Position numbers and translations under genes: made by a program | In this document: positions 1 through 64,000 of the stretch, in pieces | Layout of the letters: every line of letters begins with the position of its first letter | How positions within the stretch are numbered: the first letter of the stretch is position 1 | The notes under the pieces: model-generated | Database searches by the model: none | What the model saw: the letters and a program-made list of their open reading frames with translations, nothing else | What the model was told of the DNA's origin: nothing | DNA from: a virus | Taxonomy: Duplodnaviria; Caudoviricetes | IMG/VR virus record: IMGVR_UViG_3300028887_000079 | Span: 67,712-131,711 of that record | Reading direction: 5' to 3' (one strand) | Length of the DNA stretch: 64,000 nt

Positions 1-653
1 CCATCAAGGAACAACGGAGCCTTCAATGCTTGGGCAATGCGGAGCAGGGATTCAACAGCGAGCATCTTGCCGCCATCCTTATTCAAGGATTCGGACACAA
101 GGGAAGGCTGTGCTTCAAGGAATCCGGGGTCTTGGACGAAATCAAAGCGTTCAAGGCAATAGGTGTCCGGATCCATAATATCATCGCCGCTTTCGGTTTT
201 TCCCTTATAATCACCAGTGGCGCGGGAGCTCACAAACAAAACAATACCCGCACGAAGGCAGGTAAGCAGGTTGCGCCCCATCGGGGTATCAATGATAACG
301 GATTCGGCTTCGCCGGTTTCCCAATTGATGTTGCGGGTGAAATGCGAGAACTTTCCTTCGCCGATGTCTTCGTCCGTAATTTCAGGTTCGTGGCCAACGC
401 GGCCCACCACTGCATTGCGCTTGAGGCGTGCCATAAAGTTTTCATCATTCTTCACGCCGGTCCAAAGTTCAGGCGGATACCAACGGTGATTGCGGGAGGT
501 GCCGCCGGGACAGAAATGCTTGCCCTTCACAATGGCAAGGATGGCGCCACGGCTGTTGTTGACCTCGTCCTTAAACGCTTCGGAAATCTTAGCGCGATCT
601 TCAATAAGGGTGTAACCTTCAAATGCGATCTCGTCAATAATTTTGCGTTTCAT
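1..653 (-). CDS. prohead core protease (T4 gp21-like), runs off window start
   Basis: Not in the ORF track. Manual translation MKRKIIDEIAFEG... contains SRNHRWYP, GHEP, TPMGR, VSSRATG and FDFVQDPGF, matching gp21/peptidase S77 motifs. Confidence 0.85.
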   Translation of the reverse strand, partial: MKRKIIDEIAFEGYTLIEDRAKISEAFKDEVNNSRGAILAIVKGKHFCPGGTSRNHRWYPPELWTGVKNDENFMARLKRNAVVGRVGHEPEITDEDIGEGKFSHFTRNINWETGEAESVIIDTPMGRNLLTCLRAGIVLFVSSRATGDYKGKTESGDDIMDPDTYCLERFDFVQDPGFLEAQPSLVSESLNKDGGKMLAVESLLRIAQALKAPLFLD

Positions 654-734
654 ATGTTTGGAACCTCTTTTAATAGTGAATATATGAAAAAAGAGGGGCG
701 ATGACAACCCCTCCTTTTCCCATTCAGGACTTTT

Positions 735-1424
735 TTAGTTCGACACATTCTTGTCCATCAAGGCGAATGCTTCGGCGCGTGCAGCGTCATTCTCCGTGAA
801 GATGCCACGCACACAGCTGGTAGTCGTCTTGGAAGTCTGTTCGGAAGCGCCTCGCATAGAGACACAGGAATGGATCCCGCTAATGCGAACAGCAACGGCA
901 ACGGCGCCGAGCTTTTCCATAATGGCGTCCGCGATGTTTGCCTGCCAGCCCTCCTGAAGATTCAGGCGGCGGCCATACATCTTGACCATACGGACAATCT
1001 TAGAAAGTCCGACCACCTTGTCCTTCGGGATGTAAGCAACATCCACGCGGCAATGCATTGCGGCAAGATGATGGACGCAGTTGGACCACGCATCGGTCGA
1101 AACAACCACAATTCCCTGCTCGTAAAGGGACGGGGTGGCTTTGGCATCAAAGTGGCGGTTTTCCGCATCGTCAGCCATATTCGGGCTGTTCACGGGGAAC
1201 ATCTTGTTCAAGAAGTCCGCAGGGTTAGTGCGATAACCTTCAGTCATTTCGGTCCACATCTTGCAAACGCGATGCGGAGTTTCTTTAAGGTTATCATCCA
1301 GTTCTTCATTCTCGGAGATGCCAAGCATCTTGCGAATGAGATGTTCTACCATCTTTTCGTCTTCGGCGTTAAAGATGTTTTTGGTGACGGACACCTGTTC
1401 GGTGATTTCATATTTGCGTTTCAA
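735..1424 (-). CDS. folE: GTP cyclohydrolase I
   Basis: ETPHRV, NCVHH, VVGLSKIVR, LQE and HSCVSMRG motifs; TTG start after AGGAG. Confidence 0.95.
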   Translation of the reverse strand: MKRKYEITEQVSVTKNIFNAEDEKMVEHLIRKMLGISENEELDDNLKETPHRVCKMWTEMTEGYRTNPADFLNKMFPVNSPNMADDAENRHFDAKATPSLYEQGIVVVSTDAWSNCVHHLAAMHCRVDVAYIPKDKVVGLSKIVRMVKMYGRRLNLQEGWQANIADAIMEKLGAVAVAVRISGIHSCVSMRGASEQTSKTTTSCVRGIFTENDAARAEAFALMDKNVSN

Positions 1425-1511
1425 AGGGAGTCTCCTATTGTAAGTATACAAATATACGAAAAGCGGCCCCTCCCGAAGGAGGAGCCGGCTCCATTTGAGT
1501 GATAGGAACTC

Positions 1512-2318
1512 TTACTTAGGCTTGACCGGCGAACTATTCCATTCATTCGAGTCAAATACCACGCTGTCCCTGGAAGGCGCCACAACCATCCAAAGAGAGG
1601 AGGACTCCTGATAACGGGACTGAGCAGGATCATGCGAAGGCCATTGCGTATACAAGGACTTCAGCCCCGGAACAATGGAAGCATCCACCGTGCCGTAATC
1701 GGACCCTACGCGCTGGCACACCGGCTTTCCGGTCTTTTGGGCGCGTTCAACCATTGCGGCGTAAATCTGTTTAAGATCGCCAATCTTACGGGACAAAAGA
1801 GTTTCATTGTCGTCCTCGTAAGTGCCAAGCGCCTTCGAGAGATTCTTGCGGTCAATCCAAGAACATTCGCGACCACCTGAATAATCCTTCGCATCCAAGA
1901 TGAGCGTTGCGAGGAAGCAATCGTCAAACGGAATGAAAGTTCCAGTCGGAGTTTCGGCAGCCTTCGGGGCATCGGAATAGGGCGCATCTGTCTTGGTATC
2001 GCGCTTCACGCCTTTGAGATCATAATAATACGGGCGACCCAAATCCTTGCACGCGGAAACATAAAGGCGGTGAAGTTCCGGGGAGACGCTGTAGACGTAA
2101 TACGGCTTACCGGGGACCTGTTCATAGCCAAGGCCATCCGTGTTGAGAAGCACATTGCGCAGGCCCATATAATGCGAATAGATGCCTTGAAGATCCTTGG
2201 CGTAAGCCTGGTTACCCGTGGCGGCGATGCGGCCGACAACTTCAAGGAGACCGGTCGGCTTACCGCCACGAATAAAGGTTGACGCCTCGTTTGTTTTGGA
2301 GACAAGATTGATTTTCAT
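1512..2318 (-). CDS. hypothetical, putative virion-internal protein; paralog of 2722..3588
   Basis: MKINLVSKTNEA N-terminus; first ~95 aa similar to 2722..3588. Confidence 0.7.
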   Translation of the reverse strand: MKINLVSKTNEASTFIRGGKPTGLLEVVGRIAATGNQAYAKDLQGIYSHYMGLRNVLLNTDGLGYEQVPGKPYYVYSVSPELHRLYVSACKDLGRPYYYDLKGVKRDTKTDAPYSDAPKAAETPTGTFIPFDDCFLATLILDAKDYSGGRECSWIDRKNLSKALGTYEDDNETLLSRKIGDLKQIYAAMVERAQKTGKPVCQRVGSDYGTVDASIVPGLKSLYTQWPSHDPAQSRYQESSSLWMVVAPSRDSVVFDSNEWNSSPVKPK

Positions 2319-2713
2319 TAGTCTTCTCCCAGCGCAATCAAAATGTTTGCGGCAGCGCTGTTGAAATGGCGTTCAAATCCAAGGGCACGTGAAGATTCAC
2401 GGAGCTGGTCGGCCACTAAGGTCACCGACTTTCCGCCATCCTTGCTCGGGGATTGTAGCTCACCATTGATGAATGCGTGAATCGCCTTTTCGGCCGCATA
2501 GCGCAAGGCATCGGAAACGGTTTGCGAATTGAATGGGGCGCCTACCAATGCAGTGCCGGTGTCCCTTGCGGCGCCGTTCTTATCAATAAGAGTCACTTCA
2601 AGAAGGATGTCTTCCGGGCGCTGCTCGTAATAAGCGGAAAAGCCGGAGTTGATTTCAAGGGAGCCGGAGTTGCCTTCACGGACATTCTTTTCAACAAGCT
2701 TGATCTTTGCCAT
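2318..2713 (-). CDS. hypothetical, MAKIKL-family
   Basis: Starts MAKIKLVEKNVREG after a GAGG RBS. Confidence 0.7.
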   Translation of the reverse strand: MAKIKLVEKNVREGNSGSLEINSGFSAYYEQRPEDILLEVTLIDKNGAARDTGTALVGAPFNSQTVSDALRYAAEKAIHAFINGELQSPSKDGGKSVTLVADQLRESSRALGFERHFNSAAANILIALGED

Positions 2714-2721
2714 AATGACCT

Positions 2722-3588
2722 CTATTTGTAATCCCAATCGGTGATACGCGGGTTGGCGGGGTAAGGTTCAACAAACTGGACCTCTTCATCCGTCTCATAC
2801 CCATCCTTATTCACAATCACGTATTCGCCATCGCGTTCGCCGGTCGGCTTGAGTTTCAAGCCGTTAAAGTATGCCTTGAATTCGTCCATCGTGGCATCCT
2901 CTTTATAATCCGGATCCCAACCAAGGCGGCGAACATAATACTCGGTGGACCAAACAATCGGACTCCAGCCCCACCCCTGATCGATCTTGTGCGAGAAGGT
3001 GAGTTTGATTTTCTCGCAAGACGGGGCAGCATCACGCGGTTTCAGTCGGTTGATGTAGCGGGATGCCTTGTCCATAACATCCTGAGCGGCACGGTTGTAG
3101 CGAATGTCAATATCAAAATTACTCACGCGCTGCTTAATGCGATTGTAGAAGTCCACGTCCTTCGGGCCGTTATCCAATGCACGGCTCAGCGCATCGAAAT
3201 ACGCGAAGGTCGCACTGGTATTGGCGGTATCGGGGAACGGGGGCAAATCGTATTTGTCGGCGCTCTTCTTCGGAGCAGCCGGAGCGGGAGTTTCGCCAGC
3301 CGGGGTTCTACCCAATTCTTTGCAGGCGGCGATGTAATCCTTCTTCAAATCGTCCGTGACCGCCAACGCAGGGAAAGACCCGGAGGTGTCGCGGACGATG
3401 CCGGTAGCATTACGCAATGTCGAATAGAGGACCTGAGGACGGGTGAAGAACTGGTGAAGATCCTTCCCGCGGCACTTTCCGCCATTCTTAATGATGAAAT
3501 CAACCACATCAAAAAGCTTGGTAGGGCGCCCGCCACGAATCAAGGCGGATGCTTCGCTCTTGCTTGACACTAAATGAATTTGCGGCAT
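2722..3588 (-). CDS. hypothetical, putative virion-internal protein
   Basis: MPQIHLVSSKSEA N-terminus; shares a domain with 1512..2318. Confidence 0.7.
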   Translation of the reverse strand: MPQIHLVSSKSEASALIRGGRPTKLFDVVDFIIKNGGKCRGKDLHQFFTRPQVLYSTLRNATGIVRDTSGSFPALAVTDDLKKDYIAACKELGRTPAGETPAPAAPKKSADKYDLPPFPDTANTSATFAYFDALSRALDNGPKDVDFYNRIKQRVSNFDIDIRYNRAAQDVMDKASRYINRLKPRDAAPSCEKIKLTFSHKIDQGWGWSPIVWSTEYYVRRLGWDPDYKEDATMDEFKAYFNGLKLKPTGERDGEYVIVNKDGYETDEEVQFVEPYPANPRITDWDYK

Positions 3589-3636
3589 ATAATTCTCGGA
3601 TAAAAGTTTTCAATAATATACTCTTTTTCCGGAATA

Positions 3637-4050
3637 TCAGGCACCTGACAAATGCTCCAACAATAGGCGCTTCAAGCGTTCTACCGCTTCTTCCAGCGGG
3701 GGATCACCCCAAAAGCCAAACCCCTCCTTTGTATGAAGGGCGGATGCATCCCTTATCGGATAGACAAAATCCTTGAATGGGCGGGTGGATGTGAAAAGCG
3801 CGTGAATGTCCCTGTCGGACACTTTCTTTGGCGCCGGGAAGAAGGCCAAGAAGGGCCACAATAAACCCTTGGCGCCTGAATGCGAAACTAGGTCGCCGGT
3901 ATCGGGGACAACCATTCCCTTGCCGGGCGAATACATGTGCTGGCGATGGACAAGATCCGTGGTCTCGCCGACAATTATTGCCTTGCGATAATACTTGGTT
4001 CCGAGCAGGTTGTCGCCTGCAAAGTAGATGTATTTTTGCTTGTCCGCCAT
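3637..4050 (-). CDS. GIY-YIG/T5orf172-like nuclease-fold protein
   Basis: YIYFA...VGETTDLVHR pattern. Confidence 0.4.
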   Translation of the reverse strand: MADKQKYIYFAGDNLLGTKYYRKAIIVGETTDLVHRQHMYSPGKGMVVPDTGDLVSHSGAKGLLWPFLAFFPAPKKVSDRDIHALFTSTRPFKDFVYPIRDASALHTKEGFGFWGDPPLEEAVERLKRLLLEHLSGA

Positions 4051-5147
4051 TAACCTTCCACCGGCATCGGGGTCACAACATACTCTTCGCCGGTTGCCTG
4101 CTTGATGGCATCCGACACCGCCTTAGCGGTCGCCAACATGTCGGCATTGTGTTCGGCCCCTTCGACATGATTCAGGGACAACGGCATATTTGCGACCGCC
4201 ATATACGGCGTCTTATGAATGGAAACTTCGCCGCCAATTCCAACCACGGCGGATTCAATCAAAACACGCGCTTCCGGCGTGATTTCTTCAACGGCGCCGG
4301 CATAAGGCGCCGTGATTGCAAACGGGGCGTAATCATGCGGTTTTGCGGCAGTAAGCGCCACTGTAGGCTCGGCAGGCACCTCAACGGTTTCGCCAGTAGT
4401 TGCCGTATGCGTTTTTGTGACCGCATAGCCGAATTGGTCCAGCGATGAGATCGGGAAGCCCTTCGGATCATAAAGGTCAATGACCAATTTCTCGACCGGA
4501 TAAACACGCGACCACGCAAATTCGGACACGTAGTTCATATAGATGGTCGCGGACCAAGCATACGCAAAAAGGTTGCCCTCTTTGAAGTTGACAAGATCCG
4601 CCTCGCCCAAATTTTGAATGTAGGTGAAGTTGATGATCTTGTCCTTGACATACTCGGAGTTGTAAATGTATTGCAAGGAACTGACCTGCGTTACATTCCC
4701 GGCCGCGTCCTTCTTAGGCGTGGTCAGCGGCATATTGTAGGTGTTTTGGAAAACAGCCGCAAAGGCTTCTTCCAAGTCTTCTACCGCTTCGGCCTTGTTC
4801 GATACGAAGGCGCATGCAATCTTGAACGATGCGGAAACCGTTGATTTGCCGGACGGGCGGTTCTCCGGATCCTCATGAGTATCAAGCAGGCGATAACGCT
4901 GGCGCACAATCGGCTCAAGCGAAGTGCGCGTCCAAAATAAGCACATGAACGGCTTGGAACGGACATCTTCTTTAGTTGTCATTCCTTTGCGGTCCATTTT
5001 CTTCTCGGCCAATTCGTCCGAAAGCCACGCTTCATTTTTCGCGTTCTCGGAATCATAAATGACCTTCATAGAGTCATCAAAACCCTGTTCCTTGAACAAG
5101 GCTCGAATCTTGGTCAAATATGCTTGAACGGCAACAGAGGTTATCAT
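4050..5147 (-). CDS. hypothetical, possible neck/tail-completion structural protein
   Basis: 365 aa, translationally coupled downstream of the portal; function inferred from context only. Confidence 0.45.
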   Translation of the reverse strand: MITSVAVQAYLTKIRALFKEQGFDDSMKVIYDSENAKNEAWLSDELAEKKMDRKGMTTKEDVRSKPFMCLFWTRTSLEPIVRQRYRLLDTHEDPENRPSGKSTVSASFKIACAFVSNKAEAVEDLEEAFAAVFQNTYNMPLTTPKKDAAGNVTQVSSLQYIYNSEYVKDKIINFTYIQNLGEADLVNFKEGNLFAYAWSATIYMNYVSEFAWSRVYPVEKLVIDLYDPKGFPISSLDQFGYAVTKTHTATTGETVEVPAEPTVALTAAKPHDYAPFAITAPYAGAVEEITPEARVLIESAVVGIGGEVSIHKTPYMAVANMPLSLNHVEGAEHNADMLATAKAVSDAIKQATGEEYVVTPMPVEG

Positions 5148-5416
5148 TTGCCATCCTCCGATTCATTTACGATAGGCTTGCGTGCGATGGTGATTTCAAA
5201 GTGCTCGTGCAATGCCTTATGCAGCCCGAGCTTGCGATAAAAACGGCGGCCTGCCAACGAGTGGGTCCAGTTCAACATCCCTTTCTTACGCTTGATACCG
5301 GTAATGGTCCAAGAGCGGGAAGTCCGTGCCGCCTGAATTGGGTTGGGGCGATGATACAGATCGTGCATCAACTTCTTCGCGCCAACCGGCTCATGATGCA
5401 AAAAGTAGTCGCCCAT
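5144..5416 (-). CDS. basic hypothetical protein
   Basis: Start and stop overlap the neighbouring genes. Confidence 0.6.
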   Translation of the reverse strand: MGDYFLHHEPVGAKKLMHDLYHRPNPIQAARTSRSWTITGIKRKKGMLNWTHSLAGRRFYRKLGLHKALHEHFEITIARKPIVNESEDGK

Positions 5417-6969
5417 TATGACCTCTTCTGTTCCGCAGTTTCTTCATCAGGCACGTTGATAACCTGAGTGGCGCCTGAAATGCTATCAAGCAGCGACTCG
5501 ATATAGCGTGCCTTTTCGCGCTGGCTCACGAACGGCTGGACATCCGGATCGGTTGTCAGCGTGTTGATGGTATCATAGATGTTCTTGATAACCGTGGTCG
5601 TTGCGTCCACATATTCCATTCGGTCAAGTTCCGCAACGTTGACAGCACAATACTGGCTCACATGAATGTATTCGTCCGGAACCACCATTCCGTAGGACCG
5701 GAGAAGTTCCTTCAATACCCTAGTGAGGAATTTGCGAAGTCCGTTCTGCATCATCTTCACTGCACGCGCATAACGCACATACTGGCGCATTGCAAGACCG
5801 GCGGGCTGTGCCGTGCGACCTTCGGGGCTGAAGAGGAACGAATACGGAACGCCCTTAATATCGGTAATAAGATTGCGAAGCGAATTGATTTGGTCCGGAA
5901 GGGTAGCATCATTCGTCTGTGCGGATCCGAGCGCAACGCTCATAGCGCCACGCTGAGATTGTTCCGGAATCACGCGGAGCTTGGAAGCAGCGGCGGCGAA
6001 CATACGGATGGCGCCAAGGTCCTGAGTATTAAGGGTTGTCAGGTCGGCGTTGTCATTGTTGTTGAGAATGTTTTCGTAGTAGGCGGTGAACGACCGGATC
6101 TGCGGAAGATCAAGTCCGTCCGGCGCCTTCACGCCAATAATCGTGTTGCGCTGCATAGCGGCGGCAATGCCCGCGAGATACATTTGCTCAAGCAATTCAA
6201 GCGAGAAAATCTTGTCGTAGATGTCCACACAGAACGGGCGCCCAACCGTGGAGGTTTGCGCAATAACGGAGTCCCTGCCTTGAATCATGATAGGATCTTT
6301 GGACAAGGAGAAGCGCAATCTATCCGACTGCATAGACAAGCACACGATGTTGTCGTTATCGATGGTGGCGATGCGGGTAGTGTTGCCCGGTGTCACGCGA
6401 TAATACAGCGGCTTAGAACTCAAGCCTTCAAGGCCAATCGTGAACACGGAACCGGGCTGGTAGCTGTCCTGAAGTCCGACAACGTGGTTTTCCTTATCGC
6501 GGAGATATTCAATCCAGTATTGCCCGTAGAAAATGGCATCGCAAACAATCTTATTCAGAAACGTGTCCAGCGAGATGTTGTAGCGGAAATCGTCCACAAT
6601 TCGCTGTGCCTTCTTTGACGCCGGATACTTGGTATCGATGGTCAAATCAAAGGACTTTTCGGTTTGCGGGTCAATCGCAAGCACATCATAGGCGTAGGCG
6701 TTGATCATTGCAGACACCAAATACTGGTCCTTCAAGGGCTCGTATTTGTTGAGGTCATTGCGATAAGTGACGAAATGCTCATACAGCTGCATCCACAAGC
6801 CCATTTGAGCCGTGGGTGCATTGGAAATTTCTTTAAGGCGTTGGCGGTCGGCATCGGACGTGGCAATAGCGTATTCAACACCGGTCATGCGGGTTGCGAT
6901 GTCCTTCATGATCGTTTGATCCGCGAATACCTGCTGAAAAGTCCGTGACGCTCGAGTAAAAATGTTCAT
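5416..6969 (-). CDS. portal protein (T4 gp20-like)
   Basis: 517 aa; FYGQYWIE, IKGVPYSFL and YARAVKMMQ segments resemble gp20-family motifs. Confidence 0.75.
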   Translation of the reverse strand: MNIFTRASRTFQQVFADQTIMKDIATRMTGVEYAIATSDADRQRLKEISNAPTAQMGLWMQLYEHFVTYRNDLNKYEPLKDQYLVSAMINAYAYDVLAIDPQTEKSFDLTIDTKYPASKKAQRIVDDFRYNISLDTFLNKIVCDAIFYGQYWIEYLRDKENHVVGLQDSYQPGSVFTIGLEGLSSKPLYYRVTPGNTTRIATIDNDNIVCLSMQSDRLRFSLSKDPIMIQGRDSVIAQTSTVGRPFCVDIYDKIFSLELLEQMYLAGIAAAMQRNTIIGVKAPDGLDLPQIRSFTAYYENILNNNDNADLTTLNTQDLGAIRMFAAAASKLRVIPEQSQRGAMSVALGSAQTNDATLPDQINSLRNLITDIKGVPYSFLFSPEGRTAQPAGLAMRQYVRYARAVKMMQNGLRKFLTRVLKELLRSYGMVVPDEYIHVSQYCAVNVAELDRMEYVDATTTVIKNIYDTINTLTTDPDVQPFVSQREKARYIESLLDSISGATQVINVPDEETAEQKRS

Positions 6970-7017
6970 ACACTAAATATACTATTTCTTGCGAATCAGG
7001 CGCACCGGACAAATAAC

Positions 7018-7755
7018 TTATGGCAAGCGCACATGATTGTTGTTTTCAATCCAATACTTGAAGCGCCCCCATACCGGGGATTCGGGGCACACAAATCCAT
7101 CAGGAACCCAGCCGCCCGCATTTTGATATGCGGACACCGCCGTGAACAAAGAGGACGCCTTCCCCAACAAAAGTTTCTTGCTGTCCGTGTCGAGGAATGT
7201 TTCCGGGATGTCCTGCCAATAGCGAAGCAGGTTCAAGGCGCCCTGCCAAAAGTATGCCGGCGCCTTCATCTTTGCCTTCAGTCCGATCGACTGGACCATT
7301 TCACAAATTCGCGGCTTGAGTTCCGCCTGAGCCTCGGCGATGCGTGCCGCCTCGGACTTTTGGAAATAGAAATGGAGGAACGGACTGAATACGCCCTGCC
7401 CCTTTGTGACCGGGGCTATAAGAAAGTGTGCTACCGGAACTTTCATGCGGACGCCGTTCTGTAAAGGCGGATACCAACATCCCTCCTTTTGGCGCTCGCT
7501 GATTGTCTGCAAGGCGGTTGTGATTGCATTGACCGCTGAATCTGTCCCGTTAAAGACTAGCGGGTAACGCGGCTTGCAGTGATCCGCCCAATCGCGGACA
7601 AATCGGTTGGTCGCAATTTCATCAATAAGGGCGAGACCTTCTCGGTGCGTCTTGGTGAACGCATTTTGCGAAGGCCTTAAAATGTTCGGAAAACGGCGCT
7701 CGAGGACAAATACCGGATCGTCCTCGGCTGCTTGTGGTTTAAGATTGAATGCCAT
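7018..7755 (-). CDS. hypothetical protein
   Basis: 245-aa ORF with TATAAT 5 nt upstream of the ATG. Confidence 0.65.
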   Translation of the reverse strand: MAFNLKPQAAEDDPVFVLERRFPNILRPSQNAFTKTHREGLALIDEIATNRFVRDWADHCKPRYPLVFNGTDSAVNAITTALQTISERQKEGCWYPPLQNGVRMKVPVAHFLIAPVTKGQGVFSPFLHFYFQKSEAARIAEAQAELKPRICEMVQSIGLKAKMKAPAYFWQGALNLLRYWQDIPETFLDTDSKKLLLGKASSLFTAVSAYQNAGGWVPDGFVCPESPVWGRFKYWIENNNHVRLP

Positions 7756-7761
7756 ACCAAA

Positions 7762-8067
7762 TTATACGGCGCCCTTTTGCTTTCGATCCACGCTCTCGCG
7801 GACGGAAGGGCTGAACTTGAGAATTGGGATGAAGCGCTCCGGTATGGCAGCCTTCTCACCGGTGCGGGGATTTCTTGCGGGGCGGCTCTTGCGGCGCTGG
7901 ACGGAGAATGTTCCGAAGCCCCGGATCTCAATGCACTCGCCCTTCAAAAGATGGCGTTCGACTGCCTTCAAAAATTCCTCGACCACCGGGCGAACTTGAG
8001 GTTCCTTAATAAACGTGCGGTCGACAATGTCGTCAATGAGATTCTTCTTGGTGATGTTCGTAGCCAC
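7762..8067 (-). CDS. HU/IHF family DNA-binding protein
   Basis: IEIRGFGTF and ARNPRTGE motifs; GTG start after AGGAGG. Confidence 0.95.
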   Translation of the reverse strand: MATNITKKNLIDDIVDRTFIKEPQVRPVVEEFLKAVERHLLKGECIEIRGFGTFSVQRRKSRPARNPRTGEKAAIPERFIPILKFSPSVRESVDRKQKGAV

Positions 8068-8080
8068 TAGTCCTCCTAAA

Positions 8081-8632
8081 TTATCCGATTGAAATTGTAG
8101 GCACGGTTGAGGCGTGAACGCCTTGGAGCGGACAAACCGTGCAGGCGTTGAGTGCCGGGGCGATTGCGTTGCCCACATTGATGATATCGCCCGTGATGGT
8201 TACAAGGCCGGACGCCTCGATCTTCGTGCCGACCGGGTCGTGCGTAATCTTCAAGTTGCCATCACCGGTTTCCATCGAAATCATTGAGCCGTCCTTCTTG
8301 CCAGTAATGATATTCTTCCCGAAGCGCAAATAGAAGTCGGTGGTGAGGTCGGTCCCTTCCAATTCCTCCGCAAGTCCCATAATGTAGCTTTGCATAAAGG
8401 TATCAACCGAAACGACCACCTTATCACCAATTTCATAGGAGAATGTCATTGGCGCGAGCTGGCGGGCAAACGTGGTCAGCTGCGTTTCATTCCCCTCGGA
8501 ATCCGTGTAAGTGATTTCAACGGTGTAATTCGGTCCATCTTCGGTGATTACGCCGATATAGCAGGCACGGCGGGGATCGAGAAATTTATGCAAGGCGCGA
8601 AGCCCAAGATCAAACTGCATACATGCCTCCAT
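8081..8632 (-). CDS. putative baseplate spike (gpV-like)
   Basis: OB-fold-like N-terminus (IGDKVVV), beta-rich middle, C-terminal CxxC..H metal-tip motif. Confidence 0.5.
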   Translation of the reverse strand: MEACMQFDLGLRALHKFLDPRRACYIGVITEDGPNYTVEITYTDSEGNETQLTTFARQLAPMTFSYEIGDKVVVSVDTFMQSYIMGLAEELEGTDLTTDFYLRFGKNIITGKKDGSMISMETGDGNLKITHDPVGTKIEASGLVTITGDIINVGNAIAPALNACTVCPLQGVHASTVPTISIG

Positions 8633-8775
8633 TTGCGCAATAACGCGCTTCTACGGCGAGTTTTCGCATCAGGCATAAACTTATACGGGGATTGCGGAAA
8701 ACGCGCTTAAACTCTCATTAAAATATAAAAAACGCCCCCGATAATCAATACCGGAGGCGCCTTGTAGTTTAGGGG

Positions 8776-9174
8776 TTACTTGATTGACGGACTGGTCAAT
8801 TCCCAAGGGAACTCAAACCACGCCTCGCTATCCTTATGCAATTCCGGGACGAACAGCCCGCAAAGATCCGGCTGGACTTTCGCGGTCTCCTTCGAGACAT
8901 CCGTGTAGAAAATCGGGTTATACTTTTGATAGTCAACCAACGTATTTCCGGTGTCACAAATATCGTCCACAATAAGGCAGCCTTCACGAGGCGCCGTCAA
9001 AAATTCAACCTTCAGCAGGTGCGAGAAAAGGACCGCAAGGCAGGCGCCACCGCGAGGGATGCCATACACCCCATTCACGAAGCGCTTAGTCTTCACAAGT
9101 TCCTTTGCCGCAGTGCCTGCCGAAAGGACAACATCTTCCCAAGTGCGATGGACAACTCTAGGCGTTTGCTTCAT
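8776..9174 (-). CDS. purine phosphoribosyltransferase (Gpt/XGPRT-like)
   Basis: GIPRGG, LIVDDICDTGNT (PRPP loop) and WFEFPWE; overlaps the end of queC. Confidence 0.88.
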   Translation of the reverse strand: MKQTPRVVHRTWEDVVLSAGTAAKELVKTKRFVNGVYGIPRGGACLAVLFSHLLKVEFLTAPREGCLIVDDICDTGNTLVDYQKYNPIFYTDVSKETAKVQPDLCGLFVPELHKDSEAWFEFPWELTSPSIK

Positions 9175-9865
9175 ATTCAATCGGATCCTTTGTTCCGTTT
9201 GCTTCAAAAGCAGCCTTGCGGTCAATGCAGGTGCCGCACGTGCCACAAGCCTTTTCGCCGCCCTTATAGCAGCTCCACGTCAATTCGTAAGGAACTTTCA
9301 GGCGCAAGCCCTCGGCGACCACGCCAGCCTTGTTCAGGTTGATGAGCGGGCGCCAAACGTGAATCTTTCCGTAAGTGCCGATCGAAATGGCGTTATCCAT
9401 AGCATCGGCGAAGGCGGGAGAACAATCAGCGTATGCCTGCCCGGCGGCATCATCCGCATGTGCGCCATACACAACCACGGCATCCTGACCGGGGAAGAGG
9501 GAATCGGCGTAAGCGGTAGCGATGGACAAAAGCAAGCCGTTGCGGAACGGGACGTAAGTGCCAACGCGGCCTTCACCATTTTCTGCGATCTGTTCGGCGT
9601 AGGACTTATCCGGAATTTCCGTCTTGGAATCCTTCATGAGCGAGCAAACATCGCCGGCATACTTCATCACGCAAGAAATGTCTTCTTCGATATGGCGGAC
9701 GCCATAATGTTCGGCGACCTTGCGAGCGCATTCAAGTTCCTTGTCGTGGCGCTGCCCGTAATAGAGCGTGGCGGTGACAACATTTTCCTTGCCATACTTT
9801 TCAATGGCGAGGGCAACACAGGTGGTAGAATCGACTCCACCGGAATTCAAAACCAATGCCTTCAT
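9158..9865 (-). CDS. queC: 7-cyano-7-deazaguanine synthase
   Basis: SGGVDS, VPFRN, YADCS and TWSCY..CGTCGTC motifs. Confidence 0.96.
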   Translation of the reverse strand: MKALVLNSGGVDSTTCVALAIEKYGKENVVTATLYYGQRHDKELECARKVAEHYGVRHIEEDISCVMKYAGDVCSLMKDSKTEIPDKSYAEQIAENGEGRVGTYVPFRNGLLLSIATAYADSLFPGQDAVVVYGAHADDAAGQAYADCSPAFADAMDNAISIGTYGKIHVWRPLINLNKAGVVAEGLRLKVPYELTWSCYKGGEKACGTCGTCIDRKAAFEANGTKDPIEYEANA

Positions 9866-9909
9866 TTGACATTCTCCTATTTGAAATGTTTATACGCAAA
9901 AAGGACACC

Positions 9910-10674
9910 TTAGAAAGTGTCCCAAATGAGCTGGTTCAACTTGGCGACTGCACAACTAATCATATGCCCGCGGTTGTATCCGTAAGCCCGGATGAACTCC
10001 GGAACGGATGTGACCGGCTTGATGTAGGTGAACGAGTCAACCGAATCAAAGTCAATATAGCGTGCGAGTTTGGAAGTGATGCCGAGGCCGTGAATATGCA
10101 CATCGCGAGCGCGGGCATACCAAACGAGTTCACGCATCAGGCGGGCAACATCGTGGCAGTTCGTCAAACCGGATCCGGCAACGCCACCAATAGCGAAGAA
10201 GCCGCCGGGGCCGACCTGCTGGCAGTAATCGGCGAACTTTTGAATCGGGTCAAAGATATGCCAAACGAGGGTAGGTTCCTCGCCGACAAGTTTGATGAGT
10301 TTGTCACGGAGACGCGCATATTCCTTTTCGCCAACCACGGACTGAATATCCAGTTCGAAGAAGTGAGTGAAATACTTGCGGTATTTCTTGATGAAAGCCG
10401 CGTAGTCTTCCACATACTTGTCGAGGTTAAATTCGCCCTTGAGTTTGCCCTTCTTGTGCGCCATCATCATAGAGAAGGCGCCGGAGTCAAGCAAGATTTC
10501 TTGTCCCGGTTCGGGACCTGAATAAAGCTCCAGCGCCTCCTCAACGCGCTCGGGGGATGCCTTGGACAAGTAATAGAACGACACAAGGCAATACTTGAAT
10601 TTGTATTTACGGAATGCTTCTTTCGAGACGGACGCATGAAGCTTTCCGATGTCAAGACCGGCGTAATACTTCAA
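9910..10674 (-). CDS. TGT-fold guanine transglycosylase (DpdA-like, probably DNA-directed)
   Basis: DSGAFS, ELD, VWH, AIGG, HGLG and SVDS motifs; lies next to queC; TTG start after AAGGAGG. Confidence 0.75.
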   Translation of the reverse strand: MKYYAGLDIGKLHASVSKEAFRKYKFKYCLVSFYYLSKASPERVEEALELYSGPEPGQEILLDSGAFSMMMAHKKGKLKGEFNLDKYVEDYAAFIKKYRKYFTHFFELDIQSVVGEKEYARLRDKLIKLVGEEPTLVWHIFDPIQKFADYCQQVGPGGFFAIGGVAGSGLTNCHDVARLMRELVWYARARDVHIHGLGITSKLARYIDFDSVDSFTYIKPVTSVPEFIRAYGYNRGHMISCAVAKLNQLIWDTF

Positions 10675-10685
10675 AGCGGACCTCC

Positions 10686-11279
10686 TTACACCTTGTCCCA
10701 ACCGATAATGTCAAAGTTTTCTTCGCCTTCGGAATTATCGTTGACCGGACCTTCGGAACCATCAACATCCACCGGGCATTCAGGTTCAGCGGCGGGCGCA
10801 TTGGATTCGCCAACAATTTCGGAAGCGATGCCTGCTTCTTGCGGGAGCATGTTGCGCTTCTTGAGAATCTTGGGATCGAGCGGGCGGATGTTCTTGATGT
10901 CCGTGATGATGTTTTTCATTTCAACAAGATACTTGGAGTGAACGCGGCCGCCCATAATTTCCTTCGCAACGGAAGCAAAGTCCAGCTTACCGAGGGACTG
11001 TGTCACGTTGTCGATAATGCGGAATTCGTCTTCAGCCTCCTTGTCAAGGTCGGAGATGATGCACGGAATTTCGGACAAGCCAAGTTTCTGCGCAGCCATA
11101 AGACGGCCGTGGCCGGTGATGACAACATGTTCGGCGTTCACCACAATCGGAATTTGGAAGCCGAAGCATTCAATGGAGTTCGCGATCGAGTCCACATTGT
11201 CTGCGTGAGTCTTGTTGTTGTTCTTGTAAGGATAGATGTCCTTTACGGGGAGATAAACGATTTCGAGTTTTTTAGTCAT
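10686..11279 (-). CDS. ParB/Srx N-terminal domain protein
   Basis: PYKNN, FGFQIPIVV, GHGRLMAA and RIIDN motifs. Confidence 0.9.
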   Translation of the reverse strand: MTKKLEIVYLPVKDIYPYKNNNKTHADNVDSIANSIECFGFQIPIVVNAEHVVITGHGRLMAAQKLGLSEIPCIISDLDKEAEDEFRIIDNVTQSLGKLDFASVAKEIMGGRVHSKYLVEMKNIITDIKNIRPLDPKILKKRNMLPQEAGIASEIVGESNAPAAEPECPVDVDGSEGPVNDNSEGEENFDIIGWDKV

Positions 11280-11438
11280 AGTAACCAAATATACGAAAGC
11301 GGGCGCCTAAATCCAGCGCCCGCTTTACAAGGAAAGAAAAAACATGAAACCGCCACCGGAGTTCGGATTTCCACCGTATTAAACAGGACTGTCTCCCGTC
11401 AGGTGGCGGCTACCCTCATGAGGTATGACTAAATATAC

Positions 11439-11557
11439 GATGCCAGTGACTCGGGGAAGGATCGAACTTCCGAGGATAGAGGCCCATCCAAGTCGCGGCG
11501 CCTCTGTTTCCGCGACTCACGGCTTGCCAACCACCGCTCACGCAAGCCACTGACATC
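11439..11557 (-). ncRNA. tRNA-like structured RNA with extended terminal stem
   Basis: 15-bp 5'/3' stem, D-like arm, two hairpins and T-arm GGAAG-TTCGATC-CTTCC. Confidence 0.55.
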
Positions 11558-11891
11558 AAAAAGAATGTTCGCCCCAATCGGCTCGGGGATGCTTATGGCG
11601 GAATGCTTCGTGCCACACCTTGCCGAGATTTGATACATGAAACACTGTATCGGAGCAAGAAAAATCGGGCCCTTTCCTGATTGTCATAAGCCCTTTTGCG
11701 ACCAATGATTCACAAGCAAGAAAGAGTTTTCCTTTCGAATTGCTATTGAGCCCCAAGAAATTGCGATAACCACCGGAGCCCCATCCATTGAAGACCGGAT
11801 AGGTGTTGAAGCCCAATGCGCTTGACATTGCCTTGACTTCTTCGACCGAGCAGGTCACTCCATAAAAACTAAGTCGCAATCCTTTTGACAT
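11556..11891 (-). CDS. hypothetical protein
   Basis: MSKGLRLSFY..., 111 aa, embedded in the RNA array. Confidence 0.55.
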   Translation of the reverse strand: MSKGLRLSFYGVTCSVEEVKAMSSALGFNTYPVFNGWGSGGYRNFLGLNSNSKGKLFLACESLVAKGLMTIRKGPDFSCSDTVFHVSNLGKVWHEAFRHKHPRADWGEHSF

Positions 11892-12380
11892 TTTGAACTC
11901 TCTTAAATGGTATGCGGCAGTTCCGCTCTTACCTGCCCGGTTTCCGCTTTGGGCGGGCGCCGTTAAGCCTCGGAGTAGAACTGCCGCTAGGCATTGGCCA
12001 CTGCTGTTAGCCACCAACTTTTTTGCGGTAGTTAAGTCCCGTCAGGTGTATCGGGCCCTGCGCCGCCACCATTGCCAGGCGTGGAATCCTTCCCGTCTTG
12101 TTCACCGCGCTTCGCCTCGGAGTCCAACCCTTGCGGGTGTATGCCCCACTGGCAGATTACTTCTACAAGAAACTACTCACAGCGGTCGGTTGATGTCTCT
12201 TTGATAGGAGTGAAGTCAACCGAAAAACAAAGCTCTCCTCTTTCAAAATGAAAGGTGCTGGCAAGGGATTCTAGCTTTATGCCACGCGCGGCTCTTCACC
12301 GTCTCAGGGGATTGCTCCCGCACCTCTTTCAAAAGCGCCGCCTCGGAGATGCATTCCCCGAGACTTCTGCCGTGTGCCTA

Positions 12381-12454
12381 AACCCGTTACCGGACTTGAA
12401 CCAGTGACTTCCCGGGAGTGACCACCCGAGCTCTACCAACTGAGCTAAACGCAC
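12381..12454 (-). tRNA. degenerate tRNA, 8-nt anticodon loop TGGTCACT
   Basis: Canonical D arm AGCTCAGTTGGTAGAGC and T loop TTCAAGT; weak acceptor stem. Confidence 0.55.
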
Positions 12455-12689
12455 AAAGGCTCCGACAGCATTTCAAACTTGCGGTGTGCCCTAGCCCGGT
12501 GGGCGATGCGTTCCTCGTAAGGACGGAGCATCTGAGCATCACCAAACACAATATACAAAATGTTCGTCCGCTTCTACTTATTACCCCCAGCCCTTTCGGC
12601 CGCCAGGGACAAACATAAGGTCCGATCCCGAATCGTTTGCGCATGATGCCCAAGCCTAGGACGAGGCACGCACGCCTTCTTTTATGTAG

Positions 12690-12764
12690 GGGCAGGAGCC
12701 GGACTCGAACCGACAACCTCAGGGCCGAAACACCCTGCGCTCTCCCAGTTAGAGCTATCCTGCC
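12690..12764 (-). tRNA. tRNA with non-canonical 8-nt anticodon loop TGTTTCGG
   Basis: Perfect acceptor GGCAGGA/TCCTGCC, intact D and T arms, anticodon stem CAGGG/CCCTG. Confidence 0.75.
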
Positions 12765-13589
12765 ATAGTCCTTGTGGTTGATAGTCACTTTTCATCCGGT
12801 AGTAGCCGAACGAGCCCTGAAGGATGCCGGGCGCTCCGTCTTCACACCCTATTGACGGAACCGAGGGAAACTACTTCACACGGGTAATCAGCCCGCACTA
12901 CGTAGGCGGTCCTGATGCAGTTTGGCCCTCCGCCGGGCGCTGCTTAGTCGGTAGTCGTAACATCCGACCTGCACCAGTCAGTTTTCCGATTTCCACAGAG
13001 GCACGTCCTACGGGGCCACTTCATGCTAGAAGCTCTAACTTCATCGGGAAGCTATTCAAATTCAAGTAGGCGCTGCCGGGGCTTTCCGCTTCCCTATTGG
13101 GTTGCCGCGTCTTGGCTTCGAACCAAGGGAGCGACCACCGGGCTTGGACCCTATTTCATCAGTGCGACAACGCCTGCTTGAATTCAAATTAAGTGGGCAG
13201 GAATGAACCTGCATTGCCCGCGGAGTGCTGTCTTTCCCTGCCGGGATGTTTACACCATTCTGCCGCCGCCGGAGTCCTAAGCACACCGGATATTAACCGA
13301 TGCTCATTTAGACGACCACTTCCGGAATGTTAAAAGGAACGCACAGCACCTGCTGGCACACCACGGGCAGGACCTTACCCCCGGCTAAACGGGTCATGGC
13401 CGCCGGAGCCTAGCAATTTATCTCGAGTTCAGCTAGGACGCTACTGCACGTTCCTTCTAAAGGTTGAATCTCAATGCTTCTACCGGCGTTAAGCGGATCC
13501 AATGGCGACTAACCTGACCCGGCACGGGTGCGACCCGATTTTCAATTAAGCCCACAAAGAACAACGGAATGGGCGCACTGAGATTTTAA

Positions 13590-13727
13590 TGGACCTGCCT
13601 GGAGTCGAACCAGCGCATCCTCAACATCGCTTCTGCCTACCGATTGGCTGTAGCGGTTTCCCGCCCAGTGTTTACACGCACCTTATTTCAGAGCTATCGG
13701 CATATTGCGTTGGTTTGAGGCAAGCCC
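13590..13727 (-). ncRNA. mini tmRNA-like RNA with Ala-type acceptor
   Basis: GGGCTTG/CAGGTCC-A acceptor (G3:U70, A73), T-arm CTGG-TTCGACT-CCAG, CCTCAA/TTGAGG stem. Confidence 0.55.
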
Positions 13728-13755
13728 ACGCGTTCGCAAGCCCAAGATTTTTTAG

Positions 13756-13933
13756 CAGCACCCGCCGGGATCGAACCGGTAGGCTTCCCAAGGAACATCC
13801 TACTACAAGCTTCGGATTCTATTACAAGGGTCGCCAGCGCAGAAACATTGCAATGCCGCTGCCATTTAGAACGGAACCAACCTTCACCTCGGGCAAGTTT
13901 GCAACCCTGCCTCCGGCTATCCGTTCAGGTGCC
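13756..13933 (-). ncRNA. structured RNA with tRNA-like acceptor/T-arm end
   Basis: GGCACCTG/CGGGTGCT terminal stem plus CCGG-TTCGATC-CCGG. Confidence 0.5.
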
Positions 13934-13948
13934 AAAAGATTTTTTTAG

Positions 13949-14022
13949 TAGCGGGGGCAGGACTCGAACGCTGCGACCTCGTGGTTATGAGCCACGCGAG
14001 CTACCAACTGCTCTACCCCGCA
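13949..14022 (-). tRNA. tRNA-Met(CAT), initiator-like
   Basis: Loop CTCATAA, GAGC/GCTC D stem, 1:72 mismatch; one bulged base in the T stem. Confidence 0.9.
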
Positions 14023-14645
14023 TCGGGTTCGGGAACAGCGTTATCCTAGCTTCCGGAGCGCGTCAACGCCCAGTTCCCTGACAGCGGGTTGTTCAATCCC
14101 TATTCTCTGTTGCTGCTACAACATCATCCGACTGCGCTGCCGGCGCGAGGCTGATACGCTCAGGCTCTTAGGCGACACATTCTTACGCTCCAGTGTCTTG
14201 CCCTCTCGGGCGCAACTGGCAACTACGCATCCGCATTTCATTTTTTTGCCGGTCGAGGCGGTGTGCGAGACGGACCGGTGAGATCTTTCCCTGAACTCGG
14301 GGCGATTCTCAAATTCGCTCTTCCGCTGGAGGTCTTTAATTATACCAGCTCTTTTTACGGCTTGCATTCCGCTGCCGCACCCGATTTAGAATTGCGTAGG
14401 ATCTGCAGCGCCCGCGCAACTCACGGAAGAAAAACTTTGCCGTTGCCTTCGCGTGTAACGATTGCCACCCGGCGAATCTATTATACGCTCTACCCCGTGC
14501 TGAAGGGCGGTGTCGCCGACAACGGCGAGAAATTAAAAGCGCATACCCGCGGTCCACCTATATCCGCCAGTATTTAGCCGTCCCGGACACGGCGGGGCAC
14601 AGTGGTTCCAAGAATGACTTGTCTCCCACACGTATGCGCCATTCG

Positions 14646-14998
14646 TGGAGGTGGCGGGAGTCGAACCCGCGTCCAAAAATACTTACGCGCTTGCTACTAC
14701 ACGCTTTTTCCTTGCATTTGCTCTCGCCTTGCCACGCCCAAAAGGAAACGGCGATGCTTCGGCCTACAGCGACAGATTTCGGATATGCGCCTCGCTGTCA
14801 AGCTTCTATCCTAGCCCGATTTGCGACTCGGACTCCATCCCTACGGGCGGCGAGGTGGGTCCAAGGGTTGCCCTAAATTAGGCAGCCTGTGCTACAGGTG
14901 CAGCATTTATTTTTTACAGACTTTTTTACGAGTGCCCACGTCTGTGACCTCGGCGTGCAACTTGCGTATCGGTATCCCTGTCGAAACCAGGCACCCCC
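14646..14998 (-). ncRNA. ssrA: tmRNA, tag (A)AAPVAQAA
   Basis: 5' GGGGGTGCCTGGTTTCGAC; 3' GGACGCGGGTTCGACTCCCGCCACCTCCA; G3:U70; tag ORF 14904-14878 follows ATAAAT. Confidence 0.95.
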
Positions 14999-15004
14999 GA
15001 TAGT

Positions 15005-15217
15005 TTAAGCCTGAGCCGGAGCTTCAGCCGTTTCGGTCTTTTCAGCCTTGGCGCCCTTTTCGGCAGCCTTGGCGGCCTTTTCGGCAGCGCGTTCAGCCTT
15101 GCGCTGTTCACGGAGCGGGGTCAGTTCGGCGAGAACGGCGGCGGTGTCCTTTCCGGCCTTCTTGAGGGTGGAAGCCTTGTGGGCGAGTTTGCGAATCTTC
15201 AACTGTAATTCGGTCAT
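15005..15217 (-). CDS. small basic Ala/Lys-rich protein upstream of tmRNA
   Basis: Strong AAGGAG RBS; 70 aa. Confidence 0.75.
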   Translation of the reverse strand: MTELQLKIRKLAHKASTLKKAGKDTAAVLAELTPLREQRKAERAAEKAAKAAEKGAKAEKTETAEAPAQA

Positions 15218-15323
15218 TTTGATCTCCTTGGTTAAAATGCCAGTTAAATGTCCTCTGTAATATACGGACTTGTGGACTCATTGGCAATGCCCGCCCGAAA
15301 AAAGTCCATTTTTCTGCAAAAAC

Positions 15324-15355
15324 GGGGTGTCTTTTTCAAAATACGGATGTATATT
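15324..15355 (+). promoter_or_regulatory. conserved promoter GTGTCT-N17-TATATT
   Basis: Near-identical copies at 20323, 27835(-) and 33339(-). Confidence 0.75.
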
Positions 15356-15398
15356 ATAGACATAGCCCGCAGGTAGCGGGTAGACAAGGAAAGAAATT

Positions 15399-15680
15399 AT
15401 GGAAGATAATAAGAAGAAGCCCCTCTACCGCCTCGGGACCGCTATGGAACGCGCTTTGTTTGCCAGCGGAAAAGCACAATACTTTAATGAATGTGCCGAA
15501 TATCATCGCGCCATTTGGCGCAAAACCCGCTCACAAAAGCGTGCCGCCCACGCTATGGCGTGGATCTCCAAGATGCTCAAAAAAAAGGAATTTTGGATGA
15601 AAGCCGCAGAATACTGGGGCAACAAGATTTGTGAAACATACCGCCTCGGGCAGTCCGCCCGCGTTATTTTCGGAGTATAG
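15399..15680 (+). CDS. hypothetical early protein (paralog of next gene)
   Basis: MERALFA...WMKAAEYWGNKI versus MERLLFA...WNKAVKYYAAKI. Confidence 0.75.
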   Translation: MEDNKKKPLYRLGTAMERALFASGKAQYFNECAEYHRAIWRKTRSQKRAAHAMAWISKMLKKKEFWMKAAEYWGNKICETYRLGQSARVIFGV

Positions 15681-15689
15681 GGGGCGCCG

Positions 15690-15938
15690 ATGAAAATCCC
15701 ATTGCTCAAAACTAATATGGAGCGCCTGCTTTTCGCAGCATCCCGCCAGCGCGTTTTCGAAGAGGCGGCCGAAACGCATAAGCAACGCGCCTGCCGTGCG
15801 CAGCGCCCGGACACATACCGGAAAGCATACCGCCTCGCAGTCCTGACCTTAAAGCGAGCCAACTTTTGGAATAAGGCCGTCAAATACTACGCGGCGAAGA
15901 TCAAAGGCGCCGACTATTTCATCACACGTTATTTATAA
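15690..15938 (+). CDS. hypothetical early protein (paralog of previous gene)
   Basis: Similarity to 15399..15680. Confidence 0.75.
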   Translation: MKIPLLKTNMERLLFAASRQRVFEEAAETHKQRACRAQRPDTYRKAYRLAVLTLKRANFWNKAVKYYAAKIKGADYFITRYL

Positions 15939-15950
15939 AAGGAGTCCATC

Positions 15951-16259
15951 ATGACAAAAGCAACAGAAACCAAATTCTCCAGCGAAGAAACTTTCGTCCT
16001 CGGTCTTTTCGTAAAGGCCCATAACGGCAAATCGTGGGTCGCCTTCAGGGAGACCGCCAATAGCATCTACATGTCCGCTACCGCAACCGGAAAGCAGGTC
16101 AAGAAGATCGAAATCACAAAAACGTCCGATACCGGCTTTCAGGTCGAAATCTCAAGCGGCCATTTTGTGCGCTGCCACATGCACTGGTTAGGCTCGCTCA
16201 CAAACCTGCTCCGCCGTATGGAACTTGAACTGATTCACCCCGAATTTCAGGAGGACTAA
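15951..16259 (+). CDS. hypothetical protein
   Basis: AGGAG RBS, operon packing. Confidence 0.7.
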   Translation: MTKATETKFSSEETFVLGLFVKAHNGKSWVAFRETANSIYMSATATGKQVKKIEITKTSDTGFQVEISSGHFVRCHMHWLGSLTNLLRRMELELIHPEFQED

Positions 16260-16261
16260 CA

Positions 16262-16384
16262 ATGAAGTCCGTATCTTATGAAACACTCCGCCGCATTATG
16301 GCGGACCGCATTGCAAGTCGCTACCACGATGCCGCCATCAAGGCCGTGCGTGAACGCCACGCCAACAAAGGAGATGCAAAATGA
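16262..16384 (+). CDS. 40-aa hypothetical protein
   Basis: GGAGG RBS; ATGA overlap with the next gene. Confidence 0.6.
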   Translation: MKSVSYETLRRIMADRIASRYHDAAIKAVRERHANKGDAK

Positions 16385-16626
16385 GAATCACATATGAAGA
16401 TGTCCCAATAGCGTTTGCCGTGAAACATCGCGCCGAATGTGAAGCGGAATGCGATAGCGAAACCTCGCTTACCTGCTATTGTGGCAGGCTGGCGACCGGT
16501 TTCCACACTATGAATTGCAGCCGATACAAGAAGAAACTTCAGGCGAAGATCACCGCCCGCTATCGTGCAGCGTTGAAAACAATGAAGGCGAGCGCCGCAA
16601 ACGCCCCCGCAAAGGCGGCAGTATGA
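16381..16626 (+). CDS. putative zinc-binding protein
   Basis: CYC..H..C pattern. Confidence 0.6.
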   Translation: MRITYEDVPIAFAVKHRAECEAECDSETSLTCYCGRLATGFHTMNCSRYKKKLQAKITARYRAALKTMKASAANAPAKAAV

Positions 16627-16865
16627 TCGCTATACGCCATATTAGAAAAGAACGCGAAGGCAGAAAAACCGTAGAAAAGGTCTACGGCGATCCCATCAAG
16701 TTTTTAGATTTACAATCGCAAGCGGCCGCGTTTGTGCAAAACTGGAATAGCGGATCGATGCTGTCGAGAGTTACGGCGGAGAATTGGTCGCCCGCGCAGT
16801 TTGCCGAATGGGTGCGCGAGCAGCTTGAAAACATCGCCAACCGATTGGACAACCATAATTTGTAG
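16623..16865 (+). CDS. hypothetical protein
   Basis: ATGA overlap. Confidence 0.6.
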   Translation: MIAIRHIRKEREGRKTVEKVYGDPIKFLDLQSQAAAFVQNWNSGSMLSRVTAENWSPAQFAEWVREQLENIANRLDNHNL

Positions 16866-16873
16866 GAGGTCCT

Positions 16874-17284
16874 ATGTATTTGTTTCGAAGAGTTATGCAG
16901 GAGATAAACGAGACGAAGCACACCGCATTCATCAACGTTTATCAAACCCTCAGCCCCGATTTGAATGACCTGATCAAGTCAGCGAAAAGCAACGTGGCGC
17001 CCGGATTTGATGTCACCATTCGCCGAGCATTTTACACTCCCGCGCCGAATCAGGTCCTCTATCAAGGATGCGTGTTCAGTTGCCGTGGATGGTATCGCTT
17101 CAAAGACAACGCTACCGGAAACTCCTACTTCACCCGCATGCGCATTTTTATTTACAATGTAGACAACAATTACAGCCCGAATGTGGACATTAAGGCGTTT
17201 GAGAAAACACCAATCGCGGGCGGGTATGTTGGCGACAACATCGGCGAATTTGACCACTACTACAACGTCCTTTCGATGAGATAA
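16874..17284 (+). CDS. hypothetical protein
   Basis: AGGAGG RBS. Confidence 0.7.
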   Translation: MYLFRRVMQEINETKHTAFINVYQTLSPDLNDLIKSAKSNVAPGFDVTIRRAFYTPAPNQVLYQGCVFSCRGWYRFKDNATGNSYFTRMRIFIYNVDNNYSPNVDIKAFEKTPIAGGYVGDNIGEFDHYYNVLSMR

Positions 17285-17401
17285 AAATGCAATACGGCGC
17301 TTAAATCGCATGAATGCGGCAAAGGCGCCTCTTACTATGGGCAGGCGGAGAAACCGGCTCAAACGCGCGTTTACGGCGAAAGAAACGCTACTAGGCGACT
17401 A

Positions 17402-17644
17402 ATGGGAAATGAAAAATACATAATCGGACCATATGAAAAAGGAAAGATCTACGAATGCTCTTGGTTTGACAGCCGCATGAATGGGTGCTCCGCCCGTTTC
17501 AAGGCAGTCATGCGCAAGGGCCGCATCGTATTCAACGAGCTGGACTCGTCCAGGGTTCATTCCCCGGAGGAGTTTTATTATATTGGAATTGCGAGGGATC
17601 AGTATCCGCACGAGCGCATAGTCTTCCAACAAATTGAAGACTAG
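17402..17644 (+). CDS. hypothetical protein
   Basis: 80-aa ORF in operon orientation. Confidence 0.55.
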   Translation: MGNEKYIIGPYEKGKIYECSWFDSRMNGCSARFKAVMRKGRIVFNELDSSRVHSPEEFYYIGIARDQYPHERIVFQQIED

Positions 17645-17672
17645 CGTATATTTGGTAAAACAGAGGACCGCT

Positions 17673-18209
17673 ATGAAAAAACTCACCAAGGCACAAATCG
17701 AAAAAATCACGAACTACGCCAAGGAACATTTCACTGTCGAAAAGGACAAAGAATGGGCGGATTCGTGGGATGTCCTGATGGACGGCTGCTTCATTGGGCT
17801 TGCCCACAAGGAATTTGAAAACGAGGACTACACCTACAACATCCCGGTCGGAGATCCGAAACTGGAACTCGCATTCGAACCGGATGGCGAAATTCTCCTC
17901 CTTGTCGAAAAGGAGATTTCGAAGGTGGAAGCCTACAAGGACTTTGATAAAACAAGCGACAGCCGCGTTGCCTGCATCGGATTCTCGGAAAAGAATCAGG
18001 CGTGGACGGGCTGGTCACATCGCGCCTGCTGCAGTTTCAAGATCGGGGACGAAATCAAGAAGGGCGACCTTGCCGCGTCCTCCGGTTGGATCCCCGAATA
18101 CGAAAAGGAACATCCGGAACGCTGCTTCAATCTCAAGCCCGGTTTCAAATGCGAAACGCTTGATGATTGCCGCAAGGCAGCAATCGCCTACGCGATGGCC
18201 GTGGCATAA
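17673..18209 (+). CDS. conserved phage hypothetical protein
   Basis: IGFSEK..W.GWSHRA motif; GAGG RBS. Confidence 0.7.
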   Translation: MKKLTKAQIEKITNYAKEHFTVEKDKEWADSWDVLMDGCFIGLAHKEFENEDYTYNIPVGDPKLELAFEPDGEILLLVEKEISKVEAYKDFDKTSDSRVACIGFSEKNQAWTGWSHRACCSFKIGDEIKKGDLAASSGWIPEYEKEHPERCFNLKPGFKCETLDDCRKAAIAYAMAVA

Positions 18210-18279
18210 CAAACATTTACCCGTAAACAAATAACCCCGGAATTGCTTCCGGGGTTTCCTTTTGTGCGGGGAAGGAAAT

Positions 18280-18624
18280 TTATTCCTCGATGATCACGGC
18301 GCCAGCAGGTTCGAGATATTCGTGTGCTGCCTTGTTCTCCATCTTGCAACCGCGATACTGGTCCCAACCCTTGACGAAGAAGACGATGTCCGCAGTGGAC
18401 AGAAGTTCGAAGGACTTGCCGAGGAACCACAGCGGCTTGGCGTCATGCGGGGCATCCTTGAAGAAGGAGTCGATGACTTCGATCTTGCGTTCGCCTTCAG
18501 GGATACCAAGCTGAGCGTTGACGTAATTCTGTGCGGCTTCAATCGCACGCTTACGTTCGGCTTCGATCTGTTCGTTGGTCTTGTCCTTCATGGGCTGGGA
18601 AATGAAAAGTCTATGCGTAGACAT
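18280..18624 (-). CDS. DUF4406 / nucleoside deoxyribosyltransferase-like protein
   Basis: LFISQPM, LGKSFELLSTAD and RGCKME motifs. Confidence 0.7.
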   Translation of the reverse strand: MSTHRLFISQPMKDKTNEQIEAERKRAIEAAQNYVNAQLGIPEGERKIEVIDSFFKDAPHDAKPLWFLGKSFELLSTADIVFFVKGWDQYRGCKMENKAAHEYLEPAGAVIIEE

Positions 18625-18656
18625 TTTGGATTCTCCTTTATGGATTAAGTGGATAC

Positions 18657-19148
18657 TCATGCGGAGCGTCTCCGGGCCCATTCGGCGATAAGAAGCGCAT
18701 CGGCATCTCCGTGCTTGCGGATAAGTTCCTCATGGGCGGGGAACATGCGGATACCAATTTCTTTGCTTGCCTTCTTGAGAACGGGGGCGCCTTTAAGTCC
18801 GGCGGGAAGAAGCGCCTTCTGCCAAGCACCGGAATCGATGTATTCATAACCGAGTTTCAAGCGCTCCAGCACAATCAGCGTTGCTTCAATGGAGCGGGCC
18901 GCCGAGATGGATGCCTGAAAGCGCATTGCGTTAATCATTGGGCGCTCAATCACAACGCGCGTGCTCATCGAATTGAACGGGGAAAGAAGTTTCTCCAGTT
19001 CAACCGTATCAATGCGGTTGATGTGGCGCACCTTGGATTTTTGATAGCCAAGGCATTCAAACACCGGGGTTTCAAGGAAAGTCGTGGTGTCGCCGTCAAG
19101 GATGGCGATGGTCCCGGTTACGCCGTTGTCGATTCCGATATAGGTCAT
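18657..19148 (-). CDS. RuvC-like Holliday junction resolvase
   Basis: YIGIDNG, VVIE and DADALLIA motifs. Confidence 0.85.
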   Translation of the reverse strand: MTYIGIDNGVTGTIAILDGDTTTFLETPVFECLGYQKSKVRHINRIDTVELEKLLSPFNSMSTRVVIERPMINAMRFQASISAARSIEATLIVLERLKLGYEYIDSGAWQKALLPAGLKGAPVLKKASKEIGIRMFPAHEELIRKHGDADALLIAEWARRRSA

Positions 19149-19149
19149 A

Positions 19150-20043
19150 TTAGTCCTTTATTTTCCAATCGTTAATAGCAAGGGAGCGCAACCACTTTTC
19201 CTGATCCGGAAGGGTGGCGGCGATTTCATCGAGCGAATGCGGAGTGCCGACCTGTTCAAGGCACTTGCCGTATGTCGCAATGAAATTCGGAACTTTTGCC
19301 ATAGCACGGAGGATGGTTGCCGCATCATCAAAGCCGCATTCAAGATTTAGAATCCGGAGCGCTTCGCGGGCGGCGGCGTTCATAGCAGTTTCACGAAGGG
19401 CATTTTCAAACTCCTCGCGCGTTACCGGCGGGTGTTCCACCTTCGGCGCATCAACCTTCGGTGGTTCAGCCTTCGGGACTTCAGCCTTCGGCGGTTCTTC
19501 AACGGGAGCCGTTTCAGGTTCACCTTCAAGTTTCTTGCGGTCTTCTGCCTGTTTGATTTTTTCAAGTTCGTCCGGTTCTTCCCAATCGCTGACATTGTCC
19601 GGCGTGCACCAATCATCGTTCGGCTGTTCGGCAGGTGCTGCGGCTTCCACCGTAACGGGGACGTTTACCGCATGAACATCATTACCGCGTGCCGCATCAA
19701 GATGGACCACCACCTCCGGTTCGGCGGGCGTAAGCGCAACCGCATCTTCAATGTCGGAAGGTTTCTTGGGTTCGGGAAGGGCTGCCACCTGAATCGGATC
19801 GAGGCCATCGCCTTCCATAACGCAGGCGAGGAGAACATCAAAAGTGATGCCATCCAAATTGACGGCGCCACCATCAAAGGTGAGCGATTTGAGTTCACCA
19901 CCATTTTCGATGTATTTGAATCTTCCGATTTCGCGGAGCTTGCCTTCGGGCGTCCCCGTATATTTTCGCGTGCACGGCTGGTTGTAATCAACTGCGCCGC
20001 ACGCATAGCGTAATTGCTTAGATTGAGCTTTCGTGATAATCAT
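19150..20043 (-). CDS. hypothetical protein with Pro/Glu-rich linker
   Basis: 297 aa; leaderless-type promoter. Confidence 0.7.
   Translation of the reverse strand: MIITKAQSKQLRYACGAVDYNQPCTRKYTGTPEGKLREIGRFKYIENGGELKSLTFDGGAVNLDGITFDVLLACVMEGDGLDPIQVAALPEPKKPSDIEDAVALTPAEPEVVVHLDAARGNDVHAVNVPVTVEAAAPAEQPNDDWCTPDNVSDWEEPDELEKIKQAEDRKKLEGEPETAPVEEPPKAEVPKAEPPKVDAPKVEHPPVTREEFENALRETAMNAAAREALRILNLECGFDDAATILRAMAKVPNFIATYGKCLEQVGTPHSLDEIAATLPDQEKWLRSLAINDWKIKD
19440..19499. repeat. 4 x 15-nt coding tandem repeat (xxPK)
   Basis: CCTTCGG-N8 units. Confidence 0.8.
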
Positions 20044-20065
20044 GAACTAATATACGAGGTATAGG

Positions 20066-20323
20066 ATGCCAACGGACAGAAAACAATATAATCGGGATTA
20101 CTACAAGAAACATCCCGGTATATGGAAAAAAAATTACGAAAAGAACGCGGACGCACGCCGCGAGAGTTCTAGGAACTACGCGAACAAGAAGTGGGAGTCC
20201 GACCCCGAGTATAGAAAGAGTCATACCGAAAATACAATCCGGCGCACGCGCATTTTGCGCCTTGCTGGCTCTATAACTAAAAGCGCTTCCAAGGCCCTTG
20301 CAGCACTAGAAAAGCTCTTATAG
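20066..20323 (+). CDS. basic hypothetical protein
   Basis: K/R/Y-rich helical 85 aa. Confidence 0.55.
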   Translation: MPTDRKQYNRDYYKKHPGIWKKNYEKNADARRESSRNYANKKWESDPEYRKSHTENTIRRTRILRLAGSITKSASKALAALEKLL

Positions 20324-20354
20324 GGGTGTCTTTTTCAAACAAAGAATGTATATT
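20323..20354 (+). promoter_or_regulatory. conserved promoter GTGTCT-N17-TATATT
   Basis: Copy of the 15324 element. Confidence 0.75.
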
Positions 20355-20400
20355 TAAGGTAGGCGGCGATGTTGCCTGCCTTCTTTTATGCGAGGAAATT

Positions 20401-20832
20401 ATGAGCAGAAGTCCTATAATCGAGGCTTTGAAAGCCACAGACGCGAAAATGCTTCGCGATGCAAAATACACCATCGAAAACGGCATCCTCGAACATGCAG
20501 GGCTGGACGAAATCAATGGCGTTATGGTAGTCAACGCGACTATCCAATTTCCGGGAGGAGGTGGCGCGTGCTCCCTCGGCGGCCTCACGTGCGGCCAGTT
20601 CATCCCCTTCGACAAAACAATTCACGGTTCCCGCTTCGGATTGGAAGCGCTCTTGTGGCTGATGGCCGTTGCCGGGGTAGAACATAGCGAGGACCTCTGT
20701 GGCCAGTATGTCCGTGTAGCTTTTGACGAAACCGGAAAGGCTCGCTACATAGGCCACATTGTCAAGGACATTTGGCTCGACTTTGAAAGGCTTGCCAAGG
20801 GAATCAAGGATGAAGACGATGCAAAAAAGTGA
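20401..20832 (+). CDS. conserved phage hypothetical protein
   Basis: GAGG RBS; L.GQYVRV..IGHIVKDIW motif. Confidence 0.7.
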   Translation: MSRSPIIEALKATDAKMLRDAKYTIENGILEHAGLDEINGVMVVNATIQFPGGGGACSLGGLTCGQFIPFDKTIHGSRFGLEALLWLMAVAGVEHSEDLCGQYVRVAFDETGKARYIGHIVKDIWLDFERLAKGIKDEDDAKK

Positions 20833-20839
20833 GAATCCA

Positions 20840-21388
20840 ATGGAACACAAGACCAATACAGCACGGCTGCTCAACGCCGGAATCACCACGCGCGTTGAAA
20901 ACCGCTTGAAGGCGGAGAACATCCCCTACGAAAGGATTCACGACTCCATTGCCGTGGCGCCGGAACACTTTGCCATTCTCCAGCGCATTACAGATGAAGT
21001 GATGCACGAAATGGTCGAGCAGGCTTCCACAGCTACGGACGCGATACGGCAGTCCATTCAAAGAAAACGTGAGCTTGCCGAGAAATGCACACGCTACTAC
21101 CCCGTGATGCAGCGCTGCAAGGGATTCTCTCAGCAGGTGGCAGCAGCGGCAACGATTGAAGGCGCCGTCACCATCAAAGATACGATGGAACGCCGCAACC
21201 GGTCGGAAGAGTATTTCATCGGTCCGCGGACCATCATATTCAGCGATGAACTGGCAGCCCTTGAATTTGAACCAACCGAATTTGAAAGAGCGGAGATGGA
21301 AAACGAAGCTGCCTACGCTGCCGCGAAATTGAATCAATCTCTCCAAATAGATCCGGAAGAAATGAGGCGCCAAATTGAACAAGGGTGA
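20840..21388 (+). CDS. hypothetical protein (start uncertain)
   Basis: Operon packing. Confidence 0.65.
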   Translation: MEHKTNTARLLNAGITTRVENRLKAENIPYERIHDSIAVAPEHFAILQRITDEVMHEMVEQASTATDAIRQSIQRKRELAEKCTRYYPVMQRCKGFSQQVAAAATIEGAVTIKDTMERRNRSEEYFIGPRTIIFSDELAALEFEPTEFERAEMENEAAYAAAKLNQSLQIDPEEMRRQIEQG

Positions 21389-21395
21389 GGCAATT

Positions 21396-21941
21396 ATGAG
21401 CGAGCTGACCGTTTACAGAGATCCCAAAGAAGGACCCGCATACCGCGAGTTCTATGAAAAGACTGAAGTGGACAAAATCCTTGCCGAAAAGGATGCCAAA
21501 ATAGCAGGCTTTGAGAATGCGCTCCATTGGGACAACAGCGAAGCGCTGATCAATGCGGTCGAGAAAACCAAAAGCCTTGAAGAGGAATTGGCGAAGGCAC
21601 GAGACGAAATCAAATCCCTGAAGGCAGAACTCTTTGACAAAACCAAAGTGCAGGTGTTCAGCGTGGTGGACCAACGCATTGACGAACTCAAGGCCGAGCT
21701 AAAGAAAAAGGGCGCCGCAAACCTTCGTCTTGAATGTGAAAAGCGGGATCTGTGGTTGAGATTCGTCCAGCTCCGCCGGGCGCTGTGCCGCCTTCGCATC
21801 GGCTTCGCCCTGCACTTCGGCAGGGTCAATTCAGGAAAGAAGATTATCGACTACTGGAAGCACCGCTGCAAAACGGCGCCCTACTGGGACAGCAAAACTT
21901 ACAATGACATTCCACAAACACCGGTGGAAAAGGAAATTTAG
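21396..21941 (+). CDS. coiled-coil hypothetical protein
   Basis: GAGG RBS; heptad pattern. Confidence 0.7.
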   Translation: MSELTVYRDPKEGPAYREFYEKTEVDKILAEKDAKIAGFENALHWDNSEALINAVEKTKSLEEELAKARDEIKSLKAELFDKTKVQVFSVVDQRIDELKAELKKKGAANLRLECEKRDLWLRFVQLRRALCRLRIGFALHFGRVNSGKKIIDYWKHRCKTAPYWDSKTYNDIPQTPVEKEI

Positions 21942-21942
21942 T

Positions 21943-22425
21943 ATGGACATCGGAAGCAACGGTAAGTGGCCCGGTTGCGCATTGAGCAACTTCGCTGCAC
22001 ACGAATTTGAAATTGACGGCGTGAAATGCGCATCTATGGAAGGATTCCTCCAGTCGCTCAAGCACAAGAATCCGGACATGCAACGCGAGATTTGCAGCTA
22101 TGTCGGGATCAAGGCGAAGCGTGCCGGCGGAACTCATTGGATGCGGCATCAAAAACTCTACTGGAAAGGCGTAGCGTATGTGCGCACATCGCAGGCGTAT
22201 CAGGACCTGCTTGATCGCGCATACGATGCCCTCTACCAAAACGAAGGGTTCAAAGCTGCCCTTGCGGCAACCGGAAACGCCGAACTCCGGCACAGCGTTG
22301 GAAAACATAAGCAGGGTGAAACCTGCTTGACTACCCAAGAATTTTGCCACCGCCTTAATAAACTCCGTGAACGCCTCAAGCGCGAAACGGAGGAGGCGCT
22401 TGGTATTAAGAAGTTCAAACTTTAA
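21943..22425 (+). CDS. NADAR family protein (T4 gp30.3-like)
   Basis: MDIGS..WP..ALSNF..H.FEIDGV.CASMEGFLQSLK motif. Confidence 0.85.
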   Translation: MDIGSNGKWPGCALSNFAAHEFEIDGVKCASMEGFLQSLKHKNPDMQREICSYVGIKAKRAGGTHWMRHQKLYWKGVAYVRTSQAYQDLLDRAYDALYQNEGFKAALAATGNAELRHSVGKHKQGETCLTTQEFCHRLNKLRERLKRETEEALGIKKFKL

Positions 22426-22437
22426 GGAGTAATTGAA

Positions 22438-22926
22438 ATGGACGAATTGCGCACACTGCTTACCGCCAAGGGATTCAAAGTCACGGCGGATGACACATTC
22501 ACCAAACTGGAATCGCGCTGCGGCCCGGACTCCAGCACTTCCCGTATGGCAGAATACATCAATGATTGCCGTAACGCCAAGGGATTCAAGGACTACAAGA
22601 TTGTGCCCAACGGCAACGGATTTCTCATTGCCACCGACTACGATTACGGCGCTGAAATCGAAAAGTTGGACGAATATGCAAATGCCGCCATCAAGGCGGA
22701 TATTGAAGGCAACTACGCGAACATCCATTTCGATCCGGGGTCTTTCGAGGTCGTGGTTGTAGACGGGAAGCTGGCATTCAAATATGTGATGCTTTACAAT
22801 TCAATGATGTGTGGGTTCGGCGCAAAATCGGAGCATACGGATGAACGCCCGGAACTCGAACGCCGTATCATTGAGTATGCTATGAAGATTCTCCCTGAGG
22901 AGATCCAACCGAAAAAGGCAGGTTAA
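22438..22926 (+). CDS. hypothetical protein
   Basis: AAGGAG RBS. Confidence 0.7.
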   Translation: MDELRTLLTAKGFKVTADDTFTKLESRCGPDSSTSRMAEYINDCRNAKGFKDYKIVPNGNGFLIATDYDYGAEIEKLDEYANAAIKADIEGNYANIHFDPGSFEVVVVDGKLAFKYVMLYNSMMCGFGAKSEHTDERPELERRIIEYAMKILPEEIQPKKAG

Positions 22927-22927
22927 A

Positions 22928-23197
22928 ATGATTACGCGAAGTGAACTCGCCGCCGCAATGCTGAAAAGCAAAAAGCTCACGCTCGGCACCACCGAAAAAT
23001 TCTATGACCGGGAAACCCAATGCGCCTACTGCGGCGACAAGGGCCAAGTGATTTTCGATCAGGACAATCAGGAACTGGAACGCTATGAAAACGATTTCTG
23101 CGTTGCGGTTCTTCCGGTTGATTCGGTTGAAAGCGCCATTGCTGCGTTGGAAGCGTATGCGGATACCGGAGAACTTCCGGATGAAGAATTCGTGTAG
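22928..23197 (+). CDS. hypothetical protein (CxxC)
   Basis: Operon packing. Confidence 0.65.
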   Translation: MITRSELAAAMLKSKKLTLGTTEKFYDRETQCAYCGDKGQVIFDQDNQELERYENDFCVAVLPVDSVESAIAALEAYADTGELPDEEFV

Positions 23198-23206
23198 GAG
23201 CAGCCA

Positions 23207-23476
23207 ATGGCGTTGGACCACCAAGAAATTTTCGCGATAGCGCATATGCTACAAACCGCCAAGGGCCAAATTCCCTCGGATGAATTTGCCCAAGGGTTTC
23301 TTCAAGGCATTCACTATATGGAGGTTCTCCACGAAATCCGCGTGATGGAAACACCGGATCCGCCCAAACACTCTCCAGCGGCCGAAGCCCTGATGCGAAC
23401 GAAGGTCGGACCGGTTGCCCCGGAAAAGAAGAGCCCGATCGGACCTCCGCCACCTCCACCTATGGATGGTCTATGA
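23207..23476 (+). CDS. hypothetical protein
   Basis: AGGAG RBS. Confidence 0.65.
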   Translation: MALDHQEIFAIAHMLQTAKGQIPSDEFAQGFLQGIHYMEVLHEIRVMETPDPPKHSPAAEALMRTKVGPVAPEKKSPIGPPPPPPMDGL

Positions 23477-23622
23477 AATTGATATGGCTCATTATCGGAT
23501 ATTTCTTTTGGACGCTCGGATGGTTTATCCAGTTAATTGGCGACTGGTGCAATTCGTGGCTCGATTGGATTGAAGAATGGTTGGACTATTGCGAAGACCA
23601 TATCAACAAGGATGACCGATGA
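23473..23622 (+). CDS. small Trp-rich membrane protein
   Basis: MKLIWLIIGYFFW...; ATGA overlaps at both ends. Confidence 0.55.
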   Translation: MKLIWLIIGYFFWTLGWFIQLIGDWCNSWLDWIEEWLDYCEDHINKDDR

Positions 23623-23747
23623 AAATCTTTCGCTGTGGCAAATGCCATAAACATTTCCCCGCCGAATACAAGGTGAACAAATGGACTGTTGGCTGGTGTC
23701 CGGAATGCAAGGTCATCCGCAGAATTTACTTCGAGCGTGAAGATTAG
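23619..23747 (+). CDS. 42-aa zinc-ribbon protein
   Basis: CGKC...CPEC. Confidence 0.6.
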   Translation: MKIFRCGKCHKHFPAEYKVNKWTVGWCPECKVIRRIYFERED

Positions 23748-23796
23748 CGTGCCATCGCGAATTGATGTTCGTATATTATTCAACAAAGGAAATCAC

Positions 23797-23880
23797 ATGA
23801 AGCAGTATTTCGCAAATAATTTCAACTATGAAGCCGAGGCCAGTTCCGAAGCTTCAATTTTGCGTATACTGCAGCGGTGA
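23797..23880 (+). CDS. putative attenuator leader peptide MKQYFANNFNYEAEASSEASILRILQR
   Basis: AAAGGA RBS; own promoter (TATATT 23772-77); codons match the downstream tRNAs. Confidence 0.8.
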   Translation: MKQYFANNFNYEAEASSEASILRILQR

Positions 23881-23937
23881 TAAAACTCCAAGAGAAGTGT
23901 GAAGAGAAGTCCGCTGCGCAAGCAGCGGATTTTTTTT
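23870..23937 (+). promoter_or_regulatory. mutually exclusive antiterminator / intrinsic terminator (attenuator)
   Basis: Terminator TCCGCTGC-GCAA-GCAGCGGA-T8 (23910-37); TGCAGCGG (23870-77) can alternatively pair with CCGCTGCG (23911-18). Confidence 0.8.
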
Positions 23938-23951
23938 ATGCTTTTCAATTC

Positions 23952-24023
23952 GGCACTATAGGCAAGCGGTTACGCCTCCTGAATTTCACTCAGGCGACTG
24001 CGGTTCGACTCCGCATAGTGCTA
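23952..24023 (+). tRNA. tRNA-Glu(TTC)
   Basis: Cloverleaf; CCTGA-ATTTCAC-TCAGG. Confidence 0.9.
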
Positions 24024-24028
24024 CTATT

Positions 24029-24101
24029 GGGACGTTAGCTCAGTTGGTAGAGCACCTGTTTTGCAAGCAGGGGGTCAAGGGTTCGAGCCCCTTACGCTCC
24101 A
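24029..24101 (+). tRNA. tRNA-Ala(TGC)
   Basis: Cloverleaf; G3:U70. Confidence 0.92.
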
Positions 24102-24106
24102 CGAAC

Positions 24107-24188
24107 GGATAGGTATGCAAGTGGTAAAGCAGGCTGACTGTAAATCAGCTCCCTTCGGGGTTCGCGGGTTCAAATCCTACCCTATCCA
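24107..24188 (+). tRNA. tRNA-Tyr(GTA)
   Basis: GCTGA-CTGTAAA-TCAGC; long variable arm. Confidence 0.92.
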
Positions 24189-24196
24189 CTAAACAT

Positions 24197-24268
24197 TGGA
24201 TTGTAGCTCAATGGTAGAGCGGTGCGCCGTTAACGCAAGGGTTGCAGGTTCGAGTCCTGCCTTTCCAG
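24197..24268 (+). tRNA. tRNA-Asn(GTT)
   Basis: Loop CCGTTAA (C33). Confidence 0.85.
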
Positions 24269-24272
24269 CTAT

Positions 24273-24354
24273 GGAAGCGTCCCACAACTGGTGGTGGAGC
24301 GGTCTTGAAAACCGCCGGCCGTAAGGTTTGGGGGTTCGAATCCCTCCGCTTCCG
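24273..24354 (+). tRNA. tRNA-Ser(TGA)
   Basis: GCGGT-CTTGAAA-ACCGC; variable arm. Confidence 0.9.
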
Positions 24355-24360
24355 CTACAT

Positions 24361-24447
24361 AGAGGCGTGGCCGAGTGGTCTAAGGCAGCACTTTGCTAAA
24401 GTGCCGTAGTGAAATACCTACCGCTGGTCCGAATCCAGCCGCCTCTG
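24361..24447 (+). tRNA. tRNA-Ser(GCT)
   Basis: GCACT-TTGCTAA-AGTGC; variable arm. Confidence 0.9.
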
Positions 24448-24450
24448 TCC

Positions 24451-24482
24451 ACGGCGCCACAAGATAGGTTGGCGCCGTTTTT
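24451..24482 (+). terminator. terminator closing the tRNA operon
   Basis: ACGGCGCCA...TGGCGCCGT followed by a T-tract. Confidence 0.75.
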
Positions 24483-24524
24483 ATGTCCGTGTCGGCAGGC
24501 GCCCAACAAAGGTATATTTCCAGT

Positions 24525-25037
24525 ATGCCGCATAGTTTCAATGTCATTACAAAGCACGCCGACTTCAAGGAGTATATCGCCCTCAAACACCTGGTCCAAA
24601 TCCAGGGCTACGTTACGGACGTCTACCTCCCTATTGATGACGCATATGACCCCGCGACAAGAACCGGATCCATCTACAATTCGAAGGACCACGAATATCG
24701 GTATGCGGACAAACCGGACTTCCAAGCCCGCATAGCATACACCGACCCGCAATCCGATATGTTCGATCACGGCGATGTGCAGGAGGTGAACTACACCAAC
24801 ATTGCCTACACGCTCAAGCGCACACCGCCTGCAACCGGCGGTCCCGGCCAATACACGCCAAAGCAGGCAGACAAATTCTGCCCCGGCGAAATCAAGCAGT
24901 TCTCCAAATTGTATGTCAACTACGGCGGAATGGATCTTTCGTATTTCGTGCGCGAGATTACAGTTTTGCGCAACCCCAATTCAAAAAATGTTGACGCCGA
25001 GGCGCTCATCCGCCTTGAACTGGTCATCCACGTTTAA
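24525..25037 (+). CDS. hypothetical, possible head-completion protein
   Basis: TATATT 6 nt upstream of the ATG; function is a guess. Confidence 0.55.
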   Translation: MPHSFNVITKHADFKEYIALKHLVQIQGYVTDVYLPIDDAYDPATRTGSIYNSKDHEYRYADKPDFQARIAYTDPQSDMFDHGDVQEVNYTNIAYTLKRTPPATGGPGQYTPKQADKFCPGEIKQFSKLYVNYGGMDLSYFVREITVLRNPNSKNVDAEALIRLELVIHV

Positions 25038-25142
25038 TTAGGCGATTTATGCGCCGGAAACGCGCATATAAGGCTGTTAAATACAAAAGGCGCCCATTTA
25101 CATGGGTGCCTTCTTTTATCGCCTTAAAAGCGCTGTATTGCG

Positions 25143-25604
25143 CTAGTCGCCGTAATCCGCCGGGACAATGGATGCAAAATAAATACCTTCCAGCTCCATT
25201 TGATTGTCCGGCATCATTTGCCCAATGCCCGACAGCCCATACGCCATCTTCCCGGCGCCCTTGAGGATCAATTCCTGAGCGGCACGCCCTTCCGGGGTAT
25301 TATGCAAGGCAATATCAATACAATCGCCTTGGCTACCGCAAACGCGCACCACATGCCCCGCAATGCCAACGCCGTTCTTGGCAAACGATGCCTCGGCGCC
25401 ATCGCCTGAAATGATGTTGGCGGATGCCTCCCTGCCGGGGAAGCCGATCGTCACGCAGCGCTTGTCTTCGGGACGTTTCATGAATTCATCAAACGCCTTC
25501 GGCGCAATTTTAAGGTGACGCTTAATCGGTCCGAGAGAAATCTCAACGCGGACACGCTTCGGATTGCGCTTGAAGAGTCCGAAAAACCATTTGAAAAACT
25601 TCAT
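25143..25604 (-). CDS. hypothetical protein
   Basis: AAGGAG RBS. Confidence 0.65.
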   Translation of the reverse strand: MKFFKWFFGLFKRNPKRVRVEISLGPIKRHLKIAPKAFDEFMKRPEDKRCVTIGFPGREASANIISGDGAEASFAKNGVGIAGHVVRVCGSQGDCIDIALHNTPEGRAAQELILKGAGKMAYGLSGIGQMMPDNQMELEGIYFASIVPADYGD

Positions 25605-25614
25605 GCGGTCTCCT

Positions 25615-26928
25615 TTAAGTATCGCGCTCGGCGCCGTGAACTACCTTCAAGGTCGGGAAGCGCAGGGAGGTGTTGCCATCCGCGTTTGTCGTTTCCTCGA
25701 AATACTTAACTGTAATGACCTTGCCGACAATGAGCTTCGGATCATTCATCCAAGCGATGCGCTGTTCGCGGGAAAGCCCGGCGCCAACGCCAACGCGGGT
25801 GCCCTTATGCGTAATGAGCAGGCGCGTCACGCCTTCAAATGTCACATTGCCTTGACCGGGAAGGGCGGTGGTCATCGACCCGCACTCAACGCCCTCAACG
25901 GTGTATTCGGCATCAAAGAACTTCTTGACCTTCAAAAGATCCTTGGTGCGCCCGGACTGGTAGTAGGTGTTCTTGCGAAGCATGAAGCCTTCCCAGTTGC
26001 CTTCGGACACGTAGCCGGACCAACGATCGAAGTCGTCCTGGCTGCGGAGGAGTTCCTGCTTGAGCGGCTTGACATAGCAGCGGTCATGCGGGAGAGCGGC
26101 ATATTCCATCGCCAGCTCGGCAAGGCGCTTGAAGCGGACGGACAAGATTTCTTTGGACTTGCCTTCACAGAATTCATCGTAAGTGAGGATGTCGAAAACC
26201 TGATAGCAGCAATCTTCAATCATGTAGTCCTTGCGGCGAATTTCCTTCATCATCGACTGGAAGTCTTCATCGCCGTTGGCGTCCACCTTGCAAAGTTCGC
26301 CATCGAGAACCCACTTGCCGGAAAGCGGAGCGCAGAAGCGGCTTACGCCGGGCTTGAGATTTTCGAGGGTGGTGAACTCCTTGTTTTGGCGGGAACGGAA
26401 TTCAACCGTGCCTTCATCCAAGTCCACGATCGCCACGCAACGAACGCCATCACACTTGCGGCTTGCGAAGTAGGTGCCGTTGACCGGATTCACGCCCTTG
26501 ACTTTTTCGAGATGCTGGGCGAGCGCCACTTCAAACTTTTCGGAGATGCCCAAAACTTCGGCACGCCAAGTCTTCCAGCTAATGCCCATCTTGAGATCGC
26601 GGTCAAGAACCTGCTTGAGAAGTTCCTGCACCGGGGCATCCTGATACGAAAGGTATTCGGAAATTTCAGTGATGGCCGCATTTCCGGTAAGGGTGCGGGC
26701 AGCAAGGCGTTCGAGAATAGGACGGAAGCCGTCATACCAACCGGAGAACAAATGGTCCGAATGCCTCGGGCCGGCAACGATGTCCTTCGAGGTTACACCA
26801 TAGGTGATGCTCGGATCCATTGCATCGGCAACGATTTGGTCGATGAGTGCGCTGTGGTGTTCTTTTGCGTAGGCAACCTTCGCAGCGGTGCCGGGGATGG
26901 AGCGGATTGTTTCAAAGAAATCAGTCAT
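25615..26928 (-). CDS. ATP-dependent DNA ligase
   Basis: KCDG (KxDG), LDGEL, EGFMLR, LLKVKK and SLRFP motifs. Confidence 0.96.
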   Translation of the reverse strand: MTDFFETIRSIPGTAAKVAYAKEHHSALIDQIVADAMDPSITYGVTSKDIVAGPRHSDHLFSGWYDGFRPILERLAARTLTGNAAITEISEYLSYQDAPVQELLKQVLDRDLKMGISWKTWRAEVLGISEKFEVALAQHLEKVKGVNPVNGTYFASRKCDGVRCVAIVDLDEGTVEFRSRQNKEFTTLENLKPGVSRFCAPLSGKWVLDGELCKVDANGDEDFQSMMKEIRRKDYMIEDCCYQVFDILTYDEFCEGKSKEILSVRFKRLAELAMEYAALPHDRCYVKPLKQELLRSQDDFDRWSGYVSEGNWEGFMLRKNTYYQSGRTKDLLKVKKFFDAEYTVEGVECGSMTTALPGQGNVTFEGVTRLLITHKGTRVGVGAGLSREQRIAWMNDPKLIVGKVITVKYFEETTNADGNTSLRFPTLKVVHGAERDT

Positions 26929-26930
26929 TG

Positions 26931-27083
26931 TTAAACCTCCTTCACTTCAAGGATTTCGTGCTCACACTGATCGAGCCCATACAGTTTTTTGCATTCTTCT
27001 ACGGAGCGGACAACACATTCCTGCTCACGGAATTTGCCATCGCGGCAAAGTTCATCGCGGTATTTGAAGCGAACATGAACCAT
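26931..27083 (-). CDS. 50-aa hypothetical protein
   Basis: MVHVRFKYRD...; coupled to the upstream gene. Confidence 0.6.
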   Translation of the reverse strand: MVHVRFKYRDELCRDGKFREQECVVRSVEECKKLYGLDQCEHEILEVKEV

Positions 27084-27757
27084 TATGCCCCCCTTTTGAT
27101 TACGGCGTATGCCCTGAAATCCTTGCCCTTGCGCCAAGCATCGGCGGCGGCCTTGATGCCGCAAAGAGCGCTTTCATATCTTTCCTTGCAGGTCCACGGG
27201 AGGACGCGGGCGAGGAACAAACCGCGAGGCGTGATCGGGCGCTTAGAACCTGCATTGCTCTTGCGGTCATACCAACCGGCGATGCAAGCGTCATAAAGCG
27301 TGGTGGCATCGGCTCCAGCCTTGACCACATATTCGCGAAGCGTATCTTTTTCATCGGGCTTGCCAATGAGTGTCAGCAAATCAACAGTGCCTTCGCCATC
27401 GGAGGAGGAGCCCTTAGTTACATTGTTCTTATGCTTGGATTCAACGCGGATGTCTGTGCCAGTAAGGCGGCGAAGCTGCGTTGCGACATAGGTGGGAAGT
27501 GCGGCATCGCCGTTCGGATCCCAGCGGAGGCAGGCGATGCAGAAAATCAAATTCGCGCGTGCTTCCAATTCATCGGCCGACATCGGCGTGCGGGAGCTGT
27601 GGTAATAAACGGCGTAGTCAATAACCTTCTTGCATTGGGCGTAGTAGGCCTCTTTATTTTGTTCCCAACGCTTCCAAACTTCAGGCGAAATTTCGGAGAG
27701 GTGCTCTTTATAATCATCCCGGTAAAGACCGGTGCTCGGGCGTAATTCAACAACCAT
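27083..27757 (-). CDS. sigma70 region-2-like protein
   Basis: ELEARANLIFCIACLRWDP..AALPTYV resembles the region 2 consensus DLxQxGxxGLxxAxxxFDP..FxTYA. Confidence 0.65.
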   Translation of the reverse strand: MVVELRPSTGLYRDDYKEHLSEISPEVWKRWEQNKEAYYAQCKKVIDYAVYYHSSRTPMSADELEARANLIFCIACLRWDPNGDAALPTYVATQLRRLTGTDIRVESKHKNNVTKGSSSDGEGTVDLLTLIGKPDEKDTLREYVVKAGADATTLYDACIAGWYDRKSNAGSKRPITPRGLFLARVLPWTCKERYESALCGIKAAADAWRKGKDFRAYAVIKRGA

Positions 27758-27803
27758 TATTTTTCTTTCCTTGTTACGCGGGCGTCATTACCCGCATGAT
27801 TTT

Positions 27804-27835
27804 AATATAGAAACATTTATTGAAAAAGACACTCC
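27804..27835 (-). promoter_or_regulatory. conserved promoter GTGTCT-N17-TATATT
   Basis: Copy of the 15324 element. Confidence 0.75.
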
Positions 27836-27923
27836 TTTTCTGTAACTTTTTCGCAAATTTTTGAAGAAAACGGCGCCGGACCTCGCCCGGTGGTCCGGAC
27901 TAAAAAGGCGGGAGCATACCCGC

Positions 27924-30900
27924 CTATGAAATTACCCCGATTGCCTTGAGAAATGGCAGCAGCGCCAGCCCCACAAAGGCAAGCGTGGCGAACCCAATGA
28001 TGGTCCAACCAATTATGCGATCATTGCGCCGATAATCATCCTCGCACTTCTTGGATGCGTATTCGTAGGCGCCTTCGGTTGTGCCGTGCTTCTGCGCATA
28101 TTCACAATAATACCACTCGAACATTTCATTCATATCGCTGCCTGCTATTTGGTAGTGGCGCCATCGGGAAGTGTAGTGTATACCTCTTCGAACTTGCGGG
28201 CAAGACCCCAAGCATCGTTCTCGCGCCAAAAGTCAAAGCACAAACCAAGATTCGAAGGGATCGATTCTCCGCGTTCATCAAACAGCGATTCCCAAAACTT
28301 CGTGATGCGCCACGGGAACGGATCACACTGATTCGACCAAGAGTAATCGGTGAACTTCTTGAGAGGTGCGTAATTCCGCATAAACGTGTCCATCTCGCAT
28401 CCGGGGAAGAACCACAGAACGATGATGCCCATGTGCTGAACGACAACGCAGTTGCCTGAGCAATCCCACGGCATACCACGTTCAAACCCGGCGGCCTGCT
28501 TGAGAAGGAACTGGCGGTAATACATTTCATCACCAATGTCGAGGTTGTCGAAATCATGTGCACCGCGTTTCTTCTTGAGGAATTCTTCCGTGTAGCGGAT
28601 AGCCCACTTCGCTGCATCCGGAGTGATGCGCGACTGCAAATACGCAAGATAGTCCGTGCGCATCTTATTCAGGAACTTCATCAGTTTTTCGGTCGTTGCC
28701 ATTCGCGTAGGGACGCGGTGGCAGTTATAGCACCTTGTGCTCATTTTCACTCCTCAGCGCTTCCAGCTTCGCGCTATACTTTAAGTGGTTTGCAAATTCA
28801 AAAAGGCACTCGGCAATCTTCGATTCAAGATTGACTTTGCCCAAATACTTCATGAACCGGCTAGTCCCTTCCCGGGCAGCACGCAAATCGGTTGTGTAGT
28901 AGGATGCACGAAAATCAGTGTGCCAATCAACTTCGCCAACCTTGCGCCATATTCCAATTCCGTGGGAGATCGGGCCGGCGCATGAAATCTTGATAAATAT
29001 GCGCTCGATTGACGGGGAGGATATATTCTCATACATTTCGTTCTTCATTTCTTTTTCTCCCAATTGACGTGGGTTTCATAAAACTCCGACCAAGTGTCTA
29101 AATAAACATCCTTGCGCAAGTATTCATGAATCGGTCCATAAAAAAGCAATGTCACAAGCGAGTCCTTCAAGCGGACATAACTGGAGCAGGCGCCAGCGCT
29201 GCGTTGCCACATGCCGGCGTGAGTAGTGTGCCAAGTGGTCGGATCAATTTCAAATCCGAGTTCATCCTTGAGTCGCTTTGCCAGTCGCTCGCGCTGAGTC
29301 ATAGATCACCAAACCCAAATCCCGCCAACCAATGCGGTGAACAACAAATCAAAGAGGGTGGCGCATAGCACGGCGAAGCCCCTATCGGAGCAGGCGAAGA
29401 AGCCGGAAGATCCATCGCGCGTCCACGCCCAAATTTGAGTTACGACCCACACCACGATGATAACAATAACGGGTAAACTAAGCGTAATTTCCATTTCATA
29501 CCTCGGACTACTTATACGGGCTTAGTCCCGCGGAACTTGCGGAAACTTTGTGCCCGGGCCTTGATTTTCATTCTTGAGCTTTTCGGTTATTTCCTTGCAT
29601 ATCGCGATGGTAGAGGACATATCGATTGGATGCCCGCTATACCGCCTCGGCGGATCTATGAAAGGCAGGCCGCTGCGCATCATCGGATATCCTGCTACAA
29701 ACGAGAATGCGAAAATGCAGACGACCGCCAAACCCGGATGAGCATCCATCCATACGGAAATCTGCGCTTGATACGCCGCCATCGCCAAGGTGAGGAAAAA
29801 CAGCAAGAACAGAAACCACGCGAATGCGGTCCACTTAGCCAACGCGGCCGGAACCTGCTTCAACAGAATTTTCATTTGGCGCCTCCTTTTTTGAATCGCC
29901 CATAATTGAAATCGGTGTAGGCAAAGAAAAAGCCTAGAATGTGAAAGTTGAGATCGAGGCAGTTGTCTTTCCCTTTGACGGCGCCATTTGAGTGACACCA
30001 AAAATGGAATGTGTGGCGGGGAACCCAATGGCAGCTTACAACCAGCCCCGGTTTTATCCACCACTCAATCAGCATAAGGCTCCACCCGATCGGATGGAGG
30101 ATCGTGAGCCTTCCCTTAAACAAATCCTTCATAAGCCTACCATTTGAATTTTTTAGCCTTTTCGCGGCACTTGGCTGCCACAGTGTCCCACACGCTGACC
30201 CACTGGGCTGCCGTGAGCATTCGACTGCATTTCAAGCCCGAGAACACAATCTTCCACTTGTTGCCGAAGATCCAAAACCGCTGCTCGTCATCATCATTGA
30301 TGTCCTCGAAAGTGCGGAACATCGATGCATAGCTGTCGGCGGCGAATGCGCGTTGCATCCATATGTGCTTTCTTGCGGCATAGAGTTCGCCATCGCGGGA
30401 ATCCGGCGGCGGGGGAATGATGCCATCAATGTCGCCATCGGCGGTCAGGCGCACGGATCCATTGATAAGGTCCACGCGCTTCACATCGCGGGTCTTGCCT
30501 TCGCGCGTAAACGTGCTTACAAACGCGTCCGGCGGATACAGCAGCATCTGCGCGATTACTTCTTTGTTGCGCATTCTAATTTCTCCATTTCATCCGCAAT
30601 TTGCGGTTTCTCCAGCGCGATAGCGCATGCAGGTTTTTCAGTCTCTTCGACAAGTTCATACGTCAACTTATGGCGGGCGATTACGCGCTTGCACGCCATC
30701 GTATACTTGAAAGAATTGGTCCAATCCTTCTTGACGTTCTTCAGGCGGTCGTTTTCCTGAATCATATCCGCAATCGATGCCACATCACCGGCCGCAATCA
30801 ATTCACGGGCTTTCACTTCGGCATCCATACGCCGAATGATGCGCTTTTCGATCGATTTCATCAATTGGGCAAGAGCGCTTCTAGCCATGTGCACCTCCTT

Positions 30901-33264
30901 TGTTTATCTTCGGCGCATTTCCGAACTTGCGGACCATATCGCAATAAATTTTCTGTGCGCGAAGCACACTCGATTCTTCCGGGGAGAAAGCGTGGACGGG
31001 AAATGCAAAGATTCCCGAACAATACGAGAGCACCGCAACGTGCCCGTCAATGTGGGCTTCGCCGGAACGCAGCACTATGTGGTGGACAATGCGAACAGAC
31101 CACTCCTTACCGGCGGCGCCGTTTATGGCCGCCAGCGCCTTCGCAAGATACCATTCCTTGGATCTTCCCTTGTATCTCGTGCCTCGCATGTTGCCTCCAC
31201 TATTTTCTTTTGGCGGGCGCCTTCACAAAGGCAACCCGGAGTTGTCCGTTAGCCCCTGCTACCAGCATCGGGGCGCTGTATGTTGTTTCCTTCTTCATCT
31301 TGTTTCCTTTCATATTTAATACGGGTTAACTTGTCCGGAGTCCGGGCATCGAAATACTCGAACTCGCATTTGATTGCTTGCACCAGCACATCCTCGCGCA
31401 TGCGCAGCAGGATGGAATCGCGGCCGAGAGTGTTGAGAGCATCGGCATCGCTCAGCCCGACCCACGGATCCGTCTTCTTCAGCTGCTCACGCACAAAGGC
31501 AACCAAGTCTGTTGTCAATCGCTTCGCTGCTGCATTGCAAATGGAACGCACACACTCGCCGATTGCATCCTCAAGATATTCCGTGACTTCATCATCGGAA
31601 GGACCATTAGACCAGCGCGTGTGAATGCGGGAAAGATAATCCTTGCGAACGTAGACCGGATCCAGCGAATGTGAAACGGTTAGAATGTTAGGCTTGGGGT
31701 CCATCCGGCGCCTCCTTTTTACGCTGTTCTTTTTTGTGTTCGAATGCCTTGATCAAAACGTTGGCGAAGGTTGCACGCGCGAAAGTCGCCTGCTCCTGCC
31801 CGTAAAACTTTTCAGTCCCTTTCAGGCATTCAATGACGCGTTCGGAAAGATTCACCCCGTCCTTCACCACGGCGCCATCGCCATAGAAGAATTTCGAGAG
31901 GTGCGCCAAGAACATCGGATTGCATTCGAGAAACATCTTTTGGAAAGATTCCGAACGCAGCCAATCGCCTTCGTGTGCCTTCATATACGCGGCGAAGGCG
32001 TCCGGGATGCCACGTGCCTTCGCTTCTTCCGGGGTCAAATTCGGAATGCGGTATTCCGCATTATTCTCATAGAAGAAGCGCCACATAGAGCGGCTCACCA
32101 AACGGCGAGTCATTAGAATTGCAAGATCGTTAGCCATTTGAAGTCTCCTTGCGCTCAAAGTCGTTTCCGGCGGGGACCTGCTTGGCAACCCATTCGCGGA
32201 ACGCCTTGACGCTTTCAAATCCATAATCGTAAGAGTGGGTGCGCCACAGTGACACACAGCCGGTGTTGCGATTATAGGTCACGCGGTCCACTTCCCAATT
32301 CCCAAGGGTCTTCGCATACAAATGCAGGTCGGTGGATGCTTCGCCGTAAAATTTAATGCCGGGGTAATGCTTGGTCAAAATGGAGCGGAAAGTCCGCTCC
32401 GCCATTCGGCCAAAGTTCTTCCTCGGCGCCATATGATTCAAGAGCCGCTTGAAGTTCATAGCCGCCTCCTATTTCGTGCAGTGAAGCGCCTTCATAGACA
32501 CTTCAGGGACACCGCAGAAGAATGCGCCCGGATCATTCTCATCGGCGAGATACCAGGTCTTGAAGATGTTGAAGTGCAAGGCTTCATCTTCATCCAAGTC
32601 ATCGCGGCGAAGCATCAGCGAGAAGCAGATCACCGCCTGCCCTGCCTTGTGAGCGAGGTTATACAACCTCTGTGCGCGTTCATACGTTTCCTTGTAATCA
32701 TAGCCGCAAACGGCAACGTGCGTGCGCTCGCAGTATCCGGCGTCTTTCGTGGCGCCGATGTCAAACTGAATGTCCCAAAAAAGGTTTCCGTGTTCCTGCA
32801 TAATTAAGCCTCCATATCGGAAATGATGAGGATGGAATCAATCGATTCTTCATCGTAGTGTTTGAAGATATAGGCGAACAAGGACTTGCGGTCCGGCGCC
32901 TCGTGTTCAATAGTGTGAGTCAGCTTGGTTTTGGTTTTGCCAAAAGAGCGGATGATGACGACATTATAACGGCGCATGATTAGGCCTCCTTCTTGGCTTC
33001 GCGATAAAGGATGGTGTAGACCAAAACGACAGTGTCCTGCCTGCCGTTGTTGTGGCGGTCAAGCGTGTAATTCATCGGCTTGATGTCAATCACATCGGCC
33101 TGCTCCTTTTCGATCCACGCATTGATTTTCTTATCAATGGACTTCTCATCGTCAATTTTATACTTGCCGCTCTGAGCCGTCCAAAATTCAATTGAGGAGT
33201 CGCGATGGAGGTTGTTTCCGGCCGCGTGCGAAACGAGAAACTGGAAGGTCTTGGTCTTAATCAT
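27924..33264 (-). other. operon of ~17 small tightly packed hypothetical genes (27924-28133, 28145-28702, 28725-29063, 29045-29302, 29306-29494, 29522-29875, 29872-30132, 30137-30574, 30556-30888, 30881-31189, 31249-31704, 31688-32137, 32130-32459, 32469-32801, 32804-32977, 32980-33264)
   Basis: Same strand, overlapping starts/stops, GGAGG RBSs; several are predicted membrane proteins. Confidence 0.7.
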
Positions 33265-33307
33265 ATTCTTTCCTTGGCTTGGGCACTACCCGTGCCCTTA
33301 TGTCCTA

Positions 33308-33339
33308 AATATAGATTCCTGTTTTGAAAAAGACACCCC
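33308..33339 (-). promoter_or_regulatory. conserved promoter GTGTCT-N17-TATATT
   Basis: Copy of the 15324 element. Confidence 0.75.
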
Positions 33340-33404
33340 GTTTTCTCAAAAAAAATAAAAAAAAGGCGGCAAGCCGCCGCCCTAATCTTCCGAAAAACTT
33401 CCCA

Positions 33405-33638
33405 TTACGTGAATGCGCTAGTAGAAACGCCCAGTTTCTCGGTCAGGCATTGCTTGATGGCATCTTCAAGCACAAGGCGATCGCCAAGTCCAAATTCGGG
33501 GCAATAATTCTTGAGTATCGCCTCGGCGCCATCTTCAACATCAAGCGGACCATCAAACGGATCCATCATCGACTCGGCTACATCGGAGTCATCTTCTTCC
33601 GGTTCAAATTCATGTCCGCAGTTTGGGCACTCAACCAT
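33405..33638 (-). CDS. zinc-ribbon hypothetical protein
   Basis: ECPNCGHEF. Confidence 0.65.
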   Translation of the reverse strand: MVECPNCGHEFEPEEDDSDVAESMMDPFDGPLDVEDGAEAILKNYCPEFGLGDRLVLEDAIKQCLTEKLGVSTSAFT

Positions 33639-33904
33639 TTTTACCTCCCTTTTTCTTGACCGGCGGTATCGGTCCGTGTTTGCGACAAAATGCCAAAACC
33701 CGCTCTCTGTCGGGCTTCGGCAGGTTTGAAAGGATCGACTTCAGCTGTGCTGCGCCTTCTAATCGCATATACGGCGCCTTCCAGCCTTGTTTTCCTTTTC
33801 GCCTTCGTTTGTATCGCCTTCGGCAACTTTGTCGATTATATCAGCGCATTTGCGCAAATACTTCGATGCTTCGCCAAGGGCGGCAACTACTTTCTTGTCA
33901 GGTT

Positions 33905-34201
33905 TCATTTCATTCTCCTTGAAAGGGGTTTTGCGTTGTATTCCGCCCGGATGGCGTGGCTAGCGTCCGTGCCTGCCAAGGCAGCGCGAACGCCAAGACC
34001 CTGCAATACAGAAAGATAGTCTTCTGCCGTTGTCGGGCGTGCCCTTCGGACTTGCGGGATGGTTACCGCAAACTTCCAAGCACTGATCTCATCCGGGGTC
34101 ATTCCTTTGAAATCATAAGAAATATACCCCGTGTGCGGAACAATGCCCGGAACAATTACATAGCCGTCATCTACATTTGCCTTAAATGATTCCAACAGCA
34201 T
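33905..34201 (-). CDS. hypothetical protein
   Basis: AAGGAG RBS. Confidence 0.65.
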   Translation of the reverse strand: MLLESFKANVDDGYVIVPGIVPHTGYISYDFKGMTPDEISAWKFAVTIPQVRRARPTTAEDYLSVLQGLGVRAALAGTDASHAIRAEYNAKPLSRRMK

Positions 34202-34210
34202 ACACGCTCC

Positions 34211-35230
34211 TTAGCGAGGAACGCGGTTGAAACTAATAAGGGTAACTCCGTTCGGATGGCGAGCTTCAACTGCCGCCTTCAAAGTGCGGACCAGCGCGAT
34301 CCCGCGCATAGAGGTCGCAAACACCGCGGAGACCGGCTGAGGATAACCGACCGGCCAGTAGGAAACGAGATACGCTTCTTCATCATCGCGAAGTTCGTCT
34401 TCCGGCTTCGATACCTCAACAGCAACTTCTACGTGGTCCACTTCAGGTTCCGGTCTTTCCTTCAACTGGCATTCATCCGCCGGCGCCAGCTGACAGCCCA
34501 AAATTCCTTCGCGGCGGAGGTATTCAAGTTTCTTGTGCGCGTGCGCAAAATCCCAATTACATTCCATAAGGACTTTGCGACATGTGCCAACGCCGATACC
34601 GGTCTTATTGGACAAGGTGCGGACCATTTCATGACGGGCACGGAATTCTTCACGGCTTGCCTGCTTAGGCGCAAGCGCTGCGGCATCCACTTCCATCTTC
34701 GGGCGTTCAACGCGGGCATCGCGTTCGCTTTGAATAGGAATGTTGGCACAAGCCTTCTTCGGCTTGTCCGGATCGACCGCCGGTTCGCTGCCACAATCGC
34801 GAGTCCAAGTCACAGTGTTCTTTGCGGTCTCGCTTGCCTTCAAACGCTCGAGGGTCAAACCCAGCTGTGCGGTGTCGAACGCGACCTGCAAATCGTTTGC
34901 CCAAGTTCCGACCATCCATTCGAGGGTCGGGTTGGCATCAACGATGTGGAGGCGGGTGGTTTCATAGTCCGACATCAAAGCAGGAGCAAGCGGATCCGCT
35001 GCATTGAAGCAGGCGCCGTGATCCCACGCTTCATCAAGGACGCCCTTGACAATCTCCTTCAACTTCTTGAAGTCAACAATCATTCCGTCCTTGTTAAGAC
35101 TGCGGTGTTTGGAAGTCACCGTAATTTCGACCTCGTAGCGATGGCCGTGCAAATGACGGCACTTCTGCGCATAGGAGGTGACGAGCCGATGCGCAATCTC
35201 AAGTTCCGTGTAGGTTGTTAATTCAAGCAT
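34211..35230 (-). CDS. queD: 6-carboxytetrahydropterin synthase with long C-terminal extension
   Basis: AHRL..C..LHGHRY, GMIVDF, DH, NPTLE and ET motifs in aa 1-142. Confidence 0.92.
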   Translation of the reverse strand: MLELTTYTELEIAHRLVTSYAQKCRHLHGHRYEVEITVTSKHRSLNKDGMIVDFKKLKEIVKGVLDEAWDHGACFNAADPLAPALMSDYETTRLHIVDANPTLEWMVGTWANDLQVAFDTAQLGLTLERLKASETAKNTVTWTRDCGSEPAVDPDKPKKACANIPIQSERDARVERPKMEVDAAALAPKQASREEFRARHEMVRTLSNKTGIGVGTCRKVLMECNWDFAHAHKKLEYLRREGILGCQLAPADECQLKERPEPEVDHVEVAVEVSKPEDELRDDEEAYLVSYWPVGYPQPVSAVFATSMRGIALVRTLKAAVEARHPNGVTLISFNRVPR

Positions 35231-35418
35231 ATACCTGTCCTGTTAAAATAATAAACGTTTGGCGCCGACAACAAGCAAGCCGATGAAAGCGCAAAAGGCA
35301 CAAAGCCCGATTATTGAAAAAACGATCGCGACAAACCAAAGCCACAACTCGCGAAGCAGCACAAGCCAGCCTTGCGACCGAAGTTCCTTTAACCACGCTA
35401 TGAGGTCCTTTAGATATT

Positions 35419-35829
35419 TCATCCTTCCGAGCTGCAGTCCGGGGCATTCATGTGGATGTCCAACGGGATTGTATTGCCCTTGGAGCGTGCTTCCAGCTCC
35501 TCGGTCGTTTCAGTTACCCCGGACATTTCGGCGATGTCGATTTCACGCAGCTTGCAGGCGCGATCAAGCACATTCACGAAGTATTTGCGCAGATCCGTCA
35601 ATTCCTTCGTGGTGTTGGCGCGTGATACCGCAAACGGAATAACGGACGTTGCAATGTCCGAAATTCTTGCGTTGACAATCACCGGGGTCATGAGGCCATC
35701 TCCTTTACGGGCAAACAAAAAGCCGCCGTTGTGCAGGGCGCTCATCAATGCCTTTTGGAGAGTCTTCTTAGATGTTTCAAGCGTATTCGCTTGTTTGATT
35801 TTGTGCTTACGTTCTTTTTTCTGTGTCAT
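35419..35829 (-). CDS. hypothetical protein
   Basis: Leaderless-type promoter. Confidence 0.65.
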   Translation of the reverse strand: MTQKKERKHKIKQANTLETSKKTLQKALMSALHNGGFLFARKGDGLMTPVIVNARISDIATSVIPFAVSRANTTKELTDLRKYFVNVLDRACKLREIDIAEMSGVTETTEELEARSKGNTIPLDIHMNAPDCSSEG

Positions 35830-36001
35830 AAACCAATTATACGAAAAGCGCCCCGCCCCGGTGAAACAAAAAAATAGTCCAACCGGACCTACCGGTTATT
35901 GATTAGAAAACGGGGCGAGGCGCAATTCAGATGTCCCCGCACGAATGGTCCCTTCCGGTTACCCTGCCTCGGGATTGCTCCACCACGTGCGGGGCAGTTT
36001 C

Positions 36002-39000
36002 TCAGTCGTCCAACCTCTTTGAGAGCCGGGCAACCCAAACAGTGTTATGTATCGCCGAACCTATACACAGCGGCATCAATATCATGAATGACAATGTCTG
36101 CCACACTGTCGGCTCCGCAATCTTGTCCGAATAGCATACCGCGAAAAAGCCGGTGAGGAACCAATACCAAGCAGCCTTCGCCACCCGATAAAAGTAGTCC
36201 CTCCGGATTTGTTCTTTGGAAGGGGCGCCCATTAGTCCGCTTCCCTTTCATCGCATCTCGGCGGATCCTCGGGGCATTCAATGCCAGCCGTGCGGCAAAT
36301 CTCGCCCCAACTGAATCCGGTTTCATCGCGGACAATCGAGCTGAATGTTTCGCGGTCGGTTGCGATGTCAAGGCAATGATTCACGCGTTCCTTGCCATCG
36401 AGAAAGTCCAAGGCGTCCTGACCCATCTTGTCGAACTTTTCACGGATCTGTTCAGTGGCCGCTTCCATCGCCAGCTTGCGCCGCTTCTCAATGTATTCGG
36501 TCACATAGGTTTTCGGGTCGTCCTTCGCGATGTCAAACCTCGAATCAATCATCGGCAACTCCTCATACTTGAGAGTCACCGAATCCATTGTCCGGATTCC
36601 GTAGGACACTTGCTCAACGCCACGCCCATAAAGGTGGAGTTCCCACTTTTCGAACTTGACGCGGTCCACCGTAATGATGAAAAAATCCTTGCAGCTGTCG
36701 ATGCCCATAATCGTCTTGCCGACATAGCCTTCGACCTTTTCAACAATGTCCGGATTGACCAGCGCGAGAATTTCACGCATTGCTTCCGAAACCGCGTGCG
36801 CCTGCTTATCCCAAATCTCATGGGACTGCCTGCGTAGCTCAACAAACCCTTCAAGGTTCTTGCGGATCTTTTCAACCCTTTCTTTCTTGTCCATATCTAA
36901 ACCTCCGGCCAATACTCGGACAAAAATTCAACAAAACTTTCCTTCTCGGTCCAACGCGCGTTGTCGGCCAATGTGTATTCCTTGCCATCGATGGCAACAA
37001 ACACATCACGCGGATCGAAATACCCTTCAACAAAATGGCCCTCGTTCGCATCGCTTACATGCTCAATGAGGATATAAACGAGAATGGGCTTGCAGTAGGT
37101 GGGCTTGCGCTGCCCAAACAAATACCATCTCATTTGCCCGCCTTCTTTGCTGCGTATTCATCGATAGCACGCAACGCGGCGCCTTCGCCGTTATCGCGAT
37201 CATAAAGATACGGATCAATAGTTTCGGAGAAGCGGGCGAATTTCGTCTTGATGACGCGGCCGTGCAGATAGTCCACGTAGTCCACCTGTTCAAGCAATTC
37301 CTTCGCCTCATTTACCGACATATCGCCGGGGACAAAGTGAAGGCGCCCAAGGCCGAGCGGCTTCGAATGGTTGTAAAGGGCGCAAAGCACTTCTTCGCGT
37401 TCCAGCCCTTTTTCCTTGTAGTTGATTGTGCCCATAATGATTTCCTTATGTCTTTTTCAACATATACGGAAATCACTTGCAGACGCATTCGGATATGTGG
37501 TAAACGCAAATACCGATGAGGGTGCCGGACCAAAGAAGAGTGGACAACCAATATGCGATCTTGAGCCACCGCGGGATATCCTCCCGGACAATCTTTACTT
37601 CAGGGCGCTTCGGTTTGCTTGACGGACCAAATATCTTGCAATTCTTGCCCTCGTTGCAATCATTGCGGCGGGGACAGATGCCGCACGATCCGCGAAAGCC
37701 AAATCCGTGCGGCCAACCCTTCTTGTAAAAAGGGTTGAACTTCTCAAATCCGCACATTATCATGAGTCACCTCAGTCAGGATGGAGACCAGCCGGTTGCG
37801 ATATTCGCGGAGATATGCCTTCGCTTCAGCCTTGGTGTCAAACAATGCGAACATGCGAGGATGGATTCCAAGCCGCTGCGCGATCGCATCATCACAATAC
37901 ACCGTGCCCCACATCTTGCCGAGCATACGGCAGGCGGGATCGCTATCATAGTCCCATCGCTGGACCTGCCAAGTGTCCTTGTTATAGCGATGGACGCGGG
38001 TGCTCATCCACGTAGTCACCACCGCCACAAATTTCCTTGCGAATTTCTTCATAGTTGTCCTTTGTTAAACACCGCGTCCATCGCGCCACGCCTCAAGCGC
38101 AGCGTCCGCGTCCCAATTCGGATCTTCAAGCCCTCGCGCGTGCATCGTCCACCACTCGGACTCAGCCATCGCATCGTCAAATTCCTTGAAGCATTCCGGA
38201 CATAAATAATCGGGGGTCAGCGACTCCCCGTTATACCAAAATCCAACAAGCATTTCGTGCTTGCCGCAATGCGGGCATTTGCCGTAAGAGGTTACCTGCA
38301 TTATAACTCCGTATGCAAGATCAGCGGGTGCAAAACACCCATATAAGGCAATGCGCGAACGGTATTGAAATCAAAAAACTCCTCCGCGTCTTTCCTTGTC
38401 ATCTTGTCATTGCCCATCAAGGACTGGATGCATTTTTCATAATCGTAGACAACACGGAAACCGTCCGGCACATCGACATAGCCGACAATCGCGCTGTCAA
38501 AGTTTGATTGTCCATTATCGAGGACCGGAACGCGGACGCCCATGTTGTCCGCCAGTTCATCAATTTCTTCACGAGTCATTTTGCTGCTCCTTCATTTCCT
38601 TGCGGAGTTTATCCCACATTGCTCGCCATCTGTCCGCCTCGCAGTGCAGGCGGGCACACTGCCCAACACTCCGTGCCGCACCTGCCAGCGATTCCAAGCG
38701 GTAAATGATTCCGTGAATCGCCAAACTGCGAAGGGACAAATTCTTCTTGCGAAGGTCCGCGTTTTCCTTGCGGAGCGCCTTGTTCGCATCTTCAAGCATC
38801 TTGATCCGGTGCTCCGCTATCGCATACGGATGGGAGTGGGTGTCCACCGGATATTCCTTCTTGGCGGGTGGCGCCGGAACCGGACTCTTTTCCGGAAGAC
38901 GCATTGCCGCCATCTTAGAAACTTCTTCAGGAGTGCGCCGCGTCATAGTCAGCCCTTCCGGTATTCCGCTGCACGGCGCTCATTGTTCTTCTTGAAGAAT

Positions 39001-40269
39001 CCGTCCTCCGCCATAAACTTCCCTAAGCGGAAGAACAGCGTCTCTTCGCTTTCACAGAAGCCGTCATACGCCACTCGCGCCGGATAGGCGCCAAGGACCT
39101 TCCCCGAATCATCCAAGTCGATCACAATGGTCCACCCAAAAATTTGGAGGAATGTGTTGACGAATCGAAAAAGTCCGGTCATGCGAAATTCATTCCAGTC
39201 CTTCTTGATGAACGGGACTTCTTCTCCTTGTTCTTTTATTTCCTGCTGTTCTGCCATTTGGCGCTCCTTTCAAAATTGGGTTCACAAGACTATACGGGGT
39301 CGGGCGCGATTTCAAAAATTCTTTGTTGCCCGTGCGCATCGACCACCACGCATTTGTAGGGTGCATCATCCGGTTCAGATGCCACCGCCGGCACATCGTT
39401 TCCGGATCCGTGCTTGGATTCCAGCCCGGGAGGAATTGGCTTCCCTGCCGCCATCAGGCGCTTTCTTAAATGGGACTTCTGTTGCGGGGTCATTTTCGTG
39501 AAGTCCTGCTTTATTGCTTCTTCCAATTTCATCTACTTGTCCTCCTTGTGGCCCTTGGATAATCTTTCCTTGATCTCAAGCGTCAAGATAATGTGCCACC
39601 CAAAAATCCAGGCGAGCGCCACCATAAAACGATAAAACATTTTGCAAAACAACTTTTCCATCTACTTATCCTCTGTGGGACATGCTGTGCGCTATAAGCG
39701 CCCGATCCCTTTCATCGTTGTCCGGATCCAGCAAGTAGCCGGTTTGCCGACTCGGGGAAAATAAACACTTCCGCCACATGTCCGGGTTTTGGATCCGCAT
39801 TTGGTCGTATTGCTCCTTCGTGAACGAAAACTCAACATGCGGATCCATCTACTTGTCCTCCGTGCGCCATAAGCGCTCGCGTGCCTCTTCGTCCTCCCGT
39901 TCCCATCTTTCCTCATCGGACAACATGAGCCACTCGCATTGCTTCATTATCCACTCCAGCACGCAAAGCGCCAAGTAGGCAGCCGACAAAACGAACCACG
40001 AGAAAAAGTCCAATACGCTACGCATTCGACTTGTCCTCTAATTTCTTGAGGACACCTTTGAGAATTTCCTTCGCGCAGTCCGGACAGATATCCGCGTTGG
40101 TCGTGCTGCGCCCATACCAAATGTCAATATCGAATTTGATAAAGACGTAGTCGTCCCGATCTCGCATATATCCGGGGCCGGGGAAGTTAAAGCGATAGTC
40201 GCATTTCTCAAATTCCTTCCCGCATTTGTCGCAGGTATGCGTTATGGTTACGTTTTTGATTTCTGCCAT
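36002..40269 (-). other. block of small hypothetical genes (36002-36232, 36232-36894, 36897-37133, 37130-37435, 37473-37763, 37744-38052, 38065-38301, 38301-38579, 38569-38946, 38949-39257, 39290-39532, 39666-39848, 40018-40269)
   Basis: Tight same-strand packing with RBSs; several CxxC proteins. Confidence 0.7.
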
Positions 40270-40366
40270 ATTGTCCTCGCGTGTATGCTTTATTATACGG
40301 ACTTGTCCAACATGGCAACGGGAACGTATATTTCGGAGACGATTTTCCCTTATAGGATTTTACTTG

Positions 40367-41581
40367 ATGAAATTGGAAGTATTCCCGTATCGGTTTCGTG
40401 GCAAGGCGAAGGCCGCCGCACTTTATAGACGCGGTGGCGGATGCCTAGAAGTCCACGGCGCCCAAGCCCTTTTTGAACTTTATAATTCCGGTGTTTCTTT
40501 TCGTCCAATGCCGGGGACTCCCTTCGAAGCGGTAGTCTTCGACCTTGATGAGGTCTCGCCGGAGTATGCGAACAAATTAGATAATTTATCCCGACCCGGA
40601 ATCTTTGTTGCGAAGAGTCCGTCCGCCGTTCTCGAGGTGGACGGAAAACTTTATCGAAGAAAAGTATTCTACCAACTTTCGGAACCGGTCAAGTTCGGCT
40701 CATACGGCGAAGCCTATATAGCAGCCTTCGCCCGCTTCATACTGGACGCAGGGCTGCCCTTGCTGCCTTGCGACCAATGTATGCACTCGCCTCGGCAAAT
40801 GACCTTCGGTAAACCTTTTCCTGAAATGGACAAGTCCATCGAAAAAGTCCCGATTGAAGGTTTAACAAATGTCCGTCCGCCGCTCCCGCTGTCTCGCTAT
40901 ATGGCGAAGGCGATATTCGGAATTGACGATGACATCCCGCTGCCCCCGATCGAGTTCTATGCACGTGGACCGGTCCCTGAAGGGGAACGGCACGCATACA
41001 TTTGGCAGCGCATCGTCCCCGCCGCATTCTCTTGGTTCCGTTACTTTGAGAACACTATCGAAACGCGATGGGGACTAAATCAGGCAGGCTACCAATTCAA
41101 GGACTGCGAGGCGGCAATTCGGACCGCGATGCTCCGAATTGGCGTGAGTCCGGAAGAAACGGAAGCGGTGATACGCGGGGCGCTCTATGAGGCATACACG
41201 AAATTCAAGGCGCCAACGCTCACATACTATCGCCCGCGTGTTACGGTGGTGAAGCAACGGAAGCCTGCTGTATCGCGCTGGTCGAAGAAGACGGAAGCGG
41301 AGAAGCAACGGACATATGCGAGGCAGAAGGAGAATCGCCATCGCAAGCGTTTCCTCCATAGGCAGGGGGTGACGGAGCGCTCGGCAAGCCCTGGCAGGCC
41401 GCGTAACATAGCGGTCGGATCTTTGGACGAATTGGAGGCATTATGGACGGCGGGGAAGATCTCGAAGCCGTATTACTATCGCCTTCGTAAGGAGTTGGGC
41501 GGAGAGCCGCGTAAGCGTGGACGCCCGCCCAAACCGGAGAATCCGGGTAGACCTTTGAACCCCGAAATTGTCTCAAAATAG
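40367..41581 (+). CDS. putative Rep/AEP primase-like replication protein with AT-hook-like C-terminus
   Basis: VVFDLD and SPS motifs; GERH segment; PGRPR and KRGRPPK. Confidence 0.5.
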   Translation: MKLEVFPYRFRGKAKAAALYRRGGGCLEVHGAQALFELYNSGVSFRPMPGTPFEAVVFDLDEVSPEYANKLDNLSRPGIFVAKSPSAVLEVDGKLYRRKVFYQLSEPVKFGSYGEAYIAAFARFILDAGLPLLPCDQCMHSPRQMTFGKPFPEMDKSIEKVPIEGLTNVRPPLPLSRYMAKAIFGIDDDIPLPPIEFYARGPVPEGERHAYIWQRIVPAAFSWFRYFENTIETRWGLNQAGYQFKDCEAAIRTAMLRIGVSPEETEAVIRGALYEAYTKFKAPTLTYYRPRVTVVKQRKPAVSRWSKKTEAEKQRTYARQKENRHRKRFLHRQGVTERSASPGRPRNIAVGSLDELEALWTAGKISKPYYYRLRKELGGEPRKRGRPPKPENPGRPLNPEIVSK

Positions 41582-41830
41582 GGACAAGTTTTTCGTTCGG
41601 TCCTTTTTGCGGAATTTCGTAGCAAATTCCGCATTTTTTGTTGGACAATTTTTGAGTAGGGACAACTTCCCATACGTTCCTTGTATCTTTACCCCATTAA
41701 CACTTTTCGGGAGGGGAGTCCATTTAAGAGACAATTCCGTAAACGGACGCGTCCGTTCGTTACTTTGGTTGGAAGATGTCCGATAACGTGGACAAGTCCG
41801 GGAGTAGGCAGGACGTGTCCGGCGGACATA
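41582..41830. repeat. non-coding GGACAA repeats and GGAC-NN-GTCC palindromes (candidate origin)
   Basis: GGACAA at ~41582, 41643, 41660 and 41790; palindromes at 41745, 41790 and 41811. Confidence 0.55.
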
Positions 41831-41849
41831 AATAGTGTATATTTACTGC

Positions 41850-42236
41850 ATGTCGGATTCTAAAGAAATGACACTGCATACGCAAGATGACTTGGACGAG
41901 ATAAAGCGCCGGGTCAACACCACGATGGTCGATATGGTCGACCGGTCGGTTCAATCGTTGGACAAATTATCGAAAAGGCTTGACCGCGTAGATGATGCGA
42001 TGGACAAGTTAGTTGATTTGGAGCACATGACGATAAATGAGTTGGTAGCGTATCAGGCATTCATGCGCGAGTCGTTCAAGATGCGAGCGGACTTTTTGCG
42101 CACATTAAGTGGTTATGACATTAACGTCTCAAAGGTCCCGGTCAAGGCGGACGAAAATTCTCTTATGGATGAGGATGCTGCTGTTGCCTTGAGGGACGAG
42201 GTTATGCGCCGCGATGGATCAAGTCCGCACACATAA
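41850..42236 (+). CDS. coiled-coil hypothetical protein
   Basis: GTGTCC-N17-TATATT-N6-ATG. Confidence 0.65.
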   Translation: MSDSKEMTLHTQDDLDEIKRRVNTTMVDMVDRSVQSLDKLSKRLDRVDDAMDKLVDLEHMTINELVAYQAFMRESFKMRADFLRTLSGYDINVSKVPVKADENSLMDEDAAVALRDEVMRRDGSSPHT

Positions 42237-42921
42237 GGCGAAGGTCAATGCCGAATTTCAGCGGGCGCATTTGGTAGCAAGGTGCGTCTATACGCCGGAG
42301 CCGCATGACGAGTCCGTTGGGTTTGAAACGGACGACCCGGTGATGAAAACGGTTGTGGCGATGCGCGAGCGCTTGGCGGCGATGAATGTATCCAAGGGAA
42401 TGTTGACGCAGGGCTGGATGCGGTCCGCGTTATTTTTGCGAATGGTCTACCTGATAAAGGGCAGCGAGGGCTTTGATGTTCTTGCGAACGCTATATGGGC
42501 ATACACCGCAGCGCTTGTGGACAACTTAGAGAAGGTCAGCAGCGACCCGGACATTTTGAATGATGTTCCGCCTGAGGAGCGGTATGCGGCTTGGCGTGAG
42601 ATGATGCTCACGTTGAAAAAGGGTTTGGCTGAGCAGGTCAAGTTGCTCAATGAAATCAAGGCCAAGAAGATTGAATTTGAGTCCGGCGAGCAGGCGTTGG
42701 AATATGGGCGGCGATTGCTGAAGACCGTTCATTTTCCGCGATACGAAGGCGAGGACTTTATTGCATTTGCGGACGCTATAACGAAATTTGGACCGGGCGG
42801 TTTGCCGGACATTAAGGACGGCGAATGGGAGCAGGCTGTGGCGCTGGCGAAGGCGATTTTGAAGTATGAGGAGAGCCGCGAACCGGAGCCTAGCGATAAT
42901 GCGCCGGAAACCGATGTTTAA
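42214..42921 (+). CDS. hypothetical protein
   Basis: 235-aa helical ORF. Confidence 0.65.
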   Translation: MDQVRTHKAKVNAEFQRAHLVARCVYTPEPHDESVGFETDDPVMKTVVAMRERLAAMNVSKGMLTQGWMRSALFLRMVYLIKGSEGFDVLANAIWAYTAALVDNLEKVSSDPDILNDVPPEERYAAWREMMLTLKKGLAEQVKLLNEIKAKKIEFESGEQALEYGRRLLKTVHFPRYEGEDFIAFADAITKFGPGGLPDIKDGEWEQAVALAKAILKYEESREPEPSDNAPETDV

Positions 42922-43210
42922 GGCTGTTAAATTGAAAATGAATGTAAATGTGCGCCCGGCGAGAAAATCGCCTTAGAAGCGCAGCAAATGAGGGTTTTAG
43001 AAATGAAGCAAAAGACGATAGAATTTGGTCCGAAGAAGGATTGGGTGAAGGCGGCGAAGGCGTTTGCGAAGCAGGCGTATGGGACTGCGCGATGCAAGGA
43101 CATTGAGCGCGAGCGCCACATCAACAAGGAACCCGATTTTTGGGAAGACTAACAAAATTAAGTTGTCCACATCAACGAAGGCTTCCCCCTAAAGGGGGAA
43201 GGGGTATGGC

Positions 43211-44509
43211 ATGATTCACGTAGTTGACCACGTTAAAGAAAAAGAGTCCGTTATCAAATTGAATCTCACCCGCATATTGCGAGCGCTGAAGCGGGGCGAA
43301 GAGGTAGTTGTTTATCATCCGGTTGGCAAGATCCACCAGCGCCTAGCGGACATAAGAGGTGTTGAGTATGTTGCGTGCAAGGGTCTTGGCGTCTGCAAGG
43401 ACAAGAAGCTCGAAATAGTTGAGCCTGCATTCCTGCTTGCGAATTATGTAGACCCGGCGATGGTGCGCACAATGCTCCCCGCCTGCAATGCCTCGCTATT
43501 CCGTTGGAAGGGGAAATTGATGTTTCTCGGCAGGGAAACGAATTACACATTCCGTTGGCACGAAAATCGGAAAATGATTTTGGGCTGGCCGCTCATACAC
43601 GGCTGGCCTTCTAAACAGCACTGCTATACAAATGAAGTCCTCTATGAATTCAATGAGCGGACAAATACCGCAACGAAGGTCGGCTATCTTTCATACGTCC
43701 CGGAAGAGGACCGCCATCGCCTGCATTACATAGGGTATGAAGATGTCCGCCTGATGGAGTGGGACGGGGAATTGTTTGCGAGTTTTACGATTGTGGACAA
43801 CGACCACCACTTCACAATGGGGCACGCCAAGGTCTTGGACGATCTTACGTTGGGCGAAGTCACGAAGGTGCCGACCGCGAATGCGATTGAAAAGAACTGG
43901 CTGCCGATTGAAGGGCGCCCGCATTGGTATGTTTATTCGTTCAAGCCTTATCGCCTCATCAATATGGCGACCGGAGAATTTCGCGATATGGGCGGCGGGA
44001 CGGAGCGGGTGCTTCGTGGCAGTTCTCCGATAATTTGTCATAGGGGGAAGCGGATATGCTTGGCGCATATCAACAACTGGCCTGCCTGCAAAACATATGT
44101 CCACGTTTTTGTGGAATTTGATGAGGACCTAAACATCATCAAGGTCACCAAGCCGTTTTCATTTTTTGGCGCACCGATTGAATTCAGCACTTCGATTTTG
44201 TCCGATGGCGGCAATTTGAATGTGGTATTTTCGATTCATGACCAGTTGCCGTATAGGGCTGTAATCGGACCGGATTTGTTTGACGAAATCATGTCGGACA
44301 AATTATCGGATAAGCGCCCGGTTCCGAATCTGTATAAGCGCCTATATGGGAATGCGGTGGCGAATGAGAATTACAAAACCGCCGCCGCGATGGCAACATT
44401 TGTTTTGGACAAGGATGTCCGGGCGGAAGCGGCCGAATACACGAAGGCGCTGCCGGATGTTTCGGAAGAGAATAAGGCGTTGCTCATACAGCAGCTTAGT
44501 GCGCCGTAA
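43211..44509 (+). CDS. five-bladed beta-propeller glycoside hydrolase-like protein (GH43/GH130-like)
   Basis: GYEDVRL, EKNWLP, RGSSP, YVH.F and IEF motifs. Confidence 0.65.
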   Translation: MIHVVDHVKEKESVIKLNLTRILRALKRGEEVVVYHPVGKIHQRLADIRGVEYVACKGLGVCKDKKLEIVEPAFLLANYVDPAMVRTMLPACNASLFRWKGKLMFLGRETNYTFRWHENRKMILGWPLIHGWPSKQHCYTNEVLYEFNERTNTATKVGYLSYVPEEDRHRLHYIGYEDVRLMEWDGELFASFTIVDNDHHFTMGHAKVLDDLTLGEVTKVPTANAIEKNWLPIEGRPHWYVYSFKPYRLINMATGEFRDMGGGTERVLRGSSPIICHRGKRICLAHINNWPACKTYVHVFVEFDEDLNIIKVTKPFSFFGAPIEFSTSILSDGGNLNVVFSIHDQLPYRAVIGPDLFDEIMSDKLSDKRPVPNLYKRLYGNAVANENYKTAAAMATFVLDKDVRAEAAEYTKALPDVSEENKALLIQQLSAP

Positions 44510-44534
44510 GCGCATGTTTAAGCGCATCAAATCA

Positions 44535-44559
44535 AAAAGGCGGGCAAATACCCGCCTTT
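44535..44559. terminator. bidirectional terminator
   Basis: AAAGGCGGG..CCCGCCTTT between convergent genes. Confidence 0.7.
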
Positions 44560-44586
44560 GAATTTTATCGCCGGAGAAGCGCTGTA

Positions 44587-46302
44587 TTAAGCGTATTCCT
44601 CAATGGCGCCGTTGAGCAATGTAAGGACCTCGCCAAGTTCGGAATCGCCCAATTCCCAAAATTCGGGCTTGAACTTGATATCCACATACCAATACGGCTT
44701 TCCGTTCTCCATCTCGGACACGATGTTGTATTCAACATAGTCGTCAAAATCGGACAGCGCCTTCTTGGCTTCCGTTTCGCAATCGCCCTTATCGCCGCAA
44801 CCCATATCAAGGTCAAAGCCCTTATCGTGCAGGTCCTTCGCGGATCTTCCGATAACGGAATTGAAGACATAAAGGCCTTTGAGGTAGTTGTCCACGCGCG
44901 AGAGTTTGCTGCGCAGCGCCAGCTTCGGGCTCAGCGCTTCGCGCCTGCCTTTTTTGTCCGCCTTCAACATTTCAGCCACAATGTCCGACAATTCGCTGAA
45001 GACATAGTTGGCGTCCTTGTCATTCAATTCCAAGATGGCGTCCTTGAATTTCAAGGCAGGGAACCACATGTCCTCGCCCTTCGGACCGCCTTCCGGGATG
45101 AGGGTCGGAGAGTAGTCAACGTAATCATCAAAGTCGGCAAACTTTGCGGCGGACTCCTTTTTGGCTTCTTCTTCGGTATTGTATCCCACAGGGATTGCCA
45201 TATGAGAATCGAAGACGTCCTCAAAATCCGGACCCCATTTTTGGAAGCCGGTATGCTTGTCGAACAGTTTGCCGAGTTCACCGATTCGGGTGGTGCGCTG
45301 CATCATCGGCTTGGCAGCATCCGGTGCTTCGCCGCATACCCCGCGATAAATGGCATCGGAAATCTTTGTGAAGGCATCCTTCGCTTCGGCGGAGTCAAGT
45401 TCAAAAATGGTTGGCTTGAACTTGATAACTGGAGACCAAACCGGTTCGCCGTGAGGTCCGCCCATTTCATCAAACTCAACATTGTAGTCAAGGTATTTCT
45501 TCAAGCCGCCGAAAAGATCGTCCGCATACTTTTGGGCATCTTTTTCCGTGGGCATCCCATAGACGGGAACCATATATGGGTCTTGAACGCTAGCGGTGTT
45601 GAAGTCCGAGAATGCCATCCCGATTTCTTTGAAGCCGCGAAGGTTTGCACAGAGGTTGTCGTATTCCTTGATCTTTTCTTTTGCCTTGGCACGCTGCGCT
45701 AATTTCGGGCTGAGACCTGCTTCGGACGTTTTCCCTTCGCCAAAGTATTCCGCTTCCGGCCAAGAGGTTTCGCTGTCGCCGTTGGACACCTTTGCGATGC
45801 CATCGATGAGGTCAATCTCGTTGCGGATGCGATCTTCAACATCGGACAACGTATCGGTGTTAGTGATGACAAAGTCAAACACGAATTGGTGGACGCGCCC
45901 GTCAGTAGCCTTGGGCCTGCCTTCGCTCTTGGTCTTGCTTTCGGCAAAGTAGCCATCTTTCAGCACATCGCCGAGATCCGCAAGGAGTCCGGTTTTAGCG
46001 TTGGTCGAAAGGCGATTGAACAGCGGCTTGAATTTGATTTGGGCAACCCTGAAGTCGGGTTCGCTTTCATCGGGCTTGATGTAGCGGCCTTCAACGAAGT
46101 CGGCAAAAGGTCCGAAGGTGTCGGCAATGTATTTGTCCCACCCGGCATCCGTATTGTCTTCGGCGCCAGTCATGAGCCCAATCCATTCGCCCGTTTCAAT
46201 GCTGTTGGCAAGGTCGGCGGTGTCGCCGCCGCTGATTTCATTCCACACCGGATTCTTTGCAAGGAGTCCGGAAAGGATGCTTTCATTTTTAGGGGTTTTC
46301 AT
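44587..46302 (-). CDS. multi-domain putative internal virion protein with 4 homologous domains
   Basis: Repeated F..F.DYV.Y...IKFKP..EL; K-x-E linkers. Confidence 0.7.
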   Translation of the reverse strand: MKTPKNESILSGLLAKNPVWNEISGGDTADLANSIETGEWIGLMTGAEDNTDAGWDKYIADTFGPFADFVEGRYIKPDESEPDFRVAQIKFKPLFNRLSTNAKTGLLADLGDVLKDGYFAESKTKSEGRPKATDGRVHQFVFDFVITNTDTLSDVEDRIRNEIDLIDGIAKVSNGDSETSWPEAEYFGEGKTSEAGLSPKLAQRAKAKEKIKEYDNLCANLRGFKEIGMAFSDFNTASVQDPYMVPVYGMPTEKDAQKYADDLFGGLKKYLDYNVEFDEMGGPHGEPVWSPVIKFKPTIFELDSAEAKDAFTKISDAIYRGVCGEAPDAAKPMMQRTTRIGELGKLFDKHTGFQKWGPDFEDVFDSHMAIPVGYNTEEEAKKESAAKFADFDDYVDYSPTLIPEGGPKGEDMWFPALKFKDAILELNDKDANYVFSELSDIVAEMLKADKKGRREALSPKLALRSKLSRVDNYLKGLYVFNSVIGRSAKDLHDKGFDLDMGCGDKGDCETEAKKALSDFDDYVEYNIVSEMENGKPYWYVDIKFKPEFWELGDSELGEVLTLLNGAIEEYA

Positions 46303-46316
46303 TTTGAGGTCTCCTT

Positions 46317-47294
46317 TTACATTTCGTGAAGCGCATCGCGAATGTGCTCAAGCAGGTCCGCTTCAATTTCGTTTCGGATGCCAGCGGCATCGTCATAGTC
46401 CGACATTGTGTTGTCTTCGATTTCATCAGTATCGGACCACCACTGAGTAAATTCGCCACCACAGAAAGTATAGCGAATTAACGGCTCGCGGTCAACGAGG
46501 AGTTCCACCGAGGAGGTGGGAATGTCCAGCCCGGGCGAATCAAAAGTGGTGATGAGACGCGTTTTGGTGCGGCGGCGATCGCGCCCATCAAAATAGGTGT
46601 CCAACATATTGTCGAGCGCCTTTTGAAAGTCGACCGCGTCCTTGTCCGCATCTTGGTTCGGGCTGATTTTATTGATAGGTTGTCCGGGGTGTCGTTTCAT
46701 ACCTTCGTTTTCTCCGTCCGGATCTTTATTCCAAGCGGATGTCACATCCAACACTTCAACGCCGGGGAAGGCTTGCGGGACCAATTCCCTGACCATATTG
46801 AGGAAAAACTTTTTCGCATTTTCATCGCTGTGGTCTTTGTAATAGGCGTCAATCAAATTGTCCATCTTCTTGGCGCCTGCTTTCAATTCCGGATGAACGT
46901 GTGCGAGCGCATCCCCGAGGACATGGGCAACGTGGATAACATCAATTCCACCAACGCGAAGAATCGGCTGCTCCTTCCCATTTAATTTGTAATGGAGGTT
47001 AAGTCGGCGCATCGAGTTGTAGTAGCGATGATACCAATAGTCGCCCGCGTGCTTGGCGAGAATATCGCCAGCCCCTTCGGACTTGCCTTTTGCAAGGTAG
47101 TCCTTGACGGCGGCAATGCAGTCCGGGCAAATGTCGGCGTTGTCCGCATAGCCTTTTTCTTTCAGGTATGCTTTCACATCCGGTTCGAGTTCATCGAGAT
47201 AGAATGTTTGGCGCCAGCCCTTGCCGCAATTCTTGCAGCGGCCAAGATGCGTTCTTTTGGCGCCTTCATTTTTGATGAGTTTGATTTTCGCCAT
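46317..47294 (-). CDS. MAKIKL-family multi-domain protein
   Basis: MAKIKLIKNEG; CxxC..CxxC domain; KSEG and ENEG linkers. Confidence 0.75.
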   Translation of the reverse strand: MAKIKLIKNEGAKRTHLGRCKNCGKGWRQTFYLDELEPDVKAYLKEKGYADNADICPDCIAAVKDYLAKGKSEGAGDILAKHAGDYWYHRYYNSMRRLNLHYKLNGKEQPILRVGGIDVIHVAHVLGDALAHVHPELKAGAKKMDNLIDAYYKDHSDENAKKFFLNMVRELVPQAFPGVEVLDVTSAWNKDPDGENEGMKRHPGQPINKISPNQDADKDAVDFQKALDNMLDTYFDGRDRRRTKTRLITTFDSPGLDIPTSSVELLVDREPLIRYTFCGGEFTQWWSDTDEIEDNTMSDYDDAAGIRNEIEADLLEHIRDALHEM

Positions 47295-47306
47295 AAGGAG
47301 CGCCCT

Positions 47307-47681
47307 CTACTTTTTGCTTTCAAGTCCGGCGCTGTTGCCCGTAATACCGGGAGCGCTGCCGCCGAGGTTCTTCAAAAAGTCTTGGCACCACACAATCGCC
47401 TTTTCGCAAGGATCAACGCTTGCGGTGAAGAAGCGACCGACCGGCCAAAACTGAATGATTTCGCCGCCGAGGAAATGTCTTCCGGCATCGTCCTTTGCGC
47501 TGCCCATCGGATGCCCATACGCCTCTTCGGATATGGCGTCCGCGAGTGCGATGGCATTTTCCGGCGTGCCGCAATCAATCATAAACGATTCTGTGTAGCG
47601 GTCGCCGCTGTTGCGGGTAACGGCACCGATTGATTCATTTTTGGGAGCGCTTTCACGGCGCTGCAATTTGATTCTAGCCAT
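47307..47681 (-). CDS. MAKIKL-family protein
   Basis: MARIKLQRRESAPKNES. Confidence 0.75.
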   Translation of the reverse strand: MARIKLQRRESAPKNESIGAVTRNSGDRYTESFMIDCGTPENAIALADAISEEAYGHPMGSAKDDAGRHFLGGEIIQFWPVGRFFTASVDPCEKAIVWCQDFLKNLGGSAPGITGNSAGLESKK

Positions 47682-47982
47682 TTGAAATCTCCGTGTTGAT
47701 AGTAAAGTCTTTGAGGTCCGATCCAAATTCGCGCAAGAGCCAACGCAGGTCGGAAGGCTTGACCCTTTCATCAAACACATAGATGTCAAGGTCATTGCCC
47801 GTTGTATTGTTGGACCAGTCCGATTGGACTTCGCCCATCATAAAGTGGTTGTCGAAGTCGTCCACAATTCCGTTCGCGTCCGCATCGTCAATGCCTTTGA
47901 GCGTAAAGACGGACATGATGTGGTAGGCTTCGTTTTTCGGCTTGGCGCCTTCATTCTTTTTTGTGAGTTTGATCTTAGCCAT
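47674..47982 (-). CDS. MAKIKL-family protein
   Basis: MAKIKLTKKNEGAKPKNEA. Confidence 0.75.
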   Translation of the reverse strand: MAKIKLTKKNEGAKPKNEAYHIMSVFTLKGIDDADANGIVDDFDNHFMMGEVQSDWSNNTTGNDLDIYVFDERVKPSDLRWLLREFGSDLKDFTINTEISNG

Positions 47983-47992
47983 CATAACCTCC

Positions 47993-48646
47993 TTATGCGC
48001 TCGCAATCATGACAAGCGCTTCTGCCGGATCCATATCTGCGAGTTCTTCGTATTCATGTGCGGCGCCGAAGAAGGTTCCGCTCATCAACGTCACCGGGTT
48101 TGCAAAACCGGAATGCAGCGCAATGACCTTGAATTGGCCGCTGCCCGGCACCTTCGTAATCTTCACAATCGCCTGAACATCGGAATCGTCCGGATGGATG
48201 ACAAAGTGGTCAATGTAATTGGGGTCGTCAACCGTGAAGCGGTCAATCGCATCCTTGTCGAATGCTTCTGCCTTCCCGGACTCATTTGCCCCAATCTCGT
48301 AAACACGGATATCGGAAAAAGTATTCCAGCCGTCAACAAGATAGGACATTGAGGTGATTTTGTCGATGCCATTATCGCGCTTGAACGTTTCAAGCGTGAT
48401 GCCATCATCAAACACTTCTCCGTAGCGGTATTCGCGATCGTTCACGCAAATGCTTTGTTCGTAGTCGTCACTTGCCGCTGCCTTGACTTCATCCCAAATT
48501 TGCTGCTCCGGCGTTTTCCCGGATTCAGGATCTACCGACCATTCTTCGATGATGGTGCCAGCATCGTCCATACGCCCACCTTTAACAGTGTATGCGCGAA
48601 TGGCGGTGCTTGCCTCATTCTTTTTTGCCAGTTTAATCTTCGCCAT
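47993..48646 (-). CDS. MAKIKL-family protein
   Basis: MAKIKLAKKNEAS. Confidence 0.75.
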   Translation of the reverse strand: MAKIKLAKKNEASTAIRAYTVKGGRMDDAGTIIEEWSVDPESGKTPEQQIWDEVKAAASDDYEQSICVNDREYRYGEVFDDGITLETFKRDNGIDKITSMSYLVDGWNTFSDIRVYEIGANESGKAEAFDKDAIDRFTVDDPNYIDHFVIHPDDSDVQAIVKITKVPGSGQFKVIALHSGFANPVTLMSGTFFGAAHEYEELADMDPAEALVMIASA

Positions 48647-48657
48647 TTGAATACCTC

Positions 48658-49815
48658 TTAATGAGAAAGTTTGCGGCCGTCCTCATCCTCCTCAACGGTG
48701 GACGAGAAATCCTTGCTCGGGTTTTTCTTTTTCTTTTTGGCTTCGGATTTCATCGAGGCGTTTTCGCCAGCCTCGGCAAGGTCGGAACCGAGTTGGGCAA
48801 TGTGGGCGCCAAGTTCAGCCCAAGTCTTACAACGGGTCTTGGATCCGCGAACGCAGGTGCGCAATTCGTATGTGAGCTGCTCAATGCCGTTGATGGCATC
48901 TTCCAGCCCTTCAACATCTTCCCATCCGTCCCAACCTTCAAAGCCGCTTTCGCGCTTCTTGGATTCCTTGAGCGAATAGCCAAGTTCACGGAGGACCTTG
49001 CCCACGCAAACCTTCTCGGTTTCGGTGGCATCGGTTTCGCCGGACTCACCATTCACGGACACCTTATAAATGTCCGGGCTTGTGTTGCCCTGCCAGTCGT
49101 CATCAACCTCAATGTATTCAACATTGACCGGAAATTCCTTTCCGTCCTTGATGCCGATGTAGGCTTCGGAGTATTCGGGGTGCTTGCTTACGTTGCGGCC
49201 TTTGAGCAATTCATAGGCGTAGTAGCAATCCTTGACCGAATACGGGTCGCTGTAAGACAAATAGTCGGTGGTGTTGGTGTTGCCGCGATCCCACTTGAGC
49301 CCTTCTTCTTTCACAAGGAACTTAATCTTGTCCGCAAGGAATTGCTTGACGCGTGCATCGGACATTCCATCCCAAAGGTTATAGACGGTGCGGCCGCTAT
49401 CGCCACCCCAATGGGCGTTGTCGATTTCAAGGTAAATTTTGTTGTCCTTGAGAATCGGGGTGGCGAACTTCCAGTAGCCACGCATACGCGGGGAGTTTTC
49501 CCAATAGCCGTCACTCATTTGTCCGAATACGGAATCAATCATGTCCTTGAATTTGGCGTCAAGGCCGAGATCGACCAAATGCGTGTTTTCGGATTCGGTT
49601 TTTGATTCAGCCGGAACCAGCGTTTTCAATTCCTTCGCGATGCGGGTCATTTCGGTTTCATCGCCCGCTTCGGCGGCATCTTCCCAATCGCCAACGAGCG
49701 CACGCACCTTCTTGCGGAAAGCCGCGTCCTTGTTGGCAAGTCCCATAATGTTATGGACATCGCCATAATCAATTTCACCCGAGATTTGGGCAATATCTTC
49801 CAGCTTCGATTCCAT
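48658..49815 (-). CDS. multi-domain putative internal virion protein
   Basis: Linkers ESKTESE, ESKKRES and MKSEA. Confidence 0.7.
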   Translation of the reverse strand: MESKLEDIAQISGEIDYGDVHNIMGLANKDAAFRKKVRALVGDWEDAAEAGDETEMTRIAKELKTLVPAESKTESENTHLVDLGLDAKFKDMIDSVFGQMSDGYWENSPRMRGYWKFATPILKDNKIYLEIDNAHWGGDSGRTVYNLWDGMSDARVKQFLADKIKFLVKEEGLKWDRGNTNTTDYLSYSDPYSVKDCYYAYELLKGRNVSKHPEYSEAYIGIKDGKEFPVNVEYIEVDDDWQGNTSPDIYKVSVNGESGETDATETEKVCVGKVLRELGYSLKESKKRESGFEGWDGWEDVEGLEDAINGIEQLTYELRTCVRGSKTRCKTWAELGAHIAQLGSDLAEAGENASMKSEAKKKKKNPSKDFSSTVEEDEDGRKLSH

Positions 49816-49829
49816 AGGTCATTTTCCTT

Positions 49830-50678
49830 TTAAGCCATTGGAGAAACCATATCACGCAGCGCCCTGAAGTTGAGCGCGATCTCCGCCATAAACGACAAAG
49901 TCAGGCTGCCGTTCGCCTCGGTGCCTTGCGCAAACTTTTCAATCTTAGAAATATCGTTTTGGACCAAGTTGTCCAAGAAGACGCGGACCTTGTATTCCCA
50001 TTCAATGCCGTTGCCCATTGTCATCGCTTCATCATAGGAGGTGACGTGCATAACGATGGAATCGTATGCGGGGTCGGAATAGTAGGACTTATCGCCGGGA
50101 TGCTGCAATACCTCTTGCATAGAAACCGGCGCCCAGTGTTCGCCATCTTCATTCGGCGCCAAAGAGCCTTCCGTATAAACGTAGCCATCGGCGCTGTCCG
50201 TGATGCAAACATAGGCGGTGCTGCGATCGGTGCCATACCAAACGTGATCGCCGTAGTAATAGGTTTTATTCCATTCGGCGGATTTGTATTGGCGATACCG
50301 GCGGCCCAACATACAAACGGTTTGATATGTGATGGCGGTTGAAAGTCTGCTCCCGCTATTGCTGGAGTCGCCATCGTCCGGGGTAGGTAGTTGCGTATTG
50401 AAATCGAAGTCAACCGCCCATGCGGACGTGTCGCCCTCTTTCACTTCGACCGGAAGAATACCGGTGCACGGAATCATGCGCACAATGGGGTTGCCGGCGA
50501 TACCGGTGGTTTCGCCATCATCAACCGTAACCTCGTGGGACGTTGCCGCGATGTCATAAGGGCTTGTGCCAAGCGGCTGACCATCGAGCAATGCTGCTCC
50601 ATAAACCAAAAAAAGCTCGCCGCCCGAAAGGGCGCGTGCAATTTGAAGGGAGCCATCATTTGTAAGTATGGCGATCAT
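49830..50678 (-). CDS. putative baseplate/tail protein with CBM-like repeat
   Basis: WNKTYYYGDHVWY...YVC..W; structural context. Confidence 0.55.
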   Translation of the reverse strand: MIAILTNDGSLQIARALSGGELFLVYGAALLDGQPLGTSPYDIAATSHEVTVDDGETTGIAGNPIVRMIPCTGILPVEVKEGDTSAWAVDFDFNTQLPTPDDGDSSNSGSRLSTAITYQTVCMLGRRYRQYKSAEWNKTYYYGDHVWYGTDRSTAYVCITDSADGYVYTEGSLAPNEDGEHWAPVSMQEVLQHPGDKSYYSDPAYDSIVMHVTSYDEAMTMGNGIEWEYKVRVFLDNLVQNDISKIEKFAQGTEANGSLTLSFMAEIALNFRALRDMVSPMA

Positions 50679-50911
50679 GCCTCTTTCTCCGCAAGGCTGA
50701 GGGTTGCCCAAACGATTGTATGAAGGGCGCCTTCCGTCCTCGCGCTACCAAGCACGCGACCCGCCTTGGTCACCACCACAGCGTTTTGGTCCGCATCATA
50801 CGTGAATGCCACATCGTTTGAATACAAGGCTGCCAGCCTATCCAGCAAACCCTGAAACTCCGGGCCGGTAACATTTGCCTCGGCCTTCTTATGAACCAAT
50901 CGTATACTCAT
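50675..50911 (-). CDS. small protein with MAKIKL-like N-terminus
   Basis: MSIRLVHKKAEA. Confidence 0.65.
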   Translation of the reverse strand: MSIRLVHKKAEANVTGPEFQGLLDRLAALYSNDVAFTYDADQNAVVVTKAGRVLGSARTEGALHTIVWATLSLAEKEA

Positions 50912-50946
50912 ATACTGAATATACAAAAAATTGGCGCTTGGGCGCA

Positions 50947-53820
50947 CTACCCGTAGGTGAATGTAACCTTCGCGATGTCCACGGTTCTGCCTTGGCAGTA
51001 TTCCTCAATATCCGCCGCAGTGAGCGTGTATTTGCCAAGCGTAAGACCGAAGGCGCCAATCACGGTTCCGTCCGCGTCCTTCATGTATGCGGAACTCGGG
51101 AAGCAGTTTTGGAAGACAAGCGTATCGCCGTCCCAAACATAGGCGAGTTCTTCGCCGCCGTGAATCTCGGTGGTGATCTTCGCCAGCACGGACTTGAGTG
51201 TATCCACACTCCCTTCAAAGGGGTAGATGTCCATTCCAACAACCTCGGCGCGATCCCATCCGACAAATGCTTCCGTTTCGGACAACTGCCACGTTTCCTC
51301 TTCTTCGGAATCATTCAGCACATACATCCAGCGCAAGCCCAGTGCGGTGTCAATGTAAAGTCCTTTCGGGCGGTAGAGCGCCGTAACTCCGACATAGCCG
51401 TTGGCAAGCATCAAATCGCTTTCGTCCGTAACCTCCGGATCCGTGACGTTGCGGAAGTGGTCCGTTGAAGTGGACTCCTTCAATCCAAGAAGTCCGAAGG
51501 TGTGGGTGGACTGCCAATAGCGAATAAATGTGTTGTTTTCCAAATCGATAGCGCGAATGCGGAGCGGATACTGGACGCGGTCAAATTCATAAATCTTGGT
51601 TCCGCGTTCCTCATTGACGCGCGTAGGCACCAGCTCGGCCCACTCATCCGTTTCCGGATCAGCAAGGACAAATACCCCGGTCTCAATGTCCACATAATTG
51701 TGGAGCGCCCTGCTGAAGTAGCGGGTCGGGAACAACTCAATAACGTTCTTGCCGCCGGAGCGCTGCCCATCGAGAACGCTTGAGAAGATCGCCGTTTCCA
51801 TTTCGATTTTGGATTCGTCATACAAATTCATGTGGAGGCGGACCCAAACATAGATAGGAATTTCATAGGCGATAACATCGGCGACCAGCGCCGAATACGA
51901 ACCAGCCCACGCAGAAGCCTTCACCCAAGTCTTGCCATCGCCAAGATCCTTGACGGCATCCTCGGCGAGGCGGGCAAGCACGTTAAGATCCGCATCGTAG
52001 TAGCGATTGTTGAAATTCTGTGTAGGCTCAATTTCTGCGAAGCGATAGCGCGTGACCCATTCGCCGTCCGTGTATTGCTGAATGGAGCAACCGGACTTAT
52101 CTTCAGGATCATAGCGCAGGGCGCCTTCTTCCGCCTTGCCTTCGGAACCGAGCGGCTCAAGCGTTGAAATGTTGGCGACCAGCTTGCGGAGATTTTCGTG
52201 CTGCTCGTAAATGTCCTTGACCTCTTTTTCCTCATCATCGGTTTCCGACTGGCAATAGTATGCAATCGAAGGTTCCGAGAGGGAAAGGTTTTCAACATCA
52301 AGGCCGACCGCACGCATACACATGCGCAAGCCATCATAAGTGTTGCGGGTGCGCACCAGCAAGGCAAACAGCAATGCGGACCACTTGGCGCCGCATTCAT
52401 CCATAATGGATTGCGGGATGCCGACCATATGCGCATACGCCTTGCACATCTCTTCCGACACGCTCCACGTTTTTGCGATCACCGCGTTGGACGCATTGGT
52501 ATGCGGAATGACGTAGTATTCGGAGAGGAGCGGGGAATTGTCCATCTGCATGTGGTTGTAGATTTCTTCCCACGCCGGATTGAGATAATGTCCCGGCGGA
52601 TAAATCAAGGTCGATTCATCCTGAATGTCCGTATGCTTGCGCATGAACAACCGGGTGGCGTTCTCATTCACATATGAGACAATATCATCGGAATTGTAGT
52701 CCGCATAATTCTTTTTGTCGTAGTGGCCGCGATATGTGCCGAGCGAAGTGGTATGCGCGATGTCCACCCAAAACGGATAGCCTTGGCTGTCCACCGTAAC
52801 CCAAATATGTTCGATCGCGCCTTTGCGAATAGGCAGGCGCCCGCGGGGAAGAACGAATGTGTCTTCTTCCAATGCGGCAAAGCGATAGAGGTAGCCCTGG
52901 CGCCAATAGCGCGTATCATTCAGGGAAGTGCCCTCAGGCGCATTGACAATACACACATAGGAGTTTTTGCCCTGACGGCGCACGGTTCCAACGGTATAGC
53001 TGCCGGGCGTGCGCTTATGGGTTTCAATATCCATATGAGTTATTTCGCCCTGAACATCGGGGTAGACCGGCTCCTGTAATTGGAGCATACGCTGTTGATA
53101 AACAACCACGGAGCCTTGCGGGAGTTTCAAGCCGGTGATGAAGATCGTGGAATCGCTTTTTGCCTTCACGGTTTTGCCGGCGCCCCACGCCTGAATGCCC
53201 GCATACTTTGAAAGGTTGTTTGCCCTGATGGAAGGATGTTGGTTCGCCTGCATGAATCCGTAAAGGGGTTCGCCCGCGGCGTGGAGTGCTTCCATAAACT
53301 GCGGTTCCATCACGAGGCGGTTAAGCGTCTTGATGATGTAGCTATCTCGAACCCAGCCCGCGGCGGCCTTACGGAGAAGCGGGCGCTGCTGAATGGAAAC
53401 ATGCGCCTGCCAAAAGATTGAGGACATGCGCTTGTTGAGATTGATGCGGTAGTCAAGGCGGAACAACCCCGGCACTTCCGTATTGGGCCGGTTGGCTGCT
53501 ACCTTAGAAGAAATGTTGACGCGCCTGCCTGCCACTTCAAGGTAGACAAGCGGAATGTCCGGAATGAAATCGGAGAATTGGTCGATCAGGACCACTTCGG
53601 GCGGCACCTGCTCGATCTTCACATACATCGGATTGTCTTCCGGTTCGGGGCCTGGCGGATCCGGCGGAACAACTACATCCGCCGAAATAAATTGCCTCCA
53701 GTAGTTTGCATACAAGTCCGCATCCTTAACCTTCAACACGGCGGAGTCGCGCGTTTTCGAAACCACCACATATTCATGCGGCTCATACGATTGATTAAGG
53801 CGTTCATTAAGACTAGTCAT
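50947..53820 (-). CDS. large baseplate/tail structural protein
   Basis: 957 aa; CBM5/12-like aromatic repeats; baseplate operon context. Confidence 0.6.
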   Translation of the reverse strand: MTSLNERLNQSYEPHEYVVVSKTRDSAVLKVKDADLYANYWRQFISADVVVPPDPPGPEPEDNPMYVKIEQVPPEVVLIDQFSDFIPDIPLVYLEVAGRRVNISSKVAANRPNTEVPGLFRLDYRINLNKRMSSIFWQAHVSIQQRPLLRKAAAGWVRDSYIIKTLNRLVMEPQFMEALHAAGEPLYGFMQANQHPSIRANNLSKYAGIQAWGAGKTVKAKSDSTIFITGLKLPQGSVVVYQQRMLQLQEPVYPDVQGEITHMDIETHKRTPGSYTVGTVRRQGKNSYVCIVNAPEGTSLNDTRYWRQGYLYRFAALEEDTFVLPRGRLPIRKGAIEHIWVTVDSQGYPFWVDIAHTTSLGTYRGHYDKKNYADYNSDDIVSYVNENATRLFMRKHTDIQDESTLIYPPGHYLNPAWEEIYNHMQMDNSPLLSEYYVIPHTNASNAVIAKTWSVSEEMCKAYAHMVGIPQSIMDECGAKWSALLFALLVRTRNTYDGLRMCMRAVGLDVENLSLSEPSIAYYCQSETDDEEKEVKDIYEQHENLRKLVANISTLEPLGSEGKAEEGALRYDPEDKSGCSIQQYTDGEWVTRYRFAEIEPTQNFNNRYYDADLNVLARLAEDAVKDLGDGKTWVKASAWAGSYSALVADVIAYEIPIYVWVRLHMNLYDESKIEMETAIFSSVLDGQRSGGKNVIELFPTRYFSRALHNYVDIETGVFVLADPETDEWAELVPTRVNEERGTKIYEFDRVQYPLRIRAIDLENNTFIRYWQSTHTFGLLGLKESTSTDHFRNVTDPEVTDESDLMLANGYVGVTALYRPKGLYIDTALGLRWMYVLNDSEEEETWQLSETEAFVGWDRAEVVGMDIYPFEGSVDTLKSVLAKITTEIHGGEELAYVWDGDTLVFQNCFPSSAYMKDADGTVIGAFGLTLGKYTLTAADIEEYCQGRTVDIAKVTFTYG

Positions 53821-55057
53821 CCAAATCTCCTATGGGCAAGAATTCATATTCAACGGCGGTGATTTTGTTTCCGGACCAAATGAAATGACGCTTCGCCATA
53901 AACTCACGAATACACGGACCTTTAATCGAGCGGGTCGTGCCCGGATACCAGCTCCACGCCTCCTCGCTTTCGAAGGTGTAGCGGTCGGTCAGGCAAACCG
54001 GAACCGATACGCTCGAAAAGCACTTGACAGTGACAATCATTCCATCCGCTTCCGCCTTCATCGGCGGGGTGGTAGAGTTCGTGTAAGTGCTGTCGGCGGC
54101 TGCCCTCACCGGCCAAATCAGGTTCGGGGATCCGAACATGCTTGCGGTGGTGCCTACGCGCACCTTATACCAGTAAATGCCGTCAGTGTCCTGCCAGTAA
54201 GGAACGGAAGGGCGCGTTGCCGAAGGAACCCAAGCGAAAGATGGCTTCCACGGCGACCCGTGTTCGTCCATATAAATTTTGTCCGGATAGAACGGGTTGT
54301 CCACCAACGGCTTTTCATAACCATTGATAGCTTCGCCGGTAGCGGAGAGCGGGAGGAACGGAATGTAGGCGGTATACTTGGCATCCGTTTGTGGGCGCGT
54401 GGTGCCCACGCTCGCCCCATACCACGCATTGAATGATTCCACCGTAATGCGCTGTTCGCCAGTGCAAATCAATTCGGTCGTCTTGATCTCATCGATGCGG
54501 GCGCTGACAACATCTTCTACTTCCGCATCCGGCGCCAACACATCATTGAATGTGCAGTTGCCCAATGTGGTATTCGTCCCGGTGAACTCTTGGATGGTGA
54601 GTGCCAGCGCATCGATAGTCCCGGTCGAAAGGTCTTCGATTTGCGGGAAGATGATTGAAAGGACATCGCCATAATCCTCGTTATTAAGCGATATAAGCCC
54701 GTCAGTTTTGAGGGCGCCTACTTCTATGGGCGCATCCGAAATAAGGCCGTAGAACGCGCCTACGGAGGCAGAAGCGGAGCCTACGCGCCACTGCGCCGAG
54801 TGCTCGCCATTGATGAACGTGATTTTTTCACGGACATCCTTTTCCGAGAACATAAAGACATTCCAAACACACGGCACATTGAAGATGCTGCCGTCCGAAT
54901 ACTCGAATCCAACATAGCCTTCGGGAACTGTGGAATCTTCCCCCAATGAGGAGTCGTCCTGCTCCGCAAGGAGCCAGCTCCATTTCTTGAAGAATTCGTT
55001 TGCGTCATGAATTATATCATGCGCAACCTTGAGCGAGGAGTCACTATCCAAAAGCAT
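53813..55057 (-). CDS. putative tail fibre/receptor-binding protein
   Basis: Shares an N-terminal motif with the next two genes. Confidence 0.55.
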   Translation of the reverse strand: MLLDSDSSLKVAHDIIHDANEFFKKWSWLLAEQDDSSLGEDSTVPEGYVGFEYSDGSIFNVPCVWNVFMFSEKDVREKITFINGEHSAQWRVGSASASVGAFYGLISDAPIEVGALKTDGLISLNNEDYGDVLSIIFPQIEDLSTGTIDALALTIQEFTGTNTTLGNCTFNDVLAPDAEVEDVVSARIDEIKTTELICTGEQRITVESFNAWYGASVGTTRPQTDAKYTAYIPFLPLSATGEAINGYEKPLVDNPFYPDKIYMDEHGSPWKPSFAWVPSATRPSVPYWQDTDGIYWYKVRVGTTASMFGSPNLIWPVRAAADSTYTNSTTPPMKAEADGMIVTVKCFSSVSVPVCLTDRYTFESEEAWSWYPGTTRSIKGPCIREFMAKRHFIWSGNKITAVEYEFLPIGDLDD

Positions 55058-55064
55058 AGGCGCC

Positions 55065-56192
55065 TCACAGTTTATACAGCCAGTTGTGTGTTACCGATGC
55101 GCCGGGATTGGTCTCTTCTTCAAGCTCCGCCATAAAGCGGGTGCATTGATAAGTTTTGAGCGCACGCAGCGTTCGGATTTGGGCTTCTCTTCCGGTCGGA
55201 GTAGACACGTCATCAATTCGGATCGGCACAAGACCAGTGCTGCCGCTATCGCCGGTGCGTGCATAATGGATGCGCCCGATTTGATCGTCAAGCGGGAGCC
55301 AGCGGATTCGGTAGCCGCCGTCAACCTGCTCATACATCTTGTAAGGCCAAGTTGCGACAAAGTTCGGAATGAAATCGTAGGACGAGCCTAACGCGCCCAG
55401 CAATTTAAGATCGCCGCCCATCTCCGGGGTGTCCCAGTAGATGTGAATGGTATTTCCGTTAAGGGCGGAGATGATGCTTGCCGGGGTGTAAGTGCAATCG
55501 GACCAAGTCGGCTCGGAATAAATTCCCGCCGCTTCAAGGACGCTTACATTCCCGGTCCAAATGTCCCCGTTAGTCGAGGCATCAAGGTCGCTAGTTCTCA
55601 ACCCTTCAACGCCGAACTTCACCACCTGCTTGCGATACTCGATCTTGCCCATATTGAGGGTATTCGTGGTGACGCTCTTAACAGTCAGCGAACCCTGAAT
55701 GCGAGTAGTTCCGGAGATTGTGGTGGTCCCGGTAAGCGTTGCGTTCACAATCCTGCTCGCATTAGCATTCAAAGAATTGATGCTCGCGTTTTGGATGGAT
55801 CCGCCCAAAAGTGCCACGCGGCCGCTGATAGGCAAAGTTCCACTAATGCCTTCAAGTCGAGATGCCGCAACATACCCCGCAACCAAATTTGCGCGGGTTC
55901 TATTCGGCTTGATCATTTCGATCTCGCCGCTGTCATTCATACGGATGATTACGGAGTCATTTCCGTCCGTAAGCGTAAGTTGCGAAAAGATGCCGCCAAG
56001 GTAGCGGTTGATCGCTTCGCGGATGGACGGCATCGAAACCGTGTATTCAACACCATCGGCATCGCGCAAGTTAAGCGTAACCTCGCCGGGCGCTTCAATC
56101 AGTTCCCGCCACTTGGCAAGAATCGCAACAGCGTCCGCGTGTGCTTCGCGAATGAGCTTGATGCCTTCACTGAAATCGGCTGACTTTCCCAT
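55065..56192 (-). CDS. putative tail fibre protein
   Basis: DGVEYTVSMPS anchor; beta-helix-like middle. Confidence 0.6.
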   Translation of the reverse strand: MGKSADFSEGIKLIREAHADAVAILAKWRELIEAPGEVTLNLRDADGVEYTVSMPSIREAINRYLGGIFSQLTLTDGNDSVIIRMNDSGEIEMIKPNRTRANLVAGYVAASRLEGISGTLPISGRVALLGGSIQNASINSLNANASRIVNATLTGTTTISGTTRIQGSLTVKSVTTNTLNMGKIEYRKQVVKFGVEGLRTSDLDASTNGDIWTGNVSVLEAAGIYSEPTWSDCTYTPASIISALNGNTIHIYWDTPEMGGDLKLLGALGSSYDFIPNFVATWPYKMYEQVDGGYRIRWLPLDDQIGRIHYARTGDSGSTGLVPIRIDDVSTPTGREAQIRTLRALKTYQCTRFMAELEEETNPGASVTHNWLYKL

Positions 56193-56858
56193 TTATACCT
56201 CGTTCATTTTTTCAAAGCGTGCCCAGCAATTCAACCCGTAGCGGTATACATTATTCGCAACCATACACCCGTGGAAAATCGAAAGTCCATTTCCGATGAG
56301 AGTGGTGTGGGAAGACTGCCCGTATGAGGAGAACGTTAAATCAACGGTGACTCCATCCGGAACGAATATATAGAAGTCGGACATGTGGACCACATCATTA
56401 TCCGGCAGTTTAGGGCGGAACATCACTGACGGGTGCGTGCCGCTTTTAGCAAACATAAAGCGAGGGACCGGCCATTCCGTTACTGTAGAACTTCCATTAT
56501 CAAGCGCCTGCGCTACGCCTTGAATGCCATCCGCATCGTAGGTCATTTCTTTTCCGGAGCCTGCAAACGCAAGGCCGCCAGCCGTGAGAAGACCGCCACC
56601 ACCTCTTGTCGTGGTGTGCACCGAGTTGAACGTGGGGTTCGGCGGAAGCGTTCTTGTATTGATGGTCTCGATAATCTTTTGGATGTTCGGGATGGTGTAT
56701 TGAACCGGCTCGCCGCCCTGCCCTTTCAAGTTGAAGGTAACGTCCTGAGCCTTCGAGGAGAGCATATCTCCCCACTTTTGAACAAGCGTCATCACATCGG
56801 ACTGCGCGTTGATAAGAGCCTTGAGCGCCGTCTCAAAATCATAATGCATCTCAGCCAT
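56193..56858 (-). CDS. putative short tail fibre protein
   Basis: Paralogous N-terminus (QKWGDML..YTIPNIQK). Confidence 0.55.
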   Translation of the reverse strand: MAEMHYDFETALKALINAQSDVMTLVQKWGDMLSSKAQDVTFNLKGQGGEPVQYTIPNIQKIIETINTRTLPPNPTFNSVHTTTRGGGGLLTAGGLAFAGSGKEMTYDADGIQGVAQALDNGSSTVTEWPVPRFMFAKSGTHPSVMFRPKLPDNDVVHMSDFYIFVPDGVTVDLTFSSYGQSSHTTLIGNGLSIFHGCMVANNVYRYGLNCWARFEKMNEV

Positions 56859-58783
56859 TAGTTAGCCTCCGAGAGAAATACCTGCAATGTGCTTTGCGCC
56901 ACATATTCGTTTGTGGTCAACTGGATTTCATTGACCTGGACTGGGGTGATCTCGGCAATGTCGCCGTTTTCGTCCGTATCGTTTTCCACATAGCCGCCTT
57001 CATTGGGCGCCTTCGACAATCTTGCAAGCGAAATATACACCTTCGTAATGCCGAATGCCTCGGTCAACTTAGAATGAAGTTCGGCGGCGGACAAGCATTT
57101 GCCGACATGATAGCACGCATACTTTTGAATGAAGCGGGTAACCTCTTCATTCTCCTTGTAGGCGCCGGAGTAGGCGCAGCGGATCTCAACCTTGGACGCG
57201 ATGCAAGGCTCCACCACAACCGAGGTGAAACCAAGTTTCGGCGCCAGTCCGAAATACCCCTTCAATTCCAGCTCGTATGCGGCCTGCGTGATCGGGACAT
57301 AATCGTCAATCTTGTAGACGCTATACGGGGAATCCTTCGGCAGCGCTTCAAGGTCGTCCTGAGAAATCCAGTAGTTGGCGCCATCATCCGTTCCCGGTTC
57401 AATCCCATAAACATCCGCGATTGCCACATAGAGCATAGCGGTTGCCGCATGATAAACGATGTTACCGGACTTGTAGGAGTGCTTCGCTTCCCAGTAACGG
57501 CGCCCTGCCACCATAAGACCGGACAGCACGATAGTAGCATTGTCATAGCGGAATGCGGATTCGGCATTCAAGCCCATCGCTTTCAGTCCCGCATAAATGT
57601 CGGCGGGGACAATGACTTGCCATCCACCGGCCGGATCTGTAGGCAGCACGCCCTGAATCGTTCCCTTATCCTTCAACAGCGCCACATAGAGGGCGCCTTC
57701 GTATTCAACCATAGAGCCGTGCGGGTAGACCACCTTCGGCTTGTATTTGCTTACGGGGAAGTGGCGATTCTGTTGGCGCCTTGCCGAGCAGGATTTGATC
57801 AGCGGGATTTTCATAACCTCGGTGACCAAGTCCTTCTCATCCGTAATCTTGCCGGACGCAAACATTTCAGCGACCGCCCTGGAGCGGAACATTTCCGGGG
57901 TATCACCGGTGCTCGGCTTGTCGAGGAGCGGGATGCCATCCTTATTCAAGGGAGTGACATCGCTGTTGAATGTGATGGTTTCGTTTGCCGCCTCGGACAA
58001 ACTATCCGTCTTGATGTAGGAAACGCGCACCGCCGTGATGTTGGCGAACATTTCCTTGTTGTTGTATCCGGCGCCAAACACTTCGCCATCGCCAAGCGTA
58101 ATGACAAGTCCGCGTGCCGTGTGTTGGCAAAGAACCAAATAGTCCTTGTCCGAGTAGGCAAGGAGTTCCGCCATCGAGAAAATCGGGATGACATCCTGAT
58201 CAATGCCTTCGAGATGGACGCGCACTGACGGGGTCCAAACCGCCTTGTAGGTTTCCGGCACATAGATGGATTGGAATGTGCCCGGCGTCAGGTCAATATC
58301 GCTTGCCTCGAAGTCTTGCGTGACATACTGGCCGGCGCAGTAGAGCGCTTCATATTTCTGTTCGCCGAGGGAGGTTTTCTCCTCAAGCGATTGAAATTCG
58401 TAAAGAATCAGGTTGGCGCTGGATCCATCGCGCAATGTGATGGAGCCTACCGAACTGTAAAGGTCGTATTCGCGGAGCGAGGAAAAGAGGAACGGGTTGC
58501 CCTGATGGATGAGCGGCGGCGTAATGCTTTCAATTGAGTTGAGAAGGAAACCTTCGCCCAATTTAAGCAGGTAGGCGTCATTCGCCCTGAAGATGTCCAT
58601 ATTGAGCAAATGCGAGGCGGCACGCGCAGTAATCATGTCGTTGCCGTAGGACAACATTTGAACGGCGCCACGGGCCTGCATCCCATACAGGGCGGACAAT
58701 TTATTCAGCGCATTAGGCGCCGTGCCTAAACGTTCCTGAATGGTTTTGTTAGCAAGTGCGAAGTGGTCAAAGAATTGTTGCAC
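56858..58783 (-). CDS. baseplate wedge protein (gp6/J-like) with CBM-like inserts
   Basis: LGDGEVFG and GDTPEMFRSRA..ITDEKD motifs. Confidence 0.7.
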   Translation of the reverse strand: MQQFFDHFALANKTIQERLGTAPNALNKLSALYGMQARGAVQMLSYGNDMITARAASHLLNMDIFRANDAYLLKLGEGFLLNSIESITPPLIHQGNPFLFSSLREYDLYSSVGSITLRDGSSANLILYEFQSLEEKTSLGEQKYEALYCAGQYVTQDFEASDIDLTPGTFQSIYVPETYKAVWTPSVRVHLEGIDQDVIPIFSMAELLAYSDKDYLVLCQHTARGLVITLGDGEVFGAGYNNKEMFANITAVRVSYIKTDSLSEAANETITFNSDVTPLNKDGIPLLDKPSTGDTPEMFRSRAVAEMFASGKITDEKDLVTEVMKIPLIKSCSARRQQNRHFPVSKYKPKVVYPHGSMVEYEGALYVALLKDKGTIQGVLPTDPAGGWQVIVPADIYAGLKAMGLNAESAFRYDNATIVLSGLMVAGRRYWEAKHSYKSGNIVYHAATAMLYVAIADVYGIEPGTDDGANYWISQDDLEALPKDSPYSVYKIDDYVPITQAAYELELKGYFGLAPKLGFTSVVVEPCIASKVEIRCAYSGAYKENEEVTRFIQKYACYHVGKCLSAAELHSKLTEAFGITKVYISLARLSKAPNEGGYVENDTDENGDIAEITPVQVNEIQLTTNEYVAQSTLQVFLSEAN

Positions 58784-58927
58784 GATACCCTCGATCTGTA
58801 AAAGGCAAAGCGCCCTTTCCTAAATATAGACTTGTTTGAAACCAATATCAAGCAGCCATACCAAAAAACGGAGGCGACCAATCAAGGTGCCCCCGTTCCT
58901 ATACGGGTTGTATTGATGACCCAAACT

Positions 58928-59674
58928 TTAGCTCGGAAGTTGTCCGTGGAGCGGGCGGACTTTTCTTGCGGTGAGCTGCGGACGTTCGTTGCCCGGTCGC
59001 TTGTTGGTTATGCAGGCCACCAGCTCTTCCTTCGTTTTGAATCCGTCAATGTGCTCGCCATCAGTCCCATCATACAGATTCCACGGCTTGTCCGGGCTGT
59101 AATCGCTTTCGTCCGAATCATCAAACTGAATCGTGTAGATGGCATCGCCCTTCTGTGCGATCAGCAATTCCTCAAAGCGGTTTTCGAAATCGATGGTCCA
59201 GCCTTGCTTCATAAGCATATCGGCGAGGAGCTCGTAACCTTCAGGGTTGACCATCCCATAGTGGGGAATGACCTCGCGCTGCTTCGCTTCGGATTCGCTG
59301 TTGATGGCGCGGGTAAGCATCGATTCGATTATGTCCATAAGATCCGGTCTTCCGCACATTTCGTGTTCGATTATGGTCTTGCCATCCGGGGTCATGCGCA
59401 TGACCTTGTAGTCGCCGGTCGGAGTTGCGCTTGCGAACTTCACATCCACCACGGCGCCGATCTTTCCAGTGGTTCCGTTATGGGCGCCGATACGGAATGT
59501 ATCGTAGCAATGCGTTTCGTCATTCAGGAGCAGGCTGACGGCGCAGTCATATCCGAGATCCTCAACGATCTTAGCAATCTCGGGGTAGAGGTTTTTTTCG
59601 AGATTGTCGAAATCTTTGAGGCGGTCTTGAAGTTCGCGCCTTTGAGATTTCAAATCAAAAAGAATACTTGCCAT
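58928..59674 (-). CDS. hypothetical protein
   Basis: GAGG RBS; SESEA linker. Confidence 0.65.
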   Translation of the reverse strand: MASILFDLKSQRRELQDRLKDFDNLEKNLYPEIAKIVEDLGYDCAVSLLLNDETHCYDTFRIGAHNGTTGKIGAVVDVKFASATPTGDYKVMRMTPDGKTIIEHEMCGRPDLMDIIESMLTRAINSESEAKQREVIPHYGMVNPEGYELLADMLMKQGWTIDFENRFEELLIAQKGDAIYTIQFDDSDESDYSPDKPWNLYDGTDGEHIDGFKTKEELVACITNKRPGNERPQLTARKVRPLHGQLPS

Positions 59675-59678
59675 TTCA

Positions 59679-60887
59679 TTACCTCAGGTCTTCAGGTTGA
59701 TAGCCAAATTGGGCAGCGATGTGCGCCAGCACTGCACGCGTAACGATCTTGCGTTCCGGGGCATTGAGCTTGTTGTCCGTAACGTCCGGATCCGTGTTCG
59801 CAATGTGGTTTCCGGCATAGGTGGAAAGGGCGGTGATTTCGTGGAGAGCCTTATCGAGTTGACCATCCTTCTGCAGTTTATCAAGAACCTTGCGCACCTC
59901 CTTCATAGTGATGCGGTTCAGGACTGCCTCGGACTTGCGTTCGTCCGCAACGCGGCGAGCGGCCTCGACTGGGCCGACCCCATCGTTCCAGCAATCATCA
60001 ATCATCGCCGGATTCATGTTAATCAGGCGGTCCGCCTCGTCCCCGGATTTGCCCATATCCTTTGTGAGGGCAGTCCAAATATCAAGGCAATAAGTGCGAA
60101 GATCCCCGCCCTCGTTGAGGCCTTCGCCCTTGCGATTGCTCCAAACGACTTCGCTTTCGGTGTGGCCGTTTTCTTTCCAAAGAGCAACGATGTGGTAGAG
60201 ACCTTTCGGGTTTTCGCCCAAAGCCTTTTCAAGGGCGGAAATAACCTCCTTGTCGGATCCGGATGCGATATCATCCAGCTCATCCCCGTCCTTGTCAATT
60301 TCATAGAGGGTATAGTAGTCAACCGTGGAGTGGCGGTCCATAGAACCGGGCTCCTTGATTTTCTTTGGAATCTTTGCTTCGGATGTGCCTTCCAGCTTGG
60401 CAATCGCATTTTCGATTGTCTTAGGCGTAAGACGGATTGTGAAGGAGCAGGTCGGGCGACCCCAAGAAGAGGATTCTCCGCCCTTATCCCACTTGCCGTC
60501 ATATTCCTTTTCAATGACCTTGCCTTTCAGCTTGACCGATTTGCCGTTGTGGCGCACAGTGAAGGAAACCGTATCGCCTTCCCAAATGCCGGATTTGTCG
60601 GAGCACACCTTTTCCTTGTGGGTATGCCAGTTGGGGTTTCTCGGATCTTCGCTGCCGCCGAAACCAATCGTGGCGCCATCCGTGATAGTGACTTCTTCGG
60701 GCACACCATCATAGCGGGCGTATACACAATTTTCGTTGCGCGTCTGCGCACGCTTGAGCGAATCCAATCCAGGGAAAACATCCCAACCGCCAAACCATTC
60801 CTCGTATTCACCATCGGGAAGTCTTCCCAACCTATCGAGGTCCTTGGCGGCATCTTCGTTCTTTTCAACAAAACTCAATCTCGGCAT
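59679..60887 (-). CDS. multi-domain putative internal virion protein
   Basis: MPRLSFVEKNED; linkers TSEA, LNEG and RKSEA. Confidence 0.7.
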   Translation of the reverse strand: MPRLSFVEKNEDAAKDLDRLGRLPDGEYEEWFGGWDVFPGLDSLKRAQTRNENCVYARYDGVPEEVTITDGATIGFGGSEDPRNPNWHTHKEKVCSDKSGIWEGDTVSFTVRHNGKSVKLKGKVIEKEYDGKWDKGGESSSWGRPTCSFTIRLTPKTIENAIAKLEGTSEAKIPKKIKEPGSMDRHSTVDYYTLYEIDKDGDELDDIASGSDKEVISALEKALGENPKGLYHIVALWKENGHTESEVVWSNRKGEGLNEGGDLRTYCLDIWTALTKDMGKSGDEADRLINMNPAMIDDCWNDGVGPVEAARRVADERKSEAVLNRITMKEVRKVLDKLQKDGQLDKALHEITALSTYAGNHIANTDPDVTDNKLNAPERKIVTRAVLAHIAAQFGYQPEDLR

Positions 60888-60922
60888 AAAATCCTCTTTC
60901 GACTTAAATATACGGACAAGTC

Positions 60923-62557
60923 CTATCCGCCATACTTGGCGTAAAGGTCGCTGTAGTTCCTGATGATGCCCCAGTAGGTTTCATCATCCAGCCCGGCGTC
61001 CATTGCGGCGGCCTGCGAATCCATCAGCATGTTGTATTTGCCGCCCATTTGAACCTTGCGGTATGCGGCAAATTCGTCCGCCGTGATTTCATCGGCGCTC
61101 TTCGGATTCAACTTTTCATTCTTCTCGACAACGGAGAAGAGGGGTGTGCCGTGGATCTCGGCATCCGGGTTTTCCATAAAGAAAGCAGTCAGTGCGTTCT
61201 TCTTTGCGGTTTCTTTGTCCGGCCCAACGCCATAGGCGATTGTTTCCTTGCCGGAGTATTCGGGGTCAAATTCGTCAAGATACTGGATCTTGGCGGAGAC
61301 CTTCATTTCCCAACCGCCGTTATCCAAGGCAATTTGAAGCGTTTCGTCAAGGGATGCAAACTCGTCCGTGAAAATCTTTTCGAGTTCATCGAGATCCTTG
61401 AAGTTCAATTCCGCAACGACTTCGGAAGTGCCATCCTTGAGATTGTCCGCATAGCGGCCAATTACGCCGACATCCGGAAGAATGCGCCAAGACACGCCGC
61501 ACAATTCCCCGTCCATTGTTTTGGGGTAAACATCAATGCCGCTGTGCTTGGGGTCATCGTTGATGTCCAGCTTGAAGAGTTTAGTTCCGGCGGCGGACCA
61601 AGCAGCATTCACTGCGCCTTTGATTTCGGAGTTGTTCATAGCATCCTCTTTGATGGAGGCGCCTGCCGTAATCCTCTTTTGAAGACTGCGGAACGCGCCG
61701 GTAAGCAGTTGTTCAAGATCTTTGAGCGATTCCACGCCCATGCACGAAGTAGCGTTCTTCGCATTGTGGGTCGGGTAGTGGTCGACTTCGATTTTCTTCA
61801 GGCTATTGAGGACCGGATGCGGGAAATTGATTTCCCACTTATCGTCAACCTCATCGTGCCCGTTCAAGCCCTTGGTGTAGATAATGACGTGGCCGCCCAA
61901 GCGGACAATGTCCAATTCAAAATCCTTGGCGCCACTTGCATTCCAAGCAGCGCGTGCGGTGTTTTGAATATCTCGCGGGGTCAAGGGTTCAAGCGATGCC
62001 TCGTTCTTGTTTTCAAATTTCTCGATAGCCATAACTTCAAGATCCTCAACTTCGGCGCCGATGCTGTCGGCGAAGTTTTGTTTCATAGCAGCGCTGAAAC
62101 TTTCAGGGCCGGAACCTTCATACGCATCTTCGATATGCGTGGTCCAGTCACCAGCCTTGTTTTTGCAATAGGTGGTATCGTTTGGGCCTTTATGGGCAAG
62201 CACATAGGTCATTTCGGCTTCCCGTGTTTCGGGCTTGCGGCCGAGATCGTCCATAATCCATTTGGCAACCGCCGTGACGGACGCTTCGCCCTTCGTGGCA
62301 TCGCCAGTAATGCTCTTGCGGCGAACGCCGGGGAAAAAGATCCGCCAAGTGTCGCCGTCAAGGACTATATTGTATTTCGGCCGAGAATCGCGTTCTAAGG
62401 CGATTTCGAGGCCCGGCAATGTATTTGCCTGCCCCACATAAAAATCGGGCTTAGAACGCACGGAAACCGCCAAATCCGGCGCCATACGCTGGATGAGGCG
62501 TTTCAATTCTTCTACCAAGTCGATTTCTTGGACCGAACCTTCCCGTTTACTTCCCAT
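60923..62557 (-). CDS. multi-domain putative internal virion protein
   Basis: MGSKREG; linkers TREA, KNEA, IKED and EKNEK; duplicated AAW..G...F.LDI domain. Confidence 0.7.
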   Translation of the reverse strand: MGSKREGSVQEIDLVEELKRLIQRMAPDLAVSVRSKPDFYVGQANTLPGLEIALERDSRPKYNIVLDGDTWRIFFPGVRRKSITGDATKGEASVTAVAKWIMDDLGRKPETREAEMTYVLAHKGPNDTTYCKNKAGDWTTHIEDAYEGSGPESFSAAMKQNFADSIGAEVEDLEVMAIEKFENKNEASLEPLTPRDIQNTARAAWNASGAKDFELDIVRLGGHVIIYTKGLNGHDEVDDKWEINFPHPVLNSLKKIEVDHYPTHNAKNATSCMGVESLKDLEQLLTGAFRSLQKRITAGASIKEDAMNNSEIKGAVNAAWSAAGTKLFKLDINDDPKHSGIDVYPKTMDGELCGVSWRILPDVGVIGRYADNLKDGTSEVVAELNFKDLDELEKIFTDEFASLDETLQIALDNGGWEMKVSAKIQYLDEFDPEYSGKETIAYGVGPDKETAKKNALTAFFMENPDAEIHGTPLFSVVEKNEKLNPKSADEITADEFAAYRKVQMGGKYNMLMDSQAAAMDAGLDDETYWGIIRNYSDLYAKYGG

Positions 62558-62567
62558 TTGCTTACCC

Positions 62568-63443
62568 TTAGATGTCCGTCATGCCCTGCTTGGCAACATC
62601 CAAACCGGCATTGTTTCCGGTGTCGGTCTGCGGCATCACAGCACGGCTCGGGGCGTTCTTAATCGGCTTGTTTGAGGTAGCCATAATGCCCGCGTTACCC
62701 AAGATGGAGTTGCGCACCGCATTCTTGCTGACTGGGGAGTTGTAGTAGTCCTGATAAACATCGACCATCTTGTCCGTGATGTTCTTGTCAAGGTAATCCT
62801 TGAGTTTGTCATCGCCGTCTTTCAGCCAGTCGAAAATGTTCATGCCCGGTTCAACCTTGCTGGACGGAACCTTACCGCCGTTGGCAACCGCGATAGCGCC
62901 CTGGAAGTCACGGAGCATATCCGCCGGATCCTGAGGATTATCGCCAGCCGAATTCTTGAACACGATGGAATTGATCTTGCAGTTCGGGTTGAGCAGGAAT
63001 ACCTGCGACCAGCGGTGGTGGCCGTCAACGATGTAATGCGTGCCGTTGTAGTCATAGACCACGAGCGGGAGGTTGATGGTGACCGGGCCGTCGGCAAGAA
63101 TCTTCTTCTGCTGTTCGGGGTCTTTGGGGTTAACCTGATAGGACAGCGATTTGCCCACATCGATTTCGTTCTGTGTGGGGTGCAGGTCCTTGGCGGCGAT
63201 AGGTTCTTCGGTCCATTTCATCTTGTCAGCGAGAGTGCCGTTGCCGAAACCAAGTTCGAGCAGGTCAAGCTGATCCGGCGTCAAGTTGTTGAGCGCGTTG
63301 ACGAGATCCGGCATATCCTTTTGATTTTTGAGTGTTTGGACTTCTTTGTCGAATTGCGGCTTCTGTGCGGAGGCATCAGGCTGCTGACTCACCTCTTCTT
63401 CTTCGTTCCGCTTTTTCGCTTCGAATCTTTTTTTGATGAACAT
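62568..63443 (-). CDS. ParB/Srx-like domain protein
   Basis: DLHPTQNEID and YIVDGHHRW motifs; N-terminus KKRNE. Confidence 0.75.
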   Translation of the reverse strand: MFIKKRFEAKKRNEEEEVSQQPDASAQKPQFDKEVQTLKNQKDMPDLVNALNNLTPDQLDLLELGFGNGTLADKMKWTEEPIAAKDLHPTQNEIDVGKSLSYQVNPKDPEQQKKILADGPVTINLPLVVYDYNGTHYIVDGHHRWSQVFLLNPNCKINSIVFKNSAGDNPQDPADMLRDFQGAIAVANGGKVPSSKVEPGMNIFDWLKDGDDKLKDYLDKNITDKMVDVYQDYYNSPVSKNAVRNSILGNAGIMATSNKPIKNAPSRAVMPQTDTGNNAGLDVAKQGMTDI

Positions 63444-63461
63444 GGGTATTACTCCTTTTGG

Positions 63462-64000
63462 TTAATTCTTGTCGGCGTAGTTTTTCATACGCGCTAAATG
63501 CTGCTCGGCGGCATCCTTCTTTGCGAAAGAGGCGAGGATGCGCCCATCGGTGTGGCTACGAATCACCCACGGAGCATCCTCGCCCTTCGAGTTCTTGTGG
63601 CCTTTTTCATATTCCAGCTTTTCGTAAGACGATTCGGACTTTTCATTAAATTCGCATGAGGTCCAGTTTGTGGCGGTGAAATGGTCGCGGATATACTGCT
63701 TCGGATCTTCCGAAATTTCAGTGCTCCAAATCACATCGTATCCGTTGCCGGACCACTTCCCGGTGCGACCGGTATTTTTATACTTGTATACCTGCATCAG
63801 GGTTTTGCCATCGAACACAAAGTTATTGGAACTGCCACGGACGCGTGCGCCGCCATCACCGAGGGTATCGTATGCGGCTTTCCAAGTAGGATACACGCCA
63901 TCCTTGCTCACCGAACCATTTTCCGGATCCATAGAATACACGGTATATTCGGTAGATTCGGACTTACGCTTCGATTCATCACCCGCCGGGTCAAATCCGG
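63462..64000 (-). CDS. multi-domain protein, start lies beyond window end
   Basis: Frame is open to the window end (..DESKRKSESTEY..); EKSES linker. Confidence 0.7.
   Translation of the reverse strand, partial: GFDPAGDESKRKSESTEYTVYSMDPENGSVSKDGVYPTWKAAYDTLGDGGARVRGSSNNFVFDGKTLMQVYKYKNTGRTGKWSGNGYDVIWSTEISEDPKQYIRDHFTATNWTSCEFNEKSESSYEKLEYEKGHKNSKGEDAPWVIRSHTDGRILASFAKKDAAEQHLARMKNYADKN

What the first reader, a model, noticed from the sequence alone, without database searches (positions are those of the whole stretch)
11439..14998. ~3.6-kb array of structured non-coding RNAs around tmRNA and tRNA-Met
Seen: only one credible ORF lies in this interval. It consists of consecutive modules closed by their own terminal stems and separated by A-rich spacers on the minus strand. 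Examples: GCGGCAGTTC/GAACTGCCGC (~11915-11989); a multibranch RNA at ~12481-12676; AAGGAACG/CGTTCCTT (~13333-13456); AATCTCA/TGAGATT (~13467-13585); an unexplained ~380-nt block at 14245-14628. Known: large phage RNAs (GOLLD, ROOL) often sit in tRNA clusters. Inference: a polycistronic ncRNA operon holding several unclassified RNAs.
Basis: partly seen in the sequence, partly recalled or inferred. Interest (0 to 1): 0.72.

Follow-up and report, generated by a model that had tools for sequence, protein, structure and literature searches.

The report
Phage island of small structured RNAs
A 3.6-kb stretch of a gut/rumen phage genome with only one protein gene is a real island of about twenty small non-coding RNA units: a tmRNA, one true tRNA, several tRNA look-alikes that cannot decode, and at least one new 340-base folded RNA. 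Related phages shuffle these units like cassettes.

Summary
The window is half of a 131.7-kb IMG/VR phage. On the minus strand, 14998-11340 carries one conserved ORF (111 aa, winged-helix-like). Rfam recognises only four units: a tmRNA, tRNA-Met and two tRNA-shaped RNAs.

The quoted terminal stems exist. However, 7-10-bp stems occur exactly as often as in shuffled sequence, so they prove nothing.

The real evidence is comparative:
- About ten related gut/rumen phage contigs carry subsets of the same units in different orders, at 72-96% identity.
- Substitutions show no codon periodicity, unlike the two flanking ORFs.
- Base pairs are kept through compensatory changes.

Best-supported units:
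- **X/Y RNA** (12244-11905): 10 helices, 17 of 52 pairs with double changes, 0 of 500 shuffles as good. It has a hypervariable terminal hairpin and always lies upstream of the winged-helix gene.
- **B RNA** (138 nt): acceptor stem plus T-arm with G3:U70 and A73.
- **tl2**: a tRNA body whose anticodon arm ends in a GNNA tetraloop.

Co-transcription, RNase P/Z processing and function remain inferred. An earlier scan note describes a similar island in another genome, probably the relative studied here.

The parts
15259..15269 (-). Phage promoter motif GTC-CGTATATT, the likely start of the transcription unit
   Evidence: CGTATAWT occurs 26 times in the genome, about 8 expected from my own estimate. 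Most copies are intergenic, after terminators and before RBS-ATG. It also scores as a sigma-70-like site at 15287-15259. Function is inferred.
15005..15217 (-). 70-aa Lys/Ala-rich ORF upstream of the tmRNA
   Evidence: Third-position substitution excess against relatives, p=5e-9. No family assignment.
14643..14998 (-). tmRNA, tag AAPVAQAA*
   Evidence: RF00023 at 156.1 bits against a gathering score of 47, full length; ARAGORN. Conserved in L009 (157.8 bits). Reduced to a 5' remnant in L002. Absent from L005.
14530..14642 (-). Stem-closed unit (9-bp closing stem)
   Evidence: 91.6% identical in L009. MFE z=-2.5. Too few changes for a covariation test.
14436..14528 (-). Stem-closed unit containing a CGTATAAT promoter-like motif (14487-14480)
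   Evidence: 93% identical in L009. z=-2.7. Motif found. It could be a promoter region rather than an RNA.
14315..14435 (-). Segment without a fetched homologue
   Evidence: Absent from L006 and L009. Covered by RNA-library contigs 14299-14489 and 14306-14455 with 1-2 mismatches.
14023..14314 (-). About 290-nt multi-hairpin RNA unit directly upstream of tRNA-Met
   Evidence: 88% identical in L006 and 89% in L009. 71 predicted pairs, 7 kept through double changes among only 3 sequences. RNA-library contigs with word depth 137-202 overlap parts of it (14084-14147, 14228-14313).
13949..14022 (-). tRNA-Met (CAU)
   Evidence: RF00005 at 53.6 bits; ARAGORN.
13756..13933 (-). Unit A: 7-bp acceptor stem plus T-arm enclosing a roughly 145-nt insert
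   Evidence: T-arm motif at 13764-13780. Acceptor strands GGCACCU / GGGUGCU flank it and the CUAAAAAA trailer matches that of tRNA-Met. The only homologue is near-identical L013. z=-0.7. Structure untested.
13590..13727 (-). Unit B: 138-nt tRNA-top-half RNA with G3:U70 and A73 (mini-tmRNA-like)
   Evidence: Homologues of 137 nt (L005) and 136 nt (L006). They keep G3:U70 while acceptor pair 6 and one T-stem pair change on both sides; 7 compensatory pairs in all. The 3' end is 81% identical to the tmRNA 3' end (D2). The L005 copy scores 17.6 bits, E=0.005, on the tmRNA model.
13467..13585 (-). Stem-closed unit (AAUCUCA / UGAGAUU)
   Evidence: z=-3.5, 0 of 200 shuffles fold as well. The only homologue is near-identical L013. 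Untested by comparison.
13334..13456 (-). Stem-closed unit (AAGGAACG / CGUUCCUU)
   Evidence: z=-2.3. The only homologue is L013. Untested by comparison.
13183..13318 (-). Conserved 136-nt unit ending in a T-arm-like hairpin; partly paralogous to unit E
   Evidence: 85.5% identical in L005. 72% identical in L007/L008, where it lies downstream of the ORF. Only 2 compensatory pairs.
13095..13171 (-). Unit C: tRNA-sized RNA with 8-bp terminal stem and perfect T-arm but no recognisable D or anticodon arm
   Evidence: T-arm at 13111-13127. Fold. An RNA-library contig covers 13078-13165 at depth 58. No diverged homologue fetched.
12770..13067 (-). About 300-nt conserved unit
   Evidence: 94% identical in L005 and 93% in L002 (from 12994). 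Most one-sided changes keep the pairing, with 1 compensatory pair. No codon periodicity.
12690..12764 (-). tl1: tRNA-shaped RNA with a non-canonical anticodon loop (6 or 8 nt, no U33)
   Evidence: RF00005 at 46.5 bits. ARAGORN cannot assign an anticodon. The L002 homologue is also non-canonical. The tRNA at the same position in L006 is a normal tRNA-Met.
12556..12684 (-).
   Evidence: Conserved in L005 (96%), L006 (84%, again after a tRNA) and L009 (72%). 5 compensatory pairs.
12478..12555 (-). Unit preceding tl2 (3' half of the 'multibranch RNA')
   Evidence: Conserved in L002, L005 and L012. Separated from the 5' half by an ACP-like ORF in L002.
12381..12454 (-). tl2: tRNA mimic whose anticodon arm is a closed hairpin with a GNNA tetraloop
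   Evidence: RF00005 at 32.1 bits. Five homologues keep the D-arm and the four full-length ones also keep the T-arm. The 'anticodon' is GUCA, GAUA, GUUA or GGCA closed by G-C.
12250..12375 (-). Unit between tl2 and X/Y
   Evidence: 97.6% identical in L002, 100% in L012, partial in L009. z=-1.1. Untested.
11905..12244 (-). X/Y RNA: about 340-nt structured RNA with 10 core helices (two candidate pseudoknots) plus a hypervariable terminal hairpin (11987-11914)
   Evidence: Present in every relative (L002, L005-L013, L016, L018), always upstream of the 111-aa gene family. 52 pairs, 97.8% canonical, 17 with double changes, 0 of 500 shuffles as high, slid controls 1-4. The terminal hairpin has 8-13-bp closing stems of unrelated sequence in 7 lineages. 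No codon periodicity, p=0.90, n=362. No Rfam hit.
11556..11891 (-). 111-aa ORF with a winged-helix (MarR/PadR/TubR-like) fold
   Evidence: 9 homologous clusters. phrog_13561, function unknown. AF2 pLDDT 73.6. Foldseek top hits are all winged-helix proteins at E 0.03-0.1. Atlas structure neighbours are MarR. Codon periodicity p=3e-13.
11441..11555 (-). Unit D: tRNA-like RNA with 13-bp terminal stem and perfect T-arm
   Evidence: T-arm at 11455-11471. z=-2.8. 95% identical in L002. A T-arm element follows the ORF in L002, L005, L007 and L009 as well; in L007 it scores 40.8 bits as tRNA.
11340..11439 (-). Unit E: small RNA with its own CGTATATT motif (11439-11432) and a roughly 62-nt stem-closed core
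   Evidence: 88-99% identical in L002, L005, L009, L012 and L013. The conserved core is followed by a variable tail and terminator.
11296..11326 (-). Intrinsic terminator (12-bp stem, 8 G-C) ending the island
   Evidence: The hairpin sequence differs in L009 while the stem is kept. The next promoter motif follows at 11295.

Best explanation
This is an accessory 'RNA island' of a lineage of 130-kb-class gut/rumen phages. It is a co-oriented string of about 20 small non-coding RNA units between a phage promoter (about 15266) and a terminator (11326-11296).

Shown:
- The units are non-coding.
- They are exchanged, lost and re-ordered as cassettes between relatives.
- Several are held under selection for RNA secondary structure.

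The units fall into three kinds:
1. Genuine translation RNAs: tmRNA and tRNA-Met.
2. tRNA mimics that cannot decode. tl1 and tl2 are tRNA bodies with a closed or odd anticodon arm. A, B, C and D keep only the acceptor/T-arm top half. B carries the alanine identity elements G3:U70 and A73, as tmRNA does.
3. Unrelated folded RNAs. The best-supported is the 340-nt X/Y RNA, which always precedes a winged-helix protein gene.

Inferred mechanism:
- The island is transcribed as one or a few long precursors.
- Each tRNA-like end is a handle for host RNase P (5' cut) and for RNase Z plus the CCA-adding enzyme (3' cut). All units share the CCA-less, YUA-initiated trailers of the phage's canonical tRNAs. 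These cuts would release the neighbouring RNAs as separate stable molecules, as in the T4 tRNA cluster.

Speculative:
- The mimics occupy or mislead host tRNA-binding factors (tRNA-targeting defence nucleases, AlaRS, SmpB, processing enzymes), while tmRNA and tRNA-Met sustain translation.
- X/Y acts as a 5' leader or RNA partner of the winged-helix protein.
For: Non-coding:
- Rfam and ARAGORN find only tmRNA and three tRNA-type hits.
- No family hits for other ORFs.
- Substitutions lack codon periodicity in every unit but show it strongly in both ORFs.

Cassette mosaicism: blastn maps against L002, L005-L013, L016 and L018 show units present, absent or re-ordered.

Selection on structure:
- X/Y.
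- B.
- The 290-nt unit.
- The unit after tl1.
- The GNNA cap of tl2.
- RNA units are more conserved at nucleotide level than the adjacent protein gene. In L006 the units are 84-94% identical against 71-77% for the ORF; in L007 X/Y is 78% against 72%.

tRNA-likeness:
- T-arm motifs are enriched only here.
- 3' ends are shared with tRNA-Met and tmRNA (D1 and D2).
- Trailers match those of the canonical phage tRNAs, and none encodes CCA.
- In L010 and L016 a T-arm plus acceptor 3' strand ends a few nt before the 5' end of the conserved X core.

Transcription unit: promoter motif and terminator.

RNA-library contigs from two studies carry pieces of X/Y, tl2, A, B, C and the 290-nt unit.

The phage encodes no SmpB, Ro60, CCA enzyme or RtcB, so host factors must be used.
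Against: - No read-level data. Contigs cannot show RNA ends, strand or abundance, and RNA libraries can contain DNA.
- Internal CGTATAWT motifs at 14487 and 11439 suggest more than one transcript.
- Close relatives lack large parts. L002 lacks 12995-14935, including tRNA-Met and most of the tmRNA. So individual units are dispensable and some may be decaying.
- Thermodynamic and inverted-repeat statistics are at chance level.
- Units A, C, 13334-13585 and 14315-14435 have no diverged homologue, so no structural test.
- The structure tested was partly derived from the same 11-sequence alignment. Each pseudoknot rests on a single covarying position.
- No evidence bears on the decoy function.
Confidence: 0.6

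Rival explanations
1. tRNA-gene graveyard. The island is a recombination-prone tRNA/tmRNA region. Most units are decaying remnants of tRNA and tmRNA genes plus spacer DNA, with no function of their own.
For: - L002 carries a clear tmRNA deletion remnant: the 5' 60 nt plus the acceptor 3' strand, 30.8 bits, below the gathering score.
- Units come and go between phages that are 85-99% identical elsewhere.
- tl1, C and D look like damaged tRNAs.
- Stem counts and MFE z-scores are at chance level.
Against: - B keeps its length (136-138 nt), G3:U70, A73 and its pairing through double changes in phages whose neighbouring protein is only 63% identical.
- tl2 keeps a GNNA cap in five homologues.
- X/Y and the 290-nt unit have no tRNA ancestry and show compensatory changes.
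- RNA units are more conserved than the adjacent ORF.

This reading is likely true for some units, but not for the island as a whole.
Confidence: 0.15
2. Mostly cis-acting elements. X/Y is a long 5' leader (riboswitch-like or protein-responsive) controlling the winged-helix gene. E and others are promoter, terminator or UTR structures rather than free-standing RNAs.
For: - X/Y lies directly upstream of the same gene family in all 11 aligned loci, and its conserved 3' end sits about 10 nt before the Shine-Dalgarno sequence.
- In L007 a TATAAT box sits just before the X 5' end, with no other island unit upstream.
- A 5' AGGAG pairs with an internal CUCCU, which could be an SD/anti-SD-style switch.
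- E starts at a promoter motif and ends at a terminator.
Against: - At 340 nt, X/Y is larger than almost all known leaders.
- L006 and L009 have a second gene between X/Y and the 111-aa ORF.
- This reading cannot explain the tRNA mimics or the units far from any ORF.
Confidence: 0.2
3. Unrecognised small protein genes or another genetic code hide in the interval.
For: Many ORFs of 40-133 aa can be drawn on both strands.
Against: - No family hit at E<=0.1 apart from noise.
- Substitutions are evenly spread over the three codon positions in every unit, while the two real ORFs give p=3e-13 and 5e-9.
- The 4-codon mini-ORF after the X 5' AGGAG is lost in L010 and L016.
Confidence: 0.03

Closest known systems
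Phage T4 tRNA gene cluster with the small RNAs RNA C and RNA D
   Same: - A phage locus where tRNA genes and small stable RNAs of unknown function lie together.
- T4 RNAC and RNAD are still 'RNAs of yet unknown functions' (PMC9697503).
- From my own knowledge, not checked here: they lie in the tRNA cluster and are matured by host RNase P together with the tRNAs.
   Different: - This island is several-fold larger: about 20 units against 8 tRNAs plus 2 RNAs.
- It has only one canonical tRNA.
- It adds a tmRNA, acceptor/T-arm minihelix RNAs and a 340-nt RNA with candidate pseudoknots.
- It is mosaic between relatives.
- There is no sequence similarity.
tmRNA (RF00023) and its tRNA-like domain
   Same: - The island has a bona fide tmRNA.
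- Unit B shares tmRNA's topology: an acceptor stem with G3:U70 and A73, a T-arm, and a long helix in place of the anticodon arm.
- Its 3' end is 81% identical to the tmRNA 3' end.
   Different: - B is 138 nt, with no tag reading frame or pseudoknot ring and no 5' UUCGAC D-loop analogue.
- It fails the Rfam gathering score: no hit in the window, 17.6 bits in L005.
- The phage has no SmpB.
Bacterial and phage Y RNAs (YrlA), which mimic tRNA (PMC4201824)
   Same: Non-coding RNAs that copy the tRNA T-arm and D-arm and are found in bacteria and some phages. They are modular, combining a stem with a tRNA-like domain.
   Different: - No Rfam Y-RNA hit.
- No Ro60/TROVE or RtcB gene in the phage.
- These mimics have free acceptor-type ends rather than a Ro-binding stem.
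GOLLD and ROOL large phage RNAs
   Same: Large structured RNAs of unknown function that tend to sit beside tRNA genes in phages and prophages.
   Different: - No match to either family, even at E<=10.
- X/Y is half their size or less and is tied to a winged-helix gene.
Catalogue of about 10,000 candidate structured RNAs in IMG/VR viruses (PMC10690425)
   Same: That survey reports many tRNA-like candidates and upstream-of-gene candidates in phage metagenomes, so individual motifs here may already be listed there.
   Different: I could not compare sequences with that catalogue. As far as I read, it describes single motifs, not a dense mosaic island.

Membership tests
tmRNA (RF00023), unit 14643-14998 | Covariance-model score above the gathering score, over the full length | tested here: met
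   156.1 bits against 47, model positions 1-374.
tmRNA (RF00023), unit 14643-14998 | Tag reading frame ending in Ala-Ala-stop, and an acceptor stem with G3:U70 | tested here: met
   Tag AAPVAQAA*. Acceptor strands GGGGGUG / CACCUCC give G3:U70.
tmRNA, unit B 13590-13727 | Model score above the gathering score, and an mRNA-like tag region | tested here: not met
   No hit in the window at E<=10. The L005 homologue scores 17.6 bits, below 47. At 138 nt there is no room for a tag ORF or pseudoknots. It works like the tRNA-like domain only.
tRNA (RF00005), 13949-14022 | Cloverleaf model score and a 7-nt anticodon loop with U33 | tested here: met
   53.6 bits, loop CUCAUAA, anticodon CAU.
tRNA (decoding), tl1 12690-12764 and tl2 12381-12454 | A 7-nt anticodon loop with U33 and a readable triplet | tested here: not met
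   Model scores pass (46.5 and 32.1 bits). However, ARAGORN reports 2- and 4-base 'anticodons'. The tl2 arm is a 6-bp stem with a GNNA tetraloop in 5 homologues. tl1 has a 6- or 8-nt loop without U33.
GOLLD / ROOL | Match to the Rfam covariance model | tested here: not met
   No hit at E<=10 in 11200-15300, nor at E<=0.05 in relatives' loci.
Y RNA / YrlA with Ro60 | Rfam match, and a Ro60 (TROVE) gene nearby | tested here: not met
   No Rfam hit. PF05731 is absent from the whole phage genome, although the search finds it in control genomes.
AlaRS-chargeable tRNA-like RNA (unit B) | G3:U70 in a 7-bp acceptor stem, with discriminator A73 | tested here: met
   Present in the window, L005 and L006 despite changes at other acceptor pairs. 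That G3:U70 is the major AlaRS determinant is established knowledge.
AlaRS-chargeable tRNA-like RNA (unit B) | A mature 3' CCA end and actual aminoacylation | not testable with these tools
   CCA is not encoded. This needs processing data and a charging assay.
Cis-regulatory 5' leader (X/Y RNA) | A constant position upstream of one gene family | tested here: met
   Upstream of an MSKG...-type ORF in all 11 aligned loci. An extra gene (a paralogue in L006) intervenes before the 111-aa ORF in L006 and L009.
Cis-regulatory 5' leader (X/Y RNA) | Alternative structures that gate the ribosome-binding site or a terminator | tested here: inconclusive
   5' AGGAG pairs with an internal CUCCU, with one covarying pair. 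An alternative closing helix with the 3' CCUUU tail appears in the RNAalifold model. No conserved pairing with the gene's own SD was found.
RNase P/Z-punctuated polycistronic precursor (T4-like) | Units co-oriented between one promoter and one terminator, with tRNA-like junctions | tested here: met
   Weaker internal promoter motifs also exist.
RNase P/Z-punctuated polycistronic precursor (T4-like) | Observed cleavage at the junctions | not testable with these tools
   Only assembled contigs of RNA libraries were available.

The most novel reading that the evidence does not exclude
The island is a dedicated RNA arsenal for host takeover, made of two parts.

1. A family of tRNA top-half and anticodon-less mimics. 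Host RNase P, RNase Z and CCA enzyme would mature them. For B, AlaRS would alanylate it. They would then act as decoys or inhibitors of tRNA-directed immunity or of trans-translation.

2. A new 340-nt RNA with two candidate pseudoknots. It would form a ribonucleoprotein with its winged-helix partner. The hypervariable terminal hairpin would set specificity. The conserved palindromic GGCC loop (12000-11995 region) would mediate dimerisation.

Cassette shuffling would then be an RNA-level arms race.
Probability: 0.18. Interest if true: 0.85.

Novelty: new variant of a known kind. Interest (0 to 1): 0.68.

Why it matters
Phage tRNA clusters are usually read as codon-usage helpers. More recently they have also been read as spare parts against tRNA-cleaving defences. 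Here one true tRNA and a tmRNA are outnumbered by conserved RNAs that copy only parts of a tRNA, and by folded RNAs with no known relative. All of them are exchanged as cassettes among gut and rumen phages.

If the units are processed and stable, three things follow:
- The locus offers a compact natural set of tRNA mimics: anticodon-less, top-half-only and alanine-identity. These can be used to ask what host tRNA-binding machinery phages target.
- At least one new RNA family (X/Y) has good covariation support and a dedicated protein partner.
- The locus shows that long 'gene-free' gaps in phage genomes can be dense with RNA genes that annotation pipelines miss.

Tried and rejected
**Statistics that gave nothing**
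- Sliding 150-nt MFE z-scores over 8-19 kb on both strands: the island is not distinctive.
- Counts of exact 7-10-nt inverted repeats match shuffles, so terminal stems alone are no evidence.

**Searches with no useful hit**
- blastn against 50,697 phage records: only the tRNA-Met segment matches.
- IMG/VR holds only one relative, found four ways.
- The metagenome pattern scan gave 6 loci. L016 and L018 are true X/Y homologues and L019 is the L002 phage again. L015, L017 and L020 are chance matches.
- Genome contigs: the X/Y pattern gave 0 hits. A back-translated tmRNA-tag pattern gave 8 hits, none a tmRNA. No host or prophage lead resulted.
- No SmpB, Ro60/TROVE, CCA-adding enzyme or RtcB in the phage.

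**Helices replaced in the X/Y model**
- I replaced several RNAalifold helices of X/Y (178-181:186-189, 191-194:205-208, 261-264:274-277 and the 27-32:392-397 closing helix) where L010, L016 or L002 break them and a shifted pairing covaries instead.
- The 4-codon mini-ORF after the X 5' AGGAG is not conserved.

**Weak or unusable observations**
- I first took the plus-strand ORF 10614-11432 as the flanking gene. It is probably the antisense shadow of a minus-strand ParB-like gene.
- The winged-helix fold search is weak (best E=0.03), so it gives a fold class only.
- Read laying showed no RNA-library contig over ORF 11338-11885 or over 15174-15300.
- Joints in RNA-library contigs (12500 to 14299, 12448 to 13946) probably come from relatives with another cassette order. 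They do not show splicing or co-transcription.

Full report
**Where this is.** The window is bases 67712-131711 of a 131,711-bp IMG/VR virus record that CheckV rates as complete. Related contigs come from bovine and other gut metagenomes. Genes around the finding run on the minus strand. The relatives' gene calls show the order: 111-aa ORF, ParB-like gene, QueC and so on. I first took the plus-strand ORF 10614-11432 as a flank. It is probably the antisense shadow of the ParB-like gene 11288-10686.

**Checking the observation.** ARAGORN and Rfam find four genes on the minus strand of the interval:
- a full-length tmRNA (14998-14643, 156 bits, tag AAPVAQAA*);
- tRNA-Met (14022-13949);
- two tRNA-type hits for which no anticodon can be assigned (12764-12690 and 12454-12381).

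A permissive Rfam search (E<=10) of 11200-15300 adds nothing credible. In particular there is no GOLLD, ROOL, Y RNA, intron or riboswitch.

Only one ORF is real, 11891-11556:
- it has nine homologous protein clusters;
- it has a PHROG of unknown function;
- it shows a strong third-codon-position excess of substitutions (81/63/165, p=3e-13).

The other ORFs of 73 aa or more that I scanned hit no family.

But 7-, 8-, 9- and 10-nt inverted repeats spanning 50-220 nt number 34, 8, 2 and 1 in the array, against 34.9, 9.9, 2.3 and 0.6 in dinucleotide shuffles. Sliding MFE z-scores are unremarkable. So 'modules closed by their own stems' is not evidence in itself.

The feature that is far above chance is the tRNA T-arm motif. 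It occurs eight times on the minus strand of the island, four times outside called genes (13764, 13598, 13111, 11455). The rest of the genome has two stray matches over both strands.

**Relatives and the cassette pattern.** IMG/VR holds one relative (L002). A protein search with the 111-aa ORF followed by contig look-ups, plus one metagenome pattern scan, gave L005-L013, L016 and L018. Mapping the island onto them shows a mosaic:

| Locus | What it carries |
|---|---|
| L002 | Keeps 11352-12556 and 12631-12994 at 85-89%. Lacks 12995-14935, leaving a tmRNA remnant. Has an ACP-like ORF where the window has 12557-12630. |
| L005 | Lacks the tmRNA and tRNA-Met. Keeps B, 13318-13182 and 13067-12412. 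|
| L006 | Keeps 14314-14028, the core of B, 12684-12556 and X/Y, among other units that the window lacks. |
| L009 | Keeps the tmRNA, 14642-14436 and most of the 290-nt unit. |
| L007/L008 | Keep only X/Y, plus the 13318-13183 unit downstream of the ORF. |

The RNA units are often better conserved than the adjacent protein gene. In L006 they are 84-94% identical against 71-77% for the ORF. Substitutions in every unit are flat over the three codon positions (X/Y 121/124/117, p=0.90). The two ORFs give p=3e-13 and 5e-9.

- The 'multibranch RNA 12481-12676' is two independent cassettes.
- The '380-nt block' breaks at about 14436, 14314 and 14277.

**The X/Y RNA (12244-11905).** This unit is in every relative and always lies directly upstream of an MSKG...-type ORF. 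RNAalifold on 11 sequences gave 62 pairs, 14 of them compensated. I revised helices that L002, L010 or L016 break in favour of shifted pairings that covary. I then counted the revised model:
- 52 pairs in 10 helices, 97.8% canonical;
- 17 pairs with changes on both sides;
- none of 500 shuffles reaches any of the five measures;
- slid controls give 1-4 such pairs.

Every helix has at least one compensated pair. Two helices cross others (12239-12235 with 12210-12206, and 12185-12182 with 12108-12105). They would make H-type pseudoknots, but each rests on one covarying position. One domain, with a GCAA-capped hairpin, is missing in L002 and replaced in L007.

Between a conserved CUAG and a conserved CAUACC, every lineage has a hairpin with an 8-13-bp closing stem of unrelated sequence. 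There are seven versions.

Caveats: the model was partly derived from the alignment it was counted on; the sequences are related; and cells are not independent events.

The downstream protein models as a winged helix (pLDDT 73.6). Foldseek hits are uniformly MarR/PadR/TubR-like but weak, and the Atlas agrees.

**tRNA mimics.**

*Unit B* is 138 nt in the window, 137 nt in L005 and 136 nt in L006.
- It has a 7-bp acceptor stem, a T-arm, and a long irregular helix ending in a conserved junction.
- G3:U70 and A73 are kept, while acceptor pair 6, a T-stem pair (three pair types) and five other pairs change on both sides.
- Its 3' end is 81% identical to that of the tmRNA.
- The L005 copy is weakly seen by the tmRNA model (17.6 bits, E=0.005).
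- So it works like a tmRNA tRNA-like domain but is not a tmRNA.

*tl2* keeps D-arm, T-arm and acceptor. Its 'four-base anticodon' (GUCA, GAUA, GUUA, GGCA) is a GNNA tetraloop on a 6-bp stem. It cannot decode.

*tl1* has a 6- or 8-nt loop without U33. The tRNA at the same position in L006 is a normal tRNA-Met, followed by the same downstream unit.

*A, C and D* carry a terminal stem with an adjacent T-arm. For A and C no diverged homologue was available. A T-arm element follows the ORF in L002, L005, L007 and L009 as well.

None of the phage's tRNAs encodes CCA. The trailers of tRNA-Met, A, B, tl1 and tl2 begin YUA, like those of the six canonical tRNAs at 23952-24451. In L010 and L016 a T-arm plus acceptor 3' strand ends a few nucleotides before the 5' end of the conserved X core.

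**Other units.**
- The 290-nt unit before tRNA-Met has 7 compensated pairs among three sequences.
- The unit after tl1 has 5.
- 13067-12770 and E are too conserved to test.
- 13318-13183 shows little predicted structure.

**Transcription.** The motif CGTATAWT, often preceded by GTC, occurs 26 times in the genome (about 8 expected from my own estimate). It mostly lies after terminators and before ribosome-binding sites. A full copy lies at 15269-15259, upstream of the 70-aa ORF and the tmRNA. A 12-bp terminator lies at 11326-11296, and the next promoter motif follows at 11295. Weaker copies lie at 14487 and 11439; the latter would give E its own promoter.

Contigs assembled from RNA libraries of two studies carry pieces of X/Y (three runs), tl2, 12836-13052, C, B, A and the 14084-14489 region. 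These show presence in RNA libraries only. They do not show ends, strand or level.

**Mechanism.**
- *Shown:* a non-coding, cassette-built island with several RNAs under structural selection.
- *Inferred:* one or a few precursors are cut by host RNase P and RNase Z at the tRNA-like junctions. The phage has no CCA enzyme, SmpB, Ro60 or RtcB of its own. The cuts would release the intervening RNAs, as in the T4 tRNA cluster, whose RNA C and RNA D remain of unknown function (PMC9697503).
- *Speculative:* the mimics titrate or mislead host tRNA-binding factors. Anticodon nucleases are a known antiviral strategy (PMC13191261). X/Y may be a leader or RNA partner of the winged-helix protein.

**Rivals.**
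- A tRNA graveyard is likely for some units, as the L002 tmRNA remnant shows. It does not explain B, tl2 or X/Y.
- Purely cis-acting elements are possible for X/Y and E.
- Hidden coding is rejected.

**Novelty.** Phage tRNA clusters with unexplained small RNAs, phage tmRNAs and tRNA-mimicking Y RNAs (PMC4201824) are known. Thousands of candidate phage RNA motifs have been catalogued (PMC10690425). I could not check that catalogue for these sequences. What differs here:
- the density, with about 20 units in 3.6 kb;
- the predominance of non-decoding mimics over true tRNAs;
- the cassette mosaicism;
- the well-supported X/Y family with its protein partner.

I rate it a new variant of a known kind that contains new RNA families. 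Earlier notes of this scan describe the same stretch, and a similar island in another genome that is probably the L002 phage.

Noticed in passing
whole genome; window minus strand 60914, 40299, 35843, 20056, 15266, 11295, 7768, 1458 and others: A phage-specific promoter-like motif, (GGAC)WWGTC-CGTATAWT, occurs 26 times (20 on the minus strand). It typically lies right after terminators and 20-40 nt before RBS-ATG.
   Followed up: partly
window 10614-11432 (+) versus 10686-11288 (-): The long plus-strand ORF is probably an antisense shadow. The minus-strand 200-aa ORF is ParB-like (TIGR00180 at 42.5 bits, below its cutoff). It matches the ParB_N gene called in relatives, next to a 7-deazaguanine (QueC etc.) module.
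   Followed up: partly
L002:12255-12030 (-) (IMGVR_UViG_3300028832_000004): An ACP-like 74-aa ORF sits inside the RNA island of the relative, exactly where the window has 12557-12630. The same relative has a tmRNA reduced to its 5' 60 nt plus the acceptor 3' strand.
   Followed up: partly
L006:7165-7256 and L007:10356-10462: tRNA-Cys(GCA)-like genes with a long variable arm. In L007 there is also a 22-nt enlarged D-loop. This is unusual for tRNA-Cys and reminiscent of allo-tRNA or tRNA-Sec-like shapes.
   Followed up: no
L005:3692-4228 and L007:11287-12036: Genes with Pfam hits named Tad6 (PF25188) and Tad3 (PF25185) lie within a few kb of the RNA island or cassette in relatives. This hints that the neighbourhood is an accessory or anti-defence region.
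   Followed up: no
window 15043-15084: Two tandem 21-nt copies (95% identical) inside the 70-aa Lys/Ala-rich ORF upstream of the tmRNA.
   Followed up: no
window 13183-13318 and 11340-11432: These two units share a roughly 45-nt sub-motif (…CUCCGG-Y-GGC-R-G…), so they are partial paralogues. The homologue of E in L005 aligns with the 13318 unit.
   Followed up: partly
window 12000-11995: The hairpin in X/Y has a 4-nt palindromic loop, GGCC, conserved in 10 of 11 sequences. Its closing pair covaries (U-A, A-U, G-C). It may be a kissing-loop or dimerisation site.
   Followed up: no
window 23952-24451 (+): A second, conventional cluster of six tRNAs (Glu, Ala, Tyr, Asn, Ser, Ser) separated by only 3-7 nt, all without encoded CCA.
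   Followed up: partly

Follow-up and report, generated by a model that had tools for sequence, protein, structure and literature searches.

A short ORF largely spelled in the amino acids of the downstream tRNAs and a putative attenuator precede the tRNA operon of an uncultured phage

We found that an array of six phage tRNA genes is preceded by a short leader ORF, largely spelled in the amino acids of these tRNAs, and by what appears to be a switchable transcription stop, so that the tRNAs are probably made only when the leader codons are read slowly. We propose that the operon is governed by ribosome-mediated transcription attenuation, a reading to which we assign a probability of about 0.8 on the basis of the sequence. 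The anatomy of the cassette, its conservation, the covariation of its helices and the correspondence between its codons and the tRNAs were observed here; translation of the leader, its coupling to the polymerase and the nature of the trigger are inferred, in the absence of expression data.

The reason for phage tRNA genes and their control have been debated for decades, the main proposals being codon compensation and escape from tRNA-cleaving defences. Two recent reports link phage tRNAs to escape from such defences (PMC10264068, PMC11555353). As far as we could find, no published account describes trp-operon-style control of tRNA genes in any organism, and the literature that we searched holds no description of a codon-matched leader ORF with an attenuator in front of a phage tRNA cluster. 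If the proposal is true, an attenuator whose test codons mirror the gated tRNAs would amount to feedback control of tRNA supply built into the operon itself. It would also open the question of why phages carry tRNAs to experiment, since the codons that the phage treats as endangered could be read off its leader.

Organization of the tRNA operon

The window, that is the whole stretch of DNA analysed, comprises 64,000 nucleotides. The source phage is uncultured, from gut or rumen, and has a genome of 131.7 kb. From 5' to 3', a promoter, a 27-codon leader ORF, an attenuator, six tRNA genes and a terminator form a self-contained tRNA operon (Table 1). An earlier note, made from the sequence alone, had described the promoter, the AAAGGA site, the 27-codon ORF, the GNRA-capped terminator, the 14-nt gap behind it and the six tRNAs, and every coordinate and count was confirmed on the sequence. 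The cassette is compact, measuring about 190 nt if counted from the -35 box through the last T of the terminator T-run.

Table 1. Elements of the tRNA operon, numbered from the first nucleotide of the window
Feature	Position	Strand	Description or source
sigma-70-type promoter	23749..23777	+	GTGCCA 23749-54, 17-nt spacer, TATATT 23772-77
Shine-Dalgarno site AAAGGA	23785..23790	+	6 nt upstream of ATG 23797
Region 1	23788..23816	+	5' strand of the anti-antiterminator helix: Shine-Dalgarno site, start codon, codons 2-7; from minimum-energy fold and RNAalifold consensus
Leader ORF	23797..23880	+	27 codons + TGA; ATG 23797, TGA 23878-80
Control zone, codons 4-20	23806..23856	+	Y F A N N F N Y E A E A S S E A S
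Region 2	23860..23889	+	codons 22-27, stop codon and 9 nt past stop; partner is region 1 or, via 23870-77, the 5' arm of the terminator
Antiterminator strand	23870..23877	+	TGCAGCGG; adjoins stop codon; partner 23911-23918
Intrinsic terminator (attenuator)	23910..23937	+	8-bp G+C stem TCCGCTGC, GCAA loop, GCAGCGGA, T8
tRNA-Glu (TTC)	23952..24024	+	ARAGORN, Rfam
tRNA-Ala (TGC)	24029..24102	+	ARAGORN, Rfam
tRNA-Tyr (GTA)	24107..24189	+	ARAGORN, Rfam
tRNA-Asn (GTT)	24197..24269	+	ARAGORN, Rfam
tRNA-Ser (TGA)	24273..24355	+	ARAGORN, Rfam
tRNA-Ser (GCT)	24360..24451	+	ARAGORN, Rfam
Terminator-like hairpin ending the operon	24451..24484	+	ACGGCGCC...GGCGCCGU then UUUUUAU

The promoter was also listed by a promoter scan (9/12 matches), and transcription likely starts near 23784-85, which would give a 5' UTR of about 12 nt. 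The leader codons read MKQYFANNFNYEAEASSEASILRILQR. The Shine-Dalgarno site doubles as the 5' strand of an outer helix, whose partner is UCC at 23887-89, and an A/G-rich tract from about 23892 is able to lengthen the terminator stem against the U-run. All six tRNAs of the array (6/6) were called by ARAGORN, with Rfam scores of 50-64 bits. The hairpin that ends the operon has a folding energy of -16.4 kcal/mol (z = -2.4). On the same strand, a run of small overlapping ORFs lies upstream of the cassette (21904-23747).

The gap between the T-run and tRNA-Glu, 14 nt here and 10-25 nt in the relatives described below, leaves no room for a separate promoter before tRNA-Glu; this absence was judged on sequence alone. 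A candidate inside 23938-51 was rejected, since only TATGCT is found there, without a -35 box or a TG extension. The U-rich tracts of the relatives yield chance hexamers similar to it.

Conservation of the cassette

Twelve distinct relatives of the cassette were identified in viral and metagenome sequence data, on phage contigs of about 130 kb and about 215 kb, on metagenome contigs and on one contig binned with a Clostridia genome; they represent only about three lineages. Because the search required the peptide pattern A-N-N-F-x-x-E-A-x-A-x-x-E-A, conservation of these residues is by construction. The tRNA arrays and codons 2-5, 10-11, 16-17 and 20-27 were free to vary.

All relatives share the same order of elements, namely a sigma-70-type promoter, a Shine-Dalgarno site, a short ORF, an intrinsic terminator and tRNAs. 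Both promoter hexamers and their 17-nt spacing are kept throughout, with a diverged spacer sequence, and the promoter of the 215-kb phages is TTGACA-N17-TATATT. A GGA-type site stands upstream of the ATG in 11/11 aligned variants. The leader has 27 codons except in one relative (L046), where an in-frame TTT insertion brings it to 28. In each variant the non-leader frames contain one to three stops and the leader frame alone is open throughout. The conserved sequence AUUUUGCGUAU is read in different frames by the clade of the window and by the 215-kb clade, and both ORFs end after 27 codons. The open leader frame, the insertion of a whole codon and the 27-codon ends despite the frame difference are signs, at the sequence level, of a constraint on the reading frame. 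In a relative of about 130 kb (L002), the cassette lies at a different place and in a different orientation, downstream of an upstream terminator of its own; being relocated in this way, it behaves as a unit.

When sister cassettes with other leaders were sought by a pattern scan with the promoter and UTR, the only addition was L046, itself a member of this family; the remaining matches were rejected as chance, with no tRNA nearby. By blastn of the region against a phage GenBank collection we obtained only tRNA-level matches and no relatives of the leader. A protein-based locus search with the upstream 162-aa ORF found nothing, and the stretch upstream of the L008 cassette had no Rfam match.

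Alternative helices in the leader RNA

The leader region folds with z = -6.1 in comparison to shuffles, and three mutually exclusive helices can be drawn in its RNA: 1:2, 2:3 (the antiterminator) and 3:4 (the terminator). We examined them on an alignment of 11 variants (A1; 500 shuffles). The terminator is 97.9% paired, with five pairs showing compensatory (double) changes, a result reached by 0/500 shuffles. The segment adjoining the stop codon had been noted earlier as complementary to the 5' arm of the terminator, and it can indeed form seven Watson-Crick pairs and one G-U with CCGCTGCG of that arm. The same note had named loss of this pairing at homologous loci as a ground for refutation; the relatives keep it, with compensatory changes. 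In the alignment, 79.1% of the antiterminator cells are paired versus 25-66% with a slid partner, four pairs are changed on both sides, and 8/500 shuffles reach the score.

The 1:2 helix, which joins the Shine-Dalgarno and start region (to codon 7) with the end of the ORF (codons 20-27, the stop codon and the next few bases), is absent from the description in the earlier note. It encloses the ORF and buries the ribosome-binding site; 89% of its cells are paired versus 28-57% when slid, with four pairs changed on both sides and a covariation score reached by 1/500 shuffles.

Individual variants illustrate these compensations: leader GCAGUGG stands with arm CCACUGC in L005, GCGGUG with CCACCGC in L004, UUCGCAG with CUGCGAA in L021 and UCCGCAG with CUGCGGA in L029, and L017 has GGAUAA with UUAUCC where the other variants have GGAAAA with UUUUCC. 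In L021 and L029 the partner bases sit in the terminator loop, so that upkeep of the terminator cannot explain the compensations. The claim of an attenuator geometry of the trp/his/ilv kind is thus supported, by a cassette kept in 12 relatives and by three helices with compensatory changes.

When the nascent RNA was folded from codon 21 to the terminator loop, the minimum-energy fold was the antiterminator in 11/11 variants (-13 to -25 kcal/mol, versus -11 to -20 for the terminator core). With region 2 alone shuffled, P was about 0.03-0.18 per sequence, with 0/300 for one variant; this significance is modest because region 2 is G+C-rich. A comparison of cognate and non-cognate duplex energies, between leader ends and terminator arms, showed no discrimination (two arm definitions were faulty). 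It is uninformative, since all arms share G+C-rich CCGC/CUGC cores, and was superseded by the column-wise covariation counts.

We also computed the probability of the 2:3 pairing with a ribosome footprint masked in the window leader. In such a model, the probability is 0.01 without a ribosome, 0.66-0.88 with a ribosome stalled at codon 6, 10 or 20, and 0.00 once the stall lies on codon 23 or the stop codon. The predicted switch point matches the end of the matched codons. In the naive equilibrium model, however, a ribosome at codons 14-18 still lets 1:2 close around it in several variants, and for L004, L012 and L021 the model prefers 2:3 even without a ribosome, so that the switch needs a kinetic (co-transcriptional) ordering or ribosome queuing.

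Leader codons and tRNA content

Codons 4-20 of the window leader comprise Y2 F2 A4 N3 E3 S3, and we confirmed the earlier count of 15/17 codons for Y/N/E/A/S. Among 161,795 stop-free 17-codon windows in the six frames of the 131.7-kb genome, the control zone is the richest in these residues, with 15 versus 14 for the best elsewhere (binomial P = 6e-7 at the proteome Y/N/E/A/S frequency of 0.289). This composition is beyond chance.

In five relatives (L005, L020, L021, L029 and L046), codons 4-23 (4-24 in the 28-codon leader) use exactly {N,Y,A,F,E,S} and the arrays encode tRNAs for exactly {F,E,A,N,Y,S}; six random isotypes would match a given six-letter set with a chance of 1 in 38,760. The 215-kb phages also carry a tRNA-Leu(CAA) and a tRNA-Met outside the array. 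These lone genes have no leader, as far as we found, and the L005 leader has neither Leu nor Met codons at positions 4-23. The sister variant L017, where the array breaks off behind tRNA-Phe, carries a single Leu codon (position 21). No leader was found before the tmRNA of the window.

The serine codons follow the serine tRNA genes through three states. With two Ser tRNAs (TGA and GCT), as in the window and L003, the leader has AGT and two TCN codons; with Ser-GCT alone, as in all variants of the 215-kb type, it has AGT alone; with no Ser tRNA in the whole genome, as in L002 and L022, codon 16 is AAT and the zone is without a Ser codon. Across the sequences compared, serine codons thus co-vary with serine tRNA genes, although with only about three lineages this amounts to roughly two independent events.

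Some leaders do not match their arrays. The clade of the window keeps two or three Phe codons in genomes without a tRNA-Phe; the two in the window probably date back to an ancestor with a tRNA-Phe. L003 has no tRNA-Ala yet five Ala codons, and in L004, L024, L019 and L072, inserted ORFs of about 830 bp have replaced tRNA-Ala and tRNA-Asn or sit next to them, the leaders being unchanged. The inserts that removed tRNA genes are of endonuclease type. The earlier expectation that leader codons co-vary with the array holds for serine and for the exact set in the 215-kb phages and fails for Phe, for Ala in L003 and for the arrays broken by inserts. Taken together with the conserved pairing, the comparison of homologous loci that the earlier note had set as a test came out mostly in favour of its reading. 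A UGC anticodon reads GCC poorly unless U34 is suitably modified, and several of the leader Ala codons are GCC.

Proposed mechanism and other explanations

When the control codons for Tyr, Asn, Glu, Ala, Ser (and Phe) are decoded fast, the first ribosome would reach the stop codon and cover region 2; the terminator would then form and RNA polymerase would halt 14 nt before tRNA-Glu. If no ribosome is loaded, 1:2 would form and transcription would again terminate. If any control codon is slow, the ribosome would stall upstream and leave region 2 free to pair with region 3 before region 4 is made, and the polymerase would read into the tRNA genes. Since tRNAs, and not a biosynthetic enzyme, are the product, the circuit would control their supply by negative feedback: the phage tRNAs would be made when the pool for their own codons is limiting and switched off once it is replenished.

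The composition match could be coincidence or shared codon bias if the ORF were an ordinary small phage gene followed by a leaky operon terminator with constitutive read-through, but the exact six-for-six set in the 215-kb phages, the genome-wide top rank here and the co-variation of serine codons with serine tRNAs speak against this. The ORF does continue the same-strand run of small overlapping ORFs with no terminator between; the cassette nevertheless brings along a conserved promoter of its own and has moved as one piece. Also in favour of an ordinary gene, the Phe codons have no matching tRNA gene here and arrays that lost tRNA genes retain the same leader. Against it, the C-terminus of the peptide is unconserved (ILRILQR, FACSVRC, FAYALQW, FAYSQSW) and it is the pairing of its RNA to the terminator arm that is conserved, with compensatory changes. 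We consider such an ordinary gene highly unlikely. There is likewise only a very slim chance, in our view, that the ORF is not read at all and that the leader works as a structure independent of translation, be it an element for processing or stability of the tRNA precursor, a switch bound by a protein or an RNA, or a small RNA released at the terminator. Its secondary structure is strong and conserved, parts of the ORF are conserved as nucleotides and not as amino acids, with one stretch read in two frames, and the finished RNA buries the ribosome-binding site in the 1:2 helix. An unread leader would, however, have no reason to spell the amino acids of the downstream tRNAs in frame, nor to keep a correctly spaced ribosome-binding site, an ATG and a frame of 27/28 codons in all variants with the other frames closed. 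The sole insertion is a whole codon, third-position changes (GCA/GCT, AAT/AAC, TTC/TTT) preserve A-N-N-F, and neither a T-box nor any other Rfam family matched.

A leader-peptide attenuator could also respond to uncharged tRNA, as in amino-acid starvation, or to how fast translation runs overall once the cell is infected, the tRNA operon being merely timed by it. The mechanism cannot tell a missing from an uncharged tRNA, classical attenuators sense charging, and Phe codons without a tRNA-Phe gene would be an input without output. We hold this to be improbable as well, since extra tRNA gives no relief of amino-acid starvation, which would make the match of input and output pointless, and since a sensor of general speed needs no composition that tracks the array, as the serine codons do.

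Beyond attenuation in response to slow codons, which remains our preferred reading, the cassette may be a six-input sentinel of host decoding capacity, in which cleavage or depletion of any one host tRNA (Phe, Glu, Ala, Asn, Tyr, Ser) would cause a stall and the production of replacement tRNAs within seconds. We put this forward only tentatively and regard it as rather doubtful. The depletion could come from anticodon nucleases, other tRNA-targeting defences or phage-induced host shut-off, and leader codons and array would co-evolve under a shifting threat, as is hinted at by the serine codons. That PrrC, PARIS, PtuAB or a similar anticodon nuclease is the trigger is speculation, which the sequence neither supports nor contradicts.

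The family offers a good experimental entry, being compact, with host-type signals and natural variants: serine codons that come and go with serine tRNAs, stems with compensatory changes and arrays that inserted ORFs have interrupted. Decoding capacity could be sensed by a synthetic device on the same principle. In four gut metatranscriptome runs, small parts of a 6-kb stretch were represented, without coverage of the leader, and these runs are uninformative on its transcription or termination; among their contigs were matches to the 184-aa ORF and the ligase gene from a relative of about 95-97%. They also gave tRNA-Ala-like pieces from other organisms.

Comparison with known systems

As proposed for the phage cassette, the enterobacterial multivalent attenuators (ilvGMEDA and ilvBN for Ile/Leu/Val, thr for Thr/Ile; also trpL, hisL and pheL) have a short, promoter-near translated leader with control codons for several amino acids, alternative 1:2, 2:3 and 3:4 pairings and an intrinsic terminator just before the regulated genes, with the position of the ribosome deciding the hairpin. 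The phage cassette differs from them in gating tRNAs instead of biosynthetic enzymes, with six inputs, in having its control codons in the loop between regions 1 and 2 and not inside region 1, and in a 1:2 helix that also buries the ribosome-binding site. Its leader has no sequence similarity to theirs: none of the Rfam leader families (His, Trp, Thr, Leu, Phe and others) reached its gathering threshold, the best being Thr_leader with 18.3 bits versus 55 (E = 1.1), a match that covers the terminator only.

T-box riboswitches of Firmicutes rely, as the phage cassette is proposed to do, on transcription attenuation by competition between terminator and antiterminator in response to tRNA status. 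The host group is likely similar, since the cassette has a Shine-Dalgarno site and a promoter of sigma-70 type and one relative lies on the Clostridia-binned contig. However, a T-box binds one uncharged tRNA directly and requires no ribosome, whereas the phage leader is only about 150 nt, carries an ORF and has no specifier loop or T-box motif; the T-box covariance model of Rfam gave no match to it even at E <= 10.

In E. coli, the pheM leader of pheST provides attenuation control of an aminoacyl-tRNA synthetase. As proposed for the phage cassette, attenuation there regulates a component of the decoding apparatus by how well its own codons are read; pheM differs in its single input (Phe), its synthetase product and its cellular, not viral, setting. 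In phages such as T4 and T5, which have large genomes of lytic type, a promoter ahead of the tandem tRNA genes drives their transcription into a single precursor, and the cassette resembles these clusters in its tandem tRNAs, apparently made as one precursor from an upstream promoter.

A leader ORF and a terminator precede the tRNA array

The earlier note proposed that a leader-peptide attenuator gates the six-tRNA operon. When the sequence was checked, its promoter, ribosome-binding site, 27-codon ORF, terminator, six tRNAs and codon counts, as well as the complementarity of the leader end to the 5' arm of the terminator, were all present (see table), and the observation is confirmed. Codons 4-20, the control zone, have the composition Y2 F2 A4 N3 E3 S3. 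Among 161,795 stop-free 17-codon windows, taken in six frames over the whole genome, the leader is the single best for Y/N/E/A/S content (15/17; binomial P = 6e-7 with the genome's own amino-acid frequencies), and its region folds far better than shuffled sequence (z = -6.1).

The source record, a 131.7-kb IMG/VR virus, has no standard tRNAs other than the six array members and one tRNA-Met. The cassette is surrounded by what look like early phage genes: several small ORFs without known function, a gene for a gp30.3-like protein and, on the opposite strand, one for an ATP-dependent DNA ligase.

Features of the cassette, its relatives and their genomes (positions without a prefix refer to the window)
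Feature	Position	Strand	Remarks
Promoter-like site GTGCCA-N17-TATATT	23749-77	+	seen in sequence; also listed by consensus scan
Ribosome-binding site AAAGGA		+	6 nt upstream of ATG
Leader ORF, 27 codons	ATG 23797, stop TGA 23878-80	+	
Antiterminator strand TGCAGCGG	23870-77	+	abuts stop codon; complementary to terminator 5' arm
Intrinsic terminator, hairpin TCCGCTGC-GCAA-GCAGCGGA and T8	23910-37	+	
tRNA array Glu, Ala, Tyr, Asn, Ser-TGA, Ser-GCT, in order		+	tRNA-Glu begins 14 nt past terminator
Second terminator-like hairpin	24451-84	+	closes operon
Metatranscriptome matches	24529-25043, 25612-27000		
ORF, ~70 aa, Ala/Lys/Glu-rich	15004-15216	-	good ribosome-binding site; ends ~5 nt before tmRNA gene
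tmRNA gene	14645-14998		
Abnormal-loop tRNA-like genes	G004:C1:67554-67627, 68044-68116, 86689-86765; window 12381-12764		
Lone tRNA-Leu(CAA)/tRNA-Met genes, 215-kb relatives	G001:C1:44713-44796, 53544-53616; G002:C1:135731-135814, 139257-139332, 144148-144222		
Array insert, L004	ext 406-1238		oriented cassette
Array insert, L024	869-1663		
Array insert, L019	167-958	-	
Array insert, L072			between tRNA-Ala and tRNA-Asn
Long tRNA-Ala/tRNA-Asn spacers	L046 453-667; L021 484-614		oriented cassette
G+C-rich non-coding stretch	L002 4205-4520	-	same contig as L008 1-600

Relatives of the cassette

Two relatives of about 130 kb were reached through the downstream 184-aa ORF. Further copies were recovered by a codon-level leader pattern from IMG/VR, JGI metagenome contigs and one Clostridia-binned contig, and one additional copy by a promoter/UTR pattern. 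Since the leader pattern fixed an ANNF..EA.A..EA backbone, only the remaining codons and the arrays are independent observations. There are 13 distinct variants including the window, in about three lineages (L-numbers denote the contigs or variants): the window and L003; L002, L022 and L019; and phages of ~215 kb, with L004, L005, L012/L024, L017, L020, L021, L029, L046 and L072.

The layout is common to all variants. A sigma-70-type promoter, whose spacer is always exactly 17 nt and which reads TTGACA-N17-TATATT in the 215-kb phages, is followed by a GGA-type ribosome-binding site and an ORF that starts with ATG and runs for 27 codons (28 in L046, where a whole TTT codon is inserted); a strong terminator then lies only 10-25 nt before the first tRNA. 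On the L002 contig the cassette stands at another place, with its orientation to the shared 184-aa gene reversed and with another terminator immediately before it, which indicates that it is an autonomous unit. Immediately ahead of the cassette promoter, this contig has a G+C-rich non-coding region of ~300 nt that seems to be structured, is closed by a terminator of its own and matches no Rfam family.

The 26.5-kb contig L072 (JAFYKO010000134.1), with one copy of the cassette, belongs to the bin of a Clostridia genome that was assembled from a water-buffalo cecum metagenome. This binning, the Shine-Dalgarno site and the TTGACA/TATATT signals give a weak hint of Firmicutes hosts.

Leader codons and array content

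The arrays of the 215-kb phages comprise Phe, Glu, Ala, Asn, Tyr and Ser-GCT, and codons 4-23 of their leaders encode only N, Y, A, F, E and S, an exact six-for-six match expected once in 38,760 under random isotype choice. Their tRNA-Leu(CAA) and tRNA-Met lie outside the array, 25-45 nt past protein-coding genes, without leader ORF or attenuator, and so allow gated and ungated tRNA genes to be contrasted within one genome; codons 4-23 of L005 include neither Leu nor Met codons, and in its sister variant L017 a single Leu codon stands at position 21.

Serine shows three states. With Ser-TGA and Ser-GCT in the array (window, L003), the control zone has AGT and two TCN codons; with Ser-GCT only (all 215-kb-type variants), AGT only; and L002 and L022, which have no serine tRNA genome-wide, have no serine codon there (codon 16 is AAT). 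TCN codons without a cognate phage tRNA are confined to codons 24-27, a stretch in which a ribosome, if it stalled, would cover the leader end. Roughly two independent evolutionary events underlie this pattern.

The co-variation of leader and array is borne out by serine and by the six-for-six match but not by Phe, by Ala in L003 or by the insert-bearing arrays. The window's clade has no tRNA-Phe, yet keeps 2-3 Phe codons, probably a relic that explains the two codons classed as non-matching in the earlier note. L003 has lost tRNA-Ala and has 5 Ala codons. Several of the Ala codons in the leaders read GCC, for which a UGC anticodon is a suboptimal partner. In L004, L024, L019 and L072, inserts of ~830 bp (ORFs of ~265 aa) replace or flank tRNA-Ala/tRNA-Asn, with unchanged leaders. 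The L004/L024 ORF exceeds the Pfam HNH endonuclease threshold (22.1 vs 21.4 bits); that of L019 is unrelated to it and has no significant family match. These insertions look recent and independent, a pattern that recalls the movement of homing endonucleases in tRNA clusters.

The tRNA-Ala/tRNA-Asn spacer measures 130-214 nt in L046 and L021 and 5-10 nt in other relatives. That of L046 includes tRNA-like fragments and may contain a degenerate or unusual structured RNA.

Conserved alternative structures and modelled ribosome masking

RNAalifold predicts two elements on an alignment of 11 variants. One is the terminator; the other is a long helix enclosing the ORF, in which the ribosome-binding site, the start codon and codons 2-7 pair with codons 20-27, the stop codon and the bases beyond it. 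Pairs were counted on this alignment and compared with a slid partner and 500 shuffles. The terminator has 97.9% paired cells (slid, 28-56%), five pairs changed on both sides and a score reached by no shuffle; for the enclosing helix the values are 89% (28-57%), four pairs and one shuffle. The antiterminator pairing noticed earlier in the window alone is also conserved at homologous loci, with 79% paired cells (25-66%), four pairs changed on both sides, and 8 of 500 shuffles reaching its score. Its changes include A-U to G-C, C-G to U-A and U-A to C-G. The most telling compensations are at bases not constrained by the terminator itself: leader UUCGCAG faces CUGCGAA in L021 and UCCGCAG faces CUGCGGA in L029, with partner bases in the terminator loop, and in L005 GCAGUGG faces arm CCACUGC, where the terminator retains only G-U. 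The nucleotides of the AUUUUGCGUAU fragment are conserved between the window and the 215-kb clade although their reading frames differ, and each of the two ORFs still stops after 27 codons, so that RNA and reading frame are both constrained.

From codon 21 to the terminator loop, the nascent RNA is predicted to fold as antiterminator in 11/11 variants, at -13 to -25 kcal/mol, which is comparable with or more favourable than the -11 to -20 of the terminator core. To model a stalled ribosome, we masked its footprint and calculated how probable pairing between terminator arm and leader end then is. For the window this probability is 0.01 with no ribosome present; it is 0.66-0.88 when the stall is at codon 6, 10 or 20 and 0.00 when it is at codon 23 or the stop codon. 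The last stall position that still permits antitermination in the model is where the matched codons end. A weak spot of this model is codons 14-18, where the enclosing helix can close around the ribosome; such closure is sterically doubtful, and a queued second ribosome would prevent it. In three variants the antiterminator is favoured by the model even without ribosome, so folding order during transcription must matter.

Comparison with known attenuators

The comparative evidence supports a putative leader-peptide attenuator gating the tRNA operon; translation of the leader, regulation of read-through and the physiological trigger are inferred. The design follows the logic of pheM-pheST and of the multivalent leader-peptide attenuators that control the ilv and thr operons. 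By Rfam search the leader is neither a T-box nor a sequence member of any curated leader family, and a full-text literature search found no description of a leader-peptide attenuator before tRNA genes, phage or cellular. More generally, we infer that decoding speed gives negative-feedback control of phage tRNA supply, of which the anticodon-nuclease scenario of the earlier note is an attractive but untested special case.

Other observations

In one study, four metatranscriptome libraries from animal gut yielded contigs that match the DNA ligase gene and the 184-aa ORF at ~95-97% identity; a close relative of the window phage is thus present in RNA libraries, although DNA carry-over cannot be excluded. 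No terminator separates the ~70-aa ORF from the phage tmRNA, which is therefore probably co-transcribed with it; this ORF is not an attenuator. Outside the gated array, the window's genome and its relative L003 also have tRNA-like genes whose anticodon loops are of 8 nt or abnormal in another way; ARAGORN could assign these genes no anticodon.

Follow-up and report, generated by a model that had tools for sequence, protein, structure and literature searches.

A short N-terminal leader shared by proteins of an uncultured phage probably acts as a T4-like capsid-targeting and processing signal. We analyzed a 64,000 nt stretch of DNA (the window) from a 131,711 bp record of an uncultured phage (~132 kb) and called genes independently on the whole record, obtaining 179. 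Approximately 20 proteins (12% of genes) begin with the leader, which ends in a glutamate followed by a small residue. This shared leader with its Glu site, a T4-type head protease and module swaps at the site together indicate that the probable role of the leader is to load cargo into the capsid, and the longer proteins carrying the site internally are likely protease-jointed cargo polyproteins. All 12 N-termini reported in the initial annotation were found at their assigned starts on the minus strand, most with an SD-like GGAG or GAGG 5-10 nt before the start and an in-frame stop a few codons before it.

The leader occurs in two classes and is strongly enriched at protein N-termini. Of the 179 genes called genome-wide, about 18 carry a full leader and 4 a short form reduced to the K-x-E site. 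Thirteen leaders belong to class A, M-x-x-I-K-L-x-(K)-K-N-E followed by A, G, S or D, and four to class B, M-aromatic-I-K-K-x-aromatic-E-x-K-K-x-N-E; the scaffold-like protein carries a related leader. Leaders are 10-15 residues long with a charge of +2 to +4. Their enrichment at N-termini is far above chance, as the class-A pattern occurs at 13 of 179 N-termini versus 2 of 819 internal methionine positions, and shuffling of the first 25 residues yielded on average 0.28 class-A matches with a maximum of 3 (1000 shuffles). Similarly, K-N-E-[AGSD] is found 17 times in the proteome with 2.5 occurrences expected, and 12 times in the first 25 residues with 0.28 expected. Positions 4 and 6 keep hydrophobic residues in unrelated proteins and in different clades, each clade having variants of its own. 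Codons of conserved leader residues differ synonymously, with three Ala, both Lys, three Ile and five Leu codons in use; conservation is at the amino acid level, not the DNA level. The leaders hold two to three hydrophobic residues alternating with lysine, and the hydrophobic core of ~7-15 residues that follows a basic N-region in Sec, Tat or lipoprotein signal peptides was not found in them.

The proteins behind the leader had been described as unrelated. After trimming of 20 N-terminal residues most pairs indeed lack similarity, the exceptions being one paralogue pair (1512-2318 and 2722-3588, 32% identity over 75 aa) and an 18 aa C-terminal piece common to two genes outside the window. Pfam and PHROG searches of the leader-bearing bodies assigned no family. 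The leader is absent from recognizable enzymes and tail proteins, for example QueC, FolE and sheath.

The head module encodes a gp21-type protease together with several candidate substrates. The protease gene enters the window at its left end (1-653, minus strand, start at 653), where the first 217 codons of a 338 aa protein are present; the full gene is L004:13348-14364:-. Its assignment to the T4 gp21 family, already suggested by the initial annotation, is borne out by the PHROG profile, by profile alignment and by predicted fold. The protein matches PHROG 207 (head maturation protease, E 4e-19), and hhalign comparison of its family profile with T4 gp21 (probability 84.6%, E 7e-6) places His88 and Ser142, nearly invariant or invariant in 16 homologues, on T4 His85 and Ser140. 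The top three PDB matches of its AF2 model are chains of 5JBL, T4 gp21 (E 3.6e-6, TM 0.70, rmsd 2.4 Å), and the protein thus has the herpesvirus-assemblin-like fold of this family with catalytic His and Ser. The protein itself has no Pfam match, with no score over the PF03420 gathering threshold in protein and genome scans, and 6 of the 16 homologues (~50% identity) match PF03420 (Peptidase S77) at E <= 0.01 (best 1.1e-5), so that membership in S77 rests on transitive and structural evidence. Proteases of the gp21 type cleave after Glu (PMC9026906). Three leader genes are located directly upstream of the genes for the protease, the scaffold and the capsid, a synteny argument in which 5416-6909 was used as the putative portal gene. 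The capsid protein barely attains the Pfam Gp23 cut-off, indicating that the phage is only distantly T4-like.

Candidate cleavage sites share a consistent sequence. Across 22 tabulated sites, P1 is always Glu, P2 is Asn in 15, P3 is Lys in 13 and P1' is Ala, Gly or Ser in 18. The mature parts behind the leaders are unusually acidic. Candidate sites are denser in the scaffold-like protein, which adjoins the protease gene, than in any other protein of the phage, and the major capsid protein contains a conserved K-[RK]-Y-E↓[SA] (the arrow marks the candidate cut) at residues 63-67, near the position of the T4 gp23 cut at residue 65. A conserved head-module protein of 365 aa (4050-5147, minus strand) that has A-K-N-E↓A at residue 38 may be another substrate. 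P3 is Lys here, Leu or Ile in T4 and Ala, Ser or Gly in phiKZ-type phages, and the fit to the specificity of the protease is therefore by analogy only.

The leader-bearing genes next to the head module, all on the minus strand, illustrate how the same domains are arranged differently in related phages. The class-A protein at 1512-2318 (268 aa, leader ending T-N-E↓A) has its domain at residues ~247-503 of a 506 aa protein in a relative (L011:6406-7926), after an internal A-N-E↓A joint. The adjacent class-A protein at 2318-2713 (131 aa, leader ending V-R-E↓G) has one homologue with a class-B leader (L011:6013-6402), one with an internal A-N-E↓G joint at residue ~134 (L010:7614-8372) and one that is leaderless (L010:6373-6726). 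The third, at 2722-3588 (288 aa, class A, K-S-E↓A), is paralogous to 1512-2318 over its first ~75 residues.

A second cluster, also on the minus strand, contains four full leaders (46317-48646), one short form and one leaderless protein within 44587-49815. The short form is a 571 aa multi-module protein (44587-46302) whose 7 aa leader ends K-N-E↓S and whose internal linkers read (E-S-)K-x-x-E↓small. Its module family occurs in relative P0103 behind a leader and a zinc-ribbon module, joined by an E-S-K-T-N-E↓D linker, and P0103 aligns to it at several offsets. The 325 aa protein at 46317-47294 consists of a class-A leader (K-N-E↓G), a zinc-ribbon module of ~63 aa ending K-S-E↓G and a C-terminal module. 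In P0094-P0105 this zinc ribbon comes after one of four different leaders or after an internal P-K-H-E↓A joint, and in P0093 the C-terminal module is joined to a module like that of 47307-47681. The latter gene encodes a class-A protein of 124 aa with two sites, R-R-E↓S and K-N-E↓S, whose end falls inside a linker-like L-E-S-K-K; its module and the next one form an in-frame fusion in P0093. The following proteins, both class A, comprise 102 aa with two sites, K-N-E↓G and K-N-E↓A (47674-47982), and 217 aa with a leader ending K-N-E↓A (47993-48646). A homologue of the 217 aa protein (L006:5640-6293) has a leader and a 35 aa Cys-rich insert before the same body. E-S-K-x-x-E↓S linkers occur inside the leaderless multi-module protein of 385 aa (48658-49815), whose conserved C-terminal tail follows K-S-E↓A. 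In P0095 and P0100 a class-A leader precedes its first module, and its remaining modules recur in P0094-P0105. Just beyond lies a 78 aa class-A protein ending its leader with K-A-E↓A (50675-50911); a clear SD was looked for at its start and none was seen, making this start codon less certain.

At the right end of the window, three further minus-strand genes include the sole leader-bearing protein with a recognizable fold. A 402 aa multi-module protein (59679-60887) has a class-A-like leader ending K-N-E↓D; in relatives, the N-terminal part and the final 86 residues each correspond to a separate gene with its own leader (L008:1346-2107 and L019:2002-2277). The neighboring 544 aa multi-module protein (60923-62557) starts with a short 6 aa leader ending K-R-E↓G and has N-K-N-E↓A as an internal site; a module recurring in P0094-P0105 spans residues 40-105. 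The third protein (62568-63443, 291 aa) is composed of a 14 aa class-B leader ending R-N-E, an acidic spacer and a ParB/sulfiredoxin-fold domain. Its AF2 model has an overall pLDDT of 89.9, with the first 20 residues near 50, and the top PDB matches are ParB N-domains, Noc, Atu1540 and sulfiredoxin. D140-G-H-H-R144 is invariant in 30 homologues. The protein scored 21.5 bits against Pfam ParBc_2, under the cut-off of 23.6, and is a member of the ParB/sulfiredoxin superfamily by its predicted fold and D-G-H-H-R motif. Homology to 660 homologue clusters, many without a leader, begins after residue ~25. The superfamily is already known in the head-packaged P1 protein DdrB (PMC5512222).

Comparison with related uncultured phages shows that the Glu↓small boundary delimits exchangeable modules. 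The same mature domains occur either after an N-terminal leader or after an internal linker of a longer protein, and in every case x-x-Glu and the small residue after it mark the module boundary. The points at which modules are fused, split or re-leadered coincide exactly with this boundary, class A and class B leaders are exchanged on orthologues, and the repertoire turns over and recombines between close relatives. The leader is portable, as proposed in the initial annotation, although three large proteins (44587-46302, 48658-49815 and 60923-62557) lack its hydrophobic half; relatives place that half on the first two. The leader is found only in the clade with a protease at least ~48% identical. 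Among related loci with 20 or more called genes, variant leaders are present in all those whose protease is at least 69% identical and in most of those at ~48-52%. No leader was found in seven loci (166 genes) of the next protease clade, nor on the genes around the head module, the sole region read, of the cultured distant relatives Rhizobium phage RHph_TM30 and Vibrio phage Va2. At the DNA level, the leader pattern matches only four other viral contigs, each with several protein-level leaders.

Based on these observations, we propose that the leader is a two-part N-terminal propeptide working like the T4 capsid-targeting sequence (CTS). The first half (M-x-K-I-K-L or M-aromatic-I-K-K-x-aromatic) is a basic amphipathic stretch that would bind the assembling prohead core, plausibly through the very acidic scaffold, and would thereby carry the attached protein into the prohead. 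The second half, (K)-K-N-E plus a small residue, would be the site at which the phage gp21-type serine protease cuts the leader off as the head matures. Longer proteins have this site at the joints between their modules, frequently as part of an E-S-K-x-x-E linker, and a single leader could therefore import a whole chain for later cleavage into individual domains. The hydrophobic half cannot be the sole route into the particle, given the three large multi-module proteins that lack it. The cargo would then be present in virions and delivered into the host. A role of the mostly acidic mature modules as early effectors injected into the host is a weaker claim than the leader reading, and one we regard as possible rather than probable.

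The T4 CTS is carried by IPI, IPII, IPIII and Alt and is cut off by the prohead protease gp21 (Mullaney and Black 1996; PMC9026906, PMC3012670), with residues 4 and 7 serving in targeting and residues 8 and 10 in processing (PMC9026906). In the T4 genome (NC_000866), these substrates read E↓A or E↓S after 10-19 residues. The likeness to the T4 CTS drawn initially stands for the overall design: in both phages a short N-terminal propeptide (10-19 aa in T4, 10-15 aa here) common to otherwise unrelated proteins ends in Glu before Ala, Ser or Gly, a gp21-family protease is present, the client set differs between related phages, and hydrophobic targeting positions come early with processing positions last (both putative here). 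It does not extend to sequence or charge. Only Met1 and the terminal Glu are shared, and the T4 CTS is slightly acidic whereas the leaders are basic, indicating an analogue rather than a homologue. In addition, P3 is Leu or Ile in T4 and Lys, Thr or His here, T4 has four clients compared to the ~20 predicted here, and the two leader classes and the use of the site as an internal joint set the present system apart. Acidic cargo beside DNA is also contrary to the T4 expectation, where IPII and IPIII are basic.

Alternatively, leader and linkers could mark parts of the scaffolding core, i.e. acidic filler or size-determining proteins that go into the prohead, are chopped by the protease and are mostly gone before DNA packaging, like T4 gp22, gp67 and gp68, and that are not delivered effectors. 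The scaffold-like protein, with its related leader and densest sites, would fit such a role, as would the markedly acidic mature parts, matching the scaffold, the several proteins with many candidate sites and the three leader genes directly upstream of the protease gene, a position comparable to that of T4 gp67 and gp68. However, many modules are predicted to be folded, including the confident ParB/Srx fold and the zinc ribbon, repertoire turnover and recombination between close relatives are expected of conflict genes and not of structural filler, and ~20 different core proteins would be unprecedented. We consider a core function for these proteins unlikely.

It is also conceivable, but improbable, that the Glu↓small sites are real and the N-terminal half of the leader is non-targeting, being an inhibitory or solubilizing pro-sequence or a linker remnant after gene fission, with head entry mediated by C-terminal tails or module-module contacts. 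This would account for the hydrophobic half missing from three large multi-module proteins, for the resemblance of the short forms to linkers plus a start codon and for the conserved C-terminal tail that 48658-49815 and its relatives carry behind a site; C-terminal processing also takes place in T4 Alt (PMC9026906). Linker remnants would not, however, be expected to come under the kind of selection that keeps positions 4 and 6 hydrophobic in unrelated proteins and different clades, and the hydrophobic half is N-terminal only (2 of 819 internal methionines).

A tag for a reader other than the capsid, such as a RiPP-like modifying enzyme, a host AAA+ protease using an N-terminal degron to time protein removal, or an export route, appears very unlikely, even though ClpX-type signals can be short basic-hydrophobic N-termini. 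No SPASM or RiPP-type maturase was seen, and the sole radical-SAM-like gene recognized by sequence motifs is QueE-like, lies outside the window and belongs to the 7-deazaguanine pathway. The hydrophobic core of the leader is too short for Sec or Tat, the E↓small boundary also occurs internally between modules, fitting an endoprotease and not a terminal tag reader, and the leader co-varies with the prohead protease clade. Finally, a nucleic acid or translation feature without a peptide role, either an A-rich initiation region or a short recombination linker moving cassettes, can practically be dismissed: the Lys/Asn-rich leaders do make the sequence A-rich just after the ATG and modules do recombine at leader and linker points, but synonymous codons vary freely with the hydrophobic positions and the Glu↓small pair conserved, and the few contigs matching the DNA pattern all have leaders at the protein level.

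Several known systems come close to capsid targeting with proteolytic release, the reading we prefer. To our knowledge, no homology exists between the leader and the cargo-loading peptides of encapsulins, HK97-fold nanocompartments that likewise rely on a short portable terminal peptide to bring unrelated proteins into their shell as cargo. In encapsulins the peptide usually sits at the C-terminus, stays on the cargo without proteolytic removal and binds directly to the shell protein. Phages phiKZ, 201phi2-1 and SPN3US also encode a diverged gp21-type protease (gp175/gp245) and cut many head-internal proteins after Glu, as at the candidate sites here, with several sites in some propeptides and the packaged proteins thought to be ejected into the host (PMC10052503, PMC5694885). 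Their motif is A/S/G-x-E and their propeptides are mostly long (111-254 aa) without a common leader, in contrast to the short common leader described here, and ~80% of SPN3US head proteins are uncut (PMC10052503, PMC5694885). Polyvalent proteins of phages and conjugative elements combine 2-15 unrelated domains per polypeptide with a built-in or associated releasing peptidase, and it was proposed that they enter the particle and the recipient together with the DNA and are set free by proteolysis (Iyer, Burroughs, Anand, de Souza, Aravind 2017; PMC5512222). Both systems have several small unrelated domains strung together in one chain, gene locations near virion genes and ParB/Srx-superfamily modules. 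Polyvalent proteins usually carry a zincin-like peptidase and recognizable enzyme domains, whereas the chains described here start with a shared leader and consist of mostly orphan modules at joints with the head-protease motif; Pfam and PHROG searches of the multi-module proteins returned no family and thus detected no zincin-like peptidase domain, and release would fall to the head protease.

We tentatively suggest that this clade of uncultured gut and rumen myoviruses (128 to ~220 kb) may possess a plug-and-play capsid cargo system unlike that of T4, built from the leader and E-S-K-x-x-E joints, with the two leader classes perhaps addressing two sites in the prohead core. In that case, over 10% of the genes would code for rapidly shuffling, acidic, injected anti-host or anti-defence modules released by the head protease. 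If this is true, any small domain could be added, fused, split or re-leadered while its packaging is kept.

Short N-terminal leaders ending in glutamate are found on proteins from across the genome of this phage and fall into two classes. The IMG/VR record (131,711 bp, 52% G+C), of which the window forms positions 67,712-131,711, is complete by CheckV, and 179 genes were called over its whole length, with codon usage learned from this record. All N-termini quoted in the initial annotation were recovered at the coordinates given there, on the minus strand. The class-A leader is present on 13 proteins genome-wide and consists of Met, 1-2 residues, Ile/Leu, a basic or polar residue, Leu/Phe, 1-3 residues and (Lys)-Lys-Asn-Glu, followed by Ala/Gly/Ser/Asp; a related leader is found on the scaffold-like protein of the head module. 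Class B (4 proteins) reads Met, aromatic/His, Ile, Lys, Lys, x, aromatic, Glu, x, Lys, Lys, x, Asn, Glu, and 4 proteins carry a stub of only 5-7 residues with the same terminal site. The class-A pattern occurs at 13 of 179 N-termini versus 2 of 819 internal methionines, and shuffling the first 25 residues of each protein yields a mean of 0.28 matches with a maximum of 3 in 1000 trials. Lys-Asn-Glu-[AGSD] is observed 12 times within the first 25 residues, against an expectation of 0.28. Paralogy was rejected as the cause of the common leader since, after trimming 20 residues, all-against-all BLAST of the bodies returned a single paralogous pair (1512-2318 with 2722-3588) and one short common C-terminal piece. 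Pfam and PHROG scans of all leader proteins assigned no family except for a sub-threshold ParBc_2 match. The initial annotation had proposed the frequency of the leader in enzymes as a test; GTP cyclohydrolase I (FolE, 735-1424), QueC (9158-9865) and the tail sheath all lack it, as does the capsid protein. A borderline extra member lies among non-structural genes at 18280-18660 (minus strand), where an upstream ATG (18660, GGAG 9-12 nt upstream) would give a class-A-like leader ending in K-G-E↓S (the arrow marks the inferred cut), the called start being an ATG 12 codons downstream.

The genome encodes a head module distantly similar to that of T4. The major capsid protein and a 150-residue, highly charged scaffold-like protein adjoin the left end of the window, with the tail sheath gene located further left. 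The gene for a 338-residue protease comes after the capsid and scaffold-like genes, its first 217 codons occupying positions 653-1 of the window (minus strand). On Pfam Gp23 the capsid protein reaches 26 bits (cut-off 24.4), and it also matches PHROG 138; the closest cultured capsid proteins, those of the Rhizobium RHph_TM30 group and Vibrio Va2, share 30-35% identity in the C-terminal half only. Based on its capsid, scaffold-like, protease and sheath genes, the phage is a myovirus whose head genes resemble those of T4 only distantly. A portal identity of the gene at 5416-6909 was not confirmed, with an hhalign probability of 1.6% against T4 gp20 and only a weak PDB match. The FolE gene (735-1424, minus strand; PHROG 2197, E 3e-51) sits between leader genes and the prohead protease, and the QueC-like gene (9158-9865, minus strand) is found 8 kb away, so that genes of the 7-deazaguanine pathway are interleaved with head genes. 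ARAGORN locates a tmRNA, a tRNA-Met, two odd tRNA-like genes and a six-tRNA cluster at 11400-15000 and 23950-24450. Three consecutive genes at 53813-56858 (minus strand; 414, 375 and 221 aa) have different bodies behind similar N-terminal stretches of about 40 residues, comprising a helix and then a conserved Lys-Trp motif, and resemble a family of tail-fibre or baseplate adaptors whose distal parts can be exchanged.

The protease is of the T4 gp21 type. The gene at 1-653 matches the head maturation protease family PHROG 207 (E 4e-19). Its own sequence gives no Pfam match, but Peptidase_S77 is hit by 6 of 16 homologues that are about 50% identical to it. The family profile aligns with T4 gp21 at an hhalign probability of 84.6% (E 7e-6), placing His88 and Ser142, both conserved in the family, on T4 His85 and Ser140. 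Because the same profile found nothing among PDB sequences, a fold search was needed; for the AlphaFold model (pLDDT 73), the sole significant PDB matches were three chains of 5JBL, the T4 gp21 structure (E 4e-6, TM 0.70).

Proteases of the gp21 type cut after glutamate, with a specificity of L/I-x-E in T4 (PMC9026906) and a cleavage motif of A/S/G-x-E in phiKZ-type phages (PMC10052503). When 22 leaders are aligned on the inferred cut, P1 is Glu in all 22 and P1' is Ala, Gly or Ser in 18, while P2 is Asn in 15, P3 Lys in 13 and P4 Lys in 10. Lysine at P3 is without precedent among characterised gp21-type proteases. T4 substrates, as read from the T4 genome, end in the same way, with glutamate followed by a small residue: I-A-E↓A after 10 residues in IPII and IPIII, I-T-E↓A after 19 residues in IPI, L-R-E↓S after 10 residues in gp24 and L-T-E↓A at residue 65 of gp23. 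Candidate sites are denser in the scaffold-like protein (7 in 150 residues) than in any other protein of the proteome, as expected for a protein that must be degraded. In the capsid protein, K-[RK]-Y-E↓[SA] at residues 63-67 is conserved down to 57% identity. The hhalign alignment of the capsid family with T4 gp23 covers only the C-terminal half and does not anchor this presumed site on that of T4; since the N-terminal part cannot be aligned, its correspondence to the gp23 cut is a positional parallel only.

Relatives provide a comparative view of the candidate sites. We compared 31 IMG/VR loci around protease homologues, four contigs with the leader DNA pattern and database homologues of two cargo proteins, taking gene contexts from the IMG/VR loci only. 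The body of 1512-2318 starts directly after T-N-E↓A in this phage; a phage of the 69% clade has it as residues 247-503 of a longer chain, where an internal A-N-E↓A precedes it. For 2318-2713, the site before the body is V-R-E↓G in this phage, and in the closest relative it is A-N-E↓G, located internally at residue 134. For one leader protein encoded outside the window, the corresponding site is K-N-E↓D in this phage and, in two relatives, an internal K-M-E↓A at residue 155. The boundary between glutamate and a small residue is thus fixed, while the part upstream varies. The zinc-ribbon module of 46317-47294 is found in relatives behind four different leaders, or behind a leader plus another module, and precedes four different downstream modules, always flanked by x-x-E and then Ala or Gly. 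In one relative the body of 47307-47681 is fused to the C-terminal module of 46317-47294 via L-E-S-I-K-N-E↓G, and in another the zinc ribbon is fused to the 44587-46302 module family via E-S-K-T-N-E↓D; here, 47307-47681 stops partway through such a linker, and the gene after it opens with a fresh leader. The internal repeats of 44587-46302 are visible only through the multiple alignments of a relative and were not recovered by self-BLAST. The two leader classes are also interchangeable: the 46%-identical orthologue of one class-B protein of this phage begins with a class-A leader, and relatives of 2318-2713 (class A) include a class-B orthologue and a leaderless paralogue. Together with the distribution of leaders over protease clades described below, these results show that the Glu↓small site is a functional module boundary under selection, and that leaders move as portable units linked to the head-assembly machinery of these phages.

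Some proteins do not fit this reading. The 385-residue protein at 48658-49815 is leaderless here, its first module carrying a class-A leader in relatives, and 44587-46302 and 60923-62557 possess only a site stub. The C-terminal tail of the 385-residue protein (48658-48740), about 21 residues running from Asn-Pro-Ser-Lys-Asp-Phe to Ser-His directly after K-S-E↓A, is 90% conserved and also occurs on three proteins of relatives (P0094, P0095 and P0105) that differ in their remaining modules. This tail may act as an additional, C-terminal signal or be released as a peptide. An 18-residue C-terminal stretch with 78% identity is likewise found on two otherwise unrelated proteins of this phage from outside the window, L001:19073-19486 (minus strand, class B) and L003:16852-17442 (plus strand, class A).

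Leaders are present in loci with 87% and 69% protease identity. At roughly 50% (phages of 213-220 kb), variant leaders, M-x-K-x-K-I-K-V-H-E↓A/S and a Cys-Ser-Met-Gln-Lys-Lys-Lys-Glu↓Ser type, occur on at most 6 of 21 genes per locus, and the next clade, with proteases of about 450 aa, has no leader in 166 genes from seven loci. The leader tracks the protease clade. Because cultured RHph_TM30 and Va2, the phages with the nearest capsid proteins, have no leaders around their head genes, there is no published virion proteome to borrow. DNA and protein searches with 44587-49815 and 46317-47294 against 50,697 GenBank phage records gave no match, and 47993-48646 returned nothing usable from the ESM Atlas. 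Among viral contigs the leader DNA pattern occurs in only four others, all relatives with several leaders each. Bacterial genomes contain at least 120 matches, of which 80 loci were translated (L047-L126) with no prophage relative among them. At least 78 of the 80 encode a single orthologue of about 200 aa, from Treponema, Verrucomicrobiota, Lentisphaeria and others, which from its sequence we take to be V-type ATPase subunit D. Its conserved N-terminus is the exact leader Met-Ala-Lys-Ile-Lys-Leu-Thr-Lys-Asn-Glu, but then continues with Leu or Gln. The resemblance is probably a coincidence; mimicry or a hint at the host is conceivable, Treponema being common in the rumen.

In the T4 capsid-targeting sequence (CTS), residues 4 and 7 serve targeting and residues 8 and 10 processing (PMC9026906). 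The leader has the same two-part layout: the conserved hydrophobic residues at positions 4 and 6 are specific to N-termini, while the K-N-E site is common to internal linkers. Leaders carry a mean net charge of +1.8 over 12 residues versus +0.3 for other proteins, and the scaffold-like protein is very acidic past its basic N-terminus. As the leaders are basic with hydrophobic positions 4 and 6 and the scaffold-like protein is acidic, we infer as a plausible mechanism that leaders would dock on the prohead core through electrostatic and hydrophobic contacts. Mature parts have a median net charge of -4.5 versus -0.9 per 100 residues (Mann-Whitney p = 1.6e-4), 19 of 22 lying below -3.5, the opposite of the basic IPII and IPIII of T4. 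Such acidity may recall DNA-mimic anti-restriction proteins. One cargo protein, 62568-63443, combines a class-B leader, an acidic spacer and a ParB/sulfiredoxin-fold domain with a confident structure model; its 660 homologue clusters include many that are leaderless or lie within large multidomain proteins, and ParB/Srx domains are known from the head-packaged P1 protein DdrB and from polyvalent proteins (PMC5512222). The other cargo proteins are orphans. A 460-residue relative of 62568-63443 (P0109) contains a complete variant leader, Met-Lys-Ile-Thr-Val-Lys-Glu ... His-Glu↓Thr, at about residue 193 just before its ParB/Srx module, and looks as if two genes had fused through loss of a stop codon.

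That leader proteins are expendable filler of the core, and not delivered effectors, is an unlikely alternative that nonetheless retains some weight. Somewhat less probable is cleavage of the sites with no targeting role for the leader. A tag for another enzyme or protease fits poorly and is improbable; a secretion signal was rejected, the leader having no hydrophobic core long enough for Sec or Tat. Leader codons vary freely at synonymous positions, which places selection on the peptide and not on DNA or mRNA, rejects a DNA-level repeat as the common origin and makes an mRNA or DNA feature, also a poor fit, highly improbable.

The shared leader described initially is confirmed, and its interpretation as a portable tag for head-packaged, injected effectors is partly supported, by the gp21-type protease, the Glu↓small boundary and the portability of the leader. 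The CTS is the nearest system in function and, because the test for sequence relatedness failed, the leader system counts as an analogue from a distant lineage that falls outside the CTS family. Unlike the CTS system, it has ten times as many clients, leaders of two classes and polyproteins with protease joints. Polyvalent proteins overlap with it conceptually, relying on a built-in peptidase where the head protease would act here. Literature searches returned no paper on such a leader outside the T-even group. If the reading is correct, a sequence search for the leader in the genome of an uncultured phage could predict which proteins act in the first seconds of infection, and the payloads behind the leaders would provide about 20 orphan candidates per genome for roles in anti-defence or host takeover. 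A second, orthogonal set of tag and linkers would also become available for engineered protein delivery by phage particles. For cargo recruitment by phage heads, the reading would mean that a portable capsid address of the T4 kind arose in a distant lineage, or changed there past recognition, with other chemistry (a basic leader and Lys at P3) and with polyprotein joints.
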